A DNA stretch of 64,000 nucleotides, taken from the NCBI RefSeq assembly GCF_041886205.1, contig NZ_CP169030.1; one strand, written 5' to 3'. The DNA is from Escherichia coli. Its GTDB lineage: Bacteria; Pseudomonadota; Gammaproteobacteria; Enterobacterales; Enterobacteriaceae. How positions within the stretch are numbered: the stretch's first letter is position 1; every line of letters begins with the position of its first letter. The notes under the pieces were generated by a model, which saw only the letters and a list, made by a program, of their open reading frames with translations, was not told where the DNA came from and did not search any database. The position numbers and the translations under genes were made by a program. Below are positions 1 through 64,000 of the stretch, piece after piece.

Positions 1-2
1 CA

Positions 3-1004
3 GACTGGATCCCAGGTATCAGTGGACATAATGATGAATATCTGAATCTTTTTGAGCCCGTCAGTGAGGATTTTCGTCATATCCAGACGACCGGTAAACG
101 ACTCAGCAGCCTGACGCACTGGCGATATTATTTTGCCTTCTCCTCACCACAGAATGTTCTGCCACCTGAATTCTTCAGACAGCTTTTTGAACAGGCTGGC
201 GTATCGGAAAAACAGCAGCAGCTTTCTGAATTGCTGCTCTCAAAAATCAACAGTGTGGGCAGTCTGTCCGGAACCTGGTTTGAACATATACTGAGCAGAC
301 TGACTCCAGGCCTGATAAGAGAACGTAATTTCGAAGAGTGCGCAGGACTGGTTCATTTTTTCTTCGATCACACCGATGAGGTGAGCACTCGCTTCAGTAT
401 CCGTAACCCATGGTTTTCCCTGCGTGAAATGGCCATTAATGAGGTTGTACGGCATCTGCTGAAGCATATGCAGGATATTGATGAGACCAGAACGATCACG
501 CTTATGGAAAAACTGATCGTTACGGGTGCTTCGCCGTTCTGGATAGCCGATTTTATGCGGGATCTTATCTGGGAACATGGACTTGCTCAGAATGCAGTAC
601 CTTCGCCTTCAGACGCTCTTTTCAGTCGCGATATTACGGAACGGTTGCGTGACAGGTTTGCGGAACGTATGAATCAACCAGAACTTCAGCAACAGCTTCT
701 CCTGCGCAAGTCTCTTCTCGGGTATCTCTACGCCTGGAGAGACATGAGTTCAGGTGAAACCGTGAAGCAATGGGTCAGAGAAGTTACTACCACTGATGAA
801 GGCCTTGTTAACCTGTTGATACGATTACAGACCAGTGTCTTCAGCTCCCACCGAGGGGCATATCGCCGGATTGCGCGTGACCAGGTCAGTCCGTTCTTTG
901 ATGACTGGCCAGCAGTCGAAGAGAAGTTGAAGGTTATGCTGTCCGGCAACGAGCTGACTCCGGAGCAGGAAGCGCTCAAAACAGCGCTGGAAAATGACGA
1001 CTGA
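3..1004 (+). CDS. Hypothetical protein, 5'-truncated by window start (reading frame open from position 3; ORF track start at 231 is only the first in-frame Met)
   Basis: Frame stays open without stops from nt 3 to stop at 1004; no recognisable catalytic motif; convergent with TIR-like gene and separated by a hairpin terminator. Confidence 0.4.
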   Translation, partial: DWIPGISGHNDEYLNLFEPVSEDFRHIQTTGKRLSSLTHWRYYFAFSSPQNVLPPEFFRQLFEQAGVSEKQQQLSELLLSKINSVGSLSGTWFEHILSRLTPGLIRERNFEECAGLVHFFFDHTDEVSTRFSIRNPWFSLREMAINEVVRHLLKHMQDIDETRTITLMEKLIVTGASPFWIADFMRDLIWEHGLAQNAVPSPSDALFSRDITERLRDRFAERMNQPELQQQLLLRKSLLGYLYAWRDMSSGETVKQWVREVTTTDEGLVNLLIRLQTSVFSSHRGAYRRIARDQVSPFFDDWPAVEEKLKVMLSGNELTPEQEALKTALENDD

Positions 1005-1015
1005 CCAAAAATTAA

Positions 1016-1036
1016 GGCCGCTTAGCGGCCTTTTTC
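1016..1036. terminator. Bidirectional rho-independent terminator hairpin (GGCCGC-TTA-GCGGCC followed by T-run)
   Basis: Perfect 6-bp stem palindrome ggccgcttagcggcc then ttttt, located between two convergent ORF ends. Confidence 0.5.
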
Positions 1037-1053
1037 TTACTAAATGAAGGAGA

Positions 1054-1953
1054 TCAGGCGCTTAATGCTTTATCCTTGTCAAAAGGAACACCGGCATACG
1101 CAAGCTCACTCAGCAGTTTGCGTTTCCATCCACCATGCTCATCAAGCTCGGTATAGAGAACCCCGGCAAGATCTGAAGGGATTTCGATATCTCCCTTCCT
1201 GAGTACAAGTACTTTCCCGCGTCCAAGCTTCCCGGCGAAATATCCGAGCTCATACAGGACATTCTGGCGTGCGCGGAGACGTGTGCTTTCAGATGCCAGA
1301 GCACTGCCGCTATCGTCGGGCGTCATCAGCACGATGGCAAAACTGACATCCCCTGACTCTGCTTCAAATTTCTCGATAATCGTCCTGGAGCCGTCAGGAC
1401 GTTCTGAAAGAATGATTTCCTCAAGACCTATCCGGGATATAAAACGGGCAACAGACTGAAGGGCATCATTATCATGGCCATGAACAATAAAAATTTTTCG
1501 GGAAACCGGCCGAAACACTGCAGGCTCAGGATCGTGTTGGTTTTCCACATACAACTGGTAATCGCGCACGAACGGGGCAACTAATGACGACGTGAATTTT
1601 CGAATGGATTCAATAATGTTTCGATCATAGAAAAATGTATGACAGAAATTAAAGGAAAAATTGTTATCGTCTGCCATTTTCTCGATCAGCAGCAACTTCA
1701 GGCCCAAAATATCAGCGGGCTCATCAGGCCACTGTAGAACAGCGGAACCAGCCATGCTGGATTCAGTATCTTCACTCCTGGCCAGAAAGGTATCAAGTTC
1801 AACATTGCGGGTCAGATGTGCATTAACTGACTGCAGATTCTCTGAGTTCAAGAGCCGGGCCAATTGCTTAAGAGGTTGCTGATAGTTCTGAACGTCAGCG
1901 CGCTGAAGGTCGAATACGCAATTTTTAAGTGACTGAAAGATATCAATTGCCAT
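1054..1953 (-). CDS. TIR-like domain protein (COG4271/PF10137-type C-terminal domain) with uncharacterised N-terminal domain; candidate anti-phage effector
   Basis: C-terminal half contains KIFIVHGHD ... AIVLMTPDD ... RARQNVLYELGYFAGKLGRGKVLVL, matching the hallmark motif pattern of bacterial TIR-like nucleotide-binding domains seen in CBASS/Pycsar/Thoeris-type effectors; ~45 percent GC. Confidence 0.5.
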   Translation of the reverse strand: MAIDIFQSLKNCVFDLQRADVQNYQQPLKQLARLLNSENLQSVNAHLTRNVELDTFLARSEDTESSMAGSAVLQWPDEPADILGLKLLLIEKMADDNNFSFNFCHTFFYDRNIIESIRKFTSSLVAPFVRDYQLYVENQHDPEPAVFRPVSRKIFIVHGHDNDALQSVARFISRIGLEEIILSERPDGSRTIIEKFEAESGDVSFAIVLMTPDDSGSALASESTRLRARQNVLYELGYFAGKLGRGKVLVLRKGDIEIPSDLAGVLYTELDEHGGWKRKLLSELAYAGVPFDKDKALSA

Positions 1954-2233
1954 CCTGCCCGCTCTCCTGTCTTTGTTGTTCTGCTCTGTCCAGAATCTGT
2001 TGGCGCAGATTTTCTTTCATGTGTTCGATTAATGGGCTGACCATCGGATTAGTGGCATAACCAGAAGCGCGTTCGTACACCATGGAATAGGCTTCCTGAA
2101 TCGCGTTCTCAATGCTGACAGGATCGTTAGCATCGAAGTGGACATCATAACTTCCGTTTAATGCCTCTGTTGCTCTCTCAACCTCTTTTAGCTGTTTCTG
2201 CATTTTGTCTAAACCTGTGATTTTGACGCTCAT
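1943..2233 (-). CDS. Small hypothetical protein (96 aa), upstream gene of the TIR-like operon, 11-nt overlap with downstream gene
   Basis: ORF immediately upstream and overlapping the TIR-like gene on the same strand, suggesting translational coupling; no recognisable motif. Confidence 0.4.
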   Translation of the reverse strand: MSVKITGLDKMQKQLKEVERATEALNGSYDVHFDANDPVSIENAIQEAYSMVYERASGYATNPMVSPLIEHMKENLRQQILDRAEQQRQESGQDGN

Positions 2234-2381
2234 AACAACCTCCGGACTAAGTGAGATGTATCAACCTTTATAGATAGCACGTTGGAGATGTGGGGTAAGG
2301 GATATCACTCAAATTCCATGTAATTTCATTAAGATCAGACTTAACCTTTTTTCGGATCTCAGATAAAAAAGAAAGAAATAG

Positions 2382-2512
2382 AGATATGCTAAACATATGC
2401 CTGGCATCTACATATGCTACCGCTATACATATGCCACACATCTGCCTATACTAAACATATGCACACACCCGGTGCTTTGAATATTCCGGATATGTTTCAC
2501 ATATCCATATGC
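2382..2512. promoter_or_regulatory. vapBC promoter/operator region with at least five ACATATGC repeats
   Basis: Motif (A)CATATGC occurs at about 2393, 2411, 2427, 2455 and 2505 directly upstream of the vapB start codon; CATATG is palindromic. Confidence 0.4.
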
Positions 2513-2528
2513 TCGGGAGAGAAAAAAC

Positions 2529-2759
2529 ATGAGAACCGTATCGATATTTAAAAATGGCAACAACCGCGCCATCCGTCTGCCTCGTGATCTGGATTTTGAG
2601 GGGGTGAGCGAGCTCGAGATCGTCCGGGAAGGGGACAGCATCATCCTGCGCCCCGTCCGGCCAACCTGGGGATCATTCCTAGAGTACGAAAAAGCCGATC
2701 CAGATTTTATGGCGGAGCGCGAGGATGTTGTCAGCGACGAAGGGCGATTTAACCTGTGA
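2529..2759 (+). CDS. vapB: VapB/VagC-type antitoxin (AbrB/SpoVT fold)
   Basis: 76 aa, N-terminal SpoVT/AbrB-like motif (RAIRLPRDL), stop overlaps start of PIN toxin gene. Confidence 0.8.
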   Translation: MRTVSIFKNGNNRAIRLPRDLDFEGVSELEIVREGDSIILRPVRPTWGSFLEYEKADPDFMAEREDVVSDEGRFNL

Positions 2760-3172
2760 ACAAGACTTATATGCTTGATACCTGTATCTGCTCGTTCATC
2801 ATGCGTGAACAGCCAGAAGCCGTCCTGAAGCGTCTGGAGCAGGCGGTGCTACGCGGCCACCGTATAGTGGTCTCGGCCATCACCTACTCTGAAATGCGCT
2901 TCGGGGCTACCGGCCCAAAGGCCTCACCACGTCACGTCCAACTGGTCGATGAATTCTGCGCCCGCCTCGATGCCATCCTGCCCTGGGATCGCGCCGCAGT
3001 AGACGCCACCACGAAGATTAAAGTGGCACTGCGGCTGGCCGGGACGCCGATCGGCCCGAACGACACGGCGATTGCCGGGCACGCCATCGCCGCCGGGGCG
3101 ATACTGGTAACGAATAATACAAGAGAATTTGAGCGAGTGCCTGACCTGGTGCTGGAAGACTGGGTGAAGTAA
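2756..3172 (+). CDS. vapC: VapC/VagD PIN-domain toxin
   Basis: 138 aa; MLDTCICSF N-terminus and C-terminal VTNNTREFERV motif typical of plasmid VapC/VagD PIN nucleases. Confidence 0.85.
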   Translation: MNKTYMLDTCICSFIMREQPEAVLKRLEQAVLRGHRIVVSAITYSEMRFGATGPKASPRHVQLVDEFCARLDAILPWDRAAVDATTKIKVALRLAGTPIGPNDTAIAGHAIAAGAILVTNNTREFERVPDLVLEDWVK

Positions 3173-3209
3173 GACACTCTTTTCAAAGTCAGGAGATAAG
3201 GGCACCAAG

Positions 3210-3235
3210 AAACAGCCCGTATACGGGCTGTTTTA
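3210..3235. terminator. Bidirectional terminator hairpin (AAACAGCCCG-TATA-CGGGCTGTTTT)
   Basis: Perfect inverted repeat flanked by A-run and T-run between convergent vapC and the RloC-like gene. Confidence 0.5.
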
Positions 3236-3333
3236 ACAGATATCTACAGTAAGCGGTCCTAAACTGTAGGGTATCTTCGAAGATCAGACTATCAGGGAGC
3301 TAAAGCCTATCTTCCGGCGGCAAAAACAGTGGC

Positions 3334-5472
3334 TCAAGCGATACGGGCAACCGAGCTCTGGTTTGCTGCCGGTGGCAGGGCGATGAGCTTGTCACATTCC
3401 ATAATCACGTACTCCGGGATGAGATCGAATCTGGACGGATCTAGTTGACAGATGAACTCATTTTCAATGTGGTACGTTTCGTTAACGAATTTTCGTATTA
3501 CCGGATGGTCCTGATCCAGTTCCAGTAAACGGAATACCTGCAGTTTTTCATAGCCGTTACGACAGCGACGGTACAGGTTTTTTATTTCATCTGGGCTGCT
3601 GACGAGAGCCTGAAGTCGCGGGTAATCAAAACTGTCCACATACTCCCGGATATCCCGCAAGGCCTGCTGAATTTTCTCAGGAGCCATTTTGGGATAGCCC
3701 GAGCCCGCAGCGGCAGGCTCGCGATAATCCAGCGGGACGACGCGTCGATGGAATAGATTGGATAGAAGCTGATAAGCATCACCACGTTCGTCAACGATTT
3801 CAAAGTAGCGACGAAGATAGATGAGCTTAATGATCTCCTCACAGTCTGCTGACGCGGTGATGGATTTGCAGATCTGCATGAATGTCATGATATCGCCGTC
3901 GTTAACAGGTAATTCTTCTATGACTCCAGCAGACAGGCGCAGGCAGGAGGCGGTCACCTGATTACTGAACAACCTTCTGACTGACTTCAGCGTGTCAATC
4001 ACAGGCTCCACGTCATGCGTCAGCATAAGTACAGTCCGGTTCTTCAGGCATTCACCACTTGCACGTCTGAACAGCATTTCAAGAATGGCAAACTTCTTGT
4101 TTTTATCAAAAGAAGATATGGGATCATCAAGGATAATCAGTCCCGGGTTTTTTGACAGGCATTCATACATGAATAACACAATCGCAAAGGCGTTCCGTTC
4201 TCCATAGCTGAGATGCTGGCTACCGCCGCTGACGTACCCGTCAAAATCTATGTGTCGTAGCCTGAGTTTTCTCTGCTCTCCCTCGCCGGCTATATCCACC
4301 CTGTATTTATAGCCTGCATAAGTGAGGAAATTATTGATGTTTGTTTTGTGCTGTGCGATCAGCCGGATCATGCTGTCCCGGTGCCGGTTAATTTTTCCCT
4401 GCAGCGGTCCGGCAAGGTTTATCAGGTCCATAAGGGCCGCGTTCAGTCTGTCGGTGATCCCCTGCATGAGTTCGGATTGCAGATCAGGGAAGAACTGCAG
4501 GTCAATCAACCTGGCAGTGAGCACCTCCCGAACGTTCTGCTGTTCCTGCAGGCTGAAAACATTCAGGCCTCTCAGCGCAGTGAGTTTCTCTGTCAGCGTA
4601 TCGGTCTGGCGTTTCAACGCCACTAGGTACTCGATATGTTCGGCTTCCGGACCGTTCTGAAGCATAGTAATGGCCAGAAGGCGTTCTCTGGCGCTCTCCG
4701 TCAGGTAATTACCGAGGTTTTCCACCAGTCTGATGATAGCGGTCAGGTTTTTAATGGTGGATTTATCGTATTCCTCTCTGACTTGGCGAATTTGTGCTTC
4801 CTTTCCCGTGATATCACCGGTACAGAACGGACAGCAGCCATCCGAAAGGGGCGAAAACTCGAGTCCCTTTGTCTGCCAGTCAATCCATTCCACGCGGCGT
4901 TCACTGCGGATGTAGGGTTGATAGTTCTCAAGACCAGCCGGAATGTGGTGTATTTTATTTCCGCCTGACAGACCTCTCATGCCGGTTGAAGAACGTGAAA
5001 TCCCGGAACTGGTTGATCTGAAAGCATTACTGAGTTCCTGTAGATGGTCTATCAGAGAGTTCAGCTCAGTGTGATCCGTGAAAACAGCCCGGATCTTTTG
5101 CGTCATTTCTTCTATTTCACGCTCTCTTTCCGCATGGGCTTGATTGCGGATAAGAATATTAAAGCTATCACTGATGAGCTCGTCCGGTTGGAACGTAAAC
5201 TGACTGACGTACTCCTCGTTGAAGCACATCACGTCCCCAATCCCGTCAGCACCGATGACAATGGGCCCGGTGCTATCGGGGTTTTCTCCGCGCAGCCGGA
5301 AGGGTATCAGTGCCTGTAGTCCCTGAATGTCGTCCCGCGCCGCACAGCTTATGGCCCGTGACAGCGTACTTTTTCCAGTACCATTTGGCGCAAACTTAAT
5401 GTTCAGTTTATCGGCAGTGAGGGTGATATGTGCTCGTACGATGTTATTGCAGTGGCGTATTTCAATGTCCAT
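3334..5472 (-). CDS. ABC-type ATPase with coiled-coil CxxC zinc hook and C-terminal domain; RloC/PrrC-like anticodon-nuclease candidate
   Basis: Walker A (FAPNGTGKST) at N-terminus, long predicted coiled-coil insert containing CPFC, Walker B/D-loop (LIILDDPISSFD) and H-loop (LMLTHD), then ~220-aa C-terminal domain with LRRYFE and H-containing motifs; architecture matches RloC. Confidence 0.5.
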   Translation of the reverse strand: MDIEIRHCNNIVRAHITLTADKLNIKFAPNGTGKSTLSRAISCAARDDIQGLQALIPFRLRGENPDSTGPIVIGADGIGDVMCFNEEYVSQFTFQPDELISDSFNILIRNQAHAEREREIEEMTQKIRAVFTDHTELNSLIDHLQELSNAFRSTSSGISRSSTGMRGLSGGNKIHHIPAGLENYQPYIRSERRVEWIDWQTKGLEFSPLSDGCCPFCTGDITGKEAQIRQVREEYDKSTIKNLTAIIRLVENLGNYLTESARERLLAITMLQNGPEAEHIEYLVALKRQTDTLTEKLTALRGLNVFSLQEQQNVREVLTARLIDLQFFPDLQSELMQGITDRLNAALMDLINLAGPLQGKINRHRDSMIRLIAQHKTNINNFLTYAGYKYRVDIAGEGEQRKLRLRHIDFDGYVSGGSQHLSYGERNAFAIVLFMYECLSKNPGLIILDDPISSFDKNKKFAILEMLFRRASGECLKNRTVLMLTHDVEPVIDTLKSVRRLFSNQVTASCLRLSAGVIEELPVNDGDIMTFMQICKSITASADCEEIIKLIYLRRYFEIVDERGDAYQLLSNLFHRRVVPLDYREPAAAGSGYPKMAPEKIQQALRDIREYVDSFDYPRLQALVSSPDEIKNLYRRCRNGYEKLQVFRLLELDQDHPVIRKFVNETYHIENEFICQLDPSRFDLIPEYVIMECDKLIALPPAANQSSVARIA

Positions 5473-5689
5473 TTATCTGTCCTTTGCCAGTTATTCCGGG
5501 GGGATTCATATCCTTCCGCAAAATGTGCCCGCATGCTGTGATGCAGATACATAATACATTTCGTTTATACCATTGCTTACACCTCTCCGAGGTGTTCATA
5601 TCAGAAACAAAGATTAGGTCGATCCGACTTAGCCGGAAACCGGATCTGCGCGGCAGAAAAGACGCAAATGATATGATAATTAAGAAATA

Positions 5690-5815
5690 TACATAAAATC
5701 ATATCAGATATGATTTTAATCATTAAAAATGAAACAATATCTGATATTATCAGAAATCAAAAGCACACAAATCATACATGATATGATTTTTACCTGTCAG
5801 AACATTATCAGATGG
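5690..5815. promoter_or_regulatory. AT-rich divergent promoter region with repeated inverted repeats (AAAATCATATC-a-GATATGATTTT and related)
   Basis: Perfect 11-bp arms at 5695-5717 and an imperfect copy at about 5769-5790, lying between the divergently oriented RloC-like gene and the 85-aa gene. Confidence 0.35.
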
Positions 5816-5825
5816 AGCGTGCAGG

Positions 5826-6083
5826 ATGGATCAGGAAATGACGTTTTCACTCAGCTATGAACAACTGACCCGGTTTGCGGAACGACGCATCCGGGAATGC
5901 AATCTGGACAGCCAGGGCGCGATTTATCTCTGCGAGTCAGCCAAAGCCGGAGCCGTGCTGATCTTCTGGCATGAACTGGCCATAAATGGCTATGCCTCAA
6001 TGAATGCCATAAAGAGACAGGAGCTCATTGACGCCGACTTTCAGCGCCTCAGAAAGCTCATCTGGCCGGAGGATGACAGGTAA
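5826..6083 (+). CDS. Hypothetical protein (85 aa), first gene of a translationally coupled pair
   Basis: ORF with stop overlapping the start of the next gene (TAATG); no recognisable motif. Confidence 0.4.
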   Translation: MDQEMTFSLSYEQLTRFAERRIRECNLDSQGAIYLCESAKAGAVLIFWHELAINGYASMNAIKRQELIDADFQRLRKLIWPEDDR

Positions 6084-6673
6084 TGACCCAGAGCCGCCGA
6101 CCGTCGCCACTGCAGCGGAGAGTGCTGATTGTGCTGGCTGCCCTTGATGAAAAACGGCCAGGACCCGTGCTGACGCGGGACATAGAACGGGTGCTGGAGC
6201 GAAGCGGGGAAGCCCCGGTCTACGGGCCAAACCTGCGCGCCTCCTGCCGTCGTCTGGAGGATGCCGGCTGGCTGCGTACCCTGCGCGCTCCGAACCTGCA
6301 GCTGGCAGTGGAGCTGACGGACGCCGGCCGGGCCGTGGCACAGCCTCTGCTGCTGGCAGAACAGGACCGCCTCCGGGCAGAACAGCGTGCGGCAGAAGTC
6401 GTCGTACTGCCGCTGGTCCCGGCAGCAGGTCTGCACGCAGACGGCACTTCTGCCACTGATCTGGCGGTGGAGCTGAACGGCATAACGTATCAGGCCTGCC
6501 GTGGGGATTTTGTGGTGCGTCTCGACGGCAGCACCTGTCTGCAGTTATGGAATAAAGAAGGCAGAGTGGTACGCCGGGAGGGCGATCCGCTGGAAGTGGC
6601 GCAGTGGCTGCAGGCCTGTCATGATGCCGGAATAGAAGTTCGTGTACAGGTTAATGAAAGCGTCACTCCGTAA
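6083..6673 (+). CDS. Putative winged-helix DNA-binding protein (196 aa), high GC
   Basis: N-terminal segment LQRRVLIVLAALDEKRPGPVLTRDIERVLERSG resembles a wHTH; about 65 percent GC, contrasting with the AT-rich upstream region. Confidence 0.4.
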   Translation: MTQSRRPSPLQRRVLIVLAALDEKRPGPVLTRDIERVLERSGEAPVYGPNLRASCRRLEDAGWLRTLRAPNLQLAVELTDAGRAVAQPLLLAEQDRLRAEQRAAEVVVLPLVPAAGLHADGTSATDLAVELNGITYQACRGDFVVRLDGSTCLQLWNKEGRVVRREGDPLEVAQWLQACHDAGIEVRVQVNESVTP

Positions 6674-6690
6674 AAACATGCCAGCACGGT

Positions 6691-7038
6691 TTACACGTCA
6701 TCCCATGATGGCAGCCGGTTAACTTTCCTGCGCCACCAGTGGAAAGAGGCCATGAGCAGTCCGAACAAAAAACCACCCGTGATACTTATAATAATGGCCT
6801 CACCTGCCACCATTCCTGACGGCCTCCAGTAGATAAACCACATTGCACATCCCCAGGAAATGCCCCATAAGCCCCCCGTCAGCACCGTGACCTGCCAGAA
6901 CGGCATAAAGGGTAATGGCGGAAGCCGGATACCCAGCCGCCAGAGAATACGCAGAAGAGGAGGGGCATAATTGCTCCGCCACATCTTTTTGCTGTCCATC
7001 AGGGCAATGGCCCGGGCTTTTTTCTGCTCAAAGGTCAC
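6691..7038 (-). CDS. Small hydrophobic membrane protein (115 aa), function unknown
   Basis: Two or three hydrophobic segments (LPPLPFMPFWQVTVLTGGLWGISWGCAMWFIYW; IIISITGGFLFGLLMASF); located next to the colicin immunity gene. Confidence 0.4.
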   Translation of the reverse strand: MTFEQKKARAIALMDSKKMWRSNYAPPLLRILWRLGIRLPPLPFMPFWQVTVLTGGLWGISWGCAMWFIYWRPSGMVAGEAIIISITGGFLFGLLMASFHWWRRKVNRLPSWDDV

Positions 7039-7166
7039 AGGAGCACCTCCGTTCCATGATGTAAACGTGACACAGCTTATTGTTATTGATTATTATTATC
7101 ATGCTGTGATTATGTTGTCATGCATCAGTACACTGACAAAAGTGCAAAAGAAAGGAAAACAGGCAG

Positions 7167-7502
7167 ATGAACAGAAAATATTATTTTAATAATATGTGGT
7201 GGGGATGGGTGACGGGGGGATATATGCTGTATATGTCATGGGATTATGATTTTAAATACAGATTACTGTTCTGGTGTATTTCTCTCTGCGGAATGGTTTT
7301 GTATCCGGTTGCAAAATGGTATATTGAAGATACAGCTCTGAAATTTACCCGGCCTGATTTCTGGAACAGCGGTTTTTTTGCTGATACACCTGGAAAAATG
7401 GGATTGCTTGCTGTTTATACGGGTACTGTTTTCATATTATCTCTTCCGTTAAGTATGATATATATTCTTTCTGTTATTATAAAAAGGCTGTCTGTAAGAT
7501 AG
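7167..7502 (+). CDS. Colicin Ia/Ib-type pore-forming colicin immunity protein
   Basis: 111-aa membrane protein MNRKYYFNNMWWGWVTGGYMLYMSW... recalled as the colicin Ia immunity protein; convergent with a colicin C-terminal remnant as in ColIa/ColIb loci. Confidence 0.6.
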   Translation: MNRKYYFNNMWWGWVTGGYMLYMSWDYDFKYRLLFWCISLCGMVLYPVAKWYIEDTALKFTRPDFWNSGFFADTPGKMGLLAVYTGTVFILSLPLSMIYILSVIIKRLSVR

Positions 7503-7523
7503 ACAGCCTGTCTTATATTTTAT

Positions 7524-7639
7524 TTAAATACCCCAGAACTTATTCGCTTTTTCCACAAGCGATTCATCAATCAGCGCACCGGTGACAGCCATCAGTAAAC
7601 CATACCCGATAATGCCTAAAGCGCTTCCGGTAAGAATAG
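7524..7639 (-). pseudogene. Colicin Ia-type gene remnant: only the last ~38 codons (C-terminal hydrophobic hairpin ... ESLVEKANKFWGI) remain, truncated by IS903-like element
   Basis: Minus-strand translation ILTGSALGIIGYGLLMAVTGALIDESLVEKANKFWGI-stop ends at 7524; frame is cut at the IS inverted repeat at 7640. Confidence 0.5.
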
Positions 7640-8698
7640 GCTTTGTTGAATAAATCAGATTTCGGGTAAGTCTCCCCCGTAGCGGGTTGTGTTTTCAGGC
7701 AATACGCACGCTTTCAGGCATACCTGCTTTCGTCATTTTGTTCAGCGCTCGTACCAGGGCCATAGCCTCTGCAACCTGACCATCGTAGTCACGCAGCGTC
7801 AGTGAACCCCCGAACAGCTGTTTTACCCGGTACATCGCCGTTTCCGCTATCGAGCGACGGTTGTAATCTGTTGTCCATTTCCACCGCGCATTACTCCCGG
7901 TCATTCGCTGATTAGCCACTGCACGGTTACGGTCTGCATATTCACCGGGCCAGTAACCCGCACCTTTTCGGGGAGGGATAAGCGCGCTGATTTTCTTACG
8001 CCGCAGTTCATCGTGACATAGCCGGGTATCGTAAGCGCCATCGGCGGCGGCTGACCTGATTTTCCGGTGGGTTTGCCGGATTAACCCGGGGAAGGCCTCT
8101 GAGTCCGTAACGTTGTTCAGCGACAGGTCAGCGCAGATGATTTCATGTGTTTTACTGTCAACGGCGAGATGCAGCTTACGCCAGATACGGCGGCGTTCCT
8201 GGCCATGCTTTTTGACTTTCCACTCGCCTTCACCGAAGACCTTCAGCCCGGTGGAATCAATTACCAGGTGTGCGATTTCACCCCGGGTGGGCGTTTTGAA
8301 ACTGACATTAACCGACTTTGCCCGCCTGCTGACACAGCTGTAATCCGGGCAGCGTAGCGGAACGTTCATCAGAGAAAAAATGGAATCAATAAAGCCCTGC
8401 GCAGCGCGCAGGGTCAGCCTGAATACGCGTTTAATGACCAGCACAGTCGTGATGGCAAGGTCAGAATAGCGCTGAGGTCTGCCTCGTGAAGAAGGTGTTG
8501 CTGACTCATACCAGGCCTGAATAGCTTCATCATCCAGCCAGAAAGTTATGGAGCCACGGTTGATGAGGGCTTTATTGTAGGTGGGCCAGTTGGTGATTTT
8601 GAACTTTTGCTTTGCCACGGAACGGTCTGCGTTGTCGGGAAGATACGTGATCTGATCCTTCAACTCAGCAAAAGTTCGATTTATTCAACAAAGCCCGT
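7640..8698. mobile_element. IS903-like insertion sequence (IS5 family, IS903 group), 1059 bp
   Basis: Terminal inverted repeats GGCTTTGTTGAATAAATC at both ends bracketing a 322-aa IS5-family transposase; no matching 9-bp target duplication. Confidence 0.8.
7695..8663 (-). CDS. tnp: IS5-family (IS903-group) transposase
   Basis: 322-aa DDE transposase ORF filling the IS between its inverted repeats. Confidence 0.85.
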   Translation of the reverse strand: MKDQITYLPDNADRSVAKQKFKITNWPTYNKALINRGSITFWLDDEAIQAWYESATPSSRGRPQRYSDLAITTVLVIKRVFRLTLRAAQGFIDSIFSLMNVPLRCPDYSCVSRRAKSVNVSFKTPTRGEIAHLVIDSTGLKVFGEGEWKVKKHGQERRRIWRKLHLAVDSKTHEIICADLSLNNVTDSEAFPGLIRQTHRKIRSAAADGAYDTRLCHDELRRKKISALIPPRKGAGYWPGEYADRNRAVANQRMTGSNARWKWTTDYNRRSIAETAMYRVKQLFGGSLTLRDYDGQVAEAMALVRALNKMTKAGMPESVRIA

Positions 8699-8810
8699 AA
8701 TTCATTTTATCTCCTACAAGATTATTTAATGGAATGAAAAATATCTGGCCTGATAATAATGTTCCAGAATTAATATCTGCAGGCTATGTTAAGTTGTCCC
8801 CACACACAAT

Positions 8811-9086
8811 CTACCTGTTTTCTCGTGTGTGCCACAGGCGCAATACATAAATAGTCTGGCCATTAAGTTCGTAACGGATTTCGTACTCGCCAGCAAAAAT
8901 CCGTCTGACCTCCCTGGGTTCAAACTGAAACAACTGTTCTCCCATACGTGGATGAGTTAACAGAATGACCGGTGCCTGTGTCAGGGATTGCACCGTTCTG
9001 GCGGCCGCAGGTTTACTGGCCAGCACCAGAAAATCATATAACCGCGCCAAATCAGAAAGCGCCTTACTGGTCCACTTCAGTTCCAT
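8811..9086 (-). CDS. RelE/ParE-family toxin
   Basis: 91 aa with typical RelE/ParE C-terminal signature; overlaps upstream antitoxin gene by 1 nt. Confidence 0.7.
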   Translation of the reverse strand: MELKWTSKALSDLARLYDFLVLASKPAAARTVQSLTQAPVILLTHPRMGEQLFQFEPREVRRIFAGEYEIRYELNGQTIYVLRLWHTRENR

Positions 9087-9370
9087 CAGCGTGGCACCGG
9101 TAACGGATTGTCAGTACTGAGGCTGTCCGCCCAGGCCTGTACAGCCTGATGGTCGATAACCTGTCCGGATGTCACATCGTCCAGGGCTTCCAGCGTCAGG
9201 CGATTACGCTCCTCCTCCTGGGCAAGCCATGCAGAAAGCGCCTGTTTGATAACCCAGCCCCGGGAGCGTTCCAGCCTGGCGGCCATCTGGTCGACTTTAT
9301 CAGCCATAGGTAATGGCACATGCGCGGTAATGACTTTTGTTGCTTGTGCACTATTGTTTTTCATTTGCAT
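9086..9370 (-). CDS. Antitoxin (RHH/ParD-like) of the RelE/ParE module
   Basis: 94-aa ORF immediately upstream of and overlapping the toxin gene. Confidence 0.6.
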   Translation of the reverse strand: MQMKNNSAQATKVITAHVPLPMADKVDQMAARLERSRGWVIKQALSAWLAQEEERNRLTLEALDDVTSGQVIDHQAVQAWADSLSTDNPLPVPR

Positions 9371-9465
9371 ATCCGATTAGTTGTTAATCATATTTAATCA
9401 TAGTGATTACATTCAGACCGAACAAGGCAAATAATGCGCATCTGCGCATGTAAGGCAGCATACGG

Positions 9466-9520
9466 AGGTTACATGTAACACAGGTGTAAAACCGCCAAAG
9501 CCCGGCGTAAGCCGGTACGG
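9466..9520. repeat. Copy 1 of ~55-bp imperfect direct repeat (GGTTACATGT ... GTAAAACCGCC-AAGCCCGGCGTAAGCCGGTACGG) with internal CCGGC-GTAA-GCCGG hairpin
   Basis: Near-identical sequence recurs at 31651-31707 in the same orientation. Confidence 0.5.
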
Positions 9521-9566
9521 TCGTCCGAATATCACCAGTCCCACTCCGGCCCTGCGAGGCCATGTG

Positions 9567-9604
9567 GGGGGAACCGCAGAATTCGGAAAAAATCGTACGC
9601 TAAG
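9567..9604. repeat. Left 38-bp terminal inverted repeat of the Tn1721-like transposon
   Basis: GGGGGAACCGCAGAATTCGGAAAAAATCGTACGCTAAG. Confidence 0.8.
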
Positions 9605-9755
9605 CTAACGGTGTTCTCGTGACAGCTCTTTGACTAGGCTTTCTAAGGCCATTCTGATAGCCCTGACTTCCTGAAAAGCCATGGCTAAAATTTGTGCGGC
9701 TAAAAGGGATAACCGATGGTAAAGTAAGTTATCCCTGTCGAGATACTGAAAAGCG

Positions 9756-11333
9756 TTATCCTCGTTTTTCCCAAAACTGTTTTGCCAGTTCGCTCAGAGC
9801 GCTAGTTAACTGAGCGACAGATTTCGCACTTTGCAAATTATTCTGCCCGGTCTGTACATTGGTATCAGCAGCATCGCGTATATTGATAATACTGCGGTTT
9901 ATGTCTTCACTTACTGCTCCCTGCTGCTCGACCGCAGTCGCTATTTGCGCGTTCATGTCGGTAATTTCGTTAACGCGTTGGCCAATTCCATCAAGAGCTG
10001 TAGCTGCTTCCTCTGCGTGAGCTACACTCGTGTGCGCTTGCCGACTACTTTGCTCCATGACTGTAACAGCGGATTGCGCTCGCTCTTGTAGAGCGCTGAT
10101 CATGCTTTGAATATCCGTTGTCGATTGCTGTGTGCGAGCAGCAAGACTGCGAACCTCATCGGCGACAACAGCAAAACCACGCCCCTGCTCACCAGCACGC
10201 GCGGCCTCAATTGCTGCGTTGAGTGCCAACAAATTCGTTTGCTCGGCGATCCCTCGTATAACGTCAAGAACTTTTGATATCTCGTTACTTTGACCTTCAA
10301 GCTCATGAATAACCTGAGTGGCTTGCCTAATTTCACCTTCAAGGGCAGTGATTGACTGGCTTGTGTGGGCTACCAGACGCTGGCCAGATGCCGTCTCAGT
10401 GTCTGCTCTTCCGGCCGCATCTGCAGCATGCTGTGCATTGCTCGCAACCTCTTGAATGCTTGCCACCATTTGGTTTACTGCCGTTGCTATTTGATCTGTC
10501 TCTGCCTGCTGCTCAACTGTAAGTACATTGCTTGACTCAATATCCTTTAGTAGGCCTCGGGTGTGTTCGCTAAGCCGATTTGATGCATCACCTATGCGAC
10601 CTACTATGGCGCCTGTTTCAGCTTGCATCATTCGTAAAGCAAACTCTATTTGGCCAAACTCATCGGTGCGCCCAGTGTAGAGGGATTGACTTAATGGGTT
10701 ATTGGAAATATTCTTGGCTCTTTCAACCAGTCTTCCAAGAGGAGAGAGAATAGCCAAAACACTAACAGAGCTTAAGCTTCCTGACATTAAAGTGGCTAAC
10801 AATAAGCTGCTTATTGATGTATCAGTAAGCATGCCGGCAGCCATTGCGCTTGATATAATACTACCCCATATGAGCAAGAGTATTTTCACGGAAAAGCTAG
10901 CAGCCAATTTCGGCCTCGCGGCCTTCCCGCTTCTCAATTGAGCATATAATTTTTCCGCAGCCAAAACCTGCTCAGGTTCAGGCTTGGTCCTTACAGACTG
11001 GTATTCAACAATCGAACCATTCTTAGCTATTGGCGTTACATAAGCACTTACCCAATAGTGGTCGCCATTTTTACAGCGATTTTTTACTAGCCCCATCCAT
11101 GAGCGGCCAGATTTTAATGTACTCCACATATGCTCAAATGCAGCAGGCGGCATATCTGGGTGTCTTACGATGTTGTGAGGCTGGCCTAATAGTTCTTCCT
11201 CAGTGAAACCACTGATTTTAATGAAGTCAGGATTAACGTACGTGATATGGCTTTGAGGGGAGGTAGTCGAAAGAATATTGGCATCTTTTGGGAGTTCTAA
11301 GTTTCGACCCGTCACTGGTAAATTCTGGCGCAT
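9756..11333 (-). CDS. Methyl-accepting chemotaxis protein-like protein with PAS domain (Tn1721 orfI-type cargo)
   Basis: 525 aa; N-terminal PAS-like region, central TM segments, C-terminal MCP signalling domain ([31 protein letters not shown]). Confidence 0.8.
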
Positions 11334-11620
11334 AAGAACCTCAAGGGTTGGCTGTTTTATTTTATTGTTTTCGGCATTAAGCCCAATTTCTTGAGCGTTA
11401 CGATAAAGCTAGCATGGAAACGATAGGTGCAAGCAAGTTAAGGGTTGCATCGCGCATGTCAATCTAGGCTATACCCTAACTTGATGTCAGGCAGGGCCGC
11501 GCCGCTTCGTCAGAATAGAGTCTGCTTTCCCATTTTTTGACACATGCCCGCGAAGGTTATAGATTTCAGCCTGACAGAAATGGGCTTTGAGGCACAACGG
11601 AACAGAAAGTGCACTTAAGC

Positions 11621-11625
11621 CGCCT
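11621..11625. repeat. 5-bp target-site duplication (CGCCT) flanking IRt of the integron
   Basis: CGCCT immediately outside IRt; the same pentamer lies immediately outside the second IRi at 22464-22468. Confidence 0.6.
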
Positions 11626-11650
11626 TGTCATTTTCAGAAGACGACTGCAC
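11626..11650. repeat. IRt (25-bp terminal inverted repeat at tni end of Tn402-like integron)
   Basis: TGTCATTTTCAGAAGACGACTGCAC. Confidence 0.8.
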
Positions 11651-11766
11651 CAGTTGATTGGGCGTAATGGCTGTTGTGCAGCCAGCTCCTGACAGTTCAA
11701 TATCAGAAGTGATCTGCACCAATCTCGACTATGCTCAATACTCGTGTGCACCAAAGCGAGGTGAGC

Positions 11767-13446
11767 ATGGCGACGGACACCCCACGGATTCCAGAACAAG
11801 GCGTGGCCACTCTGCCTGATGAGGCTTGGGAGCGTGCGCGCCGTCGTGCGGAGATCATCAGTCCGTTGGCGCAGTCGGAGACGGTCGGGCACGAAGCGGC
11901 CGATATGGCGGCTCAGGCGCTGGGCTTGTCTCGGCGCCAGGTATACGTTCTGATCCGGCGTGCCCGGCAAGGCAGCGGCCTCGTGACGGATCTGGTGCCC
12001 GGCCAGTCCGGTGGAGGTAAAGGTAAGGGGCGCTTGCCGGAACCGGTCGAGCGCGTCATCCACGAGCTACTGCAAAAGCGGTTCCTGACCAAGCAGAAGC
12101 GCAGCCTAGCGGCCTTTCACCGCGAAGTCACTCAGGTGTGCAAGGCTCAAAAACTGCGAGTGCCGGCGCGCAATACCGTGGCCTTACGGATCGCTAGCCT
12201 TGACCCGCGCAAGGTCATCCGCCGGCGGGAAGGCCAGGATGCCGCTCGTGACCTACAAGGTGTGGGCGGCGAGCCTCCTGCCGTGACCGCGCCGCTGGAG
12301 CAGGTGCAGATAGACCATACGGTCATCGACCTGATCGTGGTCGATGACCGCGACCGGCAACCTATTGGCCGCCCGTACCTGACCCTCGCCATCGACGTGT
12401 TCACCCGCTGCGTGCTCGGCATGGTCGTCACGCTGGAAGCGCCGTCTGCCGTTTCGGTTGGCCTGTGCCTCGTGCATGTCGCCTGCGACAAGCGCCCTTG
12501 GCTGGAAGGACTGAACGTGGAAATGGATTGGCAGATGAGCGGCAAGCCCTTGCTGCTCTACCTAGACAACGCGGCCGAGTTCAAGAGCGAGGCCCTGCGC
12601 CGGGGTTGCGAGCAGCATGGCATCCGGCTGGACTATCGCCCGCTGGGACAGCCGCACTATGGCGGCATCGTGGAACGGATCATCGGCACGGCGATGCAGA
12701 TGATTCACGACGAACTGCCGGGAACGACCTTCTCCAACCCTGACCAGCGCGGCGACTACGATTCCGAAAACAAGGCCGCCCTGACGCTGCGCGAGCTAGA
12801 GCGCTGGCTCACATTGGCGGTCGGCACCTACCACGGTTCGGTGCACAACGGCCTGCTCCAACCGCCGGCCGCGCGCTGGGCCGAGGCCGTGGCGCGTGTC
12901 GGCGTACCGGCCGTCGTCACACGCGCTACTTCGTTCCTGGTCGATTTTCTGCCGATCCTCCGGCGCACGCTGACCCGCACCGGCTTTGTCATCGACCACA
13001 TCCACTACTACGCCGATGCGCTCAAGCCGTGGATTGCGCGGCGTGAACGCTGGCCGTCCTTTCTGATCCGGCGCGATCCGCGCGACATCAGCCGTATCTG
13101 GGTCCTGGAACCGGAGGGACAGCATTACCTGGAAATTCCCTACCGTACCTTGTCGCATCCGGCTGTCACCCTCTGGGAACAACGGCAGGCGCTGGCGAAA
13201 CTGCGGCAGCAAGGGCGCGAACAGGTGGATGAGTCGGCGCTGTTCCGCATGATCGGCCAGATGCGTGAGATTGTGACCAGCGCGCAGAAGGCCACACGCA
13301 AGGCGCGGCGTGACGCGGATCGCCGCCAGCACCTCAAGACATCAGCTCGGCCGGACAAGCCCGTTCCGCCGGATACGGATATTGCCGACCCGCAGGCAGA
13401 CAACTTGCCACCCGCCAAACCGTTCGACCAGATTGAGGAGTGGTAG
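11767..13446 (+). CDS. tniA: TniA transposase (Tn402/Tn5053 family, DDE)
   Basis: 559 aa starting MATDTPRIPEQG; ORF-track start at 11731 is an upstream in-frame Met. Confidence 0.9.
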   Translation: MATDTPRIPEQGVATLPDEAWERARRRAEIISPLAQSETVGHEAADMAAQALGLSRRQVYVLIRRARQGSGLVTDLVPGQSGGGKGKGRLPEPVERVIHELLQKRFLTKQKRSLAAFHREVTQVCKAQKLRVPARNTVALRIASLDPRKVIRRREGQDAARDLQGVGGEPPAVTAPLEQVQIDHTVIDLIVVDDRDRQPIGRPYLTLAIDVFTRCVLGMVVTLEAPSAVSVGLCLVHVACDKRPWLEGLNVEMDWQMSGKPLLLYLDNAAEFKSEALRRGCEQHGIRLDYRPLGQPHYGGIVERIIGTAMQMIHDELPGTTFSNPDQRGDYDSENKAALTLRELERWLTLAVGTYHGSVHNGLLQPPAARWAEAVARVGVPAVVTRATSFLVDFLPILRRTLTRTGFVIDHIHYYADALKPWIARRERWPSFLIRRDPRDISRIWVLEPEGQHYLEIPYRTLSHPAVTLWEQRQALAKLRQQGREQVDESALFRMIGQMREIVTSAQKATRKARRDADRRQHLKTSARPDKPVPPDTDIADPQADNLPPAKPFDQIEEW

Positions 13447-13448
13447 CC

Positions 13449-14357
13449 GTGGACGAATATCCCATCATCGACCTGTCCCACCTGCTGCCGGCGGCCCAGG
13501 GCTTGGCCCGTCTTCCGGCGGACGAGCGCATCCAGCGCCTTCGCGCCGACCGCTGGATCGGCTATCCGCGCGCAGTCGAGGCGCTGAACCGGCTGGAAGC
13601 CCTTTATGCGTGGCCAAACAAGCAACGCATGCCCAACCTGCTGCTGGTTGGCCCGACCAACAATGGCAAGTCGATGATCGTCGAGAAGTTCCGCCGCACC
13701 CACCCGGCCAGCTCCGACGCCGACCAGGAGCACATCCCGGTGTTGGTCGTGCAGATGCCGTCCGAGCCGTCCGTGATCCGCTTCTACGTCGCGCTGCTCG
13801 CCGCGATGGGCGCGCCGCTGCGCCCACGCCCACGGTTGCCGGAAATGGAGCAACTGGCTCTGGCACTGCTGCGCAAGGTCGGCGTGCGCATGCTGGTGAT
13901 CGACGAGCTGCACAACGTGCTGGCCGGCAACAGCGTCAACCGCCGGGAATTCCTCAACCTGCTGCGCTTCCTCGGCAACGAACTGCGCATCCCGTTGGTT
14001 GGGGTAGGCACGCGCGACGCCTACCTAGCCATCCGCTCCGATGACCAGTTGGAAAATCGCTTCGAGCCGATGATGCTGCCGGTATGGGAGGCCAACGACG
14101 ATTGCTGCTCACTGCTGGCCAGCTTCGCCGCTTCGCTCCCGCTGCGCCGGCCTTCCCCAATTGCCACGCTGGACATGGCTCGCTACCTGCTCACACGCAG
14201 CGAGGGCACCATAGGGGAACTGGCGCACTTGCTGATGGCGGCGGCCATCGTCGCCGTGGAGAGCGGCGAGGAAGCGATCAACCATCGCACACTCAGCATG
14301 GCCGTTTACACCGGACCCAGCGAGCGGCGGCGGCAATTCGAGCGGGAACTGATGTGA
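13449..14357 (+). CDS. tniB: TniB NTP-binding transposition protein
   Basis: Walker A VGPTNNGKS, probable GTG start at 13449 giving MDEYPIIDL. Confidence 0.85.
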   Translation: MDEYPIIDLSHLLPAAQGLARLPADERIQRLRADRWIGYPRAVEALNRLEALYAWPNKQRMPNLLLVGPTNNGKSMIVEKFRRTHPASSDADQEHIPVLVVQMPSEPSVIRFYVALLAAMGAPLRPRPRLPEMEQLALALLRKVGVRMLVIDELHNVLAGNSVNRREFLNLLRFLGNELRIPLVGVGTRDAYLAIRSDDQLENRFEPMMLPVWEANDDCCSLLASFAASLPLRRPSPIATLDMARYLLTRSEGTIGELAHLLMAAAIVAVESGEEAINHRTLSMAVYTGPSERRRQFERELM

Positions 14358-15571
14358 AGCCTGCGCCGCGCTGGCCGCTGCATCCCGCCCCGAAAGAAGG
14401 CGAGGCGCTGTCCTCATGGCTCAACCGCGTGGCCCTTTGCTATCACATGGAGGAGCCCGACCTGCTGGAGCACGATCTTGGTCACGGCCAGGTCGATGAC
14501 CTGGACACCGCGCCACCACTCTCGCTGCTGGCGTTGCTTTCCCAGCGGAGCGGCATCGAGCTGGACCGGCTGCGCTGTATGAGTTTCGCCGGATGGGTGC
14601 CTTGGCTACTGGACAGCCTTGATGACCAGATTCCAGACGCCTTGGAAACCTATGCGTTTCAGCTCTCGGTGTTGCTGCCAAGACTCCGCCGTAAGACGCG
14701 ATCCATCACGAGCTGGCGTGCCTGGCTGCCCAGCCAGCCGATAAACCGCGCCTGTCCGCTCTGCCTGAGCGATCCGGAGAACCAAGCCGTACTGCTCGCG
14801 TGGAAGCTGCCCCTGATGCTGAGCTGCCCGCTGCATGGCTGCTGGCTGGAATCCTATTGGGGCGTGCCAGGGCGGTTTCTCGGCTGGGAGAACGCCGACG
14901 CCGAACCGCGCACCGCCAGCGACGCGATTGCGGCGATGGACCAGCGTACCTGGCAGGCACTGACAACCGGTCACGTGGAGCTGCCGCGCCGACGCATCCA
15001 CGCCGGATTGTGGTTTCGACTTCTTCGCACGCTGCTCGATGAGCTGAACACCCCGCTTTCCGCGTGCGGAACCTGCGCGGGGTATCCCCGCCAAGTCTGG
15101 GAAGGCTGCGGGCATCCGCTGCGTGCTGGGCAAAGTCTGTGGCGACCGTATGAAACCCTGAATCCGATAGTACGGTTACAGATGCTGGAGGCGGCGGCAA
15201 CGGCAATCAGCTTGATTGAGGTGAGGGACATCAGCCCGCCAGGCGAGCAGGCAAAGCTATTCTGGTCCGAGCCCCAAACCGGGTTCACCAGTGGCCTGCC
15301 GACGAAAGCGCCGAAGCCCGAGCCCATCAATCACTGGCAGCGTGCAGTCCAGGCCATCGACGAGGCCATCATTGAAGCGCGACACAACCCCGAGACGGCA
15401 CGCTCGCTGTTCGCGTTGGCTTCCTATGGTCGGCGCGATCCCGCTTCCTTGGAACGGTTGCGCGCCACCTTCGTGAAGGAAGGCATCCCGCCGGAATTTC
15501 TGTCACATTACCTGCCTGATGCACCCTTTGCATGTCTTAAACAAAATGACGGGTTAAGTGACAAATTTTGA
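14354..15571 (+). CDS. tniQ: TniQ transposition protein
   Basis: 405-aa frame starting at GTG overlapping tniB stop (VKPAPRWPLHPAPKEGEALSSWLNR); the ORF-track entry 14084-15571 is an upstream extension of this frame. Confidence 0.8.
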   Translation: MKPAPRWPLHPAPKEGEALSSWLNRVALCYHMEEPDLLEHDLGHGQVDDLDTAPPLSLLALLSQRSGIELDRLRCMSFAGWVPWLLDSLDDQIPDALETYAFQLSVLLPRLRRKTRSITSWRAWLPSQPINRACPLCLSDPENQAVLLAWKLPLMLSCPLHGCWLESYWGVPGRFLGWENADAEPRTASDAIAAMDQRTWQALTTGHVELPRRRIHAGLWFRLLRTLLDELNTPLSACGTCAGYPRQVWEGCGHPLRAGQSLWRPYETLNPIVRLQMLEAAATAISLIEVRDISPPGEQAKLFWSEPQTGFTSGLPTKAPKPEPINHWQRAVQAIDEAIIEARHNPETARSLFALASYGRRDPASLERLRATFVKEGIPPEFLSHYLPDAPFACLKQNDGLSDKF

Positions 15572-15617
15572 CGGATAGAGCTTTCCGGCTCACACTGTCA
15601 CATAATCGAACGTATAC

Positions 15618-16256
15618 GTGACGGGTGAAAAGGTGCTGATCGGCTACATGCGGGTATCGAAGGCGGACGGATCCCAGTCCACCAATTTGCAACGCGATGC
15701 GCTCATCGCCGCTGGTGTGAGCCTTGCGCACCTTTACGAGGATCTGGCCTCGGGCAGGCGCGATGATCGCCCAGGGTTGGCTGCTTGCCTGAAGGCGCTT
15801 CGTGAAGGGGACACGCTGATCGTGTGGAAGCTCGATCGGCTTGGCCGTGATCTGCGCCACCTGATCAACACCGTGCACGACCTAACTGCGCGTAGCGTGG
15901 GCCTGAAGGTCCTGACCGGTCACGGTGCGGCGGTCGACACGACGACTGCCGCCGGCAAGCTTGTGTTCGGTATTTTTGCCGCGCTGGCCGAGTTCGAGCG
16001 TGAGTTGATTTCCGAGCGAACAGTCGCTGGACTTATCTCGGCGCGCGCTCGCGGCAGGAAAGGGGGGCGCCCCTTCAAGATGACCGCCGCCAAGCTACGC
16101 CTGGCGATGGCCAGCATGGGGCAACCGGAAACCAAGGTGGGCGATCTCTGCGAAGAACTCGGGATTACCCGGCAGACGCTCTACCGGCACGTGTCGCCCA
16201 AGGGCGAACTGCGGCCAGACGGCGTAAAGCTGCTCTCCCTCGGTTCAGCCGCATAA
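15618..16256 (+). CDS. tniR: TniR/TniC serine resolvase of Tn402-like element
   Basis: Serine recombinase motifs (IGYMRVSKADGSQ; C-terminal HTH); exact start uncertain. Confidence 0.8.
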   Translation: MTGEKVLIGYMRVSKADGSQSTNLQRDALIAAGVSLAHLYEDLASGRRDDRPGLAACLKALREGDTLIVWKLDRLGRDLRHLINTVHDLTARSVGLKVLTGHGAAVDTTTAAGKLVFGIFAALAEFERELISERTVAGLISARARGRKGGRPFKMTAAKLRLAMASMGQPETKVGDLCEELGITRQTLYRHVSPKGELRPDGVKLLSLGSAA

Positions 16257-16353
16257 ATGGAGGCGACCTGGAACGGGGCGCTGTTCAGTGCGGCAACGAT
16301 CCGATTACCGGTGTCGACCCAGAGCAGCCGTAGAGCTTTTGGGAAAGCTGTCG

Positions 16354-16448
16354 TTCAACGTTTGACGTGAGGGGCCGCCGTAGCGGCGAAGCCGCGAAGG
16401 GAACCCGCAAGCGCAGCTTGTGGGCGGTCCCTCTCGACGGAATGGTTA
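16354..16448 (-). other. Probable attC recombination site of the qac gene cassette
   Basis: Minus-strand inverse core ATCTAAC (plus 16441-16448) and core GTTGAAC (plus 16354-16360) bracket ~95 bp downstream of the qac stop; boundaries approximate. Confidence 0.4.
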
Positions 16449-16460
16449 GATGCGACCGTT

Positions 16461-16793
16461 TTAGTGAACACTTGCCTTAGATAGCAAGTTGAGCACAGCA
16501 ACGCCGCTGATAATGAAGCCGACACCAACAAATCCCCACATATCTAGTTTTTGACCATGCAAAACCCATGCAATCGCAGTGACCAAGACGATCCCGAGGC
16601 CCGACCAAACTGCGTAGGCGATTCCAACAGGAATCGATTTGAGTGTCAGCGACAGGAAATAAAAAGCAGCAGCGTATCCCGCTACGACGATAAAAGACGG
16701 TACTAACCTAGTAAAGCCCTCACTAGACTTGAGCGCAGAGGTTGCAATGACCTCAAAAATAATGGCCGTAGCCAGAAATAACCAATTTTTCAA
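16461..16793 (-). CDS. Small multidrug resistance (SMR) quaternary ammonium compound efflux protein, qacH/qacL-type gene cassette
   Basis: 110-aa frame [27 protein letters not shown]... with probable TTG start; the ORF-track entry 16461-17102 is an artefactual upstream extension through attI1. Confidence 0.75.
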
Positions 16794-16888
16794 AATATTT
16801 CTCCATGGAGTTCCGCGAAGAAATTTTAGGTTCGATTTAAGAAAAAAAACAGTCTTGTTGCTGGCCGAAATTTGTGCGCACAGCAAAG

Positions 16889-16965
16889 CATCTAACTTTG
16901 TTTTAGGGCGACTGCCCTGCTGCGTAACATCGTTGCTGCTCCATAACATCAAACATCGACCCACG
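16889..16965. other. attI1 site (copy 1) with cassette junction GTTAGATGC on minus strand
   Basis: Sequence CCCTAAAACAAAGTTAGATGC (minus strand) directly upstream of intI1; boundaries approximate. Confidence 0.6.
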
Positions 16966-17031
16966 GCGTAACGCGCTTGCTGCTTGGATGCCCGAGGCAT
17001 AGACTGTACAAAAAAACAGTCATAACAAGCC

Positions 17032-18045
17032 ATGAAAACCGCCACTGCGCCGTTACCACCGCTGCGTTCGGTCAAGGTTCTGGACCAGTTGCGTGAGCGC
17101 ATACGCTACTTGCATTACAGTTTACGAACCGAACAGGCTTATGTCCACTGGGTTCGTGCCTTCATCCGTTTCCACGGTGTGCGTCACCCGGCAACCTTGG
17201 GCAGCAGCGAAGTCGAGGCATTTCTGTCCTGGCTGGCGAACGAGCGCAAGGTTTCGGTCTCCACGCATCGTCAGGCATTGGCGGCCTTGCTGTTCTTCTA
17301 CGGCAAGGTGCTGTGCACGGATCTGCCCTGGCTTCAGGAGATCGGAAGACCTCGGCCGTCGCGGCGCTTGCCGGTGGTGCTGACCCCGGATGAAGTGGTT
17401 CGCATCCTCGGTTTTCTGGAAGGCGAGCATCGTTTGTTCGCCCAGCTTCTGTATGGAACGGGCATGCGGATCAGTGAGGGTTTGCAACTGCGGGTCAAGG
17501 ATCTGGATTTCGATCACGGCACGATCATCGTGCGGGAGGGCAAGGGCTCCAAGGATCGGGCCTTGATGTTACCCGAGAGCTTGGCACCCAGCCTGCGCGA
17601 GCAGCTGTCGCGTGCACGGGCATGGTGGCTGAAGGACCAGGCCGAGGGCCGCAGCGGCGTTGCGCTTCCCGACGCCCTTGAGCGGAAGTATCCGCGCGCC
17701 GGGCATTCCTGGCCGTGGTTCTGGGTTTTTGCGCAGCACACGCATTCGACCGATCCACGGAGCGGTGTCGTGCGTCGCCATCACATGTATGACCAGACCT
17801 TTCAGCGCGCCTTCAAACGTGCCGTAGAACAAGCAGGCATCACGAAGCCCGCCACACCGCACACCCTCCGCCACTCGTTCGCGACGGCCTTGCTCCGCAG
17901 CGGTTACGACATTCGAACCGTGCAGGATCTGCTCGGCCATTCCGACGTCTCTACGACGATGATTTACACGCATGTGCTGAAAGTTGGCGGTGCCGGAGTG
18001 CGCTCACCGCTTGATGCGCTGCCGCCCCTCACTAGTGAGAGGTAG
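17032..18045 (+). CDS. intI1: Class 1 integron integrase IntI1 (copy 1)
   Basis: 337-aa tyrosine recombinase [49 protein letters not shown]... Confidence 0.95.
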
Positions 18046-18222
18046 GGCAGCGCAAGTCAATCCTGGCGGATTCACTACCCCTGCGCGAAGGCCATCGGTG
18101 CCGCATCGAACGGCCGGTTGCGGAAAGTCCTCCCTGCGTCCGCTGATGGCCGGCAGCAGCCCGTCGTTGCCTGATGGATCCAACCCCTCCGCTGCTATAG
18201 TGCAGTCGGCTTCTGACGTTCA

Positions 18223-18247
18223 GTGCAGCCGTCTTCTGAAAACGACA
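18223..18247. repeat. IRi (25-bp inverted repeat at intI1 end), copy 1, internal
   Basis: GTGCAGCCGTCTTCTGAAAACGACA; followed by TTTGA rather than the CGCCT seen outside IRt. Confidence 0.8.
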
Positions 18248-18329
18248 TTTGAACCGGGAACCTTCCCTTTTTGGCTAGGCGTGAAACAATGGTCATTTTC
18301 CCTATACCCAAAATGACCAGGAGGCCCGC

Positions 18330-18428
18330 ATGAAAGTCGCACGCATCTACCTGCGCGTGAGCACGGAGGAACAAGACCTAAGCCGGCAGGATGCCATCGT
18401 GGAGAGCTTAAATAAGACCGTCCCGTAA
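18330..18428 (+). pseudogene. Serine recombinase (resolvase) N-terminal fragment, truncated after ~27 codons by the 88-bp repeat
   Basis: MKVARIYLRVSTEEQDLSRQDAIVES matches the catalytic-serine N-terminus of resolvases; frame then runs into repeat sequence and stops. Confidence 0.5.
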
Positions 18429-18495
18429 ATTTCAGCCGAATCCGACAAAAAGGCGTGAAGATTTCCTTTAAATAGAGAGACCGAAGGTCATCCTT
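18408..18495. repeat. 88-bp direct repeat, copy A, flanking the tet(M) segment
   Basis: TTAAATAAGACCGTCCCGTAAATTTCAGCCGAATCCGACAAAAAGGCGTGAAGATTTCCTTTAAATAGAGAGACCGAAGGTCATCCTT, identical at 20999-21086. Confidence 0.85.
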
Positions 18496-18648
18496 TTCCT
18501 AAAAAAGGGGGGGGCCATGGTTCCAAGATGTAAAATCGAGGGCTAATTCAGGCTATACTTGAACTATCCTTAATGGAATCTTTAGCCAGCGGTATCAACG
18601 AAGCAAGAAACATCGAAGACTAATTAAAAGAATCCATACATAACGGAA

Positions 18649-18693
18649 AGAGCCGATAAAATGAGATTGTATTAATCTCATTTTATCGGCTCT
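18649..18693. terminator. Long perfect hairpin (19-bp stem) at the 3' end of the small ORF downstream of tet(M)
   Basis: AGAGCCGATAAAATGAGATT-gtat-TAATCTCATTTTATCGGCTCT. Confidence 0.45.
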
Positions 18694-18850
18694 GCGTCTT
18701 TGCGTCTGGCTCTGTAATCGCAGTTACTTTGAACTGCTTTATTTCAATTAAATTTTCTTGTCTGCATTTCGGACAATAGAGGGGGAATTTTTTTAATTCA
18801 GTATCTTCCCTTATCTTTAATCGTGTTTTATTTCCACATACAGGACACAA
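18683..18850 (-). CDS. Small Cys-rich zinc-ribbon-like protein (~55 aa), Tn916 orf6-like, downstream of tet(M)
   Basis: Minus-strand frame CPVCGNKTRLKIREDTELKKFPLYCPKCRQENLIEIKQFKVTAITEPDAKTQSR with TTG/GTG start; below ORF-track length cutoff. Confidence 0.4.
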   Translation of the reverse strand: MCPVCGNKTRLKIREDTELKKFPLYCPKCRQENLIEIKQFKVTAITEPDAKTQSR

Positions 18851-18968
18851 TATCCACTTGTAGTTTATAATAACTATCTCCTCCTTTACACTTTAATTCA
18901 AATCTTTATTAAAAAATATTTCATCTTATTTAACAAGAAACCATATTTATATAACAACATAAAATACA

Positions 18969-20888
18969 CTAAGTTATTTTATTGAACATATATCGTACTT
19001 TATCTATCCGACTATTTGGACGACGGGGCTGGCAAACAGGTTCACCGGTAGTAACATGGTACCCTTTTAACTCTGTTAAACAAACACTACGTCCATTTGT
19101 AAAGAAAGTTAAATCACTACGATATTCTTGAATACACCGAGCAGGGATTTCTCCACTAAGAATGACCTCATTATTTTTCAATTGAGTGTCTACGATGTTC
19201 GCACAATATTTAGGAGCATCGTTGTATGCTCGTGAAAGATATTCCTGTGGCGCATAAATTTTAAAACTAAGATATGGCTCTAACAATTCTGTTCCAGCTT
19301 TTTTTAAGACTTGTTCCAATACAATAGGAGCAAGCATCCGAAAATCTGCTGGGGTACTAACAGGGCTATAGTATAAGCCATACTTAAAACAGATTTTACA
19401 GTCCGTCACATTCCAACCATACAATCCTTGTTCACAGCCATAGCGTATCCCTTCCATAACTGCATTTTGAAATGATTGATTTAAGTATCCAAGAGAAACC
19501 GAGCTCTCATACTGCATTCCACTTCCCAACGGAAGCGGTGATACAGATAAACCAATGGAAGCCCAGAAAGGATTTGGCGGCACTTCGATGTGAATGGTAT
19601 ATTCTGCATTTTTTAACGGTCTCTCCATATAAATGACTGTAGGCTCTTTTAGTTCTATCTCCACATGATACTTTTCTTGCAACAGTGCACTAATCACTTC
19701 CATTTGTACTTTCCCTAAGAAAGAAAGTATAATTTCATGTGTCGTAGAATCCACGTAATATCGTAGAAGCGGATCACTATCTGAGATTTCCAAAAGGGCA
19801 TCAAGCAACATTTCTCTCTGTTCAGGTTTACTCGGTTCAACAGTTGTTTGTAGTAGAGGGTGCGGATTTTCAATCTTTTTTCTCTGTGGCAATAGTTTTG
19901 TATCTCCAAGAACACTATTTAACTTCAAAAACTCATTTTGCAAAATAACAATTTCCCCGGAATAAGCCTTATCGATTTTACATAATTCACCATTTATTGA
20001 AGTATACATTTCTGTAATTTTTATTTTTTCCTTTTCCGATATTCTAACCGAATCTCGCAAATGCAGTACGCCACTATAAAGACGTATATATGCAAGACGT
20101 TGTCTTTTTTTTGTATATTCAATTTTGAAAACATTTCCGCAAAGTTCAGACTGACCTCGATGTGTTGATGAATAAAATTTATTCGTAATCACTTCTATAA
20201 GGTTATCAATCCCTATATTGTTTTTTGCACTTCCATGATAAAGAGGGAACAGAGAACAATTCTGAAATCTTATGCTTTCCTCTTGTTCGAGTTCCAATGC
20301 TTCTAATGATTTACCGGACATATATTTCTCTAAAAGGTCATCGTTTCCCTCTATTACCGTATCCCATTGTTCAGATTCGGTAAAGTTCGTCACACACATA
20401 TTAGGATACAGTTCTACCTTCTGTTTGATTACAATTTCGGCAGAAAGTTTCTCTTTAATATCCTGATAAACCGTTGATAAATCAATTCCATTTTGGTCAA
20501 TCTTATTGATAAAAAAGATTGTGGGAATCCCCATTTTCCTAAGTGCATGAAATAATATACGAGTTTGTGCTTGTACGCCATCTTTTGCAGAAATCAGTAG
20601 AATTGCCCCATCTAAAACTGATAATGAACGATATACTTCTGCTAAGAAATCCATATGTCCTGGCGTGTCTATGATGTTCACCTTCGTATTTTCCCACTGA
20701 AAAGAGGTTATTCCTGTCTGAATTGTAATTCCTCTCTGACGTTCTAAAAGCGTATTATCCGTCCTCGTTGTACCTTTGTCCACGCTTCCTAATTCTGTAA
20801 TCGCTCCACTGTTATATAATAAGCTTTCTGTTAAGGTAGTTTTTCCCGCATCAACATGAGCTAAAACTCCAATATTAATAATTTTCAT
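18969..20888 (-). CDS. tet(M): Tetracycline resistance ribosomal protection protein Tet(M)
   Basis: 639 aa starting [30 protein letters not shown] (translational GTPase motifs); the ORF-track frame begins 5 codons upstream. Confidence 0.95.
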
Positions 20889-20903
20889 GTGATTTTCCTC
20901 CAT

Positions 20904-20990
20904 TCAAAAGCCCAAAAGGGCATAAAAATCCCAGTGATAAATACTCTTATCACTGGGATTTTTATGCATAACCATAGGCATACAAAGCAT
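20904..20990 (-). CDS. tet(M) leader peptide (28 aa) of the transcriptional attenuator
   Basis: MLCMPMVMHKNPSDKSIYHWDFYALLGF immediately upstream of tet(M), as in Tn916. Confidence 0.7.
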   Translation of the reverse strand: MLCMPMVMHKNPSDKSIYHWDFYALLGF

Positions 20991-20998
20991 ACAGATAT

Positions 20999-21086
20999 TT
21001 AAATAAGACCGTCCCGTAAATTTCAGCCGAATCCGACAAAAAGGCGTGAAGATTTCCTTTAAATAGAGAGACCGAAGGTCATCCTT
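20999..21086. repeat. 88-bp direct repeat, copy B, flanking the tet(M) segment
   Basis: Identical to 18408-18495, same orientation. Confidence 0.85.
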
Positions 21087-21134
21087 GAAGAAGGAGTCCT
21101 CGGTGAGATTCAGAATGCCGAACACCGTCACCCT
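21087..21134 (-). pseudogene. sul1: sul1 5' fragment (codons ~2-17 only), joined on one side to the 88-bp repeat and on the other to truncated attI1
   Basis: Minus strand reads (V)TVFGILNLTEDSFF, the N-terminus of Sul1 dihydropteroate synthase, lacking its ATG and everything after codon ~17. Confidence 0.7.
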
Positions 21135-21200
21135 GCTGCGTAACATCGTTGCTGCTCCATAACATCAAACATCGACCCACGGCGTAACGCGCTTGCTGCT
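21133..21200. other. attI1 (copy 2), truncated: lacks the GTTAGATGC crossover end
   Basis: Sequence identical to copy 1 from CCCTGCTGCGTAACATCG onward, but the cassette-proximal ~25 bp are replaced by the sul1 fragment. Confidence 0.6.
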
Positions 21201-21247
21201 TGGATGCCCGAGGCATAGACTGTACAAAAAAACAGTCATAACAAGCC

Positions 21248-22261
21248 ATGAAAACCGCCACTGCGCCGTTACCACCGCTGCGTTCGGTCAAGGTTCTGGA
21301 CCAGTTGCGTGAGCGCATACGCTACTTGCATTACAGCTTACGAACCGAACAGGCTTATGTCCACTGGGTTCGTGCCTTCATCCGTTTCCACGGTGTGCGT
21401 CACCCGGCAACCTTGGGCAGCAGCGAAGTCGAGGCATTTCTGTCCTGGCTGGCGAACGAGCGCAAGGTTTCGGTCTCCACGCATCGTCAGGCATTGGCGG
21501 CCTTGCTGTTCTTCTACGGCAAGGTGCTGTGCACGGATCTGCCCTGGCTTCAGGAGATCGGAAGACCTCGGCCGTCGCGGCGCTTGCCGGTGGTGCTGAC
21601 CCCGGATGAAGTGGTTCGCATCCTCGGTTTTCTGGAAGGCGAGCATCGTTTGTTCGCCCAGCTTCTGTATGGAACGGGCATGCGGATCAGTGAGGGTTTG
21701 CAACTGCGGGTCAAGGATCTGGATTTCGATCACGGCACGATCATCGTGCGGGAGGGCAAGGGCTCCAAGGATCGGGCCTTGATGTTACCCGAGAGCTTGG
21801 CACCCAGCCTGCGCGAGCAGCTGTCGCGTGCACGGGCATGGTGGCTGAAGGACCAGGCCGAGGGCCGCAGCGGCGTTGCGCTTCCCGACGCCCTTGAGCG
21901 GAAGTATCCGCGCGCCGGGCATTCCTGGCCGTGGTTCTGGGTTTTTGCGCAGCACACGCATTCGACCGATCCACGGAGCGGTGTCGTGCGTCGCCATCAC
22001 ATGTATGACCAGACCTTTCAGCGCGCCTTCAAACGTGCCGTAGAACAAGCAGGCATCACGAAGCCCGCCACACCGCACACCCTCCGCCACTCGTTCGCGA
22101 CGGCCTTGCTCCGCAGCGGTTACGACATTCGAACCGTGCAGGATCTGCTCGGCCATTCCGACGTCTCTACGACGATGATTTACACGCATGTGCTGAAAGT
22201 TGGCGGTGCCGGAGTGCGCTCACCGCTTGATGCGCTGCCGCCCCTCACTAGTGAGAGGTAG
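21248..22261 (+). CDS. intI1: Class 1 integron integrase IntI1 (copy 2, identical protein)
   Basis: Identical 337-aa translation to copy 1; one silent nucleotide difference noted. Confidence 0.95.
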
Positions 22262-22438
22262 GGCAGCGCAAGTCAATCCTGGCGGATTCACTACCCCTGC
22301 GCGAAGGCCATCGGTGCCGCATCGAACGGCCGGTTGCGGAAAGTCCTCCCTGCGTCCGCTGATGGCCGGCAGCAGCCCGTCGTTGCCTGATGGATCCAAC
22401 CCCTCCGCTGCTATAGTGCAGTCGGCTTCTGACGTTCA

Positions 22439-22463
22439 GTGCAGCCGTCTTCTGAAAACGACA
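22439..22463. repeat. IRi, copy 2 (outer end of integron), followed by CGCCT target duplication
   Basis: GTGCAGCCGTCTTCTGAAAACGACA then CGCCT at 22464-22468. Confidence 0.8.
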
Positions 22464-22485
22464 CGCCTTCAACCAAGGAGACATC

Positions 22486-23046
22486 GTGCAGGGGCACCGC
22501 ATCGGCTACGTCCGGGTCAGCAGCTTTGACCAGAACCCGGAACGCCAGCTGGAACAAACCCAGGTGAGCAAGGTGTTCACCGACAAGGCATCGGGCAAGG
22601 ACACCCAGCGCCCCCAGCTCGAAGCGCTGCTGAGCTTCGTCCGCGAAGGCGATACAGTGGTGGTGCACAGCATGGATCGGCTGGCCCGCAACCTCGATGA
22701 CCTGCGTCGCTTGGTACAGAAGCTGACTCAGCGCGGCGTGCGCATCGAGTTCCTGAAGGAGGGCCTGGTGTTCACTGGCGAGGACTCGCCGATGGCCAAC
22801 CTGATGCTGTCGGTGATGGGGGCCTTCGCTGAGTTCGAGCGCGCCCTGATCCGCGAGCGGCAGCGTGAGGGCATCGCCTTGGCCAAGCAGCGTGGCGCGT
22901 ACCGGGGCCGCAAGAAAGCCCTGTCCGATGAGCAGGCTGCTACCCTGCGGCAGCGAGCGACGGCCGGCGAGCCCAAGGCGCAGCTTGCCCGCGAGTTCAA
23001 CATCAGCCGGGAAACCCTCTACCAGTACCTCCGCACGGACGACTGA
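22486..23046 (+). CDS. tnpR: TnpR resolvase (Tn21/Tn1721 subfamily)
   Basis: 186-aa serine recombinase MQGHRIGYVRVSSFDQNPERQ... Confidence 0.9.
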   Translation: MQGHRIGYVRVSSFDQNPERQLEQTQVSKVFTDKASGKDTQRPQLEALLSFVREGDTVVVHSMDRLARNLDDLRRLVQKLTQRGVRIEFLKEGLVFTGEDSPMANLMLSVMGAFAEFERALIRERQREGIALAKQRGAYRGRKKALSDEQAATLRQRATAGEPKAQLAREFNISRETLYQYLRTDD

Positions 23047-23049
23047 CAC

Positions 23050-26016
23050 ATGCCGCGTCGCTTGATCCTCTCGGCCACGGAGCGGGACACCCTGCTTGCG
23101 CTGCCGGAAAGCCAGGATGACCTGATCCGCTACTACACCTTCAACGACTCCGACCTGTCGCTGATCCGCCAGCGACGCGGCGACGCCAACCGCCTCGGCT
23201 TCGCCGTGCAGCTCTGCCTGCTGCGCTACCCCGGTTACGCGCTGGGAACCGACAGCGAGCTGCCCGAGCCGGTCATCCTGTGGGTGGCGAAGCAAGTCCA
23301 GGCCGAGCCGGCGAGCTGGGCAAAGTACGGCGAGCGCGACGTGACCCGTCGCGAGCATGCCCAGGAACTGCGCACCTACCTGCAACTGGCCCCGTTCGGC
23401 CTGTCCGACTTCCGCGCCCTGGTGCGCGAGCTAACCGAGCTGGCCCAGCAGACCGACAAAGGCTTGCTGCTGGCCGGTCAGGCCCTGGAGAGCCTACGGC
23501 AGAAACGACGCATCCTGCCGGCGCTGAGCGTGATTGACCGGGCCTGCTCGGAAGCCATTGCGCGAGCCAATCGGCGGGTCTACCGCGCCCTGGTCGAACC
23601 ACTCACGGACTCGCATCGGGCCAAGCTGGACGAGCTGTTGAAGCTCAAGGCCGGCAGCAGCATCACCTGGTTGACCTGGCTGCGCCAGGCACCGCTGAAA
23701 CCCAACTCTCGGCACATGCTGGAACACATCGAGCGGCTGAAGACATTTCAGTTGGTGGACTTGCCCGAAGGCCTGGGCCGGCACATCCACCAGAACCGCC
23801 TGCTCAAGCTGGCCCGCGAGGGTGGGCAGATGACGCCCAAAGACCTCGGTAAGTTCGAGCCGCAGCGCCGCTACGCGACCCTGGCCGCCGTGGTGCTGGA
23901 GAGCACCGCGACCGTGATCGATGAGCTGGTCGATCTGCATGACCGCATCCTGGTCAAGCTGTTCAGCGGCGCGAAGCACAAGCATCAGCAGCAGTTCCAG
24001 AAGCAGGGCAAGGCGATCAACGACAAGGTGCGCCTGTACTCCAGGATCGGCCAGGCGCTGCTGGAAGCGAAGGAAAGCGGCAGCGACCCCTATGCCGCCA
24101 TCGAGGCGGTGATTCCCTGGGACGAGTTCACCGAGAGCGTCAGCGAGGCCGAGCTGCTGGCCCGGCCGGAAGGCTTCGACCACCTGCACCTGGTCGGCGA
24201 GAACTTCGCCACCCTGCGCCGTTACACGCCGGCCTTGCTGGAGGTGCTGGAACTGCGCGCCGCGCCGGCCGCGCAAGGCGTGCTGGCAGCCGTGCAGACC
24301 CTGCGTGAGATGAACGCCGACAACCTGCGCAAGGTGCCGGCCGATGCACCCACGGCCTTCATCAAGCCGCGCTGGAAGCCGCTGGTGATCACCCCGGAAG
24401 GCCTCGACCGGAAATTCTACGAAATCTGCGCCCTGTCCGAGCTGAAGAACGCCCTGCGCTCCGGCGACATCTGGGTCAAGGGCTCGCGGCAGTTCCGCGA
24501 CTTCGACGACTACCTGCTGCCGGCCGAGAAGTTCGCCGCACTCAAGCGCGAGCAGGCCCTGCCCCTGGCGATCAACCCGAACAGCGACCAGTACCTGGAA
24601 GAGCGTTTGCAGCTGCTGGACGAGCAGTTGGCCACCGTCACCCGCCTGGCCAAGGACAACGAGCTGCCCGATGCCATCCTCACCGAGTCAGGGCTGAAAA
24701 TCACCCCGCTGGATGCGGCGGTGCCGGATCGGGCGCAGGCGCTGATCGACCAAACCAGCCAGTTACTGCCGCGCATCAAGATCACCGAACTGCTGATGGA
24801 CGTGGACGACTGGACGGGCTTCAGCCGCCACTTCACCCACTTGAAGGACGGGGCCGAGGCCAAAGACAGGACGTTGCTGCTGTCCGCAATCCTCGGTGAT
24901 GCGATCAACCTCGGGCTGACCAAGATGGCCGAGTCGAGCCCCGGCCTGACCTACGCCAAGCTGTCCTGGCTGCAAGCCTGGCACATCCGCGACGAAACCT
25001 ATTCGGCGGCCTTGGCCGAGCTGGTCAACCACCAGTATCGCCACGCCTTTGCCGCCCACTGGGGCGACGGCACGACCTCATCCTCCGATGGCCAGCGCTT
25101 CCGCGCGGGTGGCCGGGGCGAGAGCACCGGGCACGTCAACCCGAAGTACGGTAGCGAGCCGGGACGGCTGTTCTATACCCATATCTCCGACCAGTACGCG
25201 CCGTTCAGCACCCGCGTGGTGAATGTCGGCGTCCGCGATTCCACCTATGTGCTCGACGGCCTGCTGTACCACGAGTCCGACCTGCGGATCGAGGAGCACT
25301 ACACCGACACGGCCGGCTTCACCGATCACGTCTTTGCCCTGATGCACCTGCTAGGCTTCCGCTTCGCGCCGCGCATCCGCGACCTCGGCGAAACCAAGCT
25401 GTACGTGCCGCAGGGCGTGCAAGCCTACCCGACGTTGCGCCCGCTGATCGGCGGCACCCTGAACATCAAGCACGTGCGTGCCCACTGGGACGACATCCTG
25501 CGCCTGGCCAGCTCGATCAAGCAGGGCACCGTCACCGCCTCGCTGATGCTGCGCAAGCTCGGCAGCTACCCGCGCCAGAACGGACTGGCCGTGGCCCTGC
25601 GCGAGCTGGGCCGGATCGAGCGCACGCTGTTCATCCTGGACTGGCTGCAAAGTGTTGAACTGCGCCGCCGCGTGCATGCCGGCCTGAACAAAGGTGAGGC
25701 GCGCAACTCGCTGGCCAGGGCGGTGTTCTTCAACCGCCTTGGGGAAATCAGGGATCGGAGCTTCGAGCAGCAGCGCTACCGGGCCAGCGGCCTCAACCTG
25801 GTGACGGCGGCTATCGTGCTGTGGAACACGGTGTACCTGGAACGCGCCACCCAGGGGTTGGTCGAGGCCGGCAAGCCGGTGGACGGCGAGCTGCTGCAAT
25901 TCCTGTCGCCGCTGGGCTGGGAGCACATCAACCTAACCGGCGATTACGTCTGGCGGCAGAGCCGCAGACTGGAAGACGGGAAGTTTCGGCCCTTACGGAT
26001 GCCCGGAAAACCTTAG
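23050..26016 (+). CDS. tnpA: TnpA transposase (Tn3 family, Tn21/Tn1721 subfamily)
   Basis: 988-aa ORF ending inside the terminal inverted repeat. Confidence 0.9.
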
Positions 26017-26049
26017 CGTACGATTTTTTCCGAATTCTGCGGGCTCCCC
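26012..26049. repeat. Right 38-bp terminal inverted repeat of the Tn1721-like transposon
   Basis: Reverse complement reads GGGGAGCCCGCAGAATTCGGAAAAAATCGTACGCTAAG. Confidence 0.8.
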
Positions 26050-26190
26050 TTGTTTGTACGATTCGATATCGATACTGCGTAATGGCCGGTACTTCCCTGT
26101 ACCCAGCTTAAGATTATTACGCCAGACATCATCCCCATTAAGATTGATATGCTCCCAGCCCAACGGCGAAAGGTGAGTGCAGTTGGTCAT
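26050..26190 (-). pseudogene. 3' remnant of a second Tn3-family tnpA, inverted and abutting the outer end of the transposon IR
   Basis: Minus-strand translation [31 protein letters not shown] parallels the TnpA C-terminus [31 protein letters not shown]. Confidence 0.5.
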
Positions 26191-26319
26191 TAATCGGGAG
26201 CTTTTTTCGTTTCAGGGACTCAATGGCTCTTTCTATGTATACCGTGTTCCATAATTTTTCACTCCGTTGAAAACGGAGTACGTGGCAATCGTATCAGTGA
26301 TACAGTTGAGGCAATTGAC

Positions 26320-26520
26320 ACGAATACCCTTTCCGGTATTGATGGCATCAGTTGAAGAGCATGTTATTCTCTTGAGCTATTTGTGCCACACAGGCGCGGG
26401 GGGCGTTTTTTACCACGGGGACTTCGGGCATAAAAACAAGGGGCCGCAAACACGGCCCTTAATTCAGATCTAACCGGGTACGCTATCTGTTGCCCTGGAA
26501 AATTGATCTGACAACTCAGT
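26320..26520. mobile_element. Rearranged IS66-family remnant
   Basis: 26330-26430 resembles the region around 34460-34640 of the intact IS66-family copy; 26466-26513 resembles, in opposite orientation, 32307-32350. Confidence 0.45.
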
Positions 26521-26567
26521 AAAGATCAATACGGTTCTGACGAGCAGCTTACCTGCCTGTTTGCGTT

Positions 26568-27863
26568 TCAGAGCTTATTCTCTGCTGTCTGATAGCCACG
26601 GCTGAGACGAACAAACAGCATTGCCGTTGCGGCGAGTCCGCATAGCGCCGCGCACATGAGCCACCACCCCGGAGAACTCTTATCGCCGGTCAACTGGACC
26701 AATGCGGTGGAGATAGCAGGCGTCAGGCCGCCGAAAATCGCAGTCGCAAGACTAAAGGCCAGCGAAAAACCCACGGTTCGGACATAAACCGGCATCACTT
26801 CGGTCAGGGCCGCCACCATCGCACCGTTATACATGCCAAAAAAGAACGAGAACCAGAGCAGCACCAACGTCATGCGGGTGAAGTCAGGGGCAGCGGTAAG
26901 CCAGTTCATCACCGGCCAGGTGGTGACGAGGGCGAGCAAGGTGATGCCCATCAGCACCGGGCGTCGCCCGATCCGATCAGAGATAGCGCCGCCAATCGGC
27001 AGCCAGATGAAGTTAGAAATCCCTACCAGCATGGTGACAACCAGGCTGTCACGTGCGCTCAGGTTCAACACCGTTCTCCCGTAAGTGGGGGTATAGACAG
27101 TAATAAAATAAAAGGTCGTGGTCGTCATCGCTACCAGCAGGGTACCCGCGGTGATGATGCGCCAGTTTTTAGCAATGGTGGTAAAAATTTCCCGGGTGTC
27201 CGGACGGTGTTTACGTTGTAAAAAGGCTTCAGTTTCCTGTAGCGAACGTCGAAGAACAAAAATCAGCGGAATAATCATGCAGCCAATGAAGAACGGGATT
27301 CGCCAACCCCATTCGGAGATTTCATCGTGTCCCAGCGTGACATTCAGACCGTAGCCGATCAGCGCGGCGACGACAATCGCCACCTGCTGGCTGGCCGATT
27401 GCCAACTGGTGTAAAAGCCTTTATTGCCTGGTGTAGCGATCTCAGAAAGATAAACAGAGACGCCGCCCAGTTCGACGCCAGCAGAAAATCCCTGTAGCAG
27501 ACGCCCCACCAGGACCAGCACGGGAGCCAGCAGGCCGATAGTCTGATAACCCGGCACGAGGGCGATGAGCAGCGTGCCGCAGCCCATAATCGCCAGGGTG
27601 ACCATCAGCCCTTTCCGTCGGCCGATTCTGTCGATATATGCGCCCAACACCACGGCCCCGATAGGGCGCATTAAAAATCCGGAGCCAAAAACGGCAAAAG
27701 TAAGCATTAATGCGGCAAACTCACTTTCGGCAGGAAAAAACGTCTTTGCGATATAAGTGGCGTAAAAACCAAACAGGAAAAAATCGAACTGTTCGAGAAA
27801 ATTACCGCTGGTCACACGCAGTATTGCGCCGAACGTGCCAGCGCGCGATGGTTGTTGAGTCAT
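26568..27863 (-). CDS. tcuC: TcuC-like MFS transporter (tricarballylate/citrate uptake)
   Basis: 431-aa 12-TM MFS protein immediately downstream of tcuB. Confidence 0.7.
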
Positions 27864-27917
27864 TGAAGTTGCTCCACTGTCTTATCAGAATTATGTATAG
27901 AGGTAAGAGTTTGCGGG

Positions 27918-29057
27918 TTAGTCGCCTGAGACCCCCGCCTGTTTTCCACGTCGCTTCTCAATCGCCCATTTGAGTAAAGACGCGCAGCGGTAAAATCCGT
28001 GGGCAAATTTTCCGTATGGAATGGTCAAAAAAAGCGCCATGACCACGCCAAGATGGATGGCAAGCAGGATCCCCATCCATGAGGTGTCTCTTCCCGCCAG
28101 CAAACCTATACCGGTCAGGCTGGTCAGGAGCAGCAGTAAAATAAAACCGCGATCCATCGGTTTCTGTCGCGCGTCGCCATGCAGTGGCGAGCGCTTAAGG
28201 TTTAACCACAGCAGGCCTGCCGGGCCGACAATTAAACCGATTCCTCCGAGCGTGCCAAGCATGACCGGCACGCTGAAGAACGGGTAGGGGGCTTCCCAAC
28301 CGGCGAAGTAGTGGTAACCCGTCGCCACCACGGTCGCGGCGAAACAGAGCATAAAGCCGTAGAAGGTGAAATGGTGGAAACGACGACGCATCAATGTGAA
28401 AGCATCGTCCGCCTCGTTGCAGCCTTTGCCATGACCGCCGTCGAGGTATTTCAGCGTCAGCGCGTTGTGCGACGCTTCGGCAATTTCCGCCGGACGCGGC
28501 CCGACGTGAGAGATCTCGCGCCAGAAGCGGATCACCCCTGCCATTAGTAAACCGATCGCCAGCATGAAAACCGATCCAAACATCCATGCCAGCAGGTTGT
28601 GCGGGAAGATTTGGTAGAAATCACCGGCCAGCGGCGGATGGAGTAGCGATCCCTTCATCCCCATCGCGAGGAGTAAAAAGAGGATCAGACTAAAGACCAG
28701 TGCCAGCGTCACGGTGACGCCAGCCTGGCGATACAGCGCCCCGAAGGCCGCCGGTTGCGCGTAGTGTTGATACGTTTCCAGACGCACTTCCGCCATTGCT
28801 TTCGGCACGTTAATCGCAAACTCATGGGGTGGAGCATACTGGCAGGCGTGCAGGCAGGCGCCGCAGTTATGGCACAGGTTTGCCAGATAGTTAATGTCGG
28901 CTTTGCCAAATTCCAGTCGCTGAGTCATCGCCGGGAACACGGCGCAAAACCCTTCGCAATAGCGACAGGCATTACACACCTGCATCACCCGCTCGACTTC
29001 AGCTTCTGGCTCGGTGAGAATTTTGGCCTCGATGATCAGTTTTTCAAGCTGCTTCAT
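27918..29057 (-). CDS. tcuB: TcuB membrane iron-sulfur protein
   Basis: N-terminal [11 protein letters not shown] and [11 protein letters not shown] cysteine clusters followed by TM segments; probable start MKQLEKL, ORF-track frame extends 27 codons upstream. Confidence 0.75.
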
Positions 29058-30447
29058 GATGCGCCTCCTTACGTGCTGCCTGCGCGGCTTCTTTACCTGC
29101 GATGCGACCAAACGTGGTGCCGATGGACATGCCGACACCGGCGGTATAGCCCTTGCCCAGTACGTTGCCAGCCATCATCTCACCGGCAACGAACAGGTTA
29201 CGGCTGGGGGTGCCTGCGAAGTGAACCGCAGCGTGTTCATTCACTTTCAGTCCCAGGTAGGTAAAGGTGATCCCCGGTCGCAGGGCATAACCGTAGTAAG
29301 GGGGCGTATTAATAGGCCGCGCCCAGTGCGTTTTCGGTGGCGTCAGGCCCTGAGTCGCGCAGTTATCCAGCTTCGTGTGATCAAACTGACCCGGCTGACA
29401 GGCCTGATTGTAGTGCTCCACGGTATGGGTAAAGCGTTCGGGATCCAGCCCCAACTGGCGGGCCAGTTCACTCAGCGTATTGGCCTGTGCGCCGGGGAAA
29501 ACCGGCGGCATAAAGTGACCGATCGCTTTGCTGTCGATAATGGAGTAGCCAATCTGCCCCGGCTGTTGGGCAACCAGACGCCCCCAGATGGCATAGCGTT
29601 TCGGCCAGAAATCTTCGCCTTCATCGTAAAAGCGCTCCGCGTCCCGGTTGACTACCACACCCAGTGAGACGCAATCCACGCGGGTACAAATGCCGCCGTC
29701 GTACAACGGAGCCCGGGCATCAATCGCCACACAGTGGGACTGAGACGGATCGCCGATAATGTCAGCACCGGCATCGATCATAAACTTGAGCAAGACGCCC
29801 TGATTAAAGCGGGTGCCGCGAATGAGGAAGTTATCGGCTGGCCATTCGCCACGAGCGTTCTCTCCCCAGGCGTCGCGCAGCCATTCGCGGTTGGATTCAA
29901 ATCCACCGGCGGCGAGTACGCAGGCTTTCGCCTCAATGCGCTCGTGGCCTGCCAGGGCTGCGATGAATTCGCCGTTGTGCAATTCAAGTGCCTGTACCGG
30001 CGTGTTGTAGCGAATCTGTACCCCCAGCTTTTCTGCGCTGCGGTAATAGGCGTTCACGAGGGCTTTACCGCCGCCCATGAAGAAGGCATTGGTACGCGCC
30101 ACGTGCAGCGCGCCAGAGAGCGGAGGCTGAAAATTAACGCCGTGATGACGCATCCAGTCGCGACACTGGGAAGAGGTCCGGATCACCAGTCGCGCCAACG
30201 CTTCATTGGTATTGCCTTCGGTGACACGCCAGAGATCCTGCCAGAACTCCTCTTCGGGATAACTCTCGACCAGCACATCCTGTGGCGCATCGTGCATACA
30301 GCGTAAATTGCGCGTGTGTTGGGAATTCCCGCCGCGCCATTCCCGGGGCGCAGCCTCTAACAGCAGCACGGAAGCTCCTGCCTCACGGGCGGTTAAGGCG
30401 GCACATAACGCGGCATTACCACCGCCAATCACCAGTACATCAACCAT
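29044..30447 (-). CDS. tcuA: TcuA FAD-dependent tricarballylate dehydrogenase
   Basis: 467 aa, N-terminal dinucleotide-binding motif [17 protein letters not shown]. Confidence 0.8.
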
Positions 30448-30543
30448 CGTCTACTCCATTACCATTTAACTATTTGTTAAATTTGTAATTGAAATGTATA
30501 CGTATGATTGTATGGGCGCTATAACGAATAGCTAAAGATGGGT

Positions 30544-31470
30544 TTAGGGAGCGTAAAGGGTTGCGCCCGGCCAATGACCGGTTTCAACGAGTTCACGCAT
30601 GACTTTTGTGAGTATTACGCGGACTGCAAGACCGGCAGGGGTGAGTTCATCGTCCGACAGACTGACCAGAAAATTGGGGCGGCTGAGGACAGGATTATGG
30701 ACGCCGATCACTCTTAGCGCTTCCCTCTCAAGATGCGAAATGGCTGCACCGGGTTGCAGCGTGGCGCCGAGTCCGCTGCTAACGGCGCGCATCAGTAACG
30801 TCAGGCCGTCAATTTCCGTGGCAATATCGACCTTCAGTCCGTGTTCCTGACAGATGGCTTCCAGTCTGCCACGCAGGCCGTGTCCCTGGCTTGGCATGAT
30901 CAGGGGAATATTCGCCAGTTGAGCAGGCGTTATGGTGTCATCCGGAATATCCGCCAGCAGCTCGTGTGTGCCAATCAGAAACAGGCGCTCCTCAAGAACC
31001 GGTCTGGCGTTCCAGCGCAGGATTTTCTCTTTTTGAAACACGACCGCCAGATCAATCTGGCGCGTGTTGATCATCCGTTCCAGATTACCCGACAGGCTTT
31101 CCACCACATGCAGGCGAACGTCGGCGTAATGTTCCCGCATGGCATGAATAAACGGTATTCCCAGGATGGAGGCGGTGCTGGGGGCCATGCCGACGCTGAC
31201 GTGTCCAGAGAGACGCGCCTCGCGAGAGGCCAAGATCGCATCATCGGCGTGGCGTAGCGCCAATTGTGCCTGCGAGTAAAAAGCCAGACCGGCGTTAGTG
31301 GGCGTGACGCCGCGCGAGGTTCGTTGCAACAGACGAATGGAGAGTTCATTCTCCAGCCTCGTCATCTGTTGACTAAGTGCTGAGACACCGATACCGAGAT
31401 CAAGCGCCGCAATGCCCATACTACCGGTTTCCACAATACGAACAAAATAACGTAGCTGGCGAAGTTCCAT
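30544..31470 (-). CDS. tcuR: LysR-family transcriptional regulator (TcuR-like)
   Basis: 308 aa, N-terminal LysR HTH MELRQLRYFVRIVETGSMGIAALDLGIGVSALSQQMTRLE. Confidence 0.7.
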   Translation of the reverse strand: MELRQLRYFVRIVETGSMGIAALDLGIGVSALSQQMTRLENELSIRLLQRTSRGVTPTNAGLAFYSQAQLALRHADDAILASREARLSGHVSVGMAPSTASILGIPFIHAMREHYADVRLHVVESLSGNLERMINTRQIDLAVVFQKEKILRWNARPVLEERLFLIGTHELLADIPDDTITPAQLANIPLIMPSQGHGLRGRLEAICQEHGLKVDIATEIDGLTLLMRAVSSGLGATLQPGAAISHLEREALRVIGVHNPVLSRPNFLVSLSDDELTPAGLAVRVILTKVMRELVETGHWPGATLYAP

Positions 31471-31650
31471 TGCGATTCTCCGGAGAAGGCTGGGATATTT
31501 ACATTAAATCAACATGCTGTCAGAAGAAAGCACTAAGTAGAGAATGGCGCGCATAACAAAACAACCGACAGGTTGACTTTTCAGAATAGGGGCAGTTTGG
31601 TGATCGTCACCAGTATATGCAGCGTCAGCTGCATGGAAGGCGGCACGCTG

Positions 31651-31707
31651 TGGTTACATGTGATACCGGAGTAAAACCGCCGAAGCCCGGCGTAAGCCGG
31701 TACGGAT
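31651..31707. repeat. Copy 2 of the ~55-bp imperfect direct repeat
   Basis: GGTTACATGTGATACCGGAGTAAAACCGCCGAAGCCCGGCGTAAGCCGGTACGG, compare 9466-9520. Confidence 0.5.
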
Positions 31708-32254
31708 TGACAGATTTCACCTTACCCATCCCTTGCCCTGCCAGACCATACCTGCTTTCAGCCATGACAGAGCTTTTGTGCGCGGTCGGAGTGGTCCCGA
31801 CGAGGGTTTACCCGAAGTCGGGGCGTATCTCCGCGTTAGCGGGCCATCAGGGCCGCTTACGAGCGTGTACTCAATACTTCCAGCGAGAAGACTGACAGCG
31901 ATGAAGATGTAGTTACAACATTCATAATTAAAAGCGACTCTGTTCCGGCCCTTTGGGCCGGGGCGGGGCCGCTTTTCAGTTATGAGGGTGGGGCTTTGTG
32001 GTTTCGGTTCTGCGCTGGACCGGGGTTTTTCTTGGTGGTTCTGTTTGTGTGTTGTAACTAAAGTGGCTCCGGTCGGGGCCCGCCGCTTGCGGTGGGAGGT
32101 GCATATCTGTCTGTCCACAGGACAGGCAGTGAATAGGTTTTCTTTTTAAATGAATGTAATTAAGTAGTTTAAAGGAGATATAAACAGGTGTTTAAAAGAT
32201 ACATTGCACCCTGTAAGGCTGGCGGCTGGCGCTTTATGACATGAACGGTTGTAA

Positions 32255-32262
32255 CCTTATGA
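32255..32262. repeat. 8-bp target-site duplication (CCTTATGA), left copy, of the IS66-family insertion
   Basis: Same octamer at 34963-34970. Confidence 0.6.
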
Positions 32263-32293
32263 AGTAAGCGACTCGTCAGAACCGTATTGATAT

Positions 32294-33865
32294 TTACTGA
32301 GAGCTCAGATCAACTTTCCAGGGCAACAGATCGCGTACCCGGTTTGCCGGCCAGTCCTGGATATGTTCAATGACGTAACGCAGCCACTTTTCTGGCTCCA
32401 CATTGTTCAGACGGCATGTGCCGATCAGCGAGTACAACACCGCCGCATGTTCACCACCGCTGTCGGAACCCGCGAACATCCAGTTTTTCCGGCCTACGGC
32501 CACTCCCCGTAAGGCGTTCTCTGCGATGTTGTTGTCGATTTCCACCCAGCCATTACTGCAGTACACGTTCAGTGCATCCCACTGTTTCAGCAGGTATGCG
32601 AACGCTTTTGCCGTATCTGAGTGACGCGACAGTGTTTTCATCTGTTGCTGTATCCAGTCATACAGTGACTGCATCAGTGGCGCGGCTCTGGCTTTTCTTG
32701 CCGCCAGACGCTGTTCTGCTGAACAGCCCCGGACCTCTGCCTCGATGGCATACAGTTCACCGATACGCTGCAGGGCTTCCGTGGTGATGTAGGTGGACGC
32801 TCTTGCATGCACATCGTGGATTTTTCTCCGGGCATGAGCCATACACGCGGCTTCCGTTATTCTGCCGGATTCGTATAACGCCCGGTAACCACCGTAAGCA
32901 TCGGCCTGAAGCACACCGCTGTAACCGGCCAGGTGATTTTGTGGATGGATACCTTTCCGGTCCGGACTGTACGCGAACCAGACCGCCGGGGGCATCTGTG
33001 AACCGGCGTTACGGTCATCACGGACGTAGACCCACAGCCGGGCTGTCCGGGTTTTACCGCTGCCCGGCTCCTGGACCGGGACGGGGATATCATCAGCATG
33101 GACTTTACCGGGCATCAGCACATACTGGCGCAGGACGTCATACAGCGGCTCCAGCAGTTCAGCAACAGCACCTGTCCAGCGCCCCAGTGTGGCACGGCTC
33201 AGCTCCACTCCCTGACGACGGTATATTTCTGACTGGCGGTATAACGGCAGATGGTCTGCATATTTCCCGGTGACAACATGGGCCAGAAGCCCCGCTCCGG
33301 CATAACTGCGTGCAATGGGTTTTGAAGGTACTGGTGCCTGCACGATATGGTCGCACCGGCAACAGGCCTGTTTCGGACGTTGTGTTTCGATAACCTTAAA
33401 GGCGCTGCTGATAAGCTCCAGTTGCTCTGACACATCACATCCCAGAGAACTGAGTTCACCACCACAGGCAGGACAGCATTCCTCTTCCGGCCGGATAACC
33501 CGGGTTTCACGGGGAAGTGAGGCCGGTAACGGTTTACGGGCTGAAGACTGGCGCAGGGCGGATGGCAGTACCGGGTCATATTGCTCACCCAGCGTTTCCG
33601 CCATTTCTTCCTGAAGTGCGCTGATTCGCTCCTGTGCTTCCTGTATCTGCCGTTCGGTTTTTGCACGAAGTTTTTCTGAGCTTTTACCGAACTGCATACG
33701 TTGCAGTTTCGCAACCAGCGCCTTCAGCCGGTTGATTTCGGAAGCATAAGCCGCCACCCGCTGTGAGAGCAGGCGGTTGTATTCAGCCATCTGGCGGATG
33801 GTGTCCTGTTGCGTCTGCAACAGTGCCCGCAGGCGGGCGTTCTCATGAGCAAGTGAGGTGTCCAT
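32294..33865 (-). CDS. tnpC: IS66-family transposase TnpC
   Basis: 523 aa with N-terminal leucine zipper, CxxC zinc-finger (CPACGGEL ... CRCDH) and DDE region. Confidence 0.85.
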
Positions 33866-33884
33866 ATCCTCACTTTACAACGGG

Positions 33885-34232
33885 TTATATGCGGATTCCA
33901 GCGCGTTCCGTTCGTTTCGGGTGCTTCCAGTTGATACCTTCAAGAAGCATGGATAACTGAGCCGGAGTAAGGTGCACCTTGCCGTCACGGGTGACTGGCC
34001 AGACGAAGCGGCCCCGCTCCAGGCGTTTGGTGAAGAGGCACAGTCCGTCACTGTCAGCCCACAACACTTTTATCTGGTCACCCCGGCGTCCGCGGAAGAT
34101 GAACAGGTGTCCGGAGAACGGGTCATCCTTCAGGACGTTCTGAACTTTTGATGCCAGGCCGTTAAAGCCATTTCGCATATCGGTGATACCTGCAACCAGC
34201 CAGATACGCGAACCTGCAGGGAGAGATATCAT
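33885..34232 (-). CDS. tnpB: IS66-family accessory protein TnpB (Orf2)
   Basis: 115 aa typical IS66 Orf2. Confidence 0.8.
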   Translation of the reverse strand: MISLPAGSRIWLVAGITDMRNGFNGLASKVQNVLKDDPFSGHLFIFRGRRGDQIKVLWADSDGLCLFTKRLERGRFVWPVTRDGKVHLTPAQLSMLLEGINWKHPKRTERAGIRI

Positions 34233-34879
34233 CAGTGGCTGCTCCCTTTTATTTCGCGGATAAGTGTCTGTAATAACGCCGGCGTCAGTTTACCTTTAAG
34301 CCTGAGAGTTCCGGCCGGCAGAACCAGCTCACAACACAGACTGTCGGACGGTGTATTTATCTGCTCTGGTTCCTGTGCGGGGGCCGGGATTTTATTATCC
34401 GGCTCCGGCGTTAACGTCACGGGAAGCAGTGCCGGCATATTTTTTCCGGAAGGCAGCAGGCCACCTTTCCGGTATTGATGGCGCCAGTTGAAGAGCAGGT
34501 TATCGTTGATTCCGTTTTCCCGGGCGATCTGCGCCACACAGGCTCCGGGCTGCAGTGACTGCTCCACTAAGGCGATTTTAAACTCATAAGGGAAGTTGGG
34601 CCGCCGGGGACGTTTTTTTACCACGGGGGCTTCGGATATAACGGTGCTTTCAGGACGTACGACTGGTACCGTGGAAAATTGTCCGTAAAGGCAGGCATCA
34701 AGTTCCTGCTCCGACATGCCTGCGGGCAAAGGCCACGAAAGGCCAGCTCTCCGAAAGCGCACGAACATACTACAAACTGTTGATTTTGGTACACCCAGGC
34801 GACGCCCGGCCACAACCCGGGGTAAATGTTCTTCAAAGTGAAGACGTAAAGCTTCAGTGATCCAGGTCCGGTGTTTCAT
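34232..34879 (-). CDS. tnpA: IS66-family accessory protein TnpA (Orf1, HTH)
   Basis: Frame 34232-34909; probable start at MKHRTWITEALRLHFE. Confidence 0.7.
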   Translation of the reverse strand: MKHRTWITEALRLHFEEHLPRVVAGRRLGVPKSTVCSMFVRFRRAGLSWPLPAGMSEQELDACLYGQFSTVPVVRPESTVISEAPVVKKRPRRPNFPYEFKIALVEQSLQPGACVAQIARENGINDNLLFNWRHQYRKGGLLPSGKNMPALLPVTLTPEPDNKIPAPAQEPEQINTPSDSLCCELVLPAGTLRLKGKLTPALLQTLIREIKGSSH

Positions 34880-34962
34880 ACGATAGTGTCCATTAAAAAT
34901 GATGGACATTATTTTTGTAGAGCCGGAGGAAACAGACCAGACGGTTTAAATGAGCCGGTTAC

Positions 34963-34970
34963 CCTTATGA
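34963..34970. repeat. 8-bp target-site duplication (CCTTATGA), right copy
   Basis: Matches 32255-32262. Confidence 0.6.
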
Positions 34971-34990
34971 GGAAGTCCCTTGCAGTTAAA

Positions 34991-34999
34991 TGTGGATAA
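34991..34999. promoter_or_regulatory. DnaA box (TTATCCACA on minus strand) of the IncFII-type origin region downstream of repA1
   Basis: Consensus 9-mer about 175 bp downstream of the repA1 stop. Confidence 0.5.
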
Positions 35000-35174
35000 G
35001 CAAAATTCCTCGTCTGTGAGGCGTGTTTTGTATCAAAAACAGGAGGGACCGGATGCACCTGAAGGTGGATGATGAGGTTGTTTTTTGTATGCGGTGCTGT
35101 TTTTTTGTTCGCCGACAGGCTTCAGGCGTGCAGATGCCTCCGGTGCGGGCCGGATTATTCAGAGGAGGTCACTT

Positions 35175-36032
35175 TCAGGGGGAATCTGTGGCCAGCCGGC
35201 TGTAATTACGGTTACGTGACAGAATCATGCGCTCTTTCACACGACGCTCCACTTCGCGTTTTACCGCCTCACGATTGGCAGTGAAGCGCCCTTCCGAGAT
35301 TTCACGCGTCAGCTGCCGTTTCACCAGGGTGACGATATCCTGACGTTCCCTGTTCGCATCACGACGCGCACGGGCACGTTTTATTCCACGGGACTTAAGC
35401 TCTGTCTGGTAACTGCGGAAACGCTCACGCACAAAACGCCAGGCTTTCGCTATCAGTTCATCCATACCCAGGGTATCCAGTCCCTGCTTTTTGCGCTGTC
35501 TGTTTTCCCATTCAACACGACTGCGGCGCGCAGCAACCACTGCATCCTCAGACACATCAAGGGCGGCAAATAGCGCCGGTGTGAACGTGATATCGGTCGG
35601 AATGTAGCACCCGATAAGCGGATCATATTCCGTCTGGTAGGTAATCAGTCCCAGCTCTGCAAGGAACGTCAAGGCTCGGGTGGCCCGGGTGATGGAGAGT
35701 TTTCCGGCAGCAGACTCCGTCGCCAGTCCGCACTCAATGGCCAGCGTAGTGATGGAGCACTGGACGCGGTTGGCCAGCGGGTCATAGTGAAAACACAGCC
35801 CCTGCAGCAGCGCATCAATAGCCCGGCGACGCAGTACCGGTGGCATGCGCCGACGCAGTCCCTTCGAACGAGCATGTGCCACATGAATGGCGAAATCAAA
35901 ACGGGAGGTGAAGCCCACCGCCTTTTCCATCAGTTTTTCGCAGAACTTCAGCGTTCCGGCACCTTCACGGGGTGTGAACACCGGATTCGGGTTTTTAACC
36001 TGTGAATAGTATTTTTGAAGGAGATCAGCCAT
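35175..36032 (-). CDS. repA1: IncFII replication initiator RepA1
   Basis: 285-aa protein [41 protein letters not shown]...; ORF-track frame extends 13 codons upstream. Confidence 0.9.
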
Positions 36033-36108
36033 GTCCCCCTCCAACACTATTCCCCCTCCTACGGGCGGCAACTAGCTCGTCTGGGCCGACACGTAAAGTT
36101 TCGAACAT
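36025..36108 (-). CDS. Probable tap/repA6 leader peptide translationally coupled to repA1
   Basis: Short frame [27 protein letters not shown] terminating just inside the repA1 start, as for IncFII leader peptides. Confidence 0.35.
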
Positions 36109-36807
36109 ATCTGGTCTGAACCAGATGGTTCCTCCATCAAAAGCGATGAGATGAAGATCATTATCAAGAGTTTTGAGGGCTCTCCAAACACGAGTGTATG
36201 AACCTCCACTACAAACTGAAAGCTCTTTAACAGATAAGTTAACTTTGTTCGTATCAGGGATGTAGTGTGCGCACATTACTTGTACGAGGGAAACATAAAA
36301 ACTAACCATCGACGCGCTGATTTTATTTTTACGTTTGCCATGCGCTATTACAAGCAAACCTCTGATGAAGATCAGATGCTTGAAGGAGTCAAAATGAGCC
36401 CTTTTCTGGAGAAGGCTGCAAAACAGGTGAGGATACTTGCTGGAATCAATGTGAAGATCTGATTCAATCCCACCCGCTATTACTGAATGTGTTTCATGAT
36501 TAGCCACACCATCCTGCACTTACAATGCACAGAAGGAGTGAGCACAGAAAGAAGTCTTGAACTTTTCCGGGCATATAACTATACTCCCCGCATAGCTGAA
36601 TTGTTGGCTATACGGTTTAAGTGGATCCCGGTAATCTTCTCCTCGTCGCCAAACTAGATGAAGATTATCGGGGTTTTTGCTTTTCTGGCTCCTGTAAATC
36701 CACATCAGAACCAGTTCCCTGCCACCTTATGGCGTGGCCAGCCACAAAATTCCTTAAACGATCAGCAATCTATCACTCACGCCTGAGATAAGCAAGAATG
36801 TGAATAT

Positions 36808-37065
36808 TTACAAAGTCGCTCTGCGTTTCAGCTCTGATTCAATCAGTTTTTCAAGCATCTGCGCCTGGGTAATACCTTCCTCATCTGCCAGTTCACTCAG
36901 CCTGTCTTTTAACCGGGCCTGGATAACCGCATGAAAAGCCTTATGAGTGTTGCTTCTGCGAGCTAGAGAAGCCCTTTGCCTCTCTCTGGCCGGAACAGGG
37001 TTACCTTTCCGGTATGCACGCTTGTTACCTGATGAGGAAGTCACTGCATTTTCTGTCTGCGACAT
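36808..37065 (-). CDS. repA2: CopB/RepA2 transcriptional repressor of repA1
   Basis: 85 aa starting [11 protein letters not shown] with EGITQAQ motif, typical CopB. Confidence 0.75.
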
Positions 37066-37348
37066 CTCGCCCCCTCAATATTTAAACAGGGATCGTTTCG
37101 CAGAGGATACTACAGTTTTTTGAAATCAGCGACTTGAGAATTGTGACAATGATCTGTGTTGGCGCACAAATCATGTCTGATTACGACCGTTTAATGTGAT
37201 TTTGATAATGAAATGACTGAAAAGCAGGATATGCCTGAACCTGGGTGCCGGCCCCGGGCGGGACCGGCTGTTTCTGGCATGTCGGGTGTCTGCCCCTGAA
37301 ATACCTCACACTTCCGGAAAGCGGGGACTTCCGTCCCCGCCCGGCAGC

Positions 37349-37555
37349 TTACTTCCGTGCTTCGTAGGCCAGAGTTACCTGCACCACTGTATTTCCCCTG
37401 TGAATATTCAGCTCACATAACCGTTCCCTGAATATCAGTGAAAAACACAACACCGTAGCGCACACGGCGAGCAACCCGATAAGGGCATATTTCGTCATAA
37501 ACTTTGACCTCTCTGCAAGGAAGAGGCTACAATCAGTAGTGTTAAGGTACTTCAT
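37349..37555 (-). CDS. srnB: SrnB (Hok-family) post-segregational killing toxin
   Basis: MKYLNTTDCSLFLAERSKFMTKYALIGLLAVCATVLCFSLIFRERLCELNIHRGNTVVQVTLAYEARK. Confidence 0.8.
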   Translation of the reverse strand: MKYLNTTDCSLFLAERSKFMTKYALIGLLAVCATVLCFSLIFRERLCELNIHRGNTVVQVTLAYEARK

Positions 37556-37892
37556 GCAGACCTCACGAGTTAATGGATTAACAAGTGGGGTCTTCGCATT
37601 TCTGGTACCTGCGTCTTGCCTGAACCAGAAAGGCTCAGACACCCGCCGCGATAATACCACATTCCCTGTTGCTTAATAACTGCCACCACTGGCGCGATCA
37701 GATATTGGTTGTCTGGAGATTCAGGGTCCAACCTAACTTGAGCCAGCTATAGCGCGAAACCGTAAATTATTGTTCGTATGCTCCCGCTGGTCCAGAATGG
37801 GAATTCCCTCTGTCTGATGTTGAGCAGTCATGGAGAATTGAAACTTGTTTAAGACTTTGGCAGCCTACTGTTTTTAATACACCCAATAAGGT

Positions 37893-38210
37893 ATGAAGAT
37901 GAAACCAGGTAAGTTGTTAGCCGCCGCTACCGTTTTAACGATAACTGCATGTGCTGGAAAGGTTGAAAAAGACCCGCAATATGTAGCCGCAGAGAAATGT
38001 GCAGATTTAGTTATCATAAAATCAAGAGCTCTGGCAGAGAAAGGCATAAGTGGTAAATACGTACTAACATCAAAACTCCGTACAACTTCGACGTCTGATG
38101 GCCCATTCACATCAACAAAAATCAGAGGCATTCCATATGCAACCTCTACGTTCCTCGACAATGGTAATGAGGGGAGTGCCTGGAGAAAATGTATGGGGCA
38201 GAAATTGTAA
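37893..38210 (+). CDS. Putative lipoprotein (105 aa)
   Basis: Signal peptide with lipobox LTITAC; overlapping minus-strand ORF lacks features. Confidence 0.35.
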   Translation: MKMKPGKLLAAATVLTITACAGKVEKDPQYVAAEKCADLVIIKSRALAEKGISGKYVLTSKLRTTSTSDGPFTSTKIRGIPYATSTFLDNGNEGSAWRKCMGQKL

Positions 38211-38996
38211 GCATGAGTTGTTCCCCAAAAGGATTTTGGGGGTGTTAAAAATAGTTTACATTTCCAGTTAAGATTCAGTGCGAAACACTTTTCCCGCAAG
38301 TATCTGTGTGCCACAAATTATATTAATCAGAGTCTTATGGGGTTCAACTTATTCAAACCGTAAGTTTCTGCACAGACTTTCCTGCTGGCCCAGTACACGA
38401 ACAACCTGCCCATAAATATCTGCAGACAATACCGGCTATGAAAAGATAAATAATACCAGTGGAATATATTCCCTCATGTTATTCTCCATATCAAATAAAT
38501 GGCACCTGTATTTCAGGCATCCTGAATATTGCAGCACACATTGAATAACACCTTATTTTGTGAAATAAATCACAAAATATAAAATCACGACTTAATACGA
38601 AAAAAAACTCTGTGCTACTCAGAATTGTCCGGTCATACTACCCGACCGGAGATTAAAAAAGTAAATCTCATGCATTATTCAGCCTTCTGACTCCTGGAGT
38701 AATGAAGGCTGCTTTTTTCGTTACACCTTTCCCCGGCAGCCCGTCGCCATGCTTCTGCCGCTTCCATCCAGCGTCCACTGATCTCCAGAATAACGGCCCG
38801 GCTTCCGGCACGCTGCCAGCGCCAGACCTGACCGTTCCGTGAACTGTTTCTGAATCCATTCATTTTTCTGCCCCTCCCTTTTAGTCGTCAGTATTATTGT
38901 GGTAAATAATTCAGTGGACTGGCTTCCTTTCGGGTACGGAAGTTATTTCCTTTTAAGCCTTATTTCCCTGCCTCCTCTCTCTGATGGAGGCTTTTT

Positions 38997-39557
38997 TTAT
39001 TTCTCATCAAGCACGGCCTGAAGTTCTGCCTTTATCCGGTTCTGGCGGCGGATTTTATCCAGACGCTCTGCCGCATACGCTTCCTCCTCCTGAGAAATAT
39101 GCTCCGTCACATACCCTTCCGTGTCATACCGGCAGGCACCGGCTTTCATGGCACACAGATAGCTTTCTGAACGGGTGATGGCCTTCAGCGCCCTGCGCAG
39201 TTTTTTATGCGAGAGCGGGATATTCCGCTGCGCCACGTCTTCCAGTAACACGTCCCGGATACCGCAGGCCAGAAGCCGGGGCGTGTCACCGTCAAATAAT
39301 CCCGGCCACCAGGGCTTCAGGGTGTTCACGGCATCATCCAGCGTGGGCAGATTCAGATAAATGGACAGCGCCTGTCTGGCCTGCGCTTTTTTTGCCGCCA
39401 GCTCTGCTTCCCGGGCGGCTTTCTCGGCCAGCTTCTGCTTTTTCACCTTCCACTTTGGTGGCGTGGTGACATTGATGATGGTTTTCCGGCTGCGGACAAG
39501 CGTCTCCCCTTCTGTCTTCCGCTTCAGTGTCAGTACCGGTCGCTTCTGCTCTGTCAT
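38997..39557 (-). CDS. finO: FinO fertility inhibition RNA chaperone
   Basis: 186 aa starting [18 protein letters not shown]. Confidence 0.9.
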
Positions 39558-39611
39558 GCTGTGTTCTGCCTCTGACGAATCATCCTCTTGCGGCCAAAGA
39601 TACCACACCCG

Positions 39612-40358
39612 TCACAGCGCCAGAACGCCCAGCACAGCCAGATGACAGGCATAGAACGTCGGGAAAAAGTCTCCGGGCCAGAAACGGGATAATAATTTCC
39701 CTGCACACGACACCAGACCAACGGTCAGCACCGTCATCACAAGGCCGGCTACAGCCGCCGCATCACTGGTGGCAAGGTTAAGCGCCGGAATCACGGCCAG
39801 CAGGCAAGCGACAAGCACCAGACGTTCCATTCTGTCTTCCGCCCGGTACAGCCGGTGGCTGACAGCCAGCATCAGCAGCCCGGCAATGCCGTAACTGGTG
39901 CCGGACAAAGGCCCCCACAGTGCCATCATGAGAATGGCCGCTGCAGTACGCCACCCACTGCGCGTTTCACACCATGTCAGCACCTGTGCCGCCACTGCAA
40001 AGGCAAACAGGATATTCCCCTCATACCAGGGAAAGCCGGCAAAGTAATACCAGAACTGGGAAAAAACTGCCCATCCCCACAGCCGGTTAATGGCCAGTTG
40101 CCGGATATGCGCATGACGGGACAGATTCAGCCCCCACACCAGGGCAAACAGCGGAAAGGCCCCGCGCCCGGCCAGAAACATCCACGACTGGTCCAGATGC
40201 AGAATACGGTTTGCATGGTCCAGAACCATCAGCACCAGTGCCACCGTTTTGATGATATCCCGCTGTCCGGGTGACCAGACCAGCAACGACTGCAACCAGG
40301 TATCGGTCCGGGCAACCAGTGAATCGTTACGTGTCGTGTTCGTGTTATCCGTTGTCAT
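39612..40358 (-). CDS. traX: TraX F-pilin N-acetylase
   Basis: 248-aa polytopic membrane protein starting MTTDNTNTTRNDSLVARTDTW. Confidence 0.85.
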   Translation of the reverse strand: MTTDNTNTTRNDSLVARTDTWLQSLLVWSPGQRDIIKTVALVLMVLDHANRILHLDQSWMFLAGRGAFPLFALVWGLNLSRHAHIRQLAINRLWGWAVFSQFWYYFAGFPWYEGNILFAFAVAAQVLTWCETRSGWRTAAAILMMALWGPLSGTSYGIAGLLMLAVSHRLYRAEDRMERLVLVACLLAVIPALNLATSDAAAVAGLVMTVLTVGLVSCAGKLLSRFWPGDFFPTFYACHLAVLGVLAL

Positions 40359-40377
40359 CAGCGTTTGTCTTCCTGTA

Positions 40378-43300
40378 TCAGTCTCCACCCAGGGTTTTCT
40401 CTTTCTGCAGGTCGCGGACCATATCCCGCTCCATCTGCTGAAGTCGCTCCTGCAGCAGATTTTCCCGGGCAATTTCCCTGACAGCTTCCCGCACCCGTTG
40501 AGGTTCACGCAGTACACCCTCCGGCAGCGCGGCTTCCCGTTCAGTTATGGCAGCCCGGTCACGCTCCTGCCCGGCAATCTCCCTGACAGCCTGCTCTGTT
40601 TTGCCATCCGGCAGGTCAGGTTTGTTCTCTGCCATTTTACGGACAATTTCATCTGCGCGGCGTTCCGTTTCACGACGGATGGCCTCTTCAGCCTGCCGCT
40701 GTGCCAGCACCTCTGCCGTGACCGGTTCGCCATTTCCGGCTCCCGGCCGGACACTGTTGTCCGGGATATCCCCCCACACGCGACCACCGGTGATGGCACC
40801 GGGATTCCACGGACGACCTTCACCGGCGATTCTCACCACCACACCGCTGTCAGGATTATCACGGGCAATCCGGACACCATCCTGCATATTATCAGCCAGC
40901 AGGCTCTCTCCGTTACGGCTGCCCTGCAGGGCCACGAACTGCGCATCCCCGCTGCCTTTCACCCGTCCTTCACCACTGAATCCCCGAAGTCCGTTTCCGT
41001 CATCCGTGGTCAGTGGGTTCAGCCAGATACCGGCGGACTTGCCGTTACGGTCAAAGGCCGGCAGGGCTACATACGGCTGCGGATATTTGCGCCCCGGTGC
41101 AATAAACCGTGCAGGACTGTCTCCCCCGGCCAGCCCTGCCTGACGGAGAACGGCACGACCAGCTGCCACGTCCCGCAGCTCCCGCGCCGTACTGAACAGC
41201 CGCTGCGCATTCATGACCTCCCGGTCAGCCCCCGGCTCCAGCACATCGTGAGCCGTTCCTTTCTGTACGGCTTTGCTGATGGCATCCGTCCAGCCCTGAC
41301 GGTTATCGGTGTACACCTGCACATGCTGCTTCATACGCGACAGGGCCACGTAGGCTGACTCAAAGCCGGCCATCAGTTTCCGGCTGCCTTCCGTACCTTC
41401 AAGCGCGATGGCAAAGGTTTCACTTGCCCCCTGCGCACCGTGAGCGGTGATGGCATAGGCCAGGTCAATATGTTGCTCTGCCCGCTCCTTGGCGGGGCGA
41501 ATCACCCGGGTCTGCTGTCCGCCCGACAGCGTGACACTGTCACCGGAAACCGCTGTCACCGTCCAGACGCTGTTGGCCACATAACCACGCTCCCGGTCAC
41601 TCTTCGTGAAGCGCATCCGGTCACCGGTTCCCACCCTGATGGTGTCCGGGGTGTACAGTGTGACACCTTCAGCCACCGCCTCCCGGGGAGAAATCAGCCG
41701 CGTGTTACCTTCCGCATCCTGCAGGGTTATCAGCCCGTCATCCTTACTGATACCGGCAATCCGGTGATACACATTATCCACCAGGACAAGTGCGTCCCGA
41801 TGTGTCTCCCAGGTGGAGAGACGACGCAGCTCCCCGTCACGTATATTCGCTGTGTTCAGGACAGACACCATGACCTGCTCTTTCCCCAGCTCACCGGCCT
41901 TTTCCCGTACATCATGAATCATGCTGTTCAGTACGCGCCGGTCCTCATTCAGGTGCGTGACAATCAGCGTCTGCTCCCGTGCTTCCGGTGTTCTGCCGGT
42001 ATAGTCGCGGACAATGGCTTCATACAGTGTCATGGGGACATCCGGAAAAGCCTCGCCTTTCAGCATCGCCTTCTGCTGCGCTTCTGCCAGTTTCGCTTCC
42101 TGGCTGTGACTGAACTCCGTCACGGAGTGCTCCGGTGCCCATGCGCCCTCCTGACGTGGCACCTGAGACGGTTTCACACTCTCAAGCCCGGACAGTGCCC
42201 TTTCCACATCCCGGTTAATCAGGCTGTATACCGCCTCCCGCAGTTCCGGCGTCTGACGCACAATCTCCTTCATGATGGCCACATCGGCAGCACTGCGCGT
42301 CTGCTGGAGACGGAAAGGCTGACCGGGCGCGATGGCCTGCAGCTGGTCCGTGTCACCACTGGCCACCGCCCTACCGCCACCGGCCGCAATCAGGGCGTAT
42401 GCCCGTGCCATGTCGGTATTGCCCACCATTGAGCTCTCATCGAGCAGGAACAGCGTGTTGCTGAAATCCGGCGTTTCTCCGCTGCGCTGCTGCAGCTGCG
42501 TGTCATGCAGAAAGGACGCCAGTGTCTGCGCATCCACGCCGGCGCTGCGCATCTCCCCGACCGCACGGTGTGTGGGACCCAGCCCCACGACTCGGGGACG
42601 CTCACTCTCCGGCAGCATGTTCACGGCTGACATCACCGCCCGGAACTGTGTGGTCTTACCCACACCGGCATAGCCCTGTACCACCGTGAAACGGTCGGAC
42701 GTTTCCAGTATCATGCGGGTGGCGGCACGCTGTCCTGATGTCAGTTTCTCCATGAGTTCGCCAGGTACTCTCTCCATCAGCGGCATGACCGCCTCCTTAC
42801 CTTCGAGAATATGGCGAAGAATGCTCTTTTCTGCCTCATACGACGCACGGGAAACCAGCAGACCTGTGCCATAGCCTTTTGCCACATCCACATACAGTAA
42901 ATCACCCCGTTTTATCTGCGCATTGATTTCCCCTCCCAGTTCAGTAAAACCGGTTCCTTCTGCAGCAAACGACTTTGCCTCTGTCAGCAGGTCCACCATG
43001 CTGAAGGCCAGTTTTTTACTTTCCACCACCGGAAGGGCAAGATGAATGGCCTGCTGTGCCGGCGTGTGAAGTGCGGACTTCTGATGACTGATAGCCGTTT
43101 CCAGCGATGTCTCACCGGCCCGCGTCTTTATCTGCTCAGAAACCACCGTAAAGGACGGATGGCGGGCAAGTTTTTCCGCAGTACGGGTTTCATCCAGTGA
43201 GGAATACAGCCGGACATCACGACCACTGCGGGCCAGACCGTTCAGGGTGGCATTGTCCATTGCCATCTGTGTGACGGAGGCAAAAACCGTCGCACTGTCG

Positions 43301-45648
43301 CTGACGGAATGCCCGGGCGTTTCCACCCAGCCGTTCTCCAGCTTCAGTGCCGTGAACGGTGAATCGCTCACAGGCAGGGTGGCCGGTTCAGCCCGTCCCG
43401 GCACAACAACCGTCATCGTGTCCTCACTGACGGACGACACCTGCAGGCGGTCACCGCCGGAGACGCGGAGTCCGGGAATTTTCCCTGTCACCCTCAGACG
43501 CTCGCCGTCTGCCACCGGCATTTTTTCCGGCCGGAACAGCGACCAGCTGCTGTCCAGAGAAGAAATACGCACCACCTGCGTTTCGCCCTGCGCATCCCGC
43601 AGGGTCAGGCTGTGACTCTGCGCCGTCACCCGGTCTATCACATAGCGGTCATGACTGCGTGTCTCCGGGTTCCACTGCTCCATCACCATCCCCGGGCGGT
43701 ACATATCCCGCAGATAACGACTCCGGCTGTCCAGCCAGACCGGTGACAGCGCGGTCATGGTCACCTCCGGATGTCCGAGTACGCCCTGTGTTTTCAGCTC
43801 ACTGCGAATGGTCTGAGTCAGCATGGCCTGTTCCCGTACTCCACTGACCTGCGCCACGCTCTCTTCTCCGGCTTTCACGCTGACCGCAAAATCTCCGGCC
43901 AGCCGGGCATAGCGGACATTACGGTCCGGTTCACTGATGATGGTTGCCGGTCGCTGTTCTCCCCCCTGCCAGCGATATGTGTTCACTCCGGCATCCTTCA
44001 TGGCCATCAGCGCACTGCCGGTACCGGTCCGCTGCCCGCTGTCGATTATCAGGACCTGTACGTTATGCCGTGCGGCACCGTCCAGCAGAGTTAACGTCTC
44101 TTTCAGGGAGAGTTTTTCGCCCTGGTCGACGATAACGGTACTGCCCGGCGTGAAGGTCATGCCCTCCAGCAGCTGACGCCGCCCGGTTATCAGCTCACCG
44201 GACAGACGCTCATCCTGCTTCATGTTCATCTGCGAGCGACGGTCAGCAGCGATAATCTGCACCTCCCGCCCCTGCTCCCGGGCCATCATGACCAGTTCAG
44301 CCACCCGCTCACGCTGCCCGGCTGCACCGCCCTGCCCGGACACAATGGCCAGCGACGGGCGATCCTGTGCCAGCACGCTGACGGCATCGCTGTAACCGGC
44401 CGTCCGGGGAACACTTTTCTCCGGATGTACGGTCACCCGGTTCTGTTTCATGATGTCACGACTGAGTGCCCGGACTGACAGCTCATCGAGCACATGAATC
44501 CCGGACGTGAACAGCCCCTTCTCACGGTCGAGGGGGATAAGCTGCTCACGGCTGATGGCCTCATCGATACCGGCGCGTGCCCGTTCAATCACACCATTTT
44601 CCGGCGGCAGTATGCCGACCGTTCTGGCCAGTACGTCCGTGTACGTGAACTGCACTTTTCGTTCACTTAATCCGGCAATCGCCTGTGTCACCGCCTGCTG
44701 CACATCCGGCCCGTCCTGTGAAGCAGGCCCGGGCGTCAGCGTGCGGAGATCCGCACGCTGATCCGCCGCGTCACGATATGCCCGGATGTCGAACCCGGTT
44801 TCCTTCAGCGTCTGCATCCACTCGGCCATTTTGATCTCCGGATCGACATGCTGTTTGGATTTACGCGTATCCAGCGCCGCCACATCCCGGGATTTCAGCG
44901 AGGCGTCTTCCCCGACGGCCTCCCGGATAGTCTGTGAGCGTCCGGAAAAGGCCTCCACCGGTACACCCGGCATTTCCCACATACCGTGCTTACCAACCAC
45001 TTCAGTTTCATAGCCCAGCGCCTCAACCTGCTCTTTCAGTTTTTCCCGGTAGAGCCTGCCAAAGGCAATCTGATTAGCGTACACATTCTCAATGAACCCC
45101 GTTTTCCCCACTTTGTCACTGCTCAGTGTCTTCCATTCGCCATTATGCTGCGTGACATTAGCCACCACCGCATGCGTGTGTAACTGTGGTTCCTGATCGC
45201 GACTGGTGTCGTGGTTAAACAGTGCCATCACCAGATTACCGGTCAGCACCGTTTCTGACTGTCCGTCCGTCATCACCCGTGTGGAGGCCAGCGCCTCCAC
45301 CTGACGGACAGCAAAATCCACGGCCTGATTATGTGCATCAATCAGGCGCTTATCGCCACCTAACATGGCCATCATGGAGACACTTTTGGGGGCGGAGAAG
45401 GTCAGATCGTAGCCGGGACGATGCCTGTTACTGCCATCCTGCATGCGGCTTAGATCCGCTCCGTCCGGCAGCCTGCCCTCCAGAAGACGGGTAAAAACAT
45501 CCTTATCGACACTGCCCTGCAGCCCCAGCTGTTCAGCCCCCCTGCCGGCCCAGCGTTCTCCCATGCTGCCCAGCACATAGTAATTATCCTTGTCGGTATA
45601 ATAGTTCCCGGCACTTCCGGCCGATCTGACCTGCGCAATACTCATCAT
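40378..45648 (-). CDS. traI: TraI relaxase/helicase (1756 aa)
   Basis: N-terminal relaxase domain, two helicase Walker A motifs (GYAGVGKT), starts MMSIAQVRSAGSAGNYY. Confidence 0.95.
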   Translation of the reverse strand: MMSIAQVRSAGSAGNYYTDKDNYYVLGSMGERWAGRGAEQLGLQGSVDKDVFTRLLEGRLPDGADLSRMQDGSNRHRPGYDLTFSAPKSVSMMAMLGGDKRLIDAHNQAVDFAVRQVEALASTRVMTDGQSETVLTGNLVMALFNHDTSRDQEPQLHTHAVVANVTQHNGEWKTLSSDKVGKTGFIENVYANQIAFGRLYREKLKEQVEALGYETEVVGKHGMWEMPGVPVEAFSGRSQTIREAVGEDASLKSRDVAALDTRKSKQHVDPEIKMAEWMQTLKETGFDIRAYRDAADQRADLRTLTPGPASQDGPDVQQAVTQAIAGLSERKVQFTYTDVLARTVGILPPENGVIERARAGIDEAISREQLIPLDREKGLFTSGIHVLDELSVRALSRDIMKQNRVTVHPEKSVPRTAGYSDAVSVLAQDRPSLAIVSGQGGAAGQRERVAELVMMAREQGREVQIIAADRRSQMNMKQDERLSGELITGRRQLLEGMTFTPGSTVIVDQGEKLSLKETLTLLDGAARHNVQVLIIDSGQRTGTGSALMAMKDAGVNTYRWQGGEQRPATIISEPDRNVRYARLAGDFAVSVKAGEESVAQVSGVREQAMLTQTIRSELKTQGVLGHPEVTMTALSPVWLDSRSRYLRDMYRPGMVMEQWNPETRSHDRYVIDRVTAQSHSLTLRDAQGETQVVRISSLDSSWSLFRPEKMPVADGERLRVTGKIPGLRVSGGDRLQVSSVSEDTMTVVVPGRAEPATLPVSDSPFTALKLENGWVETPGHSVSDSATVFASVTQMAMDNATLNGLARSGRDVRLYSSLDETRTAEKLARHPSFTVVSEQIKTRAGETSLETAISHQKSALHTPAQQAIHLALPVVESKKLAFSMVDLLTEAKSFAAEGTGFTELGGEINAQIKRGDLLYVDVAKGYGTGLLVSRASYEAEKSILRHILEGKEAVMPLMERVPGELMEKLTSGQRAATRMILETSDRFTVVQGYAGVGKTTQFRAVMSAVNMLPESERPRVVGLGPTHRAVGEMRSAGVDAQTLASFLHDTQLQQRSGETPDFSNTLFLLDESSMVGNTDMARAYALIAAGGGRAVASGDTDQLQAIAPGQPFRLQQTRSAADVAIMKEIVRQTPELREAVYSLINRDVERALSGLESVKPSQVPRQEGAWAPEHSVTEFSHSQEAKLAEAQQKAMLKGEAFPDVPMTLYEAIVRDYTGRTPEAREQTLIVTHLNEDRRVLNSMIHDVREKAGELGKEQVMVSVLNTANIRDGELRRLSTWETHRDALVLVDNVYHRIAGISKDDGLITLQDAEGNTRLISPREAVAEGVTLYTPDTIRVGTGDRMRFTKSDRERGYVANSVWTVTAVSGDSVTLSGGQQTRVIRPAKERAEQHIDLAYAITAHGAQGASETFAIALEGTEGSRKLMAGFESAYVALSRMKQHVQVYTDNRQGWTDAISKAVQKGTAHDVLEPGADREVMNAQRLFSTARELRDVAAGRAVLRQAGLAGGDSPARFIAPGRKYPQPYVALPAFDRNGKSAGIWLNPLTTDDGNGLRGFSGEGRVKGSGDAQFVALQGSRNGESLLADNMQDGVRIARDNPDSGVVVRIAGEGRPWNPGAITGGRVWGDIPDNSVRPGAGNGEPVTAEVLAQRQAEEAIRRETERRADEIVRKMAENKPDLPDGKTEQAVREIAGQERDRAAITEREAALPEGVLREPQRVREAVREIARENLLQERLQQMERDMVRDLQKEKTLGGD

Positions 45649-45729
45649 AAACGTATATCCCTTTGACATATCCCGGCATCAATCCCACAATGGATATACA
45701 CAAGACATATCCACATAAGGAGGCAAATA

Positions 45730-45957
45730 ATGGAAACCACCGTATTTCTCAGCAACCGCAGCCAGGCGGTCAGACTGCCAAAAGCGGTTGCATTGCCGGA
45801 AAACGTAAAACGCGTTGAAGTGATTGCTGTCGGACGAACCCGAATCATTACGCCTGCCGGAGAGACATGGGACGAATGGTTCGACGGAAACAGTGTCAGC
45901 GCTGATTTTATGGATAACAGGGAACAGCCTGGTATGCAGGAAAGGGAGTCATTCTGA
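45730..45957 (+). CDS. vapB: VapB-type antitoxin (second vapBC module)
   Basis: 75 aa SpoVT/AbrB-like (VFLSNRSQAVRLPKAV), stop overlaps vapC start. Confidence 0.75.
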   Translation: METTVFLSNRSQAVRLPKAVALPENVKRVEVIAVGRTRIITPAGETWDEWFDGNSVSADFMDNREQPGMQERESF

Positions 45958-46355
45958 TGCTGAAGTTTATGCTCGATACCAACATCTGCATTTTTACGAT
46001 AAAGAACAAACCCGCCAGTGTCAGGGAACGTTTTAACCTGAACCAGGGGAGAATGTGCATCAGTTCGGTCACTCTGATGGAGGTGATATATGGTGCAGAA
46101 AAAAGCCAGATGCCTGAACGTAATCTCGCTGTGATCGAGGGATTTGTTTCCCGCATTGACGTTCTGGATTACGACGCTGCTGCTGCCACACACACCGGCC
46201 AGATAAGAGCAGAACTTGCCCTTCAGGGACGCCCTGTCGGGCCATTTGATCAAATGATCGCAGGTCATGCCCGCAGTCGGGGACTGATTATTGTGACTAA
46301 TAACACCCGGGAATTTGAACGTGTGGGCGGCCTGAGAATTGAAGACTGGAGTTGA
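45957..46355 (+). CDS. vapC: VapC PIN-domain toxin (second vapBC module)
   Basis: 132 aa MLKFMLDTNICIF ... VTNNTREFERV. Confidence 0.8.
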   Translation: MLKFMLDTNICIFTIKNKPASVRERFNLNQGRMCISSVTLMEVIYGAEKSQMPERNLAVIEGFVSRIDVLDYDAAAATHTGQIRAELALQGRPVGPFDQMIAGHARSRGLIIVTNNTREFERVGGLRIEDWS

Positions 46356-46363
46356 CCTGTTCA

Positions 46364-48517
46364 TCAGAAATCATCTCCCGGCTCAACATCCTCCCCGCGC
46401 TCCCGGTGCACATTAATGTTCACCTCTTCACGACGCTGCATCTGCTGCTGGATGTCCGGATGATTTTCCTGTTGCCATGCCTCATAAGCGGCCATATCCA
46501 CCACTTCACCGGATTCACTGATCCCGGGTGGCAGTTGCTGTTCCATCTCTTCTTCCGGTTTCATTTTCAGCTCCTGCTCGATCCCCCCTGCCGGAACATT
46601 CACACCTGAATCTGACTTCTTATCGTTGATGGCAGGAGACACCGGCTGTTGCGGCTGTTCAGCCTGAGTCACGTCTTCTCCGGAAACAACCTCCGGGACA
46701 TCCGGTTCGAAGAGGCTGGCCATCTGACGACCTTCTGCTTCCCTTGCGGCAAGTACGGCACTCAGACGGTTCTCCATTTCCGGGTTGATGTCACGCGGAA
46801 TAAACTCCGGAGCGACCTTCGGTCGTGTCTGATATTTCAGAGAGAGTTTTACTGCCGGATACGGTCCGGGCAGGGTGACATAACAGGTCAGATCCGGCAG
46901 AGACTGAATGTCGGAATAACTGACCAGCGTCTGGCGCTCCATATCCTTACCGGTCGATACCCCGTCACGTACCGGATCAGCACCGTAGGAATACTGCTCG
47001 CTGGCTTTCAGGTGCTCTTTCTCACCAATTTCACCGGCAGCGAACTCTGCAATCTTATGGCTGGGAGAACGGAAAAAGGCACGGGTGTTCATGACGTCAA
47101 ACAGCGAGGCAGCCGCTTTCTCACCGTAGATATCTTCCAGCTGGGCATAGGACTGGATACCAAACACATAACAGCCACCGAACTTACGGGCTTCCGGCAG
47201 GATCTCCACCAGGTCCGGCAGTTTGTGTAACGTGGGTAACTCATCACAGAAAAACCACACACGACGGTTACGGTTTTCTCCCATTGCCAGCAGACCACGA
47301 ATGGCAATGGACAGCCACATGGAGATCACCGGCTTCAGGGAGGCATGGGTGTCGGCATTCGACGAAATAAACAGCCAGCCGTTTTTCTGATCTTCCCGGA
47401 CACCACGCATCCAGTCACGGATGGTAAAAGGCTCACCGTTATGCTCAATCCCCTGCAGGTAACGGATGGCTTTCACGTAGTTGGTCAGCACAGCACGGAT
47501 GGAAATCGCCGTTTTCTCAATTTTCTCTTCCACCAGGTTGGCCGCCGGTGAATTACGCAGGTAGGTACGCAGTTTTTCAATTTTGATGGAAAGCAGTGTG
47601 TCCACCAGTTTGCTGTAGCTGCGGTTGGGGTCATTACGCATCAGATACGCCGCTTCCGCAAAAATGGTACGTCCTGAACCCTGCCAGAACGGGTCCTCTT
47701 TTGTACCCATCGGGATCAGAGTATTTGCGGTATTATCAAAATCCGGCTGTGTCAGGCACTCCTTCCACAAATCCCAGGCGGCACAGCGGGCATCCAGCGG
47801 ATTCAGGATTTTATCGATGGAGGGATCATAGTAACTTTTAACAAATTCCCCCGAACGGTCATAAATCACCACCATATCACCGCGCTGACGGGCGTAGTTG
47901 GCCAGACGACGGATAACTTCCGACTTACCGGCCCCGACCGTGCCGTGCAGACAGAAGTTCTGGATTTCGGAATCCCGGATAATCGGCAGGTCTCCAATCC
48001 GGATATCGGAGTCCTTGCCGTCTTTTTTCAGCATCCGGGCAACGTCTTTCGGATTGTCTGTCAGCTGACGACCACCTGTGACTTCATTTTCGCTCTGTTG
48101 TTTACCCTGACGCCCCAGAATCCAGGAGACAACAAAGAAGGTAATCAGGCAAATAACCAGTGCCACAACAGCAGCCAGCACGAAGGCGGACCATAACTGC
48201 TCACTGCACCAGATCATATATTTGTCATGCAGTACCTGAGCAGCGTTCATGCGGAAGGTTTTACCGTAATACTGGATCTCATAGACCGGCTGGGATTTGA
48301 TTAAATCCCGCATGCCTTCCAGCGTGGTACACCACCAGTAAATACAGCCGTTCACAAACGTCTGCCAGCTTATTTTTATCCATAAAACCAGACCAACGAG
48401 TATCCAGAAAAAAATAAACAGGCAGTAAAGCATGATATTGGCGATCTGGCTGAACATGCGGATACGCATGGACGCAATCTGACCGCCCTGGGTCATATCC
48501 TTTGCGTTAAAACTCAT
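46364..48517 (-). CDS. traD: TraD type IV coupling protein
   Basis: 717 aa with Walker A GTVGAGKS and Gln/Pro-rich C-terminal tail. Confidence 0.95.
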
Positions 48518-48769
48518 GATGATATTCCGAAGAAAAAAAGTCAGTCGGACTGATTATTAATGATGAAAAGATTAATAACCGTTAAATTCCGGCTTCGCCG
48601 GCAACACTTCACGGTCGCACAAAGAATTTGCACAACCGCTCAGTGTTTTCATATTTATTTCGGAAACGCCGGGGAGAAATAAAATTTATTTTATTTCTTT
48701 CCGGGGTTGGACAACGAGCAAAGCGAGGCGTCAGTCAGGAGGCCGGTCAGACCAGCCTCCGGAAGATAA

Positions 48770-49501
48770 TCAGAGAATATTTGCGATTGATTTGGCCAGC
48801 TGGTCTTCGAGAACAGGCTTCGCCTCTTCAAATTTCAGGTTAACCTTGTTCGCATTTGAGACCACACGGGTCTGGTATTTATGCTGGTTACCTGTTTCTG
48901 TACTGGTCTGAATTTTCGCACCTGATGTGCCCTGACGCAGGGCGGCAACATTATCCGTTGTCACCGTTGCCTTAGTACGCTCTGCAATCTGCACATCCGT
49001 GATCATGGTATAGTTCACATCTTCCACCATCGCATCTGCAGCCATACCCACCAGACCGGCAGCAAGGCCCACACCGAGTGTGGCACCGGCAGAATTGGAA
49101 TTATATCCGGTGATACCGGCACCTAACGCTGCACCAACTGCTGCGCCTTCATAACCACGGTTCAGCCATCCCTGAGACTCCCGCAGATCCATCTTATCGG
49201 CCTTCAGCACATTCGCCTGAATCCAGTAGTAGGCTTTATCCGGAGAAGTCACCACCTGATACCCTTTTGCTTTCACAGCATCAGCAATTTTGCCCTGCAG
49301 CCCACTCATGTCTTTATCAGACGTGTTTTTGATCTGCAGAAATACCGTGCGTTCGCTGGCGGGTTCAAGCCAGATGGTCTCACTCATCTGAGTCTTCACC
49401 TCAAGGTTACGCTTCTTGATTGCTGTGCTCATCGCACCACACCCTGAAAGGGCCAGAGTGGAACTGACCAGTGCAACCATCATTAGTTTTTTTGTTTTCA
49501 T
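48770..49501 (-). CDS. traT: TraT surface exclusion lipoprotein
   Basis: Signal peptide with lipobox LALSGC. Confidence 0.9.
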
Positions 49502-49525
49502 CATATATTTACTCTCTAATATCTT

Positions 49526-50047
49526 TTATTTTACTCTTGATAACTTCTTGTTTTTGACGTAACTATTGATTGCATCAATAACACCAACAAATTGATATCT
49601 ACCGATATCTAATTGAATCAAGAACGCCATAATAACCGTCACTAAAATTGCGCCAAAACCGTATATAATCCCTCCACCTAAAAAAGACCATAAAAATATA
49701 ACTCCCATATACACAATGAAATACACTTTAAGTTTTGATGATATAACCCTCATTACGGATGATGTCTTTAGGAATTCTTCCGGCAGAGAGAAATATAACA
49801 TCCTAATCCTTGCCACAATAAACAGAATAATAAGTCCAAGCCATCCTCCGGCTAACACAGCAGTGAGTGTTTCACTTGTCTTTTGTGTTATTAGAAATGA
49901 CATTAGCAAGGGACAAAAAATCATCCACCCCATGATGATAAGCCCGGGTTTTAATCCCTGCCATAGTGACGGAATTCTAATATCTCCTGAGTCAATATGT
50001 TTCTTTAAAACTTCCAACTCACTACTGATAATTTGTTGTGTAATCAT
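49526..50047 (-). CDS. traS: TraS entry exclusion protein
   Basis: 173-aa hydrophobic protein between traG and traT. Confidence 0.75.
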   Translation of the reverse strand: MITQQIISSELEVLKKHIDSGDIRIPSLWQGLKPGLIIMGWMIFCPLLMSFLITQKTSETLTAVLAGGWLGLIILFIVARIRMLYFSLPEEFLKTSSVMRVISSKLKVYFIVYMGVIFLWSFLGGGIIYGFGAILVTVIMAFLIQLDIGRYQFVGVIDAINSYVKNKKLSRVK

Positions 50048-50079
50048 GGTCTCTCCATACCCTACCCAACATGTTATGA

Positions 50080-52896
50080 TTATTCTTTATGCTGGTAACT
50101 CTTTGCTTTCTCTAAAAGCTCTTTCGGACTATCAGCACCAGGTATTCTTTCCTGAGCCAGCTTTTCTTCATTATATTTATTATTCTGAGTTAATGCTTCT
50201 GTTTTATGATGATTTTGTAGTTCAGAATACTGCCCTTTTACAATATTTTCCTCGCCTCGGATGCTGTTCTGAGTATCTCCGATATTACCTCGATATTCTG
50301 TGACCATATTATCAACCTGATGTTTTACATCATTACGGATATTACTGTCCTGCGTTCTTTGCTCAATAATGGCCTGATGTCCCTGATGATCAGCAATAAT
50401 ATCCTGGCTGCCACCACCCGAAGGTACGCTCTCCATTCCTTTACCTATATCTCTACGGGATTCACGCCAGGTGTTATCAACACCAGGCTGTACCTGTTCC
50501 TGCACAAAAGACCACGCCATAGCCCGACGGCGTTCTGCAATCTCCGGCGAACTGGTATTTGTCAGAATAGCTTCAACATCCTGCGGTGCGTTTTTCATCA
50601 CATACTGTGCAAACTGTTGCGACAGATCTTCACTCATCTGCCCACTCATACTCTCAGTACGGGATGCCATTTCAGCATATTCATGGCTGCGGGTCATATT
50701 CGTCGTGTACTGGTCGTAACTCTGTTTCGCTGAATTCAGGGCTGCAGACAACTGATCCACACGGGAATCAGCATTATTGTCAGTATGGCTGCCGGATTCA
50801 CTGACTTTGCGGCTGGTAAAGTAATCGCTGGCTTCTTTAAAGTCTTGTGTAGCTCTGGCATCGATATCATGACGAGCATCATGGCTGGCCCGTGAACCAC
50901 TACTGGCTTCATGTGAGTCAAGATCACTGCCATCAATGCTTGCCTTAGCTCCGGCCTGGAGACCAACCCCTCCACCGTTACCCAATACACTTATGCCTAA
51001 ATGCCCTTTAGCATAAGCATCACCGTAAAGGCCAAGCGACGCATTTGTACTTCTCGAGGCCAGTTCTCTCGTCGCCTGCTCATTACTGATATTATGCGCC
51101 TTCGCATAGCTTTCCACTGCACTGCGCATACGGCTGGCCATCATGGAGTCCTGAGCACTCATCGTGCTGTCAGCACCACCAGTGACAGAGTCACTGCTCC
51201 CCCGGTTAGAGCCAAACTGACTGAGTGTGTTCCAGGCACTGGCAATACTGCTGCTGAAACCATGCAGGGCACTTTCGGCTCTGTTCGACGCCTCCCGGGC
51301 CATTTCCTGTTGTGCCGCTGCAATCTGACGCGTTGCATTGATACCGACCGGTAACCGGGACATCGCTCCGCTTGCATCCATCACCATATTACCGTCACGG
51401 GTCTGTGTGGCGGTTGCGCCACTGCCGGTCTGGTACATCATCTGACCAAACGACGTGGTGCTGTTGGTGCTCCAGCTGAAGCCGTTCACGTTTTCCGTCT
51501 GCATGTTGCCGTAGGAGTAATTACCGTCAACCACACTGCCTGCTGCACTGGCCGTTGGACTGATAGATGAAGAGGCGAAGTGGCTGTACACGCTGGAAAA
51601 ACCTGCGCCAAGGCCTTTTACCATCATCCATGACAACGGGGGGATCATGGCTGAAAGATACCCGGCAGTGGAGGCCAGGTTAGAGTATTTCAGCTGTATC
51701 TGAGAGAGTTCAGACAACACGACCGGCGCACCATTCTGTTTCGCATAGAATGTCATGGCACTGTTCAGAATGGCATACAACAACGGCCAGGTCTGCAGCC
51801 ACATCAGGGCAAACACATACCCCTTTAATACAGACAATGTCAGCTTGTTAAAGACAGCCGCCAGTATCAGGAGCGGGAATATACCAATGGCAATCCCCGT
51901 CAGGATAGTCTGGACCATCGGCAGGTTTCGCATAGTTACATGACCAATGGAGACATGTGCCAGACGTTGTTTCTCCATCGATGACGTGGTGGCCAGACTT
52001 ACCAGGCTGGCGGTGTCACCGTTACGGGCTGCATTACTGGTGATACCCTCTTTCAGGGCATTCATGGTGACGTTCTGGCGCATAATCTGGCTGGCAGACT
52101 GACTGGAGCCGTAGAAATAACTGTAACTGTCACTGACCAGTTGTCTGAATAACAGGTCCGGGTCCGGTCTGCCGCCAAATATCTGCTGCACATAATAATG
52201 CCAGGTCTTGCCTCCCGTCTTTGTATCGAGATTCAGCCTGTCTTTCAGCGTGACCGACGCATCCTTACAAGTTATGAAATTATTATTGTTGTCATAAACG
52301 CCCCGTAGCGGGCTGGGGCGGGAAAAAATCAGCGTGTAGGGGTCAGCGGAGGCCATCAGGTCTTCCAGCGTGTATTTATGATTCAGGTAAATATCACCCA
52401 GCACGCAGTTCTGGACGTAGTCCTGGAACAGATTGATGATTTCCGGATTCCGGGACAGGAAATCGGTGCTTTTCACAATCAGATTCGCCCCGAACAGCAT
52501 CCCCGTTTTGCTGTAGGTGACGCTGTCCGGTTGCGTGAAGATCATCTCGTAACTGGCCACCATTGCATGCCCGATACGGGTCGTCAGTGAAAGTGGCATC
52601 GCCAGACCGACCGGCACATTATCCACCCGGTGAACTTTGACCAGGTCACTGTTATCAATAATCTGCACCGATGTGCGGACATTAACCAGCAGGCTGATAA
52701 GCACAAACACGGCCACCCAGCCCAGCAAATCCATCACGTTGTGCCGCTGTACCCACATTACGGCCACCGCGAGAACAGACAATGTGAGCGCAATTTTTTC
52801 AATGGAATCCCACGTCCAGGTTCCCATAAAGGCGGCAATGGCGTTCAGGTTATTCCGCAACCACTCACCACCGGCAATCACATAAACTTCATTCAC
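50080..52896 (-). CDS. traG: TraG mating-pair stabilisation protein
   Basis: 938 aa, N-terminal membrane domain and large periplasmic C-terminal domain. Confidence 0.9.
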   Translation of the reverse strand: MNEVYVIAGGEWLRNNLNAIAAFMGTWTWDSIEKIALTLSVLAVAVMWVQRHNVMDLLGWVAVFVLISLLVNVRTSVQIIDNSDLVKVHRVDNVPVGLAMPLSLTTRIGHAMVASYEMIFTQPDSVTYSKTGMLFGANLIVKSTDFLSRNPEIINLFQDYVQNCVLGDIYLNHKYTLEDLMASADPYTLIFSRPSPLRGVYDNNNNFITCKDASVTLKDRLNLDTKTGGKTWHYYVQQIFGGRPDPDLLFRQLVSDSYSYFYGSSQSASQIMRQNVTMNALKEGITSNAARNGDTASLVSLATTSSMEKQRLAHVSIGHVTMRNLPMVQTILTGIAIGIFPLLILAAVFNKLTLSVLKGYVFALMWLQTWPLLYAILNSAMTFYAKQNGAPVVLSELSQIQLKYSNLASTAGYLSAMIPPLSWMMVKGLGAGFSSVYSHFASSSISPTASAAGSVVDGNYSYGNMQTENVNGFSWSTNSTTSFGQMMYQTGSGATATQTRDGNMVMDASGAMSRLPVGINATRQIAAAQQEMAREASNRAESALHGFSSSIASAWNTLSQFGSNRGSSDSVTGGADSTMSAQDSMMASRMRSAVESYAKAHNISNEQATRELASRSTNASLGLYGDAYAKGHLGISVLGNGGGVGLQAGAKASIDGSDLDSHEASSGSRASHDARHDIDARATQDFKEASDYFTSRKVSESGSHTDNNADSRVDQLSAALNSAKQSYDQYTTNMTRSHEYAEMASRTESMSGQMSEDLSQQFAQYVMKNAPQDVEAILTNTSSPEIAERRRAMAWSFVQEQVQPGVDNTWRESRRDIGKGMESVPSGGGSQDIIADHQGHQAIIEQRTQDSNIRNDVKHQVDNMVTEYRGNIGDTQNSIRGEENIVKGQYSELQNHHKTEALTQNNKYNEEKLAQERIPGADSPKELLEKAKSYQHKE

Positions 52897-54269
52897 AGCG
52901 TGCTCCCTCCGAAGTGATAGTTGTTCTGGTAACGACTGAGCATGCGGGCGGAAAGCTGCTGACGCATGTAGCTCATCTGACGATCGACAACCAGCAGCGC
53001 ATCCTGCTGTACCTGCACCTGTGACTGAAACGCCGCAATCTGCCGGGTGGCATCATTCATGTTGTCGTTAATATGCCCGATAACCGCTTCGTCATAATTT
53101 CCCGTGGCCACCATCGCCCGTGCCTGCTGTATCAGCTCCTGAATGTACTGCAGCAGGATGTCGTAACCGATATAGTCCGTCAGCTGGTAAATCATACTGT
53201 TGGAAACACCGAGCATCTGCGGGTCAACCAGGTATTTGAAGACGGGGATGGTGGTACTGGAAATAAAGCCTTTTTCCTTGTCATCCAGAGGCGTGTCACT
53301 GACAGCCTTGTTCTGAATGCTGGCCAGAAGTTTAGTAATCTGAGACTTCAGTGCATTATCCCGGCTGATGGTCACCGGTGTGTCTGCCACCACTTTCAGG
53401 CATTTATCAGAATCGTTGCAGTGAGAAATTTTTGCTGTGCCGCCTTCCATCATGGCCCGGATAATTGAACGGTCAGTGGTTCTGGCTGACAGCGGTGTGA
53501 TTTCGCCGTTGGGACCAAACACCAGTGAGCCGGTCAGCGTCATCACAAACTCTTTCAGCTCTTTGTTGCCGTCAAACATTCTGTTTTTGGAAAGCGCATT
53601 CCACATGATGTTGATGTTTTTGGTCACCCGCTCCTTATCCTTGTCGCTGGCTTTATCCCTGACGCTGTCAGATTTCCCGCCAACGGTACATCCCTGCCGG
53701 GAAGCCGCCCAGTCAGCAAAAATATTGCTCTCACCGGCAATGTCCTGACAGACTTTTTGCTGGGACACCTGCGTCCGGGGGAACAGCCCGCCGATAATCC
53801 CCTGTGCAGCCTGGCAGGAACTGAGGTTCATACTGTTAATGTCGCTTGCCATTTTCTGCAGGAAGTCTTTTGCGGTTTTTATTTCCGGCACCGTTGTCTG
53901 CAGGGCAAGGTCAAAAAAGTAACCGGCAGCATTGCTCATAATCTGCTTAACAAAACGCTGCAACTGCTCACCATTAATAAAACTGAACGAGCCGAGATAG
54001 GCGTCGATGCCGCCACATCCAGCATTGATATCCGGCAGCGTCATGGAAATTAGCTGAACATTTTTGACCTGAGTACGGGCATACAGGGAGCCACCGTAAG
54101 CATAGCCGGCGGCCTGCCCCTGCCAGACGCCCGGCTGTGTGGTATTGGAAGCAAATCCCAGCTTATTAAAGAACTGATTCATGTCGCTGTTCACATCCGC
54201 TGACGCTGCAGGCGTCACCGTCAGTAAGGCGGCACAAAGAACCAGAAGAGGTTTAATGCGTGGCATCAT
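52893..54269 (-). CDS. traH: TraH pilus assembly protein
   Basis: 458 aa with signal peptide. Confidence 0.9.
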   Translation of the reverse strand: MMPRIKPLLVLCAALLTVTPAASADVNSDMNQFFNKLGFASNTTQPGVWQGQAAGYAYGGSLYARTQVKNVQLISMTLPDINAGCGGIDAYLGSFSFINGEQLQRFVKQIMSNAAGYFFDLALQTTVPEIKTAKDFLQKMASDINSMNLSSCQAAQGIIGGLFPRTQVSQQKVCQDIAGESNIFADWAASRQGCTVGGKSDSVRDKASDKDKERVTKNINIMWNALSKNRMFDGNKELKEFVMTLTGSLVFGPNGEITPLSARTTDRSIIRAMMEGGTAKISHCNDSDKCLKVVADTPVTISRDNALKSQITKLLASIQNKAVSDTPLDDKEKGFISSTTIPVFKYLVDPQMLGVSNSMIYQLTDYIGYDILLQYIQELIQQARAMVATGNYDEAVIGHINDNMNDATRQIAAFQSQVQVQQDALLVVDRQMSYMRQQLSARMLSRYQNNYHFGGSTL

Positions 54270-54679
54270 TCTTGCCCTCCCTTAATGTGTTCTCCCGGTG
54301 CATACGACATTTCAGCAGGAATATCTCGATATTTCCGTATATTAATTCGTACATTGGGGACAGAAAAAAATGTAACAAGAAACCCGGCTGCAAGCGCATA
54401 TAACGTATACGGAATGGCATATATCAGGATATTCCACATATAACTCGAATTATTTAATTCCGGGTCCGCTTTCCACGAATCAATACAGGCATCAAAAATA
54501 ATATCCATAACTGTCCATAAAACAATTCCGGCAGTCAGGAATACCAGAGACAATCCAGCATACCTGCCAGTAATTCTGGAAATGTATTTATAATCTCGTT
54601 CTGTACTTCTGATTTTGAGTTCAGGATTACTTTTATTTTCTCTCATTATAAGTTCCCTCTGATATTTCCGATGATTCAT
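54266..54679 (-). CDS. trbF: TrbF-like small membrane protein (start uncertain)
   Basis: Position between traH and trbJ as in F. Confidence 0.6.
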   Translation of the reverse strand: MNHRKYQRELIMRENKSNPELKIRSTERDYKYISRITGRYAGLSLVFLTAGIVLWTVMDIIFDACIDSWKADPELNNSSYMWNILIYAIPYTLYALAAGFLVTFFSVPNVRINIRKYRDIPAEMSYAPGEHIKGGQE

Positions 54680-54916
54680 TCAGACCGGTCATGCGGCTGT
54701 AATATATTTCAGACACCGAAATCCATCCCACAATTGCCCCCACAAAAAACACAACAGAAACAGAAAAGGTAAGACTCAGCGAAACGACAATTTCTACAGG
54801 GCTGGCGGGATAAAAAAGCCCCTGACGGATAAAGGGGATATTCAGGCTGACGATTATTCCCGTCACGATGCCGGATATTCCGGCAATGAGTAACACCACC
54901 TGCTTATTTCGCACCT
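54633..54916 (-). CDS. trbJ: TrbJ-like small membrane protein (start uncertain, probably internal GTG)
   Basis: Hydrophobic core VVLLIAGISGIVTGIIVSLNIPF; position as in F. Confidence 0.5.
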
Positions 54917-55449
54917 TTTTTTCCTCCGTACATCTGCAAAACGGTATCCACCCGCGCCATAAAACCGGCGGCATCCGTTGCCCCCTGTAAAAGCGGTAAT
55001 GCCTCAAGCGTGTTGACGTTGACCAGGAAGGTGGTCGGTGTGGCCACCGGGATATTCGGGAAGAAGGTCTGCATCACGTCCGGTGGCACCGGTAATGCTT
55101 CAGGAAAGGCCGTATCCCCCTGACCATCCAGGGTGTAGGAAAAAACGGAAAAGCCGTACTGCTGTGCCAGCTGTTTCAGTACCGGGTCAAACTGGTGACA
55201 GTAAGGACAATGCCCCTGCATAAACAGCACCACCTTCCAGTCGGCCAAGTTAACCTGCCTGCCATTACTGAGACGGAACCAGCGGGGAGCCGGCTTTGCT
55301 GTCCTGGCTGACGTGCCTGCTGCCGGTTGTGCAGGCTGCGTAGCCATACCCTGCGGATTCCAGAGTCGCTCTATTTCATCCCGGGTGGAGGCCTGCACAG
55401 CAGCGGCGCTCAGCAACAGGGTGAACAGCAGTGATTTAGTGAGAGACAT
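54904..55449 (-). CDS. trbB: TrbB thioredoxin-like disulfide isomerase
   Basis: Signal peptide and CPYC active site. Confidence 0.85.
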   Translation of the reverse strand: MSLTKSLLFTLLLSAAAVQASTRDEIERLWNPQGMATQPAQPAAGTSARTAKPAPRWFRLSNGRQVNLADWKVVLFMQGHCPYCHQFDPVLKQLAQQYGFSVFSYTLDGQGDTAFPEALPVPPDVMQTFFPNIPVATPTTFLVNVNTLEALPLLQGATDAAGFMARVDTVLQMYGGKKGAK

Positions 55450-55720
55450 GTCCGCCCTCCTGCTGCCCTTCCATCATGGCCTGTTGCCTGGCTTCCAGTG
55501 CCTCACGCTCTTCCCGGCTGACACGGGCAATCCATGCATCCAGCACCTGGTATGCGCCGAACAGTACGAGAATGGCCGCAATCAGCTCCGCCAGAAAAAA
55601 AGCCATCCAGGGTTTGCTGTAAACAAGACGGGCGACGATATGAAACCAGACACCCAGGGAAAATACCCACATTCCCGTAATATCAAGCCGGGGTAAAGAG
55701 AATCTGCGTTTACTTATCAT
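55436..55720 (-). CDS. traQ: TraQ pilin chaperone
   Basis: 94-aa membrane protein in F gene order. Confidence 0.8.
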   Translation of the reverse strand: MISKRRFSLPRLDITGMWVFSLGVWFHIVARLVYSKPWMAFFLAELIAAILVLFGAYQVLDAWIARVSREEREALEARQQAMMEGQQEGGHVSH

Positions 55721-55800
55721 GTTAAACTCCGGTTATTATTTACATGAGAGTATTCATGTCTGTAATATTCGCGTTTGTGTGATATTAATCAGAGGTACAA

Positions 55801-56115
55801 ATGGAAAAGCGATCTTTTAAAGAAAAACTGGAAATAATCAGAAACATAATAAGAGAGTCGTTACTGGGAAATACGGCAATTATTGCGCTGATATATGCAG
55901 CATCACATTCATTACCGGTCAATGCTTTCCCTGACTATCTTGTAATAAGTTTATTAAGTGTCGCAGCAGGCATCGTTGTATTATGGTTATTTTCAATTAT
56001 CTATATTTATTTTTGTGAGCTATTCAGAAGCCACTGGATTGCGGTATGGTTTATCATATGGTCTTCAGTAATCAACCTCATTATTTTGTATGGTTTTTAT
56101 GACCGTTTTATATGA
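55801..56115 (+). CDS. artA: ArtA (anti-tra strand ORF)
   Basis: 104-aa hydrophobic ORF on the opposite strand between traQ and trbA, as in F. Confidence 0.55.
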   Translation: MEKRSFKEKLEIIRNIIRESLLGNTAIIALIYAASHSLPVNAFPDYLVISLLSVAAGIVVLWLFSIIYIYFCELFRSHWIAVWFIIWSSVINLIILYGFYDRFI

Positions 56116-56116
56116 C

Positions 56117-56464
56117 TTAGCCTGTCATAAGCCCCCTTATAAAAAACCACATCACTCCGGACCATACCGATGACAACATAATACAGATAAATATTCTTCT
56201 GAACCTGTCGAAGCTCGTAACGTCCGGTAATGCGGCCGCAACTATTGAAACAACCAGTGCTGCGCCCTGACTCATAATTGCACCACACAGAAACCAGAGA
56301 CTGGCGGTAAGCACATATAAACACGCGATATTAACAACAAGGAAAACCAGTGAGCTCAGGAGAAACATTTTCCTGTCATTACGCTCAGAAAAGAAATAAC
56401 CGGCAATAATGACAAATATTAACAGAACAACACCTGTAAACATTTTCAAATAATCTTCACTCAT
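56117..56464 (-). CDS. trbA: TrbA membrane protein
   Basis: 115 aa, position as in F. Confidence 0.7.
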   Translation of the reverse strand: MSEDYLKMFTGVVLLIFVIIAGYFFSERNDRKMFLLSSLVFLVVNIACLYVLTASLWFLCGAIMSQGAALVVSIVAAALPDVTSFDRFRRIFICIMLSSVWSGVMWFFIRGLMTG

Positions 56465-56479
56465 AAATCAAATCCGCGA

Positions 56480-57223
56480 TTAAAAATTGGGTTTAAAATC
56501 TTCAGAAACGTTCAGGAACTGTTTTGCCAGGTCGTCCTGCGAAATAAAGCCGTATGATAACGGGCGAACACTGCCCTGTTTCGGGTCAACCAGCATCATG
56601 GCCGGGAAATATTTCACGCCGAGGCGCTGCGCCTGCCCCTGGTCAGTCCGGGAATCCGGCAACAGCGGATTAATCACGCCATCCACGGAAACGGGAATAA
56701 CACTCAGACCATACGTATCCCGGAAGCCATTAATGACCTGCGCCAGTTGCCCGTCGATGGGGTCCTGCCCCCGGTAAAAAAACATGATGCCGTAGTGTTC
56801 AGCCAGTTTCGCAATGGCCTGTCGCTGCTGCGCCTGGTCTGCTGCCAGCTGGTTCCGTACCGTGCCGTTGTAATGACTGTACTGCAGGTTATAGTCCAGT
56901 TCAGGATGTGCCAGCATGGCCTTTCTGGCGCTCATGGTGAAAAGCCCGGCCTGCTGAGCCCAGTAATTTTGCAGCCGGAAATATTTCACAAAATTATCCA
57001 CGCCGGGATACAGAATGGCTTCGTACAGCGCCCGCTTTGTTGCCGTCTGCAGTGCGGCCAGTTTCTGCATAATATCCGGTTCCTGACGGGGGGCTGCAGG
57101 TACAGGTTTATTTTCTTTTTCCTTCGGATTTATTTTCTCGTTATACCACTGCCAGCCTGCATCTTTTCCTGACGCCGGAAAAATAAAGCAGCAGAGTAAC
57201 AGTGGCAGTAATGCTTTATTCAT
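56480..57223 (-). CDS. traF: TraF thioredoxin-fold pilus assembly protein
   Basis: 247 aa starting MNKALLPLLLCCFIFPASG. Confidence 0.9.
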   Translation of the reverse strand: MNKALLPLLLCCFIFPASGKDAGWQWYNEKINPKEKENKPVPAAPRQEPDIMQKLAALQTATKRALYEAILYPGVDNFVKYFRLQNYWAQQAGLFTMSARKAMLAHPELDYNLQYSHYNGTVRNQLAADQAQQRQAIAKLAEHYGIMFFYRGQDPIDGQLAQVINGFRDTYGLSVIPVSVDGVINPLLPDSRTDQGQAQRLGVKYFPAMMLVDPKQGSVRPLSYGFISQDDLAKQFLNVSEDFKPNF

Positions 57224-57476
57224 CTTCATTCCTTTCATCACTTTTTCTTTCATCAGGTTTCTGCAGGTCAGTCAGGGCAGAAAAACAAAAATACAGAATA
57301 AACAGGAGCACACCGGAGTAAAGGATAACGAAAGCAGCGGCAAGCATCCCGTCTGCCGTGGTTTCTTTTACCGTATCCCACGACCAGATAATTACCGGAG
57401 AAATGACAATCGCTGTAATCAAAAGCCGGATAAGAAAATCAATAAAACGGTTCGACGTGAATATGACTTTCATCAT
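57216..57476 (-). CDS. trbE: TrbE small membrane protein
   Basis: 86 aa, position as in F. Confidence 0.7.
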   Translation of the reverse strand: MMKVIFTSNRFIDFLIRLLITAIVISPVIIWSWDTVKETTADGMLAAAFVILYSGVLLFILYFCFSALTDLQKPDERKSDERNEDE

Positions 57477-57499
57477 TTCCCCCGGTTATTTCCCATACC

Positions 57500-59308
57500 T
57501 TACTGTCCTGCCTGTTTCAGCTGGTCAGCAATCTGCTCTTTCACTTTCTGCGTCAGAACGCCACTGTCCGGGATTTTCTGGTTATTCATCAGGTCTTCGT
57601 AGAAGTTAGTGAAATCCAGTCTGTTGAACTGAATTTTCTGCAGCTCATCAACCGTAATCCCCCGACAGTCAGGATGCTTCGCACTACCAAAACTGATACG
57701 CAACTGACCGTTGCGCCCCTGCTGCTGGACTATCTGCGCCAGCTTCGAATCAAACTGACAGTAGCTGCGTTTTTTCTCCAGACAGACACCCAGCACTTTC
57801 TTCGAACAGAACTCCCCGACGCTGACGGTCAGTTTGTTTGATTTTGCTTTAGCCAGGGCCTTTTCATCACTGCTGCATTTGGCCAGCCCGATATCCTGTC
57901 CCCAGCCGCTGTCCTTACAGCAGTTGCTGTATCCGGCTGCAGCCTTCTTACAAAATTTCGCCTGACCGGTGAAAGCACGGACATCCACCCCGTTCAGCGC
58001 CGCAACATCCTTACCTGCTGCGGCCAGTGCCGCCAGCTGAGAAACGGCTTCGGCAAAATCATTACTCTGCCCGCTCTGAGCCTTATCGCATTCGCCATCG
58101 AGACAGAAGACGTCTCCCCCACAGACCATCACTTTCCCGGATGTTTTTGACTCACAGGAGTACGTGGCATATTCATGCAGACAGGCACCTTCTTCGGAGT
58201 AAAAGGCACACTGGTGTGACACCAGGGTACAGGCAGGATTGTCGGTGTAGGTCTGACAGGTTCCCTTGTCTGCTGACTGCGTGACATACGTGTCCCGGTA
58301 TGCCCAGCAGCTCTGGTACATGCTGTATGACTGACCGTCTTTCACCAGCGTCCTATTCCCGCCAGCCTCCGTACATTCTGTTTTTGTCAGTTTCCCCAGC
58401 TCCTTGCTGAACGGGCAGCTTTCAGACCAGACAACATACGGGGTGTACGAGGCTTTTTTTACCCTGACAACCAGACGCAGCTTCATTGCCGTATGACGTT
58501 TGAATTTTGTATTCCCGACCCGGACGGGGTGAGATGACGTAAAAGCCACACCGGCAGTCAGTGTTTTCTGTACTGGTGTAAATGAGGCATCTGCTGAGTA
58601 TTTGGCATTCCAGCTCAGTGGGGTTCCCAGTACTGTAATTGTCATAGGTACACTCTTCTGCAAGTAAGTACGACTCCAGCTGTAATGCGCATCGACAATT
58701 TCACCGGTAACGGGAGAGGTCATGGAGACAACATACTGACCATTCACTTCACGTGCAGGTAGCTGACTCATTTCATACTCCAGCGTCCGGGTTTCCCATG
58801 TGGTACTCCCCTGCAGCTCCATACGGGCAGTTCGTGTGCAGTACTGCTCCACCTGTAAATCCCGCTCACAGGTGTAATTCGTGTATTCACTCCTGCTAAT
58901 CTCCTGCGCACTGCACTGCTGCCCGGTGTTTCCCACAATGCTGTCAGCCCGGTTCACCACATCCCTGCCGGTCTGGATAAACGGTGCATCCGGTGAAAGA
59001 ATGTCTTTCGGCTTGTTCATGAATGACTCTGTAATGGTTTTTCCGGTTTCACCGGTCGCCCATTCCGTGGTGCCGTCATTTTTCAGGCCGCCATCCCCGC
59101 CGGCAGTCACGCCACCGTAATATTTTGTCTCGTCCGGATTCGCGTTATAGCCGGGGATACTCTCCTGTGGCTTAAAGCCTTGAATACTGCTGCTTCCCTG
59201 CCCTTTGATCTGGTGAGCAAAATCAGAACCGGCCCGGTAATCACTGTTGCTGTCAGCCTGTGCCATGCCGGCAACCAGAGCCAGTATCAGAGGTAAAATA
59301 CGTTTCAT
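57500..59308 (-). CDS. traN: TraN mating-pair stabilisation outer membrane protein
   Basis: 602 aa, signal peptide, Cys-rich C-terminal half. Confidence 0.9.
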   Translation of the reverse strand: MKRILPLILALVAGMAQADSNSDYRAGSDFAHQIKGQGSSSIQGFKPQESIPGYNANPDETKYYGGVTAGGDGGLKNDGTTEWATGETGKTITESFMNKPKDILSPDAPFIQTGRDVVNRADSIVGNTGQQCSAQEISRSEYTNYTCERDLQVEQYCTRTARMELQGSTTWETRTLEYEMSQLPAREVNGQYVVSMTSPVTGEIVDAHYSWSRTYLQKSVPMTITVLGTPLSWNAKYSADASFTPVQKTLTAGVAFTSSHPVRVGNTKFKRHTAMKLRLVVRVKKASYTPYVVWSESCPFSKELGKLTKTECTEAGGNRTLVKDGQSYSMYQSCWAYRDTYVTQSADKGTCQTYTDNPACTLVSHQCAFYSEEGACLHEYATYSCESKTSGKVMVCGGDVFCLDGECDKAQSGQSNDFAEAVSQLAALAAAGKDVAALNGVDVRAFTGQAKFCKKAAAGYSNCCKDSGWGQDIGLAKCSSDEKALAKAKSNKLTVSVGEFCSKKVLGVCLEKKRSYCQFDSKLAQIVQQQGRNGQLRISFGSAKHPDCRGITVDELQKIQFNRLDFTNFYEDLMNNQKIPDSGVLTQKVKEQIADQLKQAGQ

Positions 59309-59946
59309 TTCCCGGAATCTCCTTTCCCTGCCAGTAAATCATGAGCCACCTGCCGGCAGTCACCCGTGGCGGCCACTTTCTCCAGCGCCTGGCCGACCCG
59401 CAGGTTTCCCCGGATGATGTCGTATCCCTGACTGCAGAACACCACCAGTGCCGGTACAGTGCGAATGCCGTACTGTGAAAACAGCGTCGGGTCGATCTGA
59501 ACACCATCAGTCGCGCCGTCTTTCACCAGGGACAACACAGCTTCAGCGGTGGTCTTCAGGTCATTGTTCACCATGCCCCGCAGTGTGGCCGGAATACCGA
59601 AGTGCCGGGTTTCGCCCAGCATTCGTTTCAGCCCCTCTTCGGGAATGGAAAACGACACAAAATACAGAGCACCCTGCCGGGGTTTCCCGTCCTGCGAAGC
59701 CTGCTGTTTACGAACCAGCTCATCCAGGAAATGGTTATCTGAACGCTGAAGGGGGTTTTCCAGCACCTGTTTCTCCGCCCAGGCTTTCAGCTGATGGTCA
59801 GGTTTTTCACGCAGTTGTCTGCTTAAATTTTCCTGCTGCTTCAGGAACTGGCGGTTTTCAGGAGTGTTCACGTTTTCTGACGCCATAACCGCCCCGTTCA
59901 GCATCATCAGCAGTGCTGCCAGAGATTTCATACTCAGCTTCATCAT
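59305..59946 (-). CDS. trbC: TrbC pilus assembly protein
   Basis: 213 aa with signal peptide. Confidence 0.85.
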   Translation of the reverse strand: MMKLSMKSLAALLMMLNGAVMASENVNTPENRQFLKQQENLSRQLREKPDHQLKAWAEKQVLENPLQRSDNHFLDELVRKQQASQDGKPRQGALYFVSFSIPEEGLKRMLGETRHFGIPATLRGMVNNDLKTTAEAVLSLVKDGATDGVQIDPTLFSQYGIRTVPALVVFCSQGYDIIRGNLRVGQALEKVAATGDCRQVAHDLLAGKGDSGK

Positions 59947-59951
59947 TCACC

Positions 59952-60944
59952 TCACAGGAAGACACAGTTACGTTTACGCCACATCAGGTAGCCGAAGTTT
60001 TTCTTTGTGTTGGGCGGATTTTTCCCGTTTTCCCAGCGGGTCACGCTGCGCCCGAACGGGTGGCACTGCCCGCTGTCCGGATACATATTCACCATCTGGT
60101 AACGCCAGCGTTCTTTGGGCAGGATTGGGGACGGATATTCATTACAGACGGCGTTATTTTTCCCGATGGTTTCCATAATCATGCCCTGACGGTGCAGCTT
60201 GAACGCCATGCGTTCACTGACCAGCAGGGAGGACTGCAACGGACTGGACTCATTACTCACCCAGCCATTGAACGGGTACATACTTCCCTGCGAACCGGCA
60301 CACCAGAACAGAACATCGAGAGGCATATTAAAGGCGCTGGCAATCGCATCTGCTGCGCAGGCTCCCTGTGCTATCGGATTGGCAAAGATGACAGCTTCCG
60401 GATTGAGAATGGTGGTCAGGCTGCTGTCCGTCCAGGTGGGGTCGATTTCAGAAAGATAAGCGATATCCATGTCACCACCTTCCAGACAGCCCAGCGATGT
60501 GATGATGTTCAGCCAGTACGTCAGCGGGTATTTGTACCAGTGAACGTGATAGAACGCCCCATTTACCTGCTTCTCATCCTTTTTCGCCGTTCCCTGTGCC
60601 GTTTTACCAAAAGCCGGCAGGCTGAAGCCCAGGTTCACCATGCATCCCGGTGACCGGGTGACGTCCGTCAACGCCATCGGCTCCCAGTAACCAATGGCCA
60701 GCCCGATACGCCTGAACAGCGGCGGCGGTGCCGGACAAATCTGAATGGGCATCGACGGGTTCGCCGTGTCGGGGACCTTACCCTGACTGACTTTGATACT
60801 GCCCAGCGAGAGCGGGAAAATACAGCTCCAGCAGATATCTGTGATCGGGTTTACAAAACGCCCCTCACAGGCAGAATCCGCAGACGCCGCAGGGACATGA
60901 CCGGCGAAAAGGAATAACATCAGCAGCCACAGCCTTCGCTTCAT
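59952..60944 (-). CDS. traU: TraU pilus assembly/DNA transfer protein
   Basis: 330 aa with signal peptide MKRRLWLLMLFLFAGHVPAASA. Confidence 0.9.
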   Translation of the reverse strand: MKRRLWLLMLFLFAGHVPAASADSACEGRFVNPITDICWSCIFPLSLGSIKVSQGKVPDTANPSMPIQICPAPPPLFRRIGLAIGYWEPMALTDVTRSPGCMVNLGFSLPAFGKTAQGTAKKDEKQVNGAFYHVHWYKYPLTYWLNIITSLGCLEGGDMDIAYLSEIDPTWTDSSLTTILNPEAVIFANPIAQGACAADAIASAFNMPLDVLFWCAGSQGSMYPFNGWVSNESSPLQSSLLVSERMAFKLHRQGMIMETIGKNNAVCNEYPSPILPKERWRYQMVNMYPDSGQCHPFGRSVTRWENGKNPPNTKKNFGYLMWRKRNCVFL

Positions 60945-61573
60945 TTTCTGCCCTCCTCTGCCGGAATAAATTCCACCTTCAGGAAGCGATCGCCGGGAAC
61001 GGCGCTCACCCGTGCCGGGACCTGATCAATGCCGAGGCGCTGGCAGAGCACACCGTTCTGGTCAAAGTAAACACGGCTGTCCAGAGACTTCTGCATCTCC
61101 GGGATACTGCCCTGCACGAGGATAATTTTGCTCTCCAGTGTGGGCGGCGTCTGGCGTTTCATCCAGGCCACCTGCGCCGGATCATCGCCATTGATGAAAT
61201 ACAGCGTCTGGTTAAAAGGAACATACTGCAGCGGATTCATCACTTCACCCTGACGGGCAAACACCCGCCCTTCGTTATCCCGGATATCCGCAGCCAGTCT
61301 GACGGACGGGTCAAACAACCGGCTGCCGTATTTCTCCGTGCGTCCGATACCGGGCACGGCAGGGGGCCGCAGACTGTTGCGGATCACCCGCTCCTTAAAG
61401 GCATCCATTTTCCGGCCCATCTCACCGGACTGCTCCAGTGCCGTCAGGCGCTGCATGATCACCGTCAGCATGTCCGGCTCCTTTACCGGCCACAGATCGC
61501 CCCAGGTACCAAGATCGGCGGCGGCCACACTCTGCCCCCATATCAGCAGGGCAATCAGCCCCCGGCATCTCAT
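60941..61573 (-). CDS. traW: TraW pilus assembly protein
   Basis: 210 aa starting MRCRGLIALLIWGQSVAA; ORF-track frame extends upstream. Confidence 0.85.
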   Translation of the reverse strand: MRCRGLIALLIWGQSVAAADLGTWGDLWPVKEPDMLTVIMQRLTALEQSGEMGRKMDAFKERVIRNSLRPPAVPGIGRTEKYGSRLFDPSVRLAADIRDNEGRVFARQGEVMNPLQYVPFNQTLYFINGDDPAQVAWMKRQTPPTLESKIILVQGSIPEMQKSLDSRVYFDQNGVLCQRLGIDQVPARVSAVPGDRFLKVEFIPAEEGRK

Positions 61574-61956
61574 GGTTCCGCCCTCATTCGCCGGGCAATA
61601 TCCTGCTGGATTTCCCGGGTGATATCCGGTGCCCCCTGTACCACAGCAGGCGACACCAGAATGACCGCGTGGTGTTTCTGCTGCCACGCCTGCAGGCTGG
61701 CTTCCAGTGCCGTGTTAAAACGCGCTGAAAGGGCTTTTGACTGCGCTTCTGACAGTTGTTTCTGACTGGCGCTGTCAAAAAACGCATCCACGGTCTGTTT
61801 CATGTTGAAGGCGACAGTCACCGGTGCGTTCAGTCTGACAATGCCGTAACTGACGGCTGCGTTCAGTAACACCATTGCCAGGCATCCCGGCACCGTCCAC
61901 CACCAGTGGCTGCGTCGTTCTGCCGTGACGTCGGCGGGTTTCTGCATTGAACTCAT
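61570..61956 (-). CDS. trbI: TrbI
   Basis: 128 aa with one TM segment, position as in F. Confidence 0.8.
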   Translation of the reverse strand: MSSMQKPADVTAERRSHWWWTVPGCLAMVLLNAAVSYGIVRLNAPVTVAFNMKQTVDAFFDSASQKQLSEAQSKALSARFNTALEASLQAWQQKHHAVILVSPAVVQGAPDITREIQQDIARRMRAEP

Positions 61957-64000
61957 GCCACACTCCTGTATTTCTCATGTTCTTCCAGCCAGGCTTCCAG
62001 CGAAGCCATTTCCGGCCCTGACTTCTTCCACGCCAGCTGCCACACTGCCTCATGAATACTCAGCCCCTCTTTACGCTTCTGCTGCACAAACTCAAAATCC
62101 GGGCCGTCAGAGCTGTACATGGCGCGGCTTAACGGGTCCACAAACAGACGGTGCCAGGAGGAATGGTTTTCCACCTGCAGCAGGAAGGAACTGAACCACT
62201 GGTCTTTGGCCGCACCAAACTTACCAATCATGTCGCGCTGCAGTGGCAGGAACTGGTCCGGATACAGTTGGTTGTATTTCGCGAACTCCTTCGCACTCTG
62301 TTTGAGGATAATTTTGTAGGAGGAGTTACCCCATGCCGCGCGGGCAGCACTGGAGGCCTTATCAGAGTCAAAGTCGACGATGTTCTGTGTGATGGTGATA
62401 TAGGCACCGGTATGACGGCGGGCCGTACGGTAGCCTTTCTCAATAAATTCACCGACCTTGTGATTTTTGAAGTCCAGCAGACGCCAGCCTTCATCAATAA
62501 CGTTCAGTTTCTTGAGGTTACGCGGCGTGCGGTACATCCTGTTCTCGATGTAGATAATCAGGGAGAACATCACCGCAACCAGCAGTGACGGACGGTCTTC
62601 CAGTCCGCCCAGCTCCAGCACCACCATTTTTGCGTCATCCCGCAGGGACGGCTCATCAGAGTTAAAATACTGGCCGTAAGTGCCGTTGGCAGTGTACTGG
62701 TCAAGCAGCACAATCATTTCGTCCAGACGGCTGCGGATAGTCGGTGACTCGGCATACTGCTCGCTGTCACTGGCGTTTTTCAGGAAATCCACCACGTCAT
62801 CAATACGTGCTCTGTTCTCTTTGGCCAGCCAGGAGGCTCTGACCGCCTGCAACAGCAGACCTTCATGCACTTCATCCAGGTTACCGTTGGGGCTGGCCAT
62901 CACTGACAACTGGTCACGGACACGCTCCGCTGACTGGTCAATATCGGTGATGTTCGCAAACGGGTTAAAACGCAGGGTTTCACCGTCCAGATACACCCCG
63001 CCCATGTTCTCACACAGGGACTTGTATCCATCCCCCATGTCGAACACCACGGCAAAGCCTCCGGAGTCCAGCACGCTGCGGATAAGTGGCTGTATCAGCC
63101 CGGTTTTACCGGCCCCGGAGGTGCCACAGACCGCCATGTTGTAGTTGGTGTTATTCATCCCCCGGAAGAAAATATCGATAAACGCCAGCTGGTTACGGTA
63201 GGTGGGTGCCAGCAGACCTGCCGGTGTCAGGGGGTTATCCGCCACTAACGGCATCAGGTTGGCAACATTAAAGCTCTCTGCGCGCTGAACCACTCCGGCC
63301 TCTTTCAGCTGTTTAAACAGCCCTTTCCCGGCCATAAAGGGCAGGCAGGTCAGGAAATTGCGCATGTGGTTAAAGCGCGGTGAAATCAGCTCAAAACCGT
63401 TTTTACGAAAGCTGTTCAGGATGTCCTGCTCCACTTCCAGCGCCGTTTCATTATTGTCCTTGCAGAATGCTGTGATGTTGAGGAAGTAGGACACCACGGA
63501 GGACTGACCGGAGCCCAGCCGCTGACGCAATTCCCCCCACTCCTTCGCCTCTTTCTCCACGGACGGAAACCATTTGGCATAGGAGGTCTTCGACTTTTTC
63601 TCCAGGTCCATGTACTTCAGGTTGGCTTCGCTGTGGGTTTTCACCTGGTCTTCCACCACCAGAGTCAGCGTCAGGATGAACGGACAGGAGATGGACAGTT
63701 CCGGGTTCAGCAGGTTGCTGTAGTTGTCGGCCACGTTCCACAGGAAGGCGATTTCCGGGTTACGGGCCAGATGGAAATTCAGGATGCGGGCCGTGCTGTT
63801 CCTGCCGTTCTCACGCAGGCCCAGCGTCAGGTAATCAGCCCGGACTTTCAGATCAAAACTGTCCTCCACACACTGATAATTCAGATCAGAATACGGGTCC
63901 AGCTGACGTCTTTTCGGGTACAGGGAGTCCGGGTTATGGTTAATCATCTCCCCGACAATATCGATAAAGGCCTGTGCATCCACCGTCTGTGTGGTGATAC
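61953..64000 (-). CDS. traC: TraC type IV secretion ATPase (VirB4-like), N-terminus beyond window end
   Basis: Walker A GTSGAGKT, matches C-terminal ~680 aa of F TraC; frame open to window edge. Confidence 0.9.
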   Translation of the reverse strand, partial: ITTQTVDAQAFIDIVGEMINHNPDSLYPKRRQLDPYSDLNYQCVEDSFDLKVRADYLTLGLRENGRNSTARILNFHLARNPEIAFLWNVADNYSNLLNPELSISCPFILTLTLVVEDQVKTHSEANLKYMDLEKKSKTSYAKWFPSVEKEAKEWGELRQRLGSGQSSVVSYFLNITAFCKDNNETALEVEQDILNSFRKNGFELISPRFNHMRNFLTCLPFMAGKGLFKQLKEAGVVQRAESFNVANLMPLVADNPLTPAGLLAPTYRNQLAFIDIFFRGMNNTNYNMAVCGTSGAGKTGLIQPLIRSVLDSGGFAVVFDMGDGYKSLCENMGGVYLDGETLRFNPFANITDIDQSAERVRDQLSVMASPNGNLDEVHEGLLLQAVRASWLAKENRARIDDVVDFLKNASDSEQYAESPTIRSRLDEMIVLLDQYTANGTYGQYFNSDEPSLRDDAKMVVLELGGLEDRPSLLVAVMFSLIIYIENRMYRTPRNLKKLNVIDEGWRLLDFKNHKVGEFIEKGYRTARRHTGAYITITQNIVDFDSDKASSAARAAWGNSSYKIILKQSAKEFAKYNQLYPDQFLPLQRDMIGKFGAAKDQWFSSFLLQVENHSSWHRLFVDPLSRAMYSSDGPDFEFVQQKRKEGLSIHEAVWQLAWKKSGPEMASLEAWLEEHEKYRSVA

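What the first reader, a model, noticed from the sequence alone, without database searches (positions are those of the whole stretch)
1..9400. Dense island of defence and addiction modules next to an orphan colicin immunity gene
Within 9.4 kb there are a truncated unknown ORF, a TIR-like operon, vapBC, an RloC-like ATPase, a wHTH gene pair, a small membrane protein, colicin immunity and a RelE/ParE pair, separated by strong terminators and AT-rich promoters. Clustering like this is typical of defence islands, which raises the prior that the unannotated genes here are defence-related.
Basis: inference. Interest (0 to 1): 0.5.

Follow-up and report, generated by a model that had tools for sequence, protein, structure and literature searches.

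The report
Plasmid cargo zone of defence genes
This 9.4-kb stretch is the well-known variable cargo region of F-type and IncI1 plasmids, a patchwork of phage-defence, toxin-antitoxin and colicin-immunity modules almost identical to DNA on plasmids F and R64, and its one fresh lead is an unstudied two-gene TIR module.

Summary
Three points need correcting:

- The "truncated unknown ORF" is pifA, the phage T7 exclusion gene. It is cut only by the window edge and is 333/333 identical to F/R64 PifA.
- A complete IS903B (7639-8695) was overlooked. It has no target duplication and has removed all but 37 codons of the colicin Ia gene, which is why the immunity gene is an orphan.
- Promoter-like and terminator-like sites are not enriched over chance.

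PADLOC models hit three proteins: PifA, the TIR protein (PDC-S35) and the 712-aa ATPase (PDC-S06).

The segment is not new DNA. Positions 1-6767 are 99.2% identical to R64, 1-2359 match plasmid F, and at least 177 plasmids carry most of 1-7639. The literature already describes this as a hypervariable, phage-interfering region. The window is a recombinant: an R64-type left arm and an AP024116-type right arm joined near 5500-5631.

New here:

- The TIR gene is strictly coupled to the small upstream gene yuaX in every testable locus.
- The ATPase matches RloC in its ATPase part only.
- ydfA-ydeA act as a conserved anchor preceded by three palindromes.

Verdict: an ordinary, already known island with one worthwhile lead.

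The parts
1..1004 (+). 3' part of pifA (codons 409-741 plus stop). PifA is the phage T7 exclusion protein of F, a KAP-type P-loop NTPase. The gene is cut by the window edge.
   Evidence: The frame is open from base 3. The product is 333/333 identical to R64/F PifA. It hits PADLOC PifA at 2.6e-75. In CP043740 the gene is annotated 'phage T7 exclusion protein' next to pifC.
1014..1032 (.). Bidirectional terminator hairpin between the convergent pifA and TIR genes.
   Evidence: Stem of 8 bp (6 G-C pairs) with T-runs on both strands.
1054..1953 (-). 299-aa protein with an all-helical N-terminal domain (1-139) and a Cap12/PycTIR-type TIR domain (150-299). It is the PADLOC candidate PDC-S35.
   Evidence: PF10137 at 3.7e-37 and PDC-S35 at 2.3e-65. 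AF2 model has pLDDT 80.6. The best Foldseek match is TIR-STING 9lmq. E235 is invariant and aligns with the Glu of the FEFG motif in Cap12 and PycTIR.
1943..2233 (-). yuaX, a 96-aa protein whose gene overlaps the TIR gene by 11 nt. It is the obligate partner of the TIR protein.
   Evidence: 41-44% identical to the upstream small genes of distant TIR homologues. Those genes carry PF27363 'YuaX'. Co-occurrence was 9/9 against 0/70 and 3/3 in the reverse look-up.
2385..2462 (.). Three copies of a 16-nt repeat (TATGCTAAACATATGC) upstream of vapB. Probably the VapB operator (inferred).
   Evidence: the repeat finder family D1. A promoter-like site lies at 2424-2452.
2529..3172 (+). vapB (2529-2759) and vapC (2756-3172), a type II toxin-antitoxin pair whose genes overlap by 4 nt.
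   Evidence: MazE_antitoxin at 3.2e-9 and PIN at 2.8e-15. VapC matches solved tRNA(fMet)-specific VapC endonucleases at 3e-27. Annotated vapB/vapC in R64.
3334..5472 (-). 712-aa Rad50/SMC-type ABC ATPase. It has a coiled-coil insertion with a CPxC motif (214-217) and a conserved helical C-terminal domain (about 500-700) of unknown fold family. It is the PADLOC candidate PDC-S06.
5695..5790 (.). Three palindromes (consensus AAATCATATCAGATATGATTT) overlapping the ydfA operon promoter. Candidate operator array.
   Evidence: Inverted repeats I2 and I5. A promoter-like site at 5723-5750 coincides with the promoter predicted with BProm 103 bp upstream of ydfA in PMC12111858.
5826..6673 (+). ydfA (5826-6083, 85 aa) and ydeA (6083-6673, 196 aa). 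A conserved plasmid gene pair of unknown function that serves as a recombination anchor.
   Evidence: Present in 3959 plasmids. Named and shown to be co-transcribed with ibfA in pUA1135 (PMC12111858). No family hit apart from a weak AbiEi_4 wHTH match. GC content is 62-65%.
6691..7038 (-). 115-aa DUF6404 membrane protein of unknown function. It travels with ydfA-ydeA and the colicin Ia/Ib locus.
   Evidence: PF19942 at 5e-38 and phrog_31022 at 6e-39. It lies in the segment shared with ColIb-P9, window 5632-7133.
7167..7502 (+). iia, the colicin Ia immunity gene (111 aa). It is intact but orphaned.
   Evidence: PF03526 at 2.5e-7, above the curated cut-off. The same DNA in AP024116 is annotated 'colicin 1A immunity protein'.
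7524..7638 (-). 3' stub of the colicin Ia gene cia (last 37 codons plus stop).
   Evidence: It translates to ILTGSALGIIGYGLLMAVTGALIDESLVEKANKFWGI* and abuts the IS903B inverted repeat.
7639..8695 (-). IS903B, 1057 bp (transposase gene 7695-8663). It has no target-site duplication, so it marks a deletion or recombination junction.
   Evidence: Terminal inverted repeats. DDE_Tnp_1_5 at 3.4e-40. Annotated IS903B in matching plasmids. The flanking 9-mers, gtaagaata and cgtaattca, differ.
8811..9370 (-). ParE/RelE-family toxin (8811-9086) and RHH antitoxin (9086-9370), a type II toxin-antitoxin pair of the plasmid backbone.
   Evidence: ParE_toxin at 7.7e-17 and RHH_1 at 1.2e-10. The 870-bp segment is found in 2865 plasmids. 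The same ParE protein lies near rep in an IncK2/Z plasmid.

Best explanation
Window 1-9400 is the accessory cargo zone of an IncF plasmid. It is the counterpart of the hypervariable repZ-to-rfsF/resD region of IncI1 plasmids. It is a mosaic of self-contained modules, not one system.

The modules:
- A (1-2359): the end of pifA, plus the yuaX-TIR operon. F also carries this module.
- B (2360-5630): vapBC and the PDC-S06 ATPase. This module is R64-type.
- C (5631-7133): ydfA-ydeA and the DUF6404 gene.
- D (7134-7638): colicin Ia immunity gene and a stub of cia.
- IS903B (7639-8695).
- E (8696-9566): parE and its RHH antitoxin.

How it was assembled. Modules are exchanged by homologous recombination at conserved anchors. 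This copy is an R64-type left arm joined near 5500-5631 to an AP024116-type right arm. An IS903B-associated deletion removed the colicin gene and left immunity only.

What each part most likely does:
- PifA aborts T7-type infections (established for F).
- VapBC and ParE/RHH stabilise the plasmid by post-segregational killing (inferred from family).
- Iia protects the host from colicin Ia made by competitors (inferred from identity).
- YuaX plus the TIR protein form a two-protein abortive-infection module (inferred). A Cap12/PycTIR-type NADase is held in check or triggered through its own helical N-domain and YuaX. No cyclic-nucleotide signal is involved.
- The PDC-S06 ATPase is a Rad50-like sensor ATPase that controls a C-terminal effector domain, in the manner of PrrC and RloC (inferred).
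- YdfA/YdeA regulate their own operon through three palindromes (inferred).
For: Identity and mosaic structure:
- Megablast and blastn give these breakpoints: F 1-2359, R64 1-6767, CP043740 1-7133, ColIb-P9 5632-7133, AP024116 5631-12000.
- The difference map shows 3 differences to R64 in 1-5500 but 52 in 5501-6767. There is 1 difference to AP024116 in 5631-12000.
- GC content steps from 0.38 to 0.65 between modules.

Cargo swapping at the same slot is seen.

Literature: this is a hypervariable region that alters phage sensitivity, with pifA and ibfA assigned (PMC8004404, PMC12111858).

Defence calls are, with the internal control.

Orphan immunity: cia stub, IS903B inverted repeats and the lack of a target duplication.

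yuaX-TIR coupling:
- All four distant TIR homologues looked up have a YuaX gene directly upstream.
- In viral contigs, 9 of 9 testable full-length loci have it and 0 of 70 TIR-only loci do.
- All three YuaX homologues looked up in reverse are followed by the TIR gene.
- The catalytic Glu is conserved and the TIR fold is confirmed.
- Neighbours include Gabija-like OLD-TOPRIM/UvrD genes and a prophage immunity region.

PDC-S06: full-length family of about 700 aa, invariant Walker A, CPxC and Walker B motifs, and invariant C-terminal R554/K643/H668. One homologue sits inside a type I restriction-modification operon.
Against: - No function of YuaX, the TIR protein, the PDC-S06 ATPase, YdfA, YdeA or DUF6404 has been tested. 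PDC-S06 and PDC-S35 are computational candidates only.
- Of 10 alternative cargo genes at the same slot in other plasmids, only IbfA hit a PADLOC model. Enrichment for defence across the hotspot is therefore not shown statistically.
- The array 1-6767 is very stable, at least 99% identical in many plasmids. That looks more like backbone than rapidly turning-over cargo.
- The zone also accumulates IS elements and resistance transposons.
- The pifA 5' half and pifC lie outside the window, so I cannot confirm that the gene is intact.
Confidence: 0.75

Rival explanations
1. The segment is ordinary plasmid backbone. It would be a conserved maintenance and regulatory block inherited vertically within IncI1/IncF lineages. 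The TIR protein and the ATPase would serve plasmid biology, such as addiction, entry exclusion or competition with other plasmids, rather than phage defence.
For: - The segment is 99.2% identical to R64 over 6.7 kb, and at least 177 plasmids carry most of it.
- ydfA-ydeA occur in 3959 plasmids and the parE segment in 2865.
- Two bona fide addiction modules are interleaved with the candidates.
- The small-upstream, larger-downstream overlapping layout of yuaX-TIR resembles a toxin-antitoxin pair.
Against: - ColIb-P9, AP024116, the IncK2/Z plasmid and F each lack or replace modules at sharp breakpoints. The block is therefore dispensable for plasmid maintenance.
- The yuaX-TIR pair and the ATPase family also occur in chromosomes and prophages, next to restriction-modification and Gabija-like genes and far from any plasmid function.
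- PifA and IbfA at this locus are experimentally anti-phage (PMC12111858; PMC11990801).
Confidence: 0.15
2. The clustering has no functional meaning. This is simply the one stretch of the plasmid that tolerates insertions. Unrelated mobile cargo of all kinds piles up there, and defence genes are found there by chance.
For: [quoted passage not shown]
- 9 of 10 alternative cargo genes gave no PADLOC hit.
- Promoter-like and terminator-like sites are not enriched.
Against: - Three strong PADLOC hits fall within 5.5 kb, against none among 10 control ORFs in the same window.
- At least four independent phage-interference determinants map to this slot in related plasmids: pifA, R64 ibfA, ColIb ibfA, and the 1273-aa protein implicated in phage-type conversion in U307 isolates (PMC8004404).
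- Modules are exchanged by homologous recombination at anchors rather than by transposition.
Confidence: 0.1

Closest known systems
Hypervariable repZ-to-rfsF/parA region of IncI1 plasmids (R64 'Delta' gene set, pUA1135) and the pif region of plasmid F
   Same: - Same genes in the same order: pifA, the TIR gene, yuaX, vapBC, the AAA_13 ATPase gene, ydfA, ydeA.
- Identity is 99.2% to R64 over 1-6767 and 98.3% to F over 1-2359.
- The literature describes it as variable and as changing phage sensitivity (PMC8004404, PMC12111858).
   Different: - This copy sits on an IncF plasmid with F-type tra genes.
- It lacks ibfA.
- Its right arm comes from an AP024116-type plasmid: DUF6404 gene, iia, IS903B, parE.
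- It has lost the colicin gene.
CBASS Cap12 (TIR-STING) and Pycsar PycTIR effectors
   Same: - Same TIR subfamily (PF10137).
- The conserved catalytic Glu sits in the same motif.
- The closest solved structures are 9lmq, 7un8 and 8jsj.
   Different: - No cyclase gene is nearby.
- There is no STING, SAVED or cNMP-binding domain.
- Instead there is a helical N-domain with no detectable relatives, and an obligate 95-aa partner, YuaX.
RloC and PrrC, restriction-linked anticodon nucleases
   Same: - Rad50-like ABC ATPase with a coiled-coil insertion and a CxxC motif, followed by a C-terminal domain.
- A homologue lies between hsdS and hsdR of a type I restriction-modification operon.
   Different: - The C-terminal domain shows no sequence similarity to the PrrC or RloC nuclease domains.
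- No RloC model hit was found, and the PrrC hit (3.5e-4) lies in the ATPase part only.
- No restriction-modification genes lie next to it in this window.
vapBC/mvpAT of enterobacterial virulence plasmids, and parDE-type plasmid addiction modules
   Same: - PIN toxin related to the tRNA(fMet)-specific VapC (3e-27).
- Overlapping antitoxin-toxin genes.
- Repeats in the promoter region.
- ParE toxin with an RHH antitoxin.
   Different: Nothing notable. These are ordinary family members. Their activity here has not been tested.

Membership tests
PifA (F-plasmid T7 exclusion) | Sequence homology to F PifA | tested here: met
   333/333 identical to residues 409-741. PADLOC PifA at 2.6e-75.
PifA (F-plasmid T7 exclusion) | Complete gene with the N-terminal P-loop and pifC upstream | not testable with these tools
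   Codons 1-408 and pifC lie left of the window start.
CBASS Cap12 / Pycsar PycTIR effector | PF10137-type TIR domain with the catalytic glutamate | tested here: met
   PF10137 at 3.7e-37. E235 is invariant and aligns with the FEFG Glu of 9lmq, 7un8 and 8jsj.
CBASS Cap12 / Pycsar PycTIR effector | Adjacent CD-NTase or pyrimidine cyclase gene | tested here: not met
   The neighbours are pifA, yuaX and vapBC. The 13 distant loci show no cyclase.
CBASS Cap12 / Pycsar PycTIR effector | Cyclic-nucleotide sensor domain (STING, SAVED or cNMP-binding) fused to the TIR domain | tested here: not met
   The N-domain (1-139) is all-helical and has no Pfam or PDB match.
Thoeris | A ThsB-type TIR gene next to an effector gene with a recognisable killing or signal-binding domain | tested here: not met
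   There is no ThsB hit among the PADLOC matches. The only partner is the 96-aa YuaX, which matched no Pfam family above threshold and no solved structure.
PADLOC candidate PDC-S35 | Match to a PDC-S35 model | tested here: met
   PDLC05005 at 2.3e-65. The PADLOC hits were models for this protein alone, whereas here an obligate partner gene is shown.
RloC | Rad50-like ABC ATPase with a coiled-coil insertion and a CxxC hook | tested here: met
   Invariant G31/K34, C214-P-x-C217 and D449/D450. The AF2 model shows the coiled coil. Structural matches are Rad50 and SMC heads.
RloC | C-terminal PrrC-type anticodon nuclease domain | tested here: not met
   20 C-domain sequences hit only PDC-S06 model PDLC04889, with no PrrC or RloC hit and no Pfam or PDB hit. 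A remote fold relationship cannot be excluded.
PADLOC candidate PDC-S06 | Full-length match to a PDC-S06 model | tested here: met
   PDLC04889 at 8.5e-286, covering residues 1-698.
Type II toxin-antitoxin VapBC | AbrB/MazE-fold antitoxin gene overlapping a PIN toxin gene | tested here: met
   The overlap is 4 nt.
Type II toxin-antitoxin ParDE/RelE-like | RHH antitoxin gene overlapping a ParE-family toxin gene | tested here: met
Colicin Ia operon (cia-iia) | Immunity gene present | tested here: met
   PF03526 above its cut-off. Annotated as the colicin 1A immunity protein on essentially identical DNA (1 difference in 6.4 kb).
Colicin Ia operon (cia-iia) | Cognate colicin gene present | tested here: not met
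   Only the last 37 codons remain, next to IS903B.
IS903B simple insertion | 9-bp target-site duplication flanking the element | tested here: not met
   The flanking 9-mers are gtaagaata and cgtaattca.
Defence island / hotspot | Several defence genes adjacent, with the content differing between otherwise related replicons | tested here: met
   against control. Cargo differs in F, R64, ColIb-P9, AP024116 and the IncK2/Z plasmid.

The most novel reading that the evidence does not exclude
The yuaX-TIR operon may be an uncharacterised, self-contained anti-phage abortive-infection system. It is carried by the classical F plasmid and by R64. It is conserved as a strictly coupled gene pair across Proteobacteria and their prophages. 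In this reading the 95-aa YuaX protein, acting through a dedicated helical N-domain, gates a Cap12/PycTIR-type NADase without any cyclic-nucleotide second messenger. Alongside it, the PDC-S06 ATPase may be a PrrC/RloC-style restriction-linked effector with a new C-terminal domain.
Probability: 0.45. Interest if true: 0.6.

Novelty: already known. Interest (0 to 1): 0.3.

Why it matters
As an island it changes little. The DNA is on F, R64 and hundreds of sequenced plasmids. The region is already described as variable and phage-interfering, and PADLOC already lists two of its genes as candidates.

Three practical points follow:

- **An untested TIR module on F.** The most-used laboratory plasmid, F, carries a conserved two-gene TIR module that nobody appears to have tested. 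The BASEL phage collection was isolated and typed on hosts carrying F with only pifA deleted (PMC11990801). Those hosts therefore presumably still carry yuaX-TIR, so phages sensitive to it may have been excluded.
- **How conjugative plasmids reshuffle cargo.** The ydfA-ydeA anchor, with variable cargo on both sides, gives a simple handle for mining new defence or competition genes from thousands of plasmids.
- **Immunity without the colicin.** The orphan colicin Ia immunity gene is a clear example of a plasmid keeping protection while losing the weapon through an IS-mediated deletion.

Tried and rejected
- **DUF6404 as the ColIb-P9 'ibfA' (T5/BF23 abortive infection).** Rejected. ColIb ibfA lies at nt 13,401-13,745 (PMC8004404). 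The segment shared with the window is ColIb-P9 10,563-12,066.
- **The TIR gene as part of CBASS, Pycsar or Thoeris.** Rejected. There is no cyclase, no nucleotide-sensor domain and no ThsA-like partner.
- **Excess of promoters or terminators.** None found.
- **Rfam families in 1-12000.** None found.
- **PDB or Pfam relatives of YuaX, the TIR N-domain, YdfA or YdeA.** None significant.
- **Homologue search for YdeA.** The listed hits were all close plasmid variants (80-99% identical), so it was not useful for fold inference.
- **PADLOC scan of 10 alternative cargo genes at the same slot.** Only IbfA scored.
- **Literature searches.** Searches for PDC-S35, YuaX and the RefSeq protein accessions found no functional study. 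PDC-S06 is mentioned only as a prediction.
- **vapBC plus PDC-S06 as one system.** Rejected. The distant ATPase homologues examined have no vapBC next to them.

Full report
**What is in the sequence.** ORF listing and family scans give the following map for window 1-9400.

| Coordinates | Strand | Feature | Main evidence |
|---|---|---|---|
| 3-1004 | + | Open frame running off the window start | See pifA below |
| 1054-1953 | - | 299-aa protein with a CAP12/Pycsar TIR domain | PF10137, 3.7e-37 |
| 1943-2233 | - | 96-aa gene, overlaps the TIR gene by 11 nt | |
| 2529-3172 | + | vapB and vapC | MazE-type 3.2e-9; PIN 2.8e-15 |
| 3334-5472 | - | 712-aa AAA_13 ATPase | AAA_13, 1.3e-17 |
| 5826-6673 | + | 85-aa and 196-aa gene pair | No family above threshold |
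| 6691-7038 | - | DUF6404 membrane protein | PF19942, 5e-38 |
| 7167-7502 | + | 111-aa colicin immunity protein | PF03526, 2.5e-7 |
| 7639-8695 | - | IS903B | DDE transposase domains |
| 8811-9370 | - | ParE-family toxin and RHH antitoxin | 7.7e-17; 1.2e-10 |

- The 'truncated unknown ORF' is pifA. The frame is open from base 3, and the product is 333/333 identical to residues 409-741 of the PifA protein shared by F and R64. It hits PADLOC PifA at 2.6e-75. Only the window edge cuts it.
- The IS903B was missed.
- The 'strong terminators and AT-rich promoters' are not an enriched feature. There were 12 promoter-like sites against 11.4 +/- 3.7 expected from shuffles, and 11 terminator-like sites against 8.0 +/- 2.1. 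Two bidirectional hairpins between convergent genes are convincing, at 1014-1032 and 7485-7509.

**Why the immunity gene is an orphan.** Downstream of iia, on the minus strand, lie the last 37 codons of the colicin Ia gene (ILTGSALGIIGYGLLMAVTGALIDESLVEKANKFWGI*, 7524-7638). They run straight into the left inverted repeat of a complete 1057-bp IS903B at 7639-8695. The 9-mers on the two sides of the IS differ (gtaagaata and cgtaattca). This is therefore not a simple insertion but a deletion or recombination junction that removed the rest of cia. In CP043740 and ColIb-P9 the full colicin gene is present at the corresponding place.

**Where this DNA is known from.** Megablast against PLSDB shows the following.

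| Plasmid | Window range matched | Identity |
|---|---|---|
| R64 (NC_005014) and dozens of IncI1 plasmids | 1-6767 | 99.2% |
| CP043740 (IncFIA) | 1-7133 | 99.2% |
| Plasmid F | 1-2359 | 98.3% |
| ColIb-P9 | 5632-7133 | 96.4% |
| AP024116 (IncFIA/FIC) | 5631-12000 | 99.98% |

- At least 177 plasmids carry 80% or more of 1-7639.
- In CP043740 the left neighbours are pifC, ccdAB, a resD-like integrase and a replication initiator gene.
- The rest of the window carries F-type tra genes, so the host replicon is IncF.
- Two papers describe the IncI1 equivalent of this region, between repZ and rfsF/parA, as hypervariable and as the source of phage-type conversion.
- Those papers assign pifA, and assign ibfA as an ATPase-TOPRIM protein equal to PADLOC HEC-04. 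IbfA is experimentally active against a P22-like phage (PMC8004404, PMC12111858).
- They name the 85-aa and 196-aa genes ydfA and ydeA.
- They show by RT-PCR that ydfA-ydeA-ibfA-proQ-like is one transcript, and that ibfA alone restores defence.

**The window copy is a recombinant.** Counting differences in 500-bp bins gives a clear pattern.

- Against R64 there are 3 differences in 1-5500 but 52 in 5501-6767.
- Against AP024116 there is 1 difference in 5631-12000.
- Against F there is 1 difference in 1-1750 and 38 in 1751-2359.
- The island is therefore an R64-type left arm (pifA through the ATPase gene) joined to an AP024116-type right arm. The joint lies in the intergenic region between the ATPase gene and ydfA.
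- GC content steps from 0.38 (iia) to 0.65 (ydeA), in keeping with modules of different origin.

**Cargo differs at the same slot in other plasmids**.

| Plasmid | Between resD and ydfA | After ydeA |
|---|---|---|
| ColIb-P9 | A DUF4238 gene and others | imm-cib |
| AP024116 | Two small unknowns | DUF6404 gene, iia, IS903B |
| R64 | The array seen in this window | ibfA |

- A Klebsiella IncFIB plasmid carries parDE directly upstream of ydfA.
- ydfA-ydeA themselves are in 3959 of 72,556 plasmids. They behave as a conserved anchor with variable cargo on both sides.

**Is it a defence island?**

- PADLOC models hit three of the ten proteins in 1-7502: PifA, PDC-S35 (the TIR protein, 2.3e-65) and PDC-S06 (the ATPase, 8.5e-286, full length).
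- Ten large ORFs elsewhere in the window gave no hit at 1e-5.
- Together with the validated or historical phage-interference genes at this slot in related plasmids, this supports a real concentration of defence functions.
- Two cautions apply. Of ten alternative cargo genes from other plasmids, only IbfA scored. The zone also collects IS elements and a Tn402-like resistance transposon starting near 9567.
- 'Permissive cargo zone rich in defence, addiction and competition genes' is the accurate description.

**The TIR operon.**

- The 299-aa protein is conserved over its full length, at about 50% identity, in Alpha-, Beta- and Gammaproteobacteria.
- The AF2 model (pLDDT 80.6) shows an all-helical N-domain (1-139, pLDDT about 90), a short linker, and a TIR/flavodoxin fold (150-299).
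- The closest solved structures are the TIR domains of Cap12 TIR-STING, matching the TIR part only.
- The invariant E235, in RARQNVLYELGYF, aligns with the glutamate of the FEFG motif in Cap12 and PycTIR. From my own knowledge, that residue is the catalytic NADase residue in SfSTING.
- There is no cyclase gene nearby and no nucleotide-sensor domain.

**The 96-aa upstream gene is a true partner of the TIR gene.**

- The four distant TIR homologues looked up (Pseudomonas, Methylobacterium, Vibrio, Agrobacterium) are each preceded by an overlapping or abutting small gene with Pfam PF27363 'YuaX'. These are 41-44% identical to the window protein.
- Among 80 viral-contig loci, a YuaX gene lies immediately upstream in 9 of the 9 testable loci that match the full-length protein. 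It lies upstream in 0 of the 70 loci that match the TIR domain only.
- Starting from three YuaX homologues (P. aeruginosa, Pseudoalteromonas, Mesorhizobium), the next gene is always a 298-311-aa PF10137 protein.
- Neighbours include a prophage repressor region, OLD-TOPRIM/UvrD (Gabija-like) genes, an SNF2 helicase and recombinases.
- Neither YuaX nor the N-domain has a relative among solved structures.
- F itself carries the pair next to pifA.

My inference is that YuaX and the N-domain form the control or sensing part of a stand-alone NAD+-depleting abortive-infection module. Whether YuaX inhibits the enzyme (antitoxin-like) or senses the phage cannot be decided here. A Thoeris-like signalling role is less likely, because YuaX is a 95-aa protein with no recognisable enzymatic domain.

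**The ATPase.**

- The family comprises 337 clusters (50% identity level) at E <= 1e-30, nearly all about 700 aa and matching end to end.
- Invariant residues are the Walker A (G31, K34), a CPxC motif (C214, P215, C217), the signature and Walker B motifs (S422, G424, D449, D450) and H486.
- In the C-terminal domain R554, K643, H668 and P686 are invariant, and E558, E665, E670 and N671 nearly so.
- The AF2 model (pLDDT 87.8, pTM 0.74) shows an ABC head split by a helical coiled-coil insertion, followed by a helical C-domain.
- The C-domain has no Pfam, PDB, PrrC or RloC match.
- One 43%-identical homologue sits between hsdS and hsdR of a type I restriction-modification operon. From my own knowledge, PrrC and RloC are found in the same kind of position.
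- The protein therefore resembles RloC in architecture and context but is not a member by the nuclease-domain criterion.

**Other parts.**

- VapC is closest to the solved tRNA(fMet)-specific VapC endonucleases (3e-27).
- Three 16-nt repeats precede vapB.
- Three palindromes (AAATCATATCAGATATGATTT) at 5695-5790 overlap the promoter-like site at 5723-5750. That site coincides with the promoter predicted with BProm 103 bp upstream of ydfA in PMC12111858. They are candidate operators for YdfA or YdeA. The wHTH assignment for YdeA rests only on a sub-threshold AbiEi_4 match (E 0.024).
- The ParE/RHH segment is common plasmid backbone, found in 2865 plasmids.
- No Rfam family was found in 1-12000.

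**Verdict.**

This is a real concentration of defence, addiction and competition modules. It is also a conserved and already described segment of F/IncI1-type plasmids, so it is not novel as an island.
The segment is conserved backbone-like DNA of known plasmid families, but six genes remain without a tested function.
- The most useful result is the strict yuaX-TIR coupling on F and R64. It turns the PDC-S35 candidate, recognised through the TIR protein alone, into a testable two-gene system.

Noticed in passing
window 9567-about 26000: A Tn402/Tn5053-like element begins about 870 bp right of IS903B. It carries a PAS-domain methyl-accepting chemotaxis gene (9756-11333) and tniA/tniB. The first 4.8 kb right of IS903B is identical to AP024116; further right, AP024116 has tniQ, a resolvase, class 1 integrons and tet(M), not checked in the window. 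GC content jumps to about 65% from 11500.
   Followed up: partly
window 5695-5790: Three copies of a near-perfect palindrome (AAATCATATCAGATATGATTT), about 37 bp apart. They overlap the -35/-10 region and the transcription start of the ydfA-ydeA operon. This looks like an operator array for an unidentified repressor.
   Followed up: partly
window 6083-6673 (ydeA): ydeA is 62-65% GC in a neighbourhood of 42-50% GC. Its homologues on other plasmids range from 169 to 214 aa at 80-97% identity, which suggests an indel-prone central segment.
   Followed up: no
L013 4001-6121 (ENA metagenome contig): A 43%-identical homologue of the 712-aa ATPase lies inside a type I restriction-modification operon, in the order hsdM-hsdS-ATPase-rhuM-hsdR.
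   Followed up: partly
L099 (Shigella sonnei IncK2/Z plasmid CP151335) 972-5736: At the same slot, ydfA-ydeA are flanked by a 499-aa RES-domain NAD+ phosphorylase and by 287-aa and 350-aa unknown proteins. None of them hit a PADLOC model. They are possible uncharted cargo of the hotspot.
   Followed up: partly
L012 (plasmid F, NC_002483) 3217-4396: Plasmid F carries yuaX-TIR next to pifA. The BASEL phage collection was isolated and typed on hosts carrying F with only pifA deleted (PMC11990801). Those hosts presumably still carry yuaX-TIR, so the phages are pre-selected to grow in its presence.
   Followed up: no
window 38000-64000: F-type conjugation genes are present (for example a 1763-aa traI-sized ORF at 40378-45669 and a 717-aa traD-sized ORF at 46364-48517). 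They identify the replicon as IncF.
   Followed up: no

Follow-up and report, generated by a model that had tools for sequence, protein, structure and literature searches.

Two operators, vapO1 and vapO2, each made up of two half-sites, control the vapBC locus of Salmonella LT2, where VapB binds two inverted repeats lying over the -10 and -35 elements, one VapB4C4 octamer occupies each, and excess VapC brings about release (PMC3378870). The vapBC locus of S. flexneri likewise has two operators with two half-sites apiece, and its VapBC complex gel-shifted two 30-mers, one carrying GATATAC...ACATATCC and the other GTATATCC...ACATATCC (PMC3384007). In both systems, pairs of half-sites are bridged by VapB4C4 and are subject to conditional cooperativity (PMC3378870, PMC3384007). 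Co-crystals of the Caulobacter and Rickettsia complexes place one AbrB dimer on each short palindromic half-site, with the octamer bridging two of them (PMC5389673, PMC3326315). The half-sites are ~10 nt apart in Caulobacter (PMC5389673), and the contacted regions of the R. felis operator (bases 3-12 and 17-26) are centred ~14 bp apart (PMC3326315).

Autoregulatory antitoxin operators, including those with multiple sites, are well known, and for VapB the paradigm is two operators. Outside the VapB systems, ccdAB of F, mazEF and the heptads of the omega repressor spread many short sites over ~100 bp of promoter DNA, which chains of complexes occupy cooperatively; CcdA and omega have the ribbon-helix-helix fold. 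Those systems differ from the array described below in motif and in spacing rule, and their proteins are not homologous to the VapB encoded here, although MazE shares its AbrB-type fold. Our search found no literature on the vagCD promoter or operator, nor any binding, footprint or reporter work on this VapB. Papers on pSLT vapBC2 were set aside as irrelevant, that locus being of the mvpAT type and different from this vapBC family. What is added here, in a control region for which no description was found, is the large number of sites, the strict lattice on which they lie and their natural variation in copy number.

The locus lies in a 64-kb stretch of DNA from Escherichia coli, referred to as the window. 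Within the array the heptamer CATATGC occurs exactly, and on the plus strand only, at starts 2394, 2411, 2428, 2456 and 2506 (n = 5; span 2394-2512, 119 bp), and four of these five copies extend to the full octamer ACATATGC (2393, 2410, 2427 and 2455). The core CATATG is a perfect palindrome. Shuffled sequence gave a mean expectation of ~0.017 copies for a 119-bp span, for which the Poisson probability of five or more is 1.3e-11, and the cluster probability was ~8e-7 after correction for every window position. Across the window as a whole the heptamer is not enriched, with 9 copies seen against 9.3 expected, so the signal lies wholly in the clustering. The rest of the window holds four more matches on both strands, two of them being the single palindromic site at 464-471; these copies, at 464-471, 11127 and 38134, are isolated within coding regions, look like chance occurrences and were discarded. 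The site at 464-471, inside an open reading frame at 231-1004, is a lone perfect palindrome, GCATATGC, identical to the site consensus of the vapBC family, and is probably also due to chance.

One-mismatch copies are interspersed with the exact ones, namely AGATATGC at 2382, ACATCTGC at 2438, GGATATGT at 2488-2495, ACATATCC at 2499 and CCATATGC at 2505, and two degenerate copies, GCATCTAC at 2404 and GCCTATAC at 2444, fall on the array's own spacing lattice. The position homologous to the former reads CATCTGC in relatives. Counted in this way, the 131-bp array at 2382-2512 holds 9-11 sites, or about 10. Near its 3' end, 2488-2506 holds two perfectly inverted 8-bp arms, GGATATGT-ttc-ACATATCC, separated by 3 bp and with 11 bp from core to core. 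The original prediction, made from the DNA letters and their open reading frames, had reported five to six copies of a CATATGC motif directly upstream of vapB. The cluster is real, five exact copies standing against the ~0.017 expected, and the five exact copies are indeed there; the count was nevertheless too low, since near-matches bring it to about 10. The wording "directly upstream" is correct, because the 3' end of the array lies 16 bp before the vapB ATG (2529). The features of the array and its surroundings are as follows.

2332-2379, plus strand: cassette left-end element, an inverted repeat AGATCAG...CGGATCT followed by the A-rich block GATAAAAAAGAAAGAAA
2382-2389, plus strand: site 1, AGATATGC, distal putative VapB-dimer site, 11 bp to site 2
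2393-2400, plus strand: site 2, ACATATGC, putative site with exact CATATGC
2404-2411, plus strand: site 3, GCATCTAC, degenerate candidate of the CATCTGC type, 11 bp past site 2 and 6 bp ahead of site 4
2410-2417, plus strand: site 4, ACATATGC, the conserved CATATGc found 36 bp 5' of the -10 hexamer in the family footprint
2424-2429, plus strand: predicted -35 hexamer TATACA, from the promoter scan, overlapping site 5
2427-2434, plus strand: site 5, ACATATGC, putative, overlapping the -35 hexamer
2438-2445, plus strand: site 6, ACATCTGC, candidate within the promoter spacer, 11 bp past site 5
2444-2452, plus strand: site 7, GCCTATAC, degenerate counterpart of GCATATAC in the family (consensus GCaTATACT), fused to the -10 hexamer
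2447-2452, plus strand: predicted -10 hexamer TATACT, from the promoter scan
2455-2462, plus strand: site 8, ACATATGC, over the predicted start at ~2459 (placed from the -10 hexamer)
2488-2506, plus strand: sites 9 and 10, GGATATGT-ttc-ACATATCC, inverted repeat in the predicted 5' untranslated region
2505-2512, plus strand: site 11, CCATATGC, 6 bp past site 10 and just 5' of the Shine-Dalgarno sequence
2515-2521, plus strand: Shine-Dalgarno sequence GGGAGAG, by inspection
2529-2759, plus strand: vapB (vagC), 76-aa AbrB/MazE-type antitoxin, presumed binder of the sites
2756-3172, plus strand: vapC (vagD), PIN-domain toxin, presumed co-repressor, its start overlapping the vapB stop by 4 nt
3212-3234, plus strand: hairpin ACAGCCCG-TATA-CGGGCTGT followed by TTT, by inspection, probable operon end

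A terminator scan that requires 5 T gave no match after vapC, where the hairpin at 3212-3234 has a short T run.

The product of vapB contains an AbrB/MazE-type domain (PF04014, E=3e-9) and that of vapC a PIN domain (PF01850). Relatives of this VapB in the PDB are 6ifm, 5k8j, 3zvk and 3tnd, the VapC matches tRNA(fMet)-specific VapC chains with E down to 3e-27, and the closest solved VapB/VapC pairs are those of Salmonella, Shigella, Caulobacter, Haemophilus and Rickettsia. VapB residues N9, N11, R16 and R19 align without gaps with Asn9, Gln11, Arg16 and Lys19 of R. felis VapB2, which make base or backbone contacts, and they also align without gaps with Ser11, Asn13 and Arg21, through which C. 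crescentus VapB1 contacts DNA. These four residues are invariant across nine aligned cassette variants, and the N-terminal domain of VapB is nearly invariant across the family.

The locus resembles vapBC of Salmonella LT2 and mvpAT/vapBC of S. flexneri pMYSH6000 in pairing an AbrB-type VapB with a PIN toxin like the tRNA(fMet)-specific VapC and in having xATATx cores. Sites overlap the -35 and -10 elements in Salmonella and S. flexneri, and those in the window overlap the predicted hexamers too. The ATAT cores in the S. flexneri oligonucleotides are 13 bp apart, and ACATATCC, present in both of them, is identical to window positions 2499-2506, the xATATx core being common to both systems. The original prediction that the motif is suited to a VapB operator is supported. 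The Salmonella and S. flexneri loci differ from the present one in having four half-sites with cores 13 bp apart, where we find about 10 predicted sites on a lattice of 6, 11 and 17 bp, and the VapB encoded here is only distantly related to theirs (E ~1e-5 to 1e-9). The earlier statement that there are more copies than usual also agrees with this comparison, in which about 10 sites stand against two operators of two half-sites in the characterised enteric promoters. In the C. crescentus VapBC1 (5L6M) and R. felis VapBC2 (3ZVK) complexes, whose contact residues align with N9, N11, R16 and R19, the AbrB dimer reads the half-site in a widened major groove. Unlike the array, these are single operators with two half-sites, with other cores (ARTATATAYT in R. 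felis) and a spacing of ~10 nt or ~14 bp.

The only sigma-70-like match in positions 2150-2650 is TATACA-17-TATACT (2424-2452), which sits inside the array; it is a weak match to the consensus (9/12), and shuffled sequence yields such matches about as often. The same TATACA-17-TATACT is likewise the only match, again within the array, in three diverged promoters (L004, L007 and L017), and a fourth (L012) has TTATCA-17-TATACT as its only match, also within the array. Sites 1-4 reach ~45 bp 5' of the -35 hexamer, and the array runs ~50 bp 3' of the predicted start. The overlap of the array with the predicted promoter itself was missed by the original prediction. An alternative promoter picked out by eye, with TTGAAT (2477-2482) and a -10 element near 2500, was rejected; it was absent from the scan, and relatives have a 3-bp insertion between the two elements.

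We anchored 67 non-redundant promoters on TATACT to obtain a family footprint. Its consensus is CATATGc.....cTATACAtAtgc....catctGCaTATACT...CATATGCa, in which the sites and the two hexamers are conserved and the spacers are not. The minimal relatives, from Xenorhabdus and an Azoarcus MAG (L077 and L085), have a TTGAC[CA]-17-TATGCT promoter that is overlapped by sites, of which there are just two, GCATATGC-N3-ACATATGC, with the -10 hexamer TATGCT inside the first. The minimal forms and the window thus share a constant design, a -10 hexamer embedded in one site with the next site covering the predicted start. By eye, and below the scan threshold, a further TAAACA-17-TATGCT (8/12 of the consensus) is found at 2390-2418 in the upstream repeat unit and mirrors the TTGAC[CA]-17-TATGCT of the minimal relatives; it could be a weak second promoter born of duplication.

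We then compared site spacing over 79 non-redundant homologous promoters, which provided 286 gaps between adjacent sites. Exactly 6, 11 or 17 bp separated the sites in 209 of the 286 (66, 91 and 52 gaps, respectively, 11 bp being the commonest), compared with ~15, 10 and 6 (~30 in total) for random placement; homologous promoters share ancestry, so these gaps are not independent trials and the statistics overstate the independent support. The remaining gaps are mostly 23, 28, 34 or 45 bp, close to multiples of ~5.6 bp. The commonest octamers in the family are GCATATGC (58 times) and ACATATGC (57 times), and relatives carry sites in both orientations. The original prediction had called for comparison with vagCD promoters on other plasmids and held that it would fail if motif spacing were not conserved in homologous promoters; both motif and spacing proved to be conserved, 209 of the 286 gaps falling at 6, 11 or 17 bp.

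The number of sites in the 79 promoters ranges from 1 to 13 with a median of 3, and the 10 of the window fall in the top tenth. Toward the ends of this range are the two-site minimal operator of Xenorhabdus and the 13 sites of one gut isolate. The median was 8 in 14 plasmid records and 3 in 23 contigs longer than 400 kb (P = 8e-5 by the Mann-Whitney test, with no correction for phylogeny). A 28-bp period is repeated 2.1 times in the window, and the largest array, with its 13 sites (L046, CABIZV010000009.1, 1002-1159), consists of 3.7-4.6 copies of a 34-bp unit, and the 93% matches among these copies indicate recent tandem amplification of operator units. The best reading of these repeats is that units of 28-34 bp were duplicated in tandem, starting from an ancestor with two sites. 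In the opposite direction, ~68 bp of the array is gone from one relative (L005, CP088357.1), and E. coli pB379_3 (L011, NZ_CP090458.1, ~1500-1637) has lost the TATACT -10 hexamer with vapB and vapC intact; the promoter scan of this last locus returned no promoter-like match. Both losses look like deletions between repeats. The existence of these natural variants shows that vapBC does not always need the complete array.

Many plasmids match the region at 99.6-100% identity, among them R64 (IncI1), in which the genes are annotated as vapB and a VapC-family toxin, and at least 5000 PLSDB records encode this VapB, which is of the widespread vagCD type. When the intergenic region was used as a BLAST query, homology in IncF backbones began at ~2330-2343, just 5' of the first motif, and the DNA further upstream and the neighbouring genes vary between contexts. 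Diverged cassettes were found on IncF, IncR and other replicon types and in Leclercia, Pantoea, Klebsiella and Serratia, all with arrays of the motif. A scan of one genome per species added 80 further loci, many on chromosome-size contigs, whose VapB is 55-97% identical. Array-bearing contigs reach ~5 Mb, and the motif adjoins vapB in nearly all 80 loci. For each 100 bp, the non-redundant scan loci had 1.60 sites in the 260 bp 5' of vapB, against 0.157 in their flanking DNA. From Escherichia to Xenorhabdus and the Azoarcus MAG, on plasmids and chromosomes, the only constant neighbours of the motif are vapB and vapC. The array travels as part of a mobile vapBC (vagCD) cassette found on IncI1, IncF and IncR plasmids and on chromosomes, and is not backbone DNA.

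The left-end element of the cassette has the consensus AGATCCG-N14-CGGATCT followed by GAAAAAGAGAGAA in 32 distinct loci, the left arm being AGATCAG in the window. The element at 2332-2379 is not shaped like a canonical terminator. Its GATCT arm is 28 or 39 bp from the first site, a distance that fits the site lattice. Some copies of the cassette are incomplete. On the E. albertii plasmid pESA135_2 (L008, NZ_CP070283.2) an array at 1501-1618 has no annotated vapB downstream and IS66-family genes begin at 1957, a layout that points to disruption of the cassette by an insertion sequence. In Pantoea sp. IMH, Enterobacter sp. Cy-643 and a Pseudomonas plasmid (L070, L097 and L098), vapB contains stop codons or truncations and 1-2 sites are left; these are likely decaying copies.

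The motifs very likely represent an extended operator, enlarged by tandem duplication, through which VapB or VapBC represses its own vapBC (vagCD) genes. They adjoin the antitoxin gene and overlap its predicted promoter, and the antitoxin has a DNA-binding domain with aligned contact residues. The sites are palindromic, lie about one helical turn apart and resemble proven sites, and the motif follows the gene while the spacers diverge. Because motif and spacing are both conserved in homologous promoters, cooperative binding of VapB to multiple sites is the reading we favour. We infer that the CATATG palindrome is the whole site for one VapB dimer, a point that the original prediction missed.

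In the mechanism we propose, each RCATATGC or RCATCTGC octamer would be bound by the AbrB-type swapped-hairpin domain of a single VapB dimer. Sites 5-8 would span the promoter from the -35 hexamer through the spacer and the -10 hexamer to the start, and their occupancy would exclude RNA polymerase. The flanking sites, 1-4 extending the array ~45 bp upstream and 9-11 lying between the predicted start and the ribosome-binding site, might provide added cooperativity or act as roadblocks. VapC dimers would bridge VapB dimers into VapB4C4 hetero-octamers, each over two sites, and the simplest octamer pairs would be sites separated by 11 bp and facing the same side of the helix (2383/2394, 2428/2439, 2445/2456 and 2489/2500). 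Neighbouring complexes would help one another to bind, and would presumably come off the DNA when VapC is in excess, as in conditional cooperativity. Where sites are 6 bp apart they overlap, and probably only one of the two can be occupied at a time. It is speculation that sites 17 bp apart, which face nearly opposite sides of the helix, could match the clamp-like geometry suggested for the octamer of Shigella.

The main rival to the extended operator is that only the promoter-proximal sites (~2427-2462, perhaps also 2488-2512) act, the copies at 2382-2417 being neutral by-products of slippage or unequal recombination. A site number that varies from 1 to 13, two-site minimal operators that evidently suffice, the persistence of the deletion-like variants L005 and L011 on natural plasmids and the recent tandem amplification in L046, with its 93% matches, would all be compatible with such drift. 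Yet in diverged arrays the spacers change and the upstream sites retain both the octamer and the exact 6, 11 and 17 bp spacing, family-wide conservation extends to the distal CATATGc block 36 bp 5' of the -10 hexamer, and plasmid arrays are consistently larger (median 8 versus 3, P=8e-5, uncorrected for phylogeny); we consider neutrality of the extra copies unlikely. That CATATG is bound by some protein other than VapB, for instance a nucleoid protein or a regulator of host or plasmid origin, is very unlikely, because vapBC is the only constant neighbour across hosts. The linkage of the motif to vapB across hosts and in plasmid and chromosome contexts, its resemblance to proven sites of a VapB homologue, and the parallel between an invariant motif and a near-invariant VapB N-terminal domain all speak against such a binder, despite the AT-rich core of the motif and the presence of another conserved cassette element just upstream (2332-2379).

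The inverted repeat at 2488-2506 could also be read as RNA, with an 8-bp stem and a 3-nt loop in the predicted leader, 9 nt 5' of the Shine-Dalgarno sequence, in which case it would be a hairpin of the 5' untranslated region that controls stability or translation and not a DNA site. However, the fold of the leader is not more stable than that of shuffled sequence (z = -0.67), the commonest relatives, GGATATGC...ACATATCC, break the loop-proximal pair and have an arm nearer the DNA site consensus, and one relative (L009) swaps both arms for ATATGC/GCATAT with the 11-bp core spacing kept, so that we hold out very little prospect for an RNA role; no Rfam family matched in 2100-2800. Plasmid iterons are direct repeats of ~17-22 bp with regular spacing in one orientation, and the array, as a cluster of direct repeats on a plasmid, is like them in that respect. 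An iteron-like role had been raised by the original prediction. Short repeats set at regular intervals on a low-copy plasmid, in arrays that exceed the chromosomal ones in size, could in principle be maintenance DNA, either replication iterons or a centromere-like partition site. The units here are 8 bp, unlike those of iterons, with 6, 11 and 17 bp spacing, both orientations in relatives and chromosomal copies as well. No rep, parA or parM gene and no origin is adjacent to the array, whose neighbours are a TIR protein, a 96-aa open reading frame, vapBC and an AAA ATPase, and there is no DnaA box (TTWTNCACA) within ~840 bp of the array, the nearest being at 1541 inside a coding region. The array also overlaps the predicted vapB promoter and occurs in IncI1, IncF and IncR plasmids and in contigs up to ~5 Mb. 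On these grounds (the lack of a nearby rep gene or DnaA box, the wrong unit size and spacing, and the spread over unrelated replicons and chromosomes) the iteron-like role was abandoned, and a partition centromere was rejected in turn, as no ParA/ParM NTPase operon is adjacent and the downstream genes are vapB and vapC; a maintenance function of either kind is scarcely credible.

If the array is an extended VapBC operator, its enlarged plasmid form might do more than repress. It is conceivable, though doubtful, that its roughly ten sites, on a lattice of about half a helical turn, nucleate a VapBC filament or two-face clamp, which could either be a DNA-bound reservoir that sets the VapB:VapC ratio for toxin release after plasmid loss or bridge two plasmid copies. 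Were this so, array length would be a tunable trait selected for post-segregational killing, and such selection would explain the plasmid median of 8 against the chromosomal median of 3. Among the toxin-antitoxin cassettes that resistance and virulence plasmids carry in Enterobacteriaceae, the vagCD/vapBC type is one of the most frequent. The analysis provides for experiment the consensus RCATATGC/RCATCTGC, the predicted promoter, the 6/11/17-bp rule and a natural series of operators with 2-13 sites; this series offers ready constructs for relating site number to cooperativity and toxin release in VapBC. Apart from it, the element is most likely an ordinary autoregulatory operator.

In the window, vapBC lies between candidate anti-phage genes, both on the minus strand, at 1054-2233 and 3334-5472. 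The former encodes a match to PADLOC PDC-S35 (E=2e-65), 299 aa long and with a TIR domain of the CAP12/Pycsar type, and an overlapping 96-aa open reading frame without a family match precedes it. The latter, convergent with vapBC, encodes a 712-aa AAA_13 ATPase that matches the candidate defence family PDC-S06 (E=9e-286); this neighbour is not constant across contexts. Together, the TIR and AAA_13 genes look like a small defence islet on the IncI1 backbone.

Follow-up and report, generated by a model that had tools for sequence, protein, structure and literature searches.

A plasmid-borne ABC ATPase with a split head and a family-specific C-terminal domain is a distinct RloC-like variant and probably an abortive-infection RNase

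The described proteins closest to the one analyzed here are PrrC and RloC, both of Pfam family AAA_13 (PF13166). In PrrC, the residues R320, N321, E324, R349, N352, and H356 are essential for the nuclease, and the R349K mutant is inactive (PMC3025547). RloC, described from Geobacillus kaustophilus and Acinetobacter baylyi, carries the triad Arg-X3-Glu-X36-52-His in proteins that range from 658 to 897 aa (Davidov and Kaufmann 2008, PMC2610378). A neighborhood in which an ABC-HEPN gene lies in a restriction-modification (R-M) operon with RhuM or Fic/Doc has also been described (PMC3710099). Variant HEPN families that keep the His without the motif Arg are documented, and inserts of up to ~60 aa are reportedly tolerated in HEPN families. 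Two known phage-inhibition genes, pifA and ibfA, lie in the "Delta" region of plasmid R64.

The ATPase gene occupies positions 3334 to 5472 on the minus strand of the window, the 64-kb stretch of Escherichia coli DNA that we analyzed. It is a complete ORF with an ATG start and encodes 712 aa, in exact agreement with the first-pass annotation, which had been made from the DNA letters and their translations. The product, WP_000350638, is named "AAA family ATPase" and is encoded by a backbone gene of R64. Residues 1 to 698 match positions 1 to 688 (of 693) of PDLC04889, a model of the PADLOC candidate PDC-S06, with an E-value of 8.5e-286; this is the sole PDC-S06 model that covers the C-terminal domain. 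In the literature mentioning PDC-S06, we found no experimental test of WP_000350638 or PDC-S06. We set aside as spurious a Pfam PAS match (E 0.002), since the residues it covers, 67 to 123, fall inside the ATPase lobe. Identity as ibfA was likewise rejected, as ibfA encodes a 518-aa ATPase-TOPRIM protein two genes off in R64. Our search returned more than 3,600 homologs, and 337 cluster representatives had E-values below 1e-30, with an alignment span of residues 1 to 697 in all of them. At least 450 species-representative genomes from many phyla encode a relative, and the relatives listed are ~680 to 770 aa long. Motif conservation was scored on 123 full-length relatives with 28 to 54% identity.

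The ABC ATPase head is divided into two lobes. The N-terminal lobe (residues 1 to 110; positions 5143 to 5472, minus strand) is covered by the first of two AAA_13 matches (residues 21 to 137) and is modeled with a pLDDT of 84 to 93 over residues 1 to 90. It contains the Walker A motif A28-PNGTGKS-T36 (5365 to 5391, minus strand), in which N30, G31, G33, K34, and T36 are each found in at least 90% of the 123 relatives. The C-terminal lobe (residues 391 to 530; 3883 to 4302, minus strand) includes the second AAA_13 match (residues 418 to 489) and the PDB ABC-domain matches (residues 405 to 497). On the same strand, this lobe encodes the ABC signature L421-SYGER (4195 to 4212), the Walker B and D-loop L445-IILDDPISSFD456 (4105 to 4140, LIILDDPISSFD), and the H-loop H486 (4015 to 4017); these motifs, too, are conserved in at least 90% of the relatives. 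All motifs listed in the first-pass annotation are thus present in the translation and conserved across the 123 relatives far beyond chance. In Foldseek searches the head resembled Rad50/SMC/RecN, with matches covering both lobes and with Rad50, SMC, RecN, RecF, and AriA as the top structural matches, while matches in the full-length PDB sequence search were confined to the ABC signature and Walker B region.

A helical insert, residues 111 to 390 (4303 to 5142, minus strand), splits the head, with AF2 helices at residues 111 to 131, 135 to 150, 225 to 301, and 334 to 386. At its apex is a putative zinc hook, C214-P-F-C217 (4822 to 4833, minus strand), preceded by the conserved residues W196, W199, and G203. 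The motif CP[FY]C is present in 117 of the 123 relatives, and C214, P215, and C217 are invariant in one alignment; we infer that CPFC binds zinc. Model confidence is low at the apex (pLDDT ~53). Of the coiled-coil CxxC hook originally proposed, the helical insert and the CxxC motif stand, but the AF2 model shows short helices bundled with long ones and no Rad50-type long coiled coil. The domain order had been read correctly, as an ABC head split by a CxxC insert and then a C-terminal domain, here of ~180 aa.

That C-terminal domain (residues 531 to 700; 3373 to 3882, minus strand) is all-alpha and family-specific, is modeled with a pLDDT of 91, and is a putative RNase effector. Its motif I, R554-R555-Y-F-E558 (3799 to 3813, minus strand), can be compared with R320-N321-L-Y-E324 of EcoPrrC. 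R554 is found in all 123 relatives and E558 in 115, with Asp in 7 more. Motif II, K661-F-V-N664-E-T666-Y-H668-I-E670-N671 (3460 to 3492, minus strand), can be set beside EcoPrrC R349-I-I-N352-F-T-S-H356. Here, K661 is present in 114 relatives (Arg occupies the position in only 2), N664 in 80 with Asp in another 34, H668 in 123, E670 in 112, and N671 in 119. H668 is the only invariant His, H575 (+16) being His in just 92 relatives, and it follows E558 by 99 to 129 residues (median 109).

Searches with the C-terminal domain gave no match in Pfam, NCBIfam, or PADLOC (E ≤ 10) or in the PDB (phmmer and profile), and Foldseek of the domain model against AFDB50 returned family members only among the 50 matches listed. 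The domain also lies outside the matches to AAA_13, which stops at residue 489, to the PADLOC PrrC model, and to the 12 other PDC-S06 models, which match the ATPase alone. HEPN RNases were its nearest structural neighbors, and the model is consistent with a putative, remote HEPN-like core. The conserved acidic residue that HEPN proteins carry upstream of their motif is present as E558, whereas in place of R-x4-6-H with its polar residue the domain has K661-x6-H668, with Phe after the Lys. The architecture of DARNA, a recently described tRNA-cutting HEPN system, differs from that of the 712-aa protein.

For comparison with PrrC, we used 28 unique PrrCs of 59 to 96% identity (LARP-peptide scan) and a homolog search that yielded fragments of at least 67% identity. 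Aligned by hhalign with 148 PrrC nuclease domains, the C-terminal domain gave P values of 0.16 to 0.21; the best score was 13.5, compared with 12.4 ± 2.3 for shuffled decoys, of which 7 of 30 scored as high. The alignment was never significant, whether the full domain was used, the insert was removed, or the insert boundaries were scanned. hhalign does set motif I on the PrrC segment LLRNLYE, within an overall score that is not significant. By position, R554, R555, E558, K661, N664, and H668 are look-alikes of the six essential PrrC residues, a correspondence that carries no statistical support. The first-pass annotation had named, as one outcome that would speak against its reading, a domain that lacks PrrC similarity and matches another effector class. 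Half of this was observed: hhalign supports no similarity to PrrC, yet no other effector class was matched. The missing sequence homology to PrrC, the HMM libraries that stop short of the C-terminal domain, and the K-x6-H in place of R-x4-6-H were counted against an abortive-infection function.

The gene is bounded downstream by a GC-rich hairpin, ACAGCCCG-TATA-CGGGCTGT followed by TTCTT (3207 to 3235), which has the form of a bidirectional intrinsic terminator between the convergent vapC and ATPase genes. The RNA fold of positions 3173 to 3336 has an energy of −50.3 kcal/mol (z −3.2), bearing out the terminator noted earlier at this site. Upstream, a Shine-Dalgarno-like AAGGA (5483 to 5487, minus strand) can be read 10 nt before the ATG. 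Farther out, positions 5694 to 5790 (GC 0.42) contain three palindromic ~19-nt sites (5696 to 5714, 5732 to 5750, and 5769 to 5787) spaced 36 to 37 bp apart, which overlap divergent promoter-like hexamers directed toward ydfA (plus strand, 5723 to 5750) and toward the ATPase gene (minus strand, 5800 to 5771). The stretch from ~5632 to 5900 is common to ~2,400 plasmids without the ATPase gene, and we therefore assign it to a divergent ydfA-ydeA promoter module. An AT-rich, operator-rich promoter region is indeed present, as first described, but it travels with ydfA-ydeA and not with the ATPase gene, for which the palindromic sites are at most putative control elements.

The gene order in the window is PifA, a TIR-like candidate (PDC-S35), VapBC, the ATPase gene, and YdfA/YdeA. 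In R64, the ATPase gene lies between pifA and ibfA, with IbfA two genes away; ibfA is absent from the corresponding position in the window. The same slot is occupied by different defense genes in other IncI plasmids, and the ATPase gene sits in a variable defense hotspot of enterobacterial conjugative plasmids. Among the complete E. coli genomes surveyed, 543 of 5,426 (~10%) contain an intact plasmid-borne copy, and the carrier is nearly always a conjugative plasmid of the resistance or virulence type. Alleles truncated at the N terminus are frequent, a pattern that fits either toxicity or dispensability, and tblastn against sequenced phage genomes found no relatives. These last two observations, too, were counted against an abortive-infection function.

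No Hsd, Mod, or Res homolog is encoded anywhere in the 64-kb window, so the earlier remark that no R-M gene is adjacent holds. Among the relatives, we examined 5-kb flanks in 80 species-representative genomes and found type I or III R-M genes in 24 of the 80 loci (30%). The R-M matches were co-oriented with the relative in 59 of 61 cases, and 14 lay within 100 bp. R-M-linked relatives are often accompanied by RhuM or Fic/Doc, in agreement with the published ABC-HEPN neighborhood.

The 712-aa protein is probably an abortive-infection RNase, and we somewhat favor the view that it is a single-polypeptide RloC-like enzyme of a distinct, widespread subfamily. Extending the analogy to PrrC and RloC, we propose that in uninfected cells the C-terminal RNase would be kept inactive by the ATPase and hook. 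A cue linked to the phage, such as restriction that is lost or inhibited, damaged DNA, DNA ends, or a protein of the phage, would then shift the head to a different nucleotide or dimer state. Two C-terminal domains could thereby join to form a metal-independent RNase site, in which H668 would be catalytic and R554, K661, and R648 would contact phosphate. The enzyme would cut tRNA or another translation RNA, arresting translation and aborting the infection, which would protect the plasmid-bearing population. The tRNA anticodon, suggested as the target by the same analogy, is the least certain step of this scheme.

Other readings were also considered. The relatives may form an ancient, separate clade of restriction-linked ABC-nuclease guards with a non-canonical HEPN-like RNase as effector, from which enterobacterial conjugative plasmids would have captured a solitary module. 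We regard this as possible but doubtful. Its site would consist of Lys-x6-His together with distant invariant Arg residues, its trigger might be damaged DNA or host restriction that is lost or inhibited in trans, as by anti-restriction proteins, and its target and chemistry could depart from those of PrrC/RloC. A true RloC ortholog, with wobble-nucleotide excision, regulation by zinc and DNA, and a Glu-His spacing lengthened by a helical insertion, would agree with the ABC motifs, the domain order with its CxxC insert splitting the ATPase, the AAA_13 matches, and the size, which falls within the RloC range. Motif shapes that parallel PrrC, R-M linkage that suits the original "restriction-linked ORF" idea, and the insert tolerance of HEPN families also argue for orthology. 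Against it, the Glu-to-His distance is 99 to 129 residues in the relatives rather than 36 to 52, similarity to the PrrC nuclease-domain profile is not significant, and the match to AAA_13, a model that includes proteins of the PrrC/RloC type, ends at residue 489. In addition, JGI names for the protein family are generic ABC-transporter names, as opposed to "wobble nucleotide-excising tRNase" for two PrrC nuclease-domain fragments. We consider orthology quite improbable. The RloC anticodon nuclease initially proposed is retained in its domain order, AAA_13 membership, and motif look-alikes, but not in its triad spacing, its motif II residue (Lys), or its PrrC profile (hhalign).

A DNA sensor of the SMC/Rad50 type, in which the C-terminal domain would serve as a noncatalytic adaptor that docks R-M or an effector and leaves the killing to an unlinked partner, is an unlikely reading. 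In about 70% of the loci the 5-kb flanks are free of R-M genes, no partner gene is constant, and the plasmid copy is monocistronic, with a terminator on one side and a divergent promoter on the other. Moreover, the conserved R, E, K, R, K, E, H, E, and N of the C-terminal domain look active-site-like, down to 28% identity. A role in plasmid housekeeping (conjugation, partition, or maintenance) rather than defense would suit the nearly exclusive presence of E. coli copies on conjugative plasmids, and the Pfam description of AAA_13 mentions conjugative-transfer proteins. Nonetheless, the ATPase gene is missing from the majority of IncI and IncF plasmids with the ydfA flank, the slot is filled by other defense genes elsewhere, relatives are chromosomal and R-M-linked in many phyla, and N-terminally truncated alleles persist widely, all of which makes housekeeping very improbable.

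If the protein is an abortive-infection RNase, then a gene this common in E. coli, lying between the classical R64 phage-exclusion genes pifA and ibfA, would be a frequent and so far unrecognized reason why E. coli and Salmonella resist phages or change phage type, which matters for phage typing and phage therapy. The "guard of restriction" idea of PrrC/RloC would then reach a much larger family that is embedded in R-M loci in ~30% of species, and mechanistic comparison would gain a second version of ABC-to-HEPN coupling that is independent in sequence.

Several known systems share parts of this architecture. The PDC-S06 submodels and PDC-S46 are likewise AAA_13-type single-gene candidates enriched in defense islands, for which we found no published validation. 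PDC-S46 (Ralstonia) shares the start of the C-terminal region and carries the motifs R-N-x2-E, SLLH, and ENIHLN. Rad50/SbcC and SMC heads share the fold, and they too have an insert that leaves the head between its lobes and bears CxxC at its apex. Unlike Rad50/SbcC, with its long antiparallel coiled coil, the 712-aa protein has a ~280-aa mixed-helix insert and an additional effector domain at its C terminus; its gene has vapBC and ydfA as neighbors, with no Mre11/SbcD partner gene. The tRNA-cutting systems PARIS AriA/AriB, OLD, and R64 IbfA/HEC-04 follow the same logic of an ABC ATPase sensor coupled to a translation-stopping nuclease; their nucleases are TOPRIM domains, separate or fused, whereas here the domain is all-alpha and HEPN-like.

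PrrC shares with the 712-aa protein AAA_13, the motif shapes LR[NR]xxE and [RK]-h-h-N-x-T-x-H, and a closely similar Walker B/D-loop (IDDPVSSLD in PrrC, LDDPISSFD here). It differs in its length of ~400 aa, without the 280-aa insert or hook, in its strict need for Arg where motif II has Lys, and in its LARP tRNA-recognition peptide (KYGDSNKSFSY) and His295/His315, which the 712-aa protein lacks. PrrC is always R-M linked and is silenced by the type Ic hsd locus in which it lies, whereas the copy in the window is solitary; relatives do hold the hsdM-hsdS-[X]-hsdR position, as in the prr arrangement. With RloC, the protein shares a single polypeptide, a split ABC head, a CxxC insert, and an all-alpha C-terminal effector with R-x3-E and an essential-looking His. 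As with RloC, the genes are sometimes found within type I or III R-M loci and are often solitary, with R-M linkage in ~30% of the relatives compared with the 8 of 72 reported for RloC (PMC2610378). The C-terminal domain shows no HMM or profile similarity, RloC having been compared by its published description, and its motif II has Lys where RloC has Arg. We conclude that the 712-aa protein, while not a demonstrable member of RloC, is a distinct RloC-like variant.

The gene at 3334..5472 (-) has an ATG start and encodes a 712-aa protein, exactly as the first-pass annotation stated, and every motif named there was found in the translation and is conserved in relatives. Specifically, the protein contains a Walker A motif (A28-PNGTGKS-T36), a Cys-rich apex (G-C213-C214-P-F-C217), an ABC signature (L421-SYGER), a Walker B motif with D-loop (L445-IILDDPISSFD456) and an H-loop histidine (H486). 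Its last ~180 residues, the C-domain, carry an R-x3-E motif (R554-R-Y-F-E558) and a His motif (K661-F-V-N-E-T-Y-H668-I-E-N671). A word-indexed search returned >3,600 homologs, and 1.84 billion cluster representatives, searched exhaustively, yielded 337 matches at E<1e-30, essentially all ~700 aa long and aligned over residues 1-697, with identity down to 28%. Among 123 full-length relatives, the ATPase motifs were kept in at least 90%, CP[FY]C in 117, R554 and H668 in all 123, E558 in 115, K661 in 114 and N671 in 119. We judge the ORF and its motifs, as read from sequence, not to be chance.

Pfam placed AAA_13 on both head lobes (residues 21-137 and 418-489) and made no other credible assignment. 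The top Foldseek matches of the full-length AlphaFold model (pLDDT 81) were Rad50, SMC heads, RecN, RecF and AriA. The insert (residues 111-390), initially described as a long coiled coil bearing CPFC, is helical in the model and has CPFC at its apex, but it is a mix of short and long helices and, unlike Rad50, not a long coiled coil. The apex was modeled with low confidence; a putative zinc hook can reasonably be inferred there, because the CxxC is near-invariant and RloC provides a zinc-hook precedent (PMC2610378).

The C-domain gave no match in Pfam, NCBIfam or the PDB, in single-sequence or profile searches. In PADLOC it matched only its own model, PDLC04889, and neither the other 12 models of candidate PDC-S06 nor the PrrC model; it is an orphan at the sequence level. 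Modeled alone from 55 diverse sequences, the domain was predicted with very high confidence (pLDDT 91.4, pTM 0.87), and the matches listed in an AFDB50 search with this model were family members only. HEPN is the fold class assigned to the PrrC and RloC nuclease domains (PMC3710099), and R320, N321, E324, R349, N352 and H356 are essential in PrrC by mutagenesis (PMC3025547). Genuine prrC genes, recovered from metagenomes via the published LARP peptide, encode LLRNLYE and SRIINFTSH, and the target family has YLRRYFE and RKFVNETYH; these two short motifs are alike in shape, LR[NR]xxE and [RK]-h-h-N-x-T-x-H. However, they lie 99-129 residues apart in the target family and 31 apart in PrrC, and the family has Lys where PrrC has Arg, a motif II position at which PrrC tolerates no exchange, even to Lys (PMC3025547). 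The profile check likewise revealed no significant similarity to PrrC nuclease domains (hhalign P 0.16-0.21); with scanned insert boundaries the best score was 13.5, against 12.4 ± 2.3 for column-shuffled decoys, 7 of 30 of which scored as well. Taken together, fold enrichment makes the C-domain HEPN-like and the shape of its motifs makes it PrrC-like, but these comparisons do not establish homology with the PrrC nuclease.

The best-supported reading, which we favor with some reserve, is that the protein acts alone as an RloC-like abortive-infection enzyme and represents a distinct subfamily. Its ABC head and hook would serve as sensor and switch, and the C-terminal HEPN-like domain as the RNase effector; the RNA target, by analogy, may be tRNA, and the enzyme could be triggered by loss of restriction, by anti-restriction proteins or by DNA damage. 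The main rival, in our estimate fairly unlikely, casts the C-domain as a non-catalytic adaptor in a protein that acts with unlinked partners. The RloC-type identity first proposed agrees with the architecture and motif shape, but the published RloC definition (PMC2610378) has a motif spacing of 36-52 residues, against 99-129 here, and the profile comparison with PrrC lends no support; because this defining triad spacing was tested and differs, we rate true RloC orthology as quite unlikely. A housekeeping role for the gene is very unlikely.

The putative abortive-infection enzyme is already flagged as PADLOC candidate PDC-S06, and a language-model paper noted another PDC-S06 AAA-ATPase, WP_032269946.1, as a likely true positive; thus, it is not unknown. 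We found no experimental validation in the literature on PDC-S06. Its architecture will not surprise a specialist; its effector domain appears distinct from those of PrrC and RloC. It merits study because it is common on clinical plasmids, sits between pifA and ibfA in R64 and can be tested cleanly as a single gene. PDC-S46, a sister candidate family (722 aa; locus L008, 3753-5921, on a Ralstonia solanacearum megaplasmid, directly after a NERD+UvrD helicase gene) has the C-region motifs R-N-x2-E, SLLH and ENIHLN in common with the target family.

Over its first ~7 kb the window matches the backbone of the Salmonella IncI1 plasmid R64 at 99% identity; the R64 copy of the target (WP_000350638) is annotated solely as 'AAA family ATPase'. 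The remainder carries F-type tra genes, which places the window copy on an F-like conjugative plasmid. Of 5,426 complete E. coli genomes, 543 have the gene intact, and 749 of its 762 placements there are on plasmids. It is full-length in ~650 PLSDB plasmids; no relatives were found in sequenced phage genomes. N-terminally truncated, presumably inactive alleles circulate widely. The Klebsiella variicola protein cluster P0008 (896 member sequences) is a 544-aa allele without the first 172 residues, Walker A included, and ~180 complete E. coli genomes carry partial copies alone.

Further along, two class 1 integron integrase ORFs (17032-18045 and 21248-22261, both +, 337 aa each, with identical scores) enclose tet(M), a ribosomal-protection gene (18969-20903, -), a layout unusual for an enterobacterial plasmid. 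A PAS-domain methyl-accepting chemotaxis protein gene, CtpM/Aer2-like (9756-11333, -; 525 aa), adjoins a Tn402-type tni module and a 91-aa and 94-aa ORF pair (8811-9370) that looks toxin-antitoxin by translation alone. Tricarballylate utilization genes (26568-30447, -), with tcuC and tcuA assigned by NCBIfam and a 406-aa ORF between them (27918-29138) a candidate tcuB by position, are flanked by Tn3-family and IS66 transposases.

The gene order in the window is the PifA C-terminal part, PDC-S35 with its partner, VapBC, the target and the divergent ydfA-ydeA. PifA, the phage T7 exclusion protein of F and R64, is represented by its C-terminal ~257 aa (1-1004, +; PADLOC E 2.6e-75, profile positions 469-718 of 720), the gene extending past the window start. 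A TIR-like 299-aa protein (1054-2233, -; PADLOC candidate PDC-S35, E 2.3e-65) has weak Cap12/TIR effector matches, and its gene begins within the end of a 96-aa ORF; the two look like a second candidate defense pair. The type II toxin of vapBC (2529-3172, +) is a tRNA(fMet)-specific endonuclease, and so a tRNA-cutting toxin adjoins a putative tRNA-cutting defense gene. The downstream terminator proved real: a bidirectional hairpin (3207-3235) common to the target and the convergent vapC. On the other side, the proposed AT-rich, operator-rich promoter region does contain three ~19-nt palindromes (5694-5790; spacing 36-37 bp; consensus about AAATCATATCAGATATGAT) overlapping divergent promoter-like hexamers, but they lie in front of ydfA (85 aa), which with ydeA (196 aa) spans 5826-6673. 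The putative operators belong to the ydfA-ydeA(-ibfA) module, because ~2,400 plasmids without the ATPase gene share ~5632-5900 and a published analysis puts the ydfA promoter there. YdeA gave a weak winged-helix hint (AbiEi_4, E 0.057). In R64 the operon leads on into ibfA, which is absent after ydeA in the window, where the sequence passes into colicin-immunity remnants and IS903B. The R64 'Delta' region is historically the phage-type-changing part of IncI1 plasmids, and its characterized phage-inhibition genes are pifA and ibfA only; we found no functional statement on the 712-aa gene in the literature on it. In other IncI plasmids (NZ_CP080150.1 and NZ_CP038347.1), the target slot, divergent from ydfA, holds different defense-type cargo, either a HEPN-family nuclease cluster or a gene for a DUF4238 protein, and SIR2+DUF87 lies close by. 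This makes the slot a variable defense hotspot and points to a swap-in site whose control would come from a single conserved divergent promoter region.

As first noted, the target has no adjacent restriction-modification (R-M) gene, and none lies anywhere in the 64-kb window. Relatives are encoded by at least 450 species-representative genomes of many phyla. In spot checks, homologs lay inside hsdM-hsdS-[X]-AlbA_2-hsdR (Kiritimatiellae), inside hsdM-hsdS-[X]-RhuM-hsdR-Fic with a 4-nt overlap (metagenomic) and directly behind a Mod/Res pair; others stood by themselves next to nSTAND3, TIR or kinase-helicase genes. We surveyed 80 loci from species-representative genomes, annotating neighbors with HMMs seeded from the spot-check R-M genes. 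An R-M gene lay within 5 kb in 24 of the 80, and in 14 of the 47 whose flanks each extend at least 4 kb; 59 of 61 R-M matches were co-oriented with the target relative, and 14 were within 100 bp of it. RhuM, Fic or AlbA_2 genes stood alongside at 16 loci, and ~70% of relatives, the plasmid copy included, are solitary. The R-M-linked setting is the neighborhood described for RloC-like ABC-HEPN proteins (PMC3710099), and a minority of relatives follow the same logic of R-M embedding as the prr locus.

Follow-up and report, generated by a model that had tools for sequence, protein, structure and literature searches.

The window, that is, the whole 64-kb stretch of DNA analysed here, carries at 5620-6673 an inverted repeat, a promoter region with four related sites (S0 to S3) and two overlapping genes, ydfA and ydeA (Table 1). 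The intergenic part is AT-rich, as had been stated in the first-pass annotation, an earlier reading of the same DNA; its GC content across 5551-5850 is 0.34. That annotation had also described an 85-aa/196-aa gene pair whose stop and start overlap as TAATG, and this arrangement is found at the junction of ydfA and ydeA. The genes overlap by 1, 4 or 13 nt in most of the loci compared and lie 4 nt apart at one of them (L016). Of the pair, earlier described as high in GC, ydeA has 64% and ydfA 53%, with 53% for the window as a whole. Both ORFs are conserved, with dN/dS values against divergent orthologs of 0.26-0.56 for ydfA and 0.20-0.36 for ydeA; both are real genes under purifying selection.

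Table 1. Features of the ydfA-ydeA locus and its left flank in the 64-kb window; site centres are given relative to the ydfA ATG.
Feature	Position	Strand	Description
vapBC	2529-3172		
Left neighbour	3334-5472		PDC-S06 ATPase
rfsF-type repeat	5620-5647		Inverted repeat (C/A)GATCCG-N14-CGGATCT; probable rfsF-type ResD site, left edge of the module
S0	5664-5682		Half-site TGATATGATAAT; centre about -153
S1	5695-5717		Perfect palindrome AAAATCATATC-A-GATATGATTTT; centre -120
Predicted sigma-70 promoter of ydfA-ydeA	5723-5750	+	From a consensus scan
S2	5732-5752		Imperfect palindrome AAACAATATC-T-GATATTATCA; centre -84; covers the predicted -10
S3	5768-5790		CAAATCATACATGATATGATTTT; centre -47; about +22 from the predicted start site
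Promoter-like match	5800-5771	-	CTGACA-18-TATGAT; -10 within S3
ydfA	5826-6083	+	ORF, 85 aa; GGAG 11 nt upstream of ATG
ydeA	6083-6673	+	ORF, 196 aa; GGAGGA at 6068-6073, 9 nt upstream of ATG

The ydfA-ydeA genes are long catalogued, and they represent a family that is widespread and uncharacterised. Database records name the pair YdfA and YdeA, names in use for R64-type and ColV plasmids; the RefSeq label of both proteins is still hypothetical, and a search of the literature for tests of ydfA or ydeA function found none. One recent paper mixes up the plasmid ydeA with the chromosomal arabinose exporter that shares its name. A tblastn search places YdeA on at least 5000 plasmids of PLSDB, whose hosts include Escherichia, Klebsiella, Salmonella, Enterobacter and Shigella, among others; Klebsiella, Salmonella and Shigella account for thousands of these plasmids. 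A module of 1.08 kb occurs in 2116 of the 5426 complete E. coli genomes (about 39%), with 2904 of the 2948 places it occupies there lying on plasmids.

The proposal that the 196-aa protein has a winged-helix-like segment at its N-terminus is borne out by an AlphaFold2 model of YdeA (18-sequence alignment, mean pLDDT 89.1). In this model, a winged helix spans residues 9-78, with helices at 9-24, 31-40 and 48-60 and wing strands at 64-68 and 74-78, and its three-helix bundle and beta-hairpin wing superpose on solved members of the fold. It is followed by a long helix (80-104), a low-confidence linker of variable length and a compact beta-rich C-terminal domain (127-190) made of five strands, a helix and a strand. 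No Pfam, NCBIfam or PADLOC match of YdeA reached threshold; the sole Pfam match to the winged helix was AbiEi_4 (E 0.024, 15.2 bits against a 25-bit cutoff), and the only PHROG match of E < 0.01 fell on the N-terminus and is of unknown function. An exhaustive HMMER search of 1.84 billion representatives gave no more than 222 clusters of YdeA, many of which are fragments. For the C-terminal domain, Pfam searches with 18 members and PDB profile searches gave no match, and BFVD gave none at E<=0.001; as modelled, this domain is without recognisable fold relatives. Long YdeA homologs of 300-430 aa bear an additional C-terminal extension, for which we found no Pfam or PDB match and no likeness to the genes that follow the short ydeA forms.

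YdfA had no match in Pfam, NCBIfam, PADLOC, PHROGs or a PDB profile search. Its homologs form 295-484 clusters, with Enterobacterales the only named organisms among the matches listed, and the listed matches from a profile search across 5.8 billion proteins were all YdfA or hypothetical proteins. Identity among loci ranges from 31 to 87%, which makes YdfA far more variable than the YdeA winged helix, the best conserved part of the pair. When this window is compared with the IncI/K locus, most of ydeA shows 99-100% identity, but identity falls to 54-64% in the centre of ydfA; ydfA alleles therefore recombine independently. Distant YdeA homologs occur without any ydfA. Since conservation within the pair is highest in the winged helix, YdfA is variable and a solo ydeA homolog retains half-sites, comparison of the sequences points to YdeA, rather than YdfA, as the likely binder of the palindromes upstream of the pair.

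The perfect inverted repeat with 11-bp arms recognised in the first-pass annotation is present as S1 (arms at 5695-5705 and 5707-5717) and extends to the 12-nt arms TAAAATCATATC and GATATGATTTTA. Where at least one related imperfect copy had been described, there are three related sites, S2, S3 and the half-site S0, the last of which contains an exact TGATATGAT at 5669-5677 and is kept in 9 of eleven loci aligned over the 250 bp that precede ydfA. S1, S2 and S3 follow one another at start-to-start distances of 36 and 37 bp. The 64-kb window has four copies of GATATGAT, each of them inside 5670-5787, and the 21-mer consensus AAATCATATNWGATATGATTT, allowing up to 3 mismatches, matches only in the operator region, against an expectation of 0.00 from shuffled sequence. 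Relative to the ydfA ATG, the centres of S1, S2 and S3 stay at -120/-121, -84/-85 and -47/-48 across loci whose YdeA proteins are 60-97% identical, and in nine loci the operators keep their positions. Plasmids with a YdeA of only 60-75% identity still have operators at -153, -120, -84 and -47. A ydeA homolog on a Rep3-type plasmid, 47% identical and lacking an upstream ydfA, retains TGATATGATTT and an inverted TAAATCATA less than 50 bp from its start codon, a pairing expected 0.03 times per locus. Upstream of two more distant homologs (L005 and L007) there are palindromes with 8-bp arms in AT-rich DNA, which we dropped as operator candidates, their arms being too weak to count.

The predicted promoter consists of a -35 element TTAAAA (5723-5728), a 16-nt spacer and a TG-extended -10 element TATTAT (5745-5750), agrees with the consensus at 9 of 12 positions and would put the start of transcription near 5757, at a distance of 69 nt from the ydfA ATG. 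The BProm prediction for the IncI1 ortholog gives the same 69-nt distance, and RT-PCR there found ydfA, ydeA, ibfA and a ProQ/FinO-like gene on one transcript (PMC12111858). Relative to the predicted start site, the operator centres lie near -84, -51, -15 and +22, and the -10 element sits within S2. Because the palindromes travel with the gene pair at fixed distances, overlap the -10 element and precede a pair whose 196-aa product has a winged-helix domain, we infer that they behave as putative operators of ydfA-ydeA. The operators are AT-rich and each contains TATGAT/ATCATA, a near-consensus -10 hexamer, so that the conservation of the sites could partly reflect promoter elements rather than protein binding.

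To the left, S0 begins 17 bp from the inverted repeat at 5620-5647, and the operator array adjoins this repeat in every full-length locus. The arms AGATCCG/CGGATCT do not vary among 8 loci and lack compensatory substitutions, which argues for conservation of a DNA site and not of an RNA helix; an RNA structure was rejected on this ground and on a fold z-score of -1.4, and an Rfam scan of 5300-7200 gave no match. The repeat pattern is expected 0.04 times per window. Identical arms occur in the F plasmid at nt 45922-45949, between pifC and ccdA, and the repeat agrees with that of F in core sequence, position and breakpoints. The 14-nt spacer differs from that of F, and pETEC_80 has a hybrid spacer. 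Homology among F, IncI/K, pETEC_80 and this window stops inside or at the repeat; the F and IncI/K loci, for instance, are homologous as far as the repeat and divergent beyond it. The RepFIA region is reported to be homologous to F from nt 45922 onwards, first with the rfsF sites (PMC4398462), and rfsF has been described as adjoining ydfA/ydeA or vagCD, with gene sets switching there (PMC8004404, PMC9412624). On the strength of position and breakpoints, we consider 5620-5647 to be probably an rfsF-type ResD site. No ResD ortholog was found in the 64-kb window, where the only matches were integrases of 24% identity at 17368-17997 and 21584-22213. Published transposon screens were considered as evidence on essentiality or an antitoxin role, but neither screen bears on the pair: pEK499, reported as 100% identical to pEC958 across the RepFIA region, does not have the module beside rfsF (about 61 of its 117 kb were covered), and the pESBL gene table has no ydfA or ydeA entry.

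Taken from the rfsF-type site through the four-operator promoter to the end of ydeA, the segment 5620-6673 forms a self-contained, portable plasmid module. At its right edge, homology to the IncI/K and pETEC_80 loci ceases at the ydeA stop, and the unit from repeat to ydeA stop recurs in IncF, IncI/K and Klebsiella IncFIB plasmids whose flanking sequences are unrelated. Its left neighbour, an ATPase gene in this window, is yedA-resD in the IncI/K plasmid pCH365, arsR in Klebsiella plasmids, ccdAB-resD in pETEC_80 and a toxin-antitoxin pair in pCAV1752. Downstream of ydeA lie ibfA and a FinO-like gene in IncI1, a gene for a DNA-binding protein and hha in Klebsiella plasmids, and a polysaccharide deacetylase gene, capU and virK in pETEC_80. 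In this window, the next gene after ydeA is convergent (DUF6404) and there is no co-directional one, so that the module would here regulate only itself. The surrounding region is a mosaic of plasmid modules; the earlier suggestion that the pair was horizontally acquired is true, yet uninformative.

Based on these features, we propose that YdeA acts as a dimer, through its winged helix, to repress the bicistronic operon ydfA-ydeA from which it is made, a reading to which we give a probability of roughly 60%. The proposed sequence of events is one in which (i) the predicted sigma-70 promoter would give rise to a single transcript from near 5757; (ii) YdfA and YdeA would be made together, with the ydeA Shine-Dalgarno sequence inside the 3' end of ydfA suggesting translational coupling; (iii) YdeA would dimerise, probably via the long helix that follows the winged-helix domain; (iv) the dimer would bind palindromes of the form AAATCATAT-N2-GATATGATTT, with half-sites about 10 bp apart; (v) occupation of S2, over the -10 element, and of S3, just past the start site, assisted by S1 and S0, would repress the promoter. 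The expected outcome is negative autoregulation, which may extend to co-directional cargo where such cargo is present. YdfA might modulate YdeA as a co-repressor or anti-repressor; this is the weakest step and a guess.

The alternatives to autorepression by YdeA concern either what the sites control and what binds them or what the pair is for. It had been suggested that the pair may control the neighbouring ATPase, whose labelling as RloC-like proves only loosely right given that the product of 3334-5472 is an ATPase of the AAA_13/ABC type (Pfam E 1e-17) and matches PDC-S06, a candidate defence family in PADLOC, over its full length (E 8.5e-286). A divergent control region, in which YdeA would also regulate this gene, could account for the minus-strand promoter-like match directed at the ATPase, with its -10 in S3, and for a junction with the module that is repeated in several hundred plasmids. 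Against this, the ATPase start lies about 300 nt away, on the far side of the rfsF-type site where homology ends, the minus-strand -35 is conserved only among E. coli-type loci and not in Klebsiella-type loci, and the junction occurs in about 634 plasmid records as opposed to at least 5000 plasmids encoding YdeA. As the flanking genes vary among plasmids, control of the ATPase is not supported and we hold it to be very unlikely. Less probable still is that a host factor binds the palindromes, or that the sites are overlapping promoter elements only, with YdeA acting elsewhere. The -10-like hexamer in every site and a loose likeness of the AT-rich sequence to iron boxes fit this idea, as does the ydfA transcript of pS88, which stood at 0.17-fold in iron-depleted broth, a change that was not significant (p 0.119; PMC3438092). 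The best alignment of a Fur box within 5641-5810, though, has 6 mismatches in 19 positions and was equalled or bettered by 68 of 500 shuffles, so the box was rejected; moreover, the 64-kb window holds no further YdeA-type site, and the half-site persists upstream of the distant solo ydeA on a different replicon type.

An addiction module, the other function suggested in the first-pass annotation, would resemble the pair in being a small, overlapping two-gene operon with palindromes upstream, set among plasmid stability genes (vapBC here, ccdAB in pETEC_80). YdfA could then be a small toxin and YdeA its DNA-binding antitoxin, in the reversed order of HigBA and MqsRA, or the pair could be AbiE-like, in keeping with the weak AbiEi_4 match of the winged helix. 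The searches of Pfam, NCBIfam and PADLOC, however, gave no significant toxin or antitoxin match and hence no toxin-family partner of the type II kind; the AbiEii nucleotidyltransferase partner is absent, the neighbours of ydeA being ydfA and the convergent DUF6404 gene; and distant homologs of YdeA do without ydfA. In pETEC_80 (L014), moreover, ydfA is intact while YdeA lacks 16 residues of the recognition region within its DNA-binding domain and two operators are deleted, and a further locus (L015) has a 27-residue deletion in YdeA. The addiction claim is consequently not supported, and we regard such a function as quite unlikely. There is also the question of whether YdeA is an accessory protein that shapes ResD/rfsF recombination, as a topological filter or in setting directionality, or acts in another local DNA transaction. 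Resolution sites such as cer, psi and res have accessory arrays, which the number of sites here and their interval of about 3.5 helical turns recall; four sites 36-37 bp apart exceed what a simple autorepressor needs and could have an architectural role. The constant adjacency of array and repeat and the switching of gene sets at rfsF beside ydfA/ydeA point the same way. F, on the other hand, has the repeat and ResD and carries ydfA-ydeA and the operator array on neither side of the repeat, this window has the module without a ResD ortholog, and the solo homolog (L009) has half-sites without an rfsF-type repeat. That the module adjoins rfsF is explained more simply by rfsF being an exchange point of plasmid segments, and an accessory role in recombination is therefore, in our view, unlikely.

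An autorepressor of the kind proposed for YdeA can be set beside several known systems. In its proposed action it is like a repressor of the MarR/PadR type. From MarR/PadR/HxlR-type autorepressors, which have one or two operators, YdeA differs in that it matches no Pfam family at threshold, has four operators, bears an additional beta-rich C-terminal domain and is preceded by a small, translationally linked partner gene. AbiEi is autoregulatory through inverted repeats in its own promoter and is found on mobile elements among defence genes; it shares with YdeA an N-terminal winged helix joined to a second domain. The AbiEi_4 score of YdeA nevertheless stays below the cutoff (15.2 < 25 bits), its C-terminal domain is unrelated by sequence, and ydfA-ydeA differs from AbiE in lacking the AbiEii nucleotidyltransferase (DUF1814) and in having the small gene first. 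Judged by sequence, YdeA is a member of neither the MarR/PadR type nor AbiEi. KorA, KorC and ArdK are plasmid backbone repressors that gate operons, and YdeA is likewise a plasmid repressor candidate with palindromic operators heading an operon, whose downstream cargo can be defence or regulatory genes, as with ibfA in IncI1 and hha in Klebsiella. In contrast to them, YdeA has a different fold and family, and its operators occur in the window only at its own promoter, with no regulon evident. The repeat at 5620-5647, for its part, shares with rfsF of F-like and IncI plasmids the arms and the location at a mosaic breakpoint, and differs by its 14-nt spacer and by the lack of a ResD gene in the window. 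A cognate NTPase of the ParA, ParM or TubZ type, as expected of a partition system, was looked for in the ydfA-ydeA operon and is absent.

We also considered a wider role, in which YdfA-YdeA would be a gatekeeper switch at the rfsF-proximal end of an exchangeable cargo region in enterobacterial plasmids. YdeA would keep the promoter shut by means of a four-site nucleoprotein complex mediated by its C-terminal domain. YdfA, which diverges fast and recombines, would act as sensor or anti-repressor and open the promoter in response to, for example, entry of the plasmid or infection by a phage, so that downstream defence or regulatory cargo such as ibfA would be switched on. We find this extension doubtful. 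If it were true, the pair would represent a new two-protein regulatory family controlling plasmid-borne defence.

In summary, our analysis describes ydfA-ydeA as a cassette that is probably rfsF-bounded and self-regulated, which gives the pair an annotation, a candidate operator sequence and a reason for its varying neighbours. As a mechanism, an autoregulated winged-helix repressor is ordinary. In IncI1 plasmids, transcription of ibfA, an abortive-infection gene, is predicted to come from the ydfA promoter, and since ibfA is co-transcribed with ydfA-ydeA there, YdeA could set the level of plasmid-borne phage defence.

The inverted repeat at the left edge of the ydfA-ydeA module, which contains two GATC sites, coincides precisely with the breakpoint at which one plasmid backbone gives way to another in the mosaic. 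We propose that this repeat is probably an rfsF site, the recombination site of ResD in the F plasmid. Its presence at the breakpoint would explain why the left neighbours of ydfA-ydeA differ among plasmids. A second repeat of similar type lies 548 bp away, with a spacer of 11 nt compared with 14 nt in the repeat at the module edge. Patterns of this type are expected only 0.04 times across the whole window, and the second repeat is kept in the comparison loci L001 and L002. The genes to the left of the breakpoint (1054-5472), listed together with the other features in the table below, look like a defence and stability island.

Features flanking the ydfA-ydeA module
Feature	Window coordinates	Location	Match or conservation
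96-aa partner	within 1054-5472	upstream of the 299-aa TIR-like gene	
299-aa TIR-like protein	within 1054-5472		PADLOC PDC-S35, E 2e-65
vapBC	2529-3172	after the TIR-like gene, before the ATPase	
712-aa AAA_13 ATPase	within 1054-5472	after vapBC	PADLOC PDC-S06, full length, E 8.5e-286
GATCCG-N11-CGGATC repeat	5073-5095	within the ATPase gene	
AGATCCG-N14-CGGATCT inverted repeat	5620-5647	left edge of the module	invariant; F plasmid (L018) 5923-5950
Fur-box-like sequence GATAATAATAATCAATAAC	7082-7100	right of the module	3 mismatches to the 19-mer consensus

Within the module, the centre and 3' part of ydfA (5880-6050) share only 54-64% identity with the IncI/K allele (L003), whereas the flanks are far more similar, with 82-90% identity in the operators and 99-100% in ydeA. 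This divergence between near-identical flanks indicates that ydfA alleles were exchanged independently of ydeA. Likewise, two further loci, L017 and L004, have YdeA in common and carry different YdfA types.

To the right of the module, the Fur-box-like sequence, for which 0 such matches are expected by chance, is located in the divergent promoter region that a DUF6404 gene (6691-7038) shares with a colicin E1-type immunity gene (7167-7502), and promoter-like matches on both strands overlap it. Further right come a 322-aa transposase-like ORF (7695-8663) and a small overlapping gene pair (8811-9370), followed by two larger ORFs. Judged by eye, the 525-aa ORF (9756-11333) looks like a PAS and methyl-accepting-chemotaxis-type protein, and the 571-aa ORF (11731-13446), situated in a segment of 63-67% GC, looks TniA-like.

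A 2026 plasmid GWAS paper takes plasmid ydeA for the chromosomal L-arabinose exporter YdeA (PMC12987596); the exporter is an MFS transporter that shares only its name with plasmid YdeA and is unrelated to it. Two loci are natural decay variants of the module, both with ydfA intact: pETEC_80 (L014, 4600-5543) lacks operators S2-S3, and the recognition region of its YdeA is missing 16 residues; in pB17EC0578-1 (L015, 4744-5510) all sequence left of S3 is gone, and 27 residues are missing from the long helix of YdeA. YdeA also occurs in long forms of 300-430 aa (L012, 5989-7200; L016, 4983-5945; proteins P0123, P0127 and P0131), with a C-terminal extension of 100-230 residues that gave no match in Pfam or the PDB. 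The window's YdeA, at 196 aa, may have arisen by truncation of this long form.
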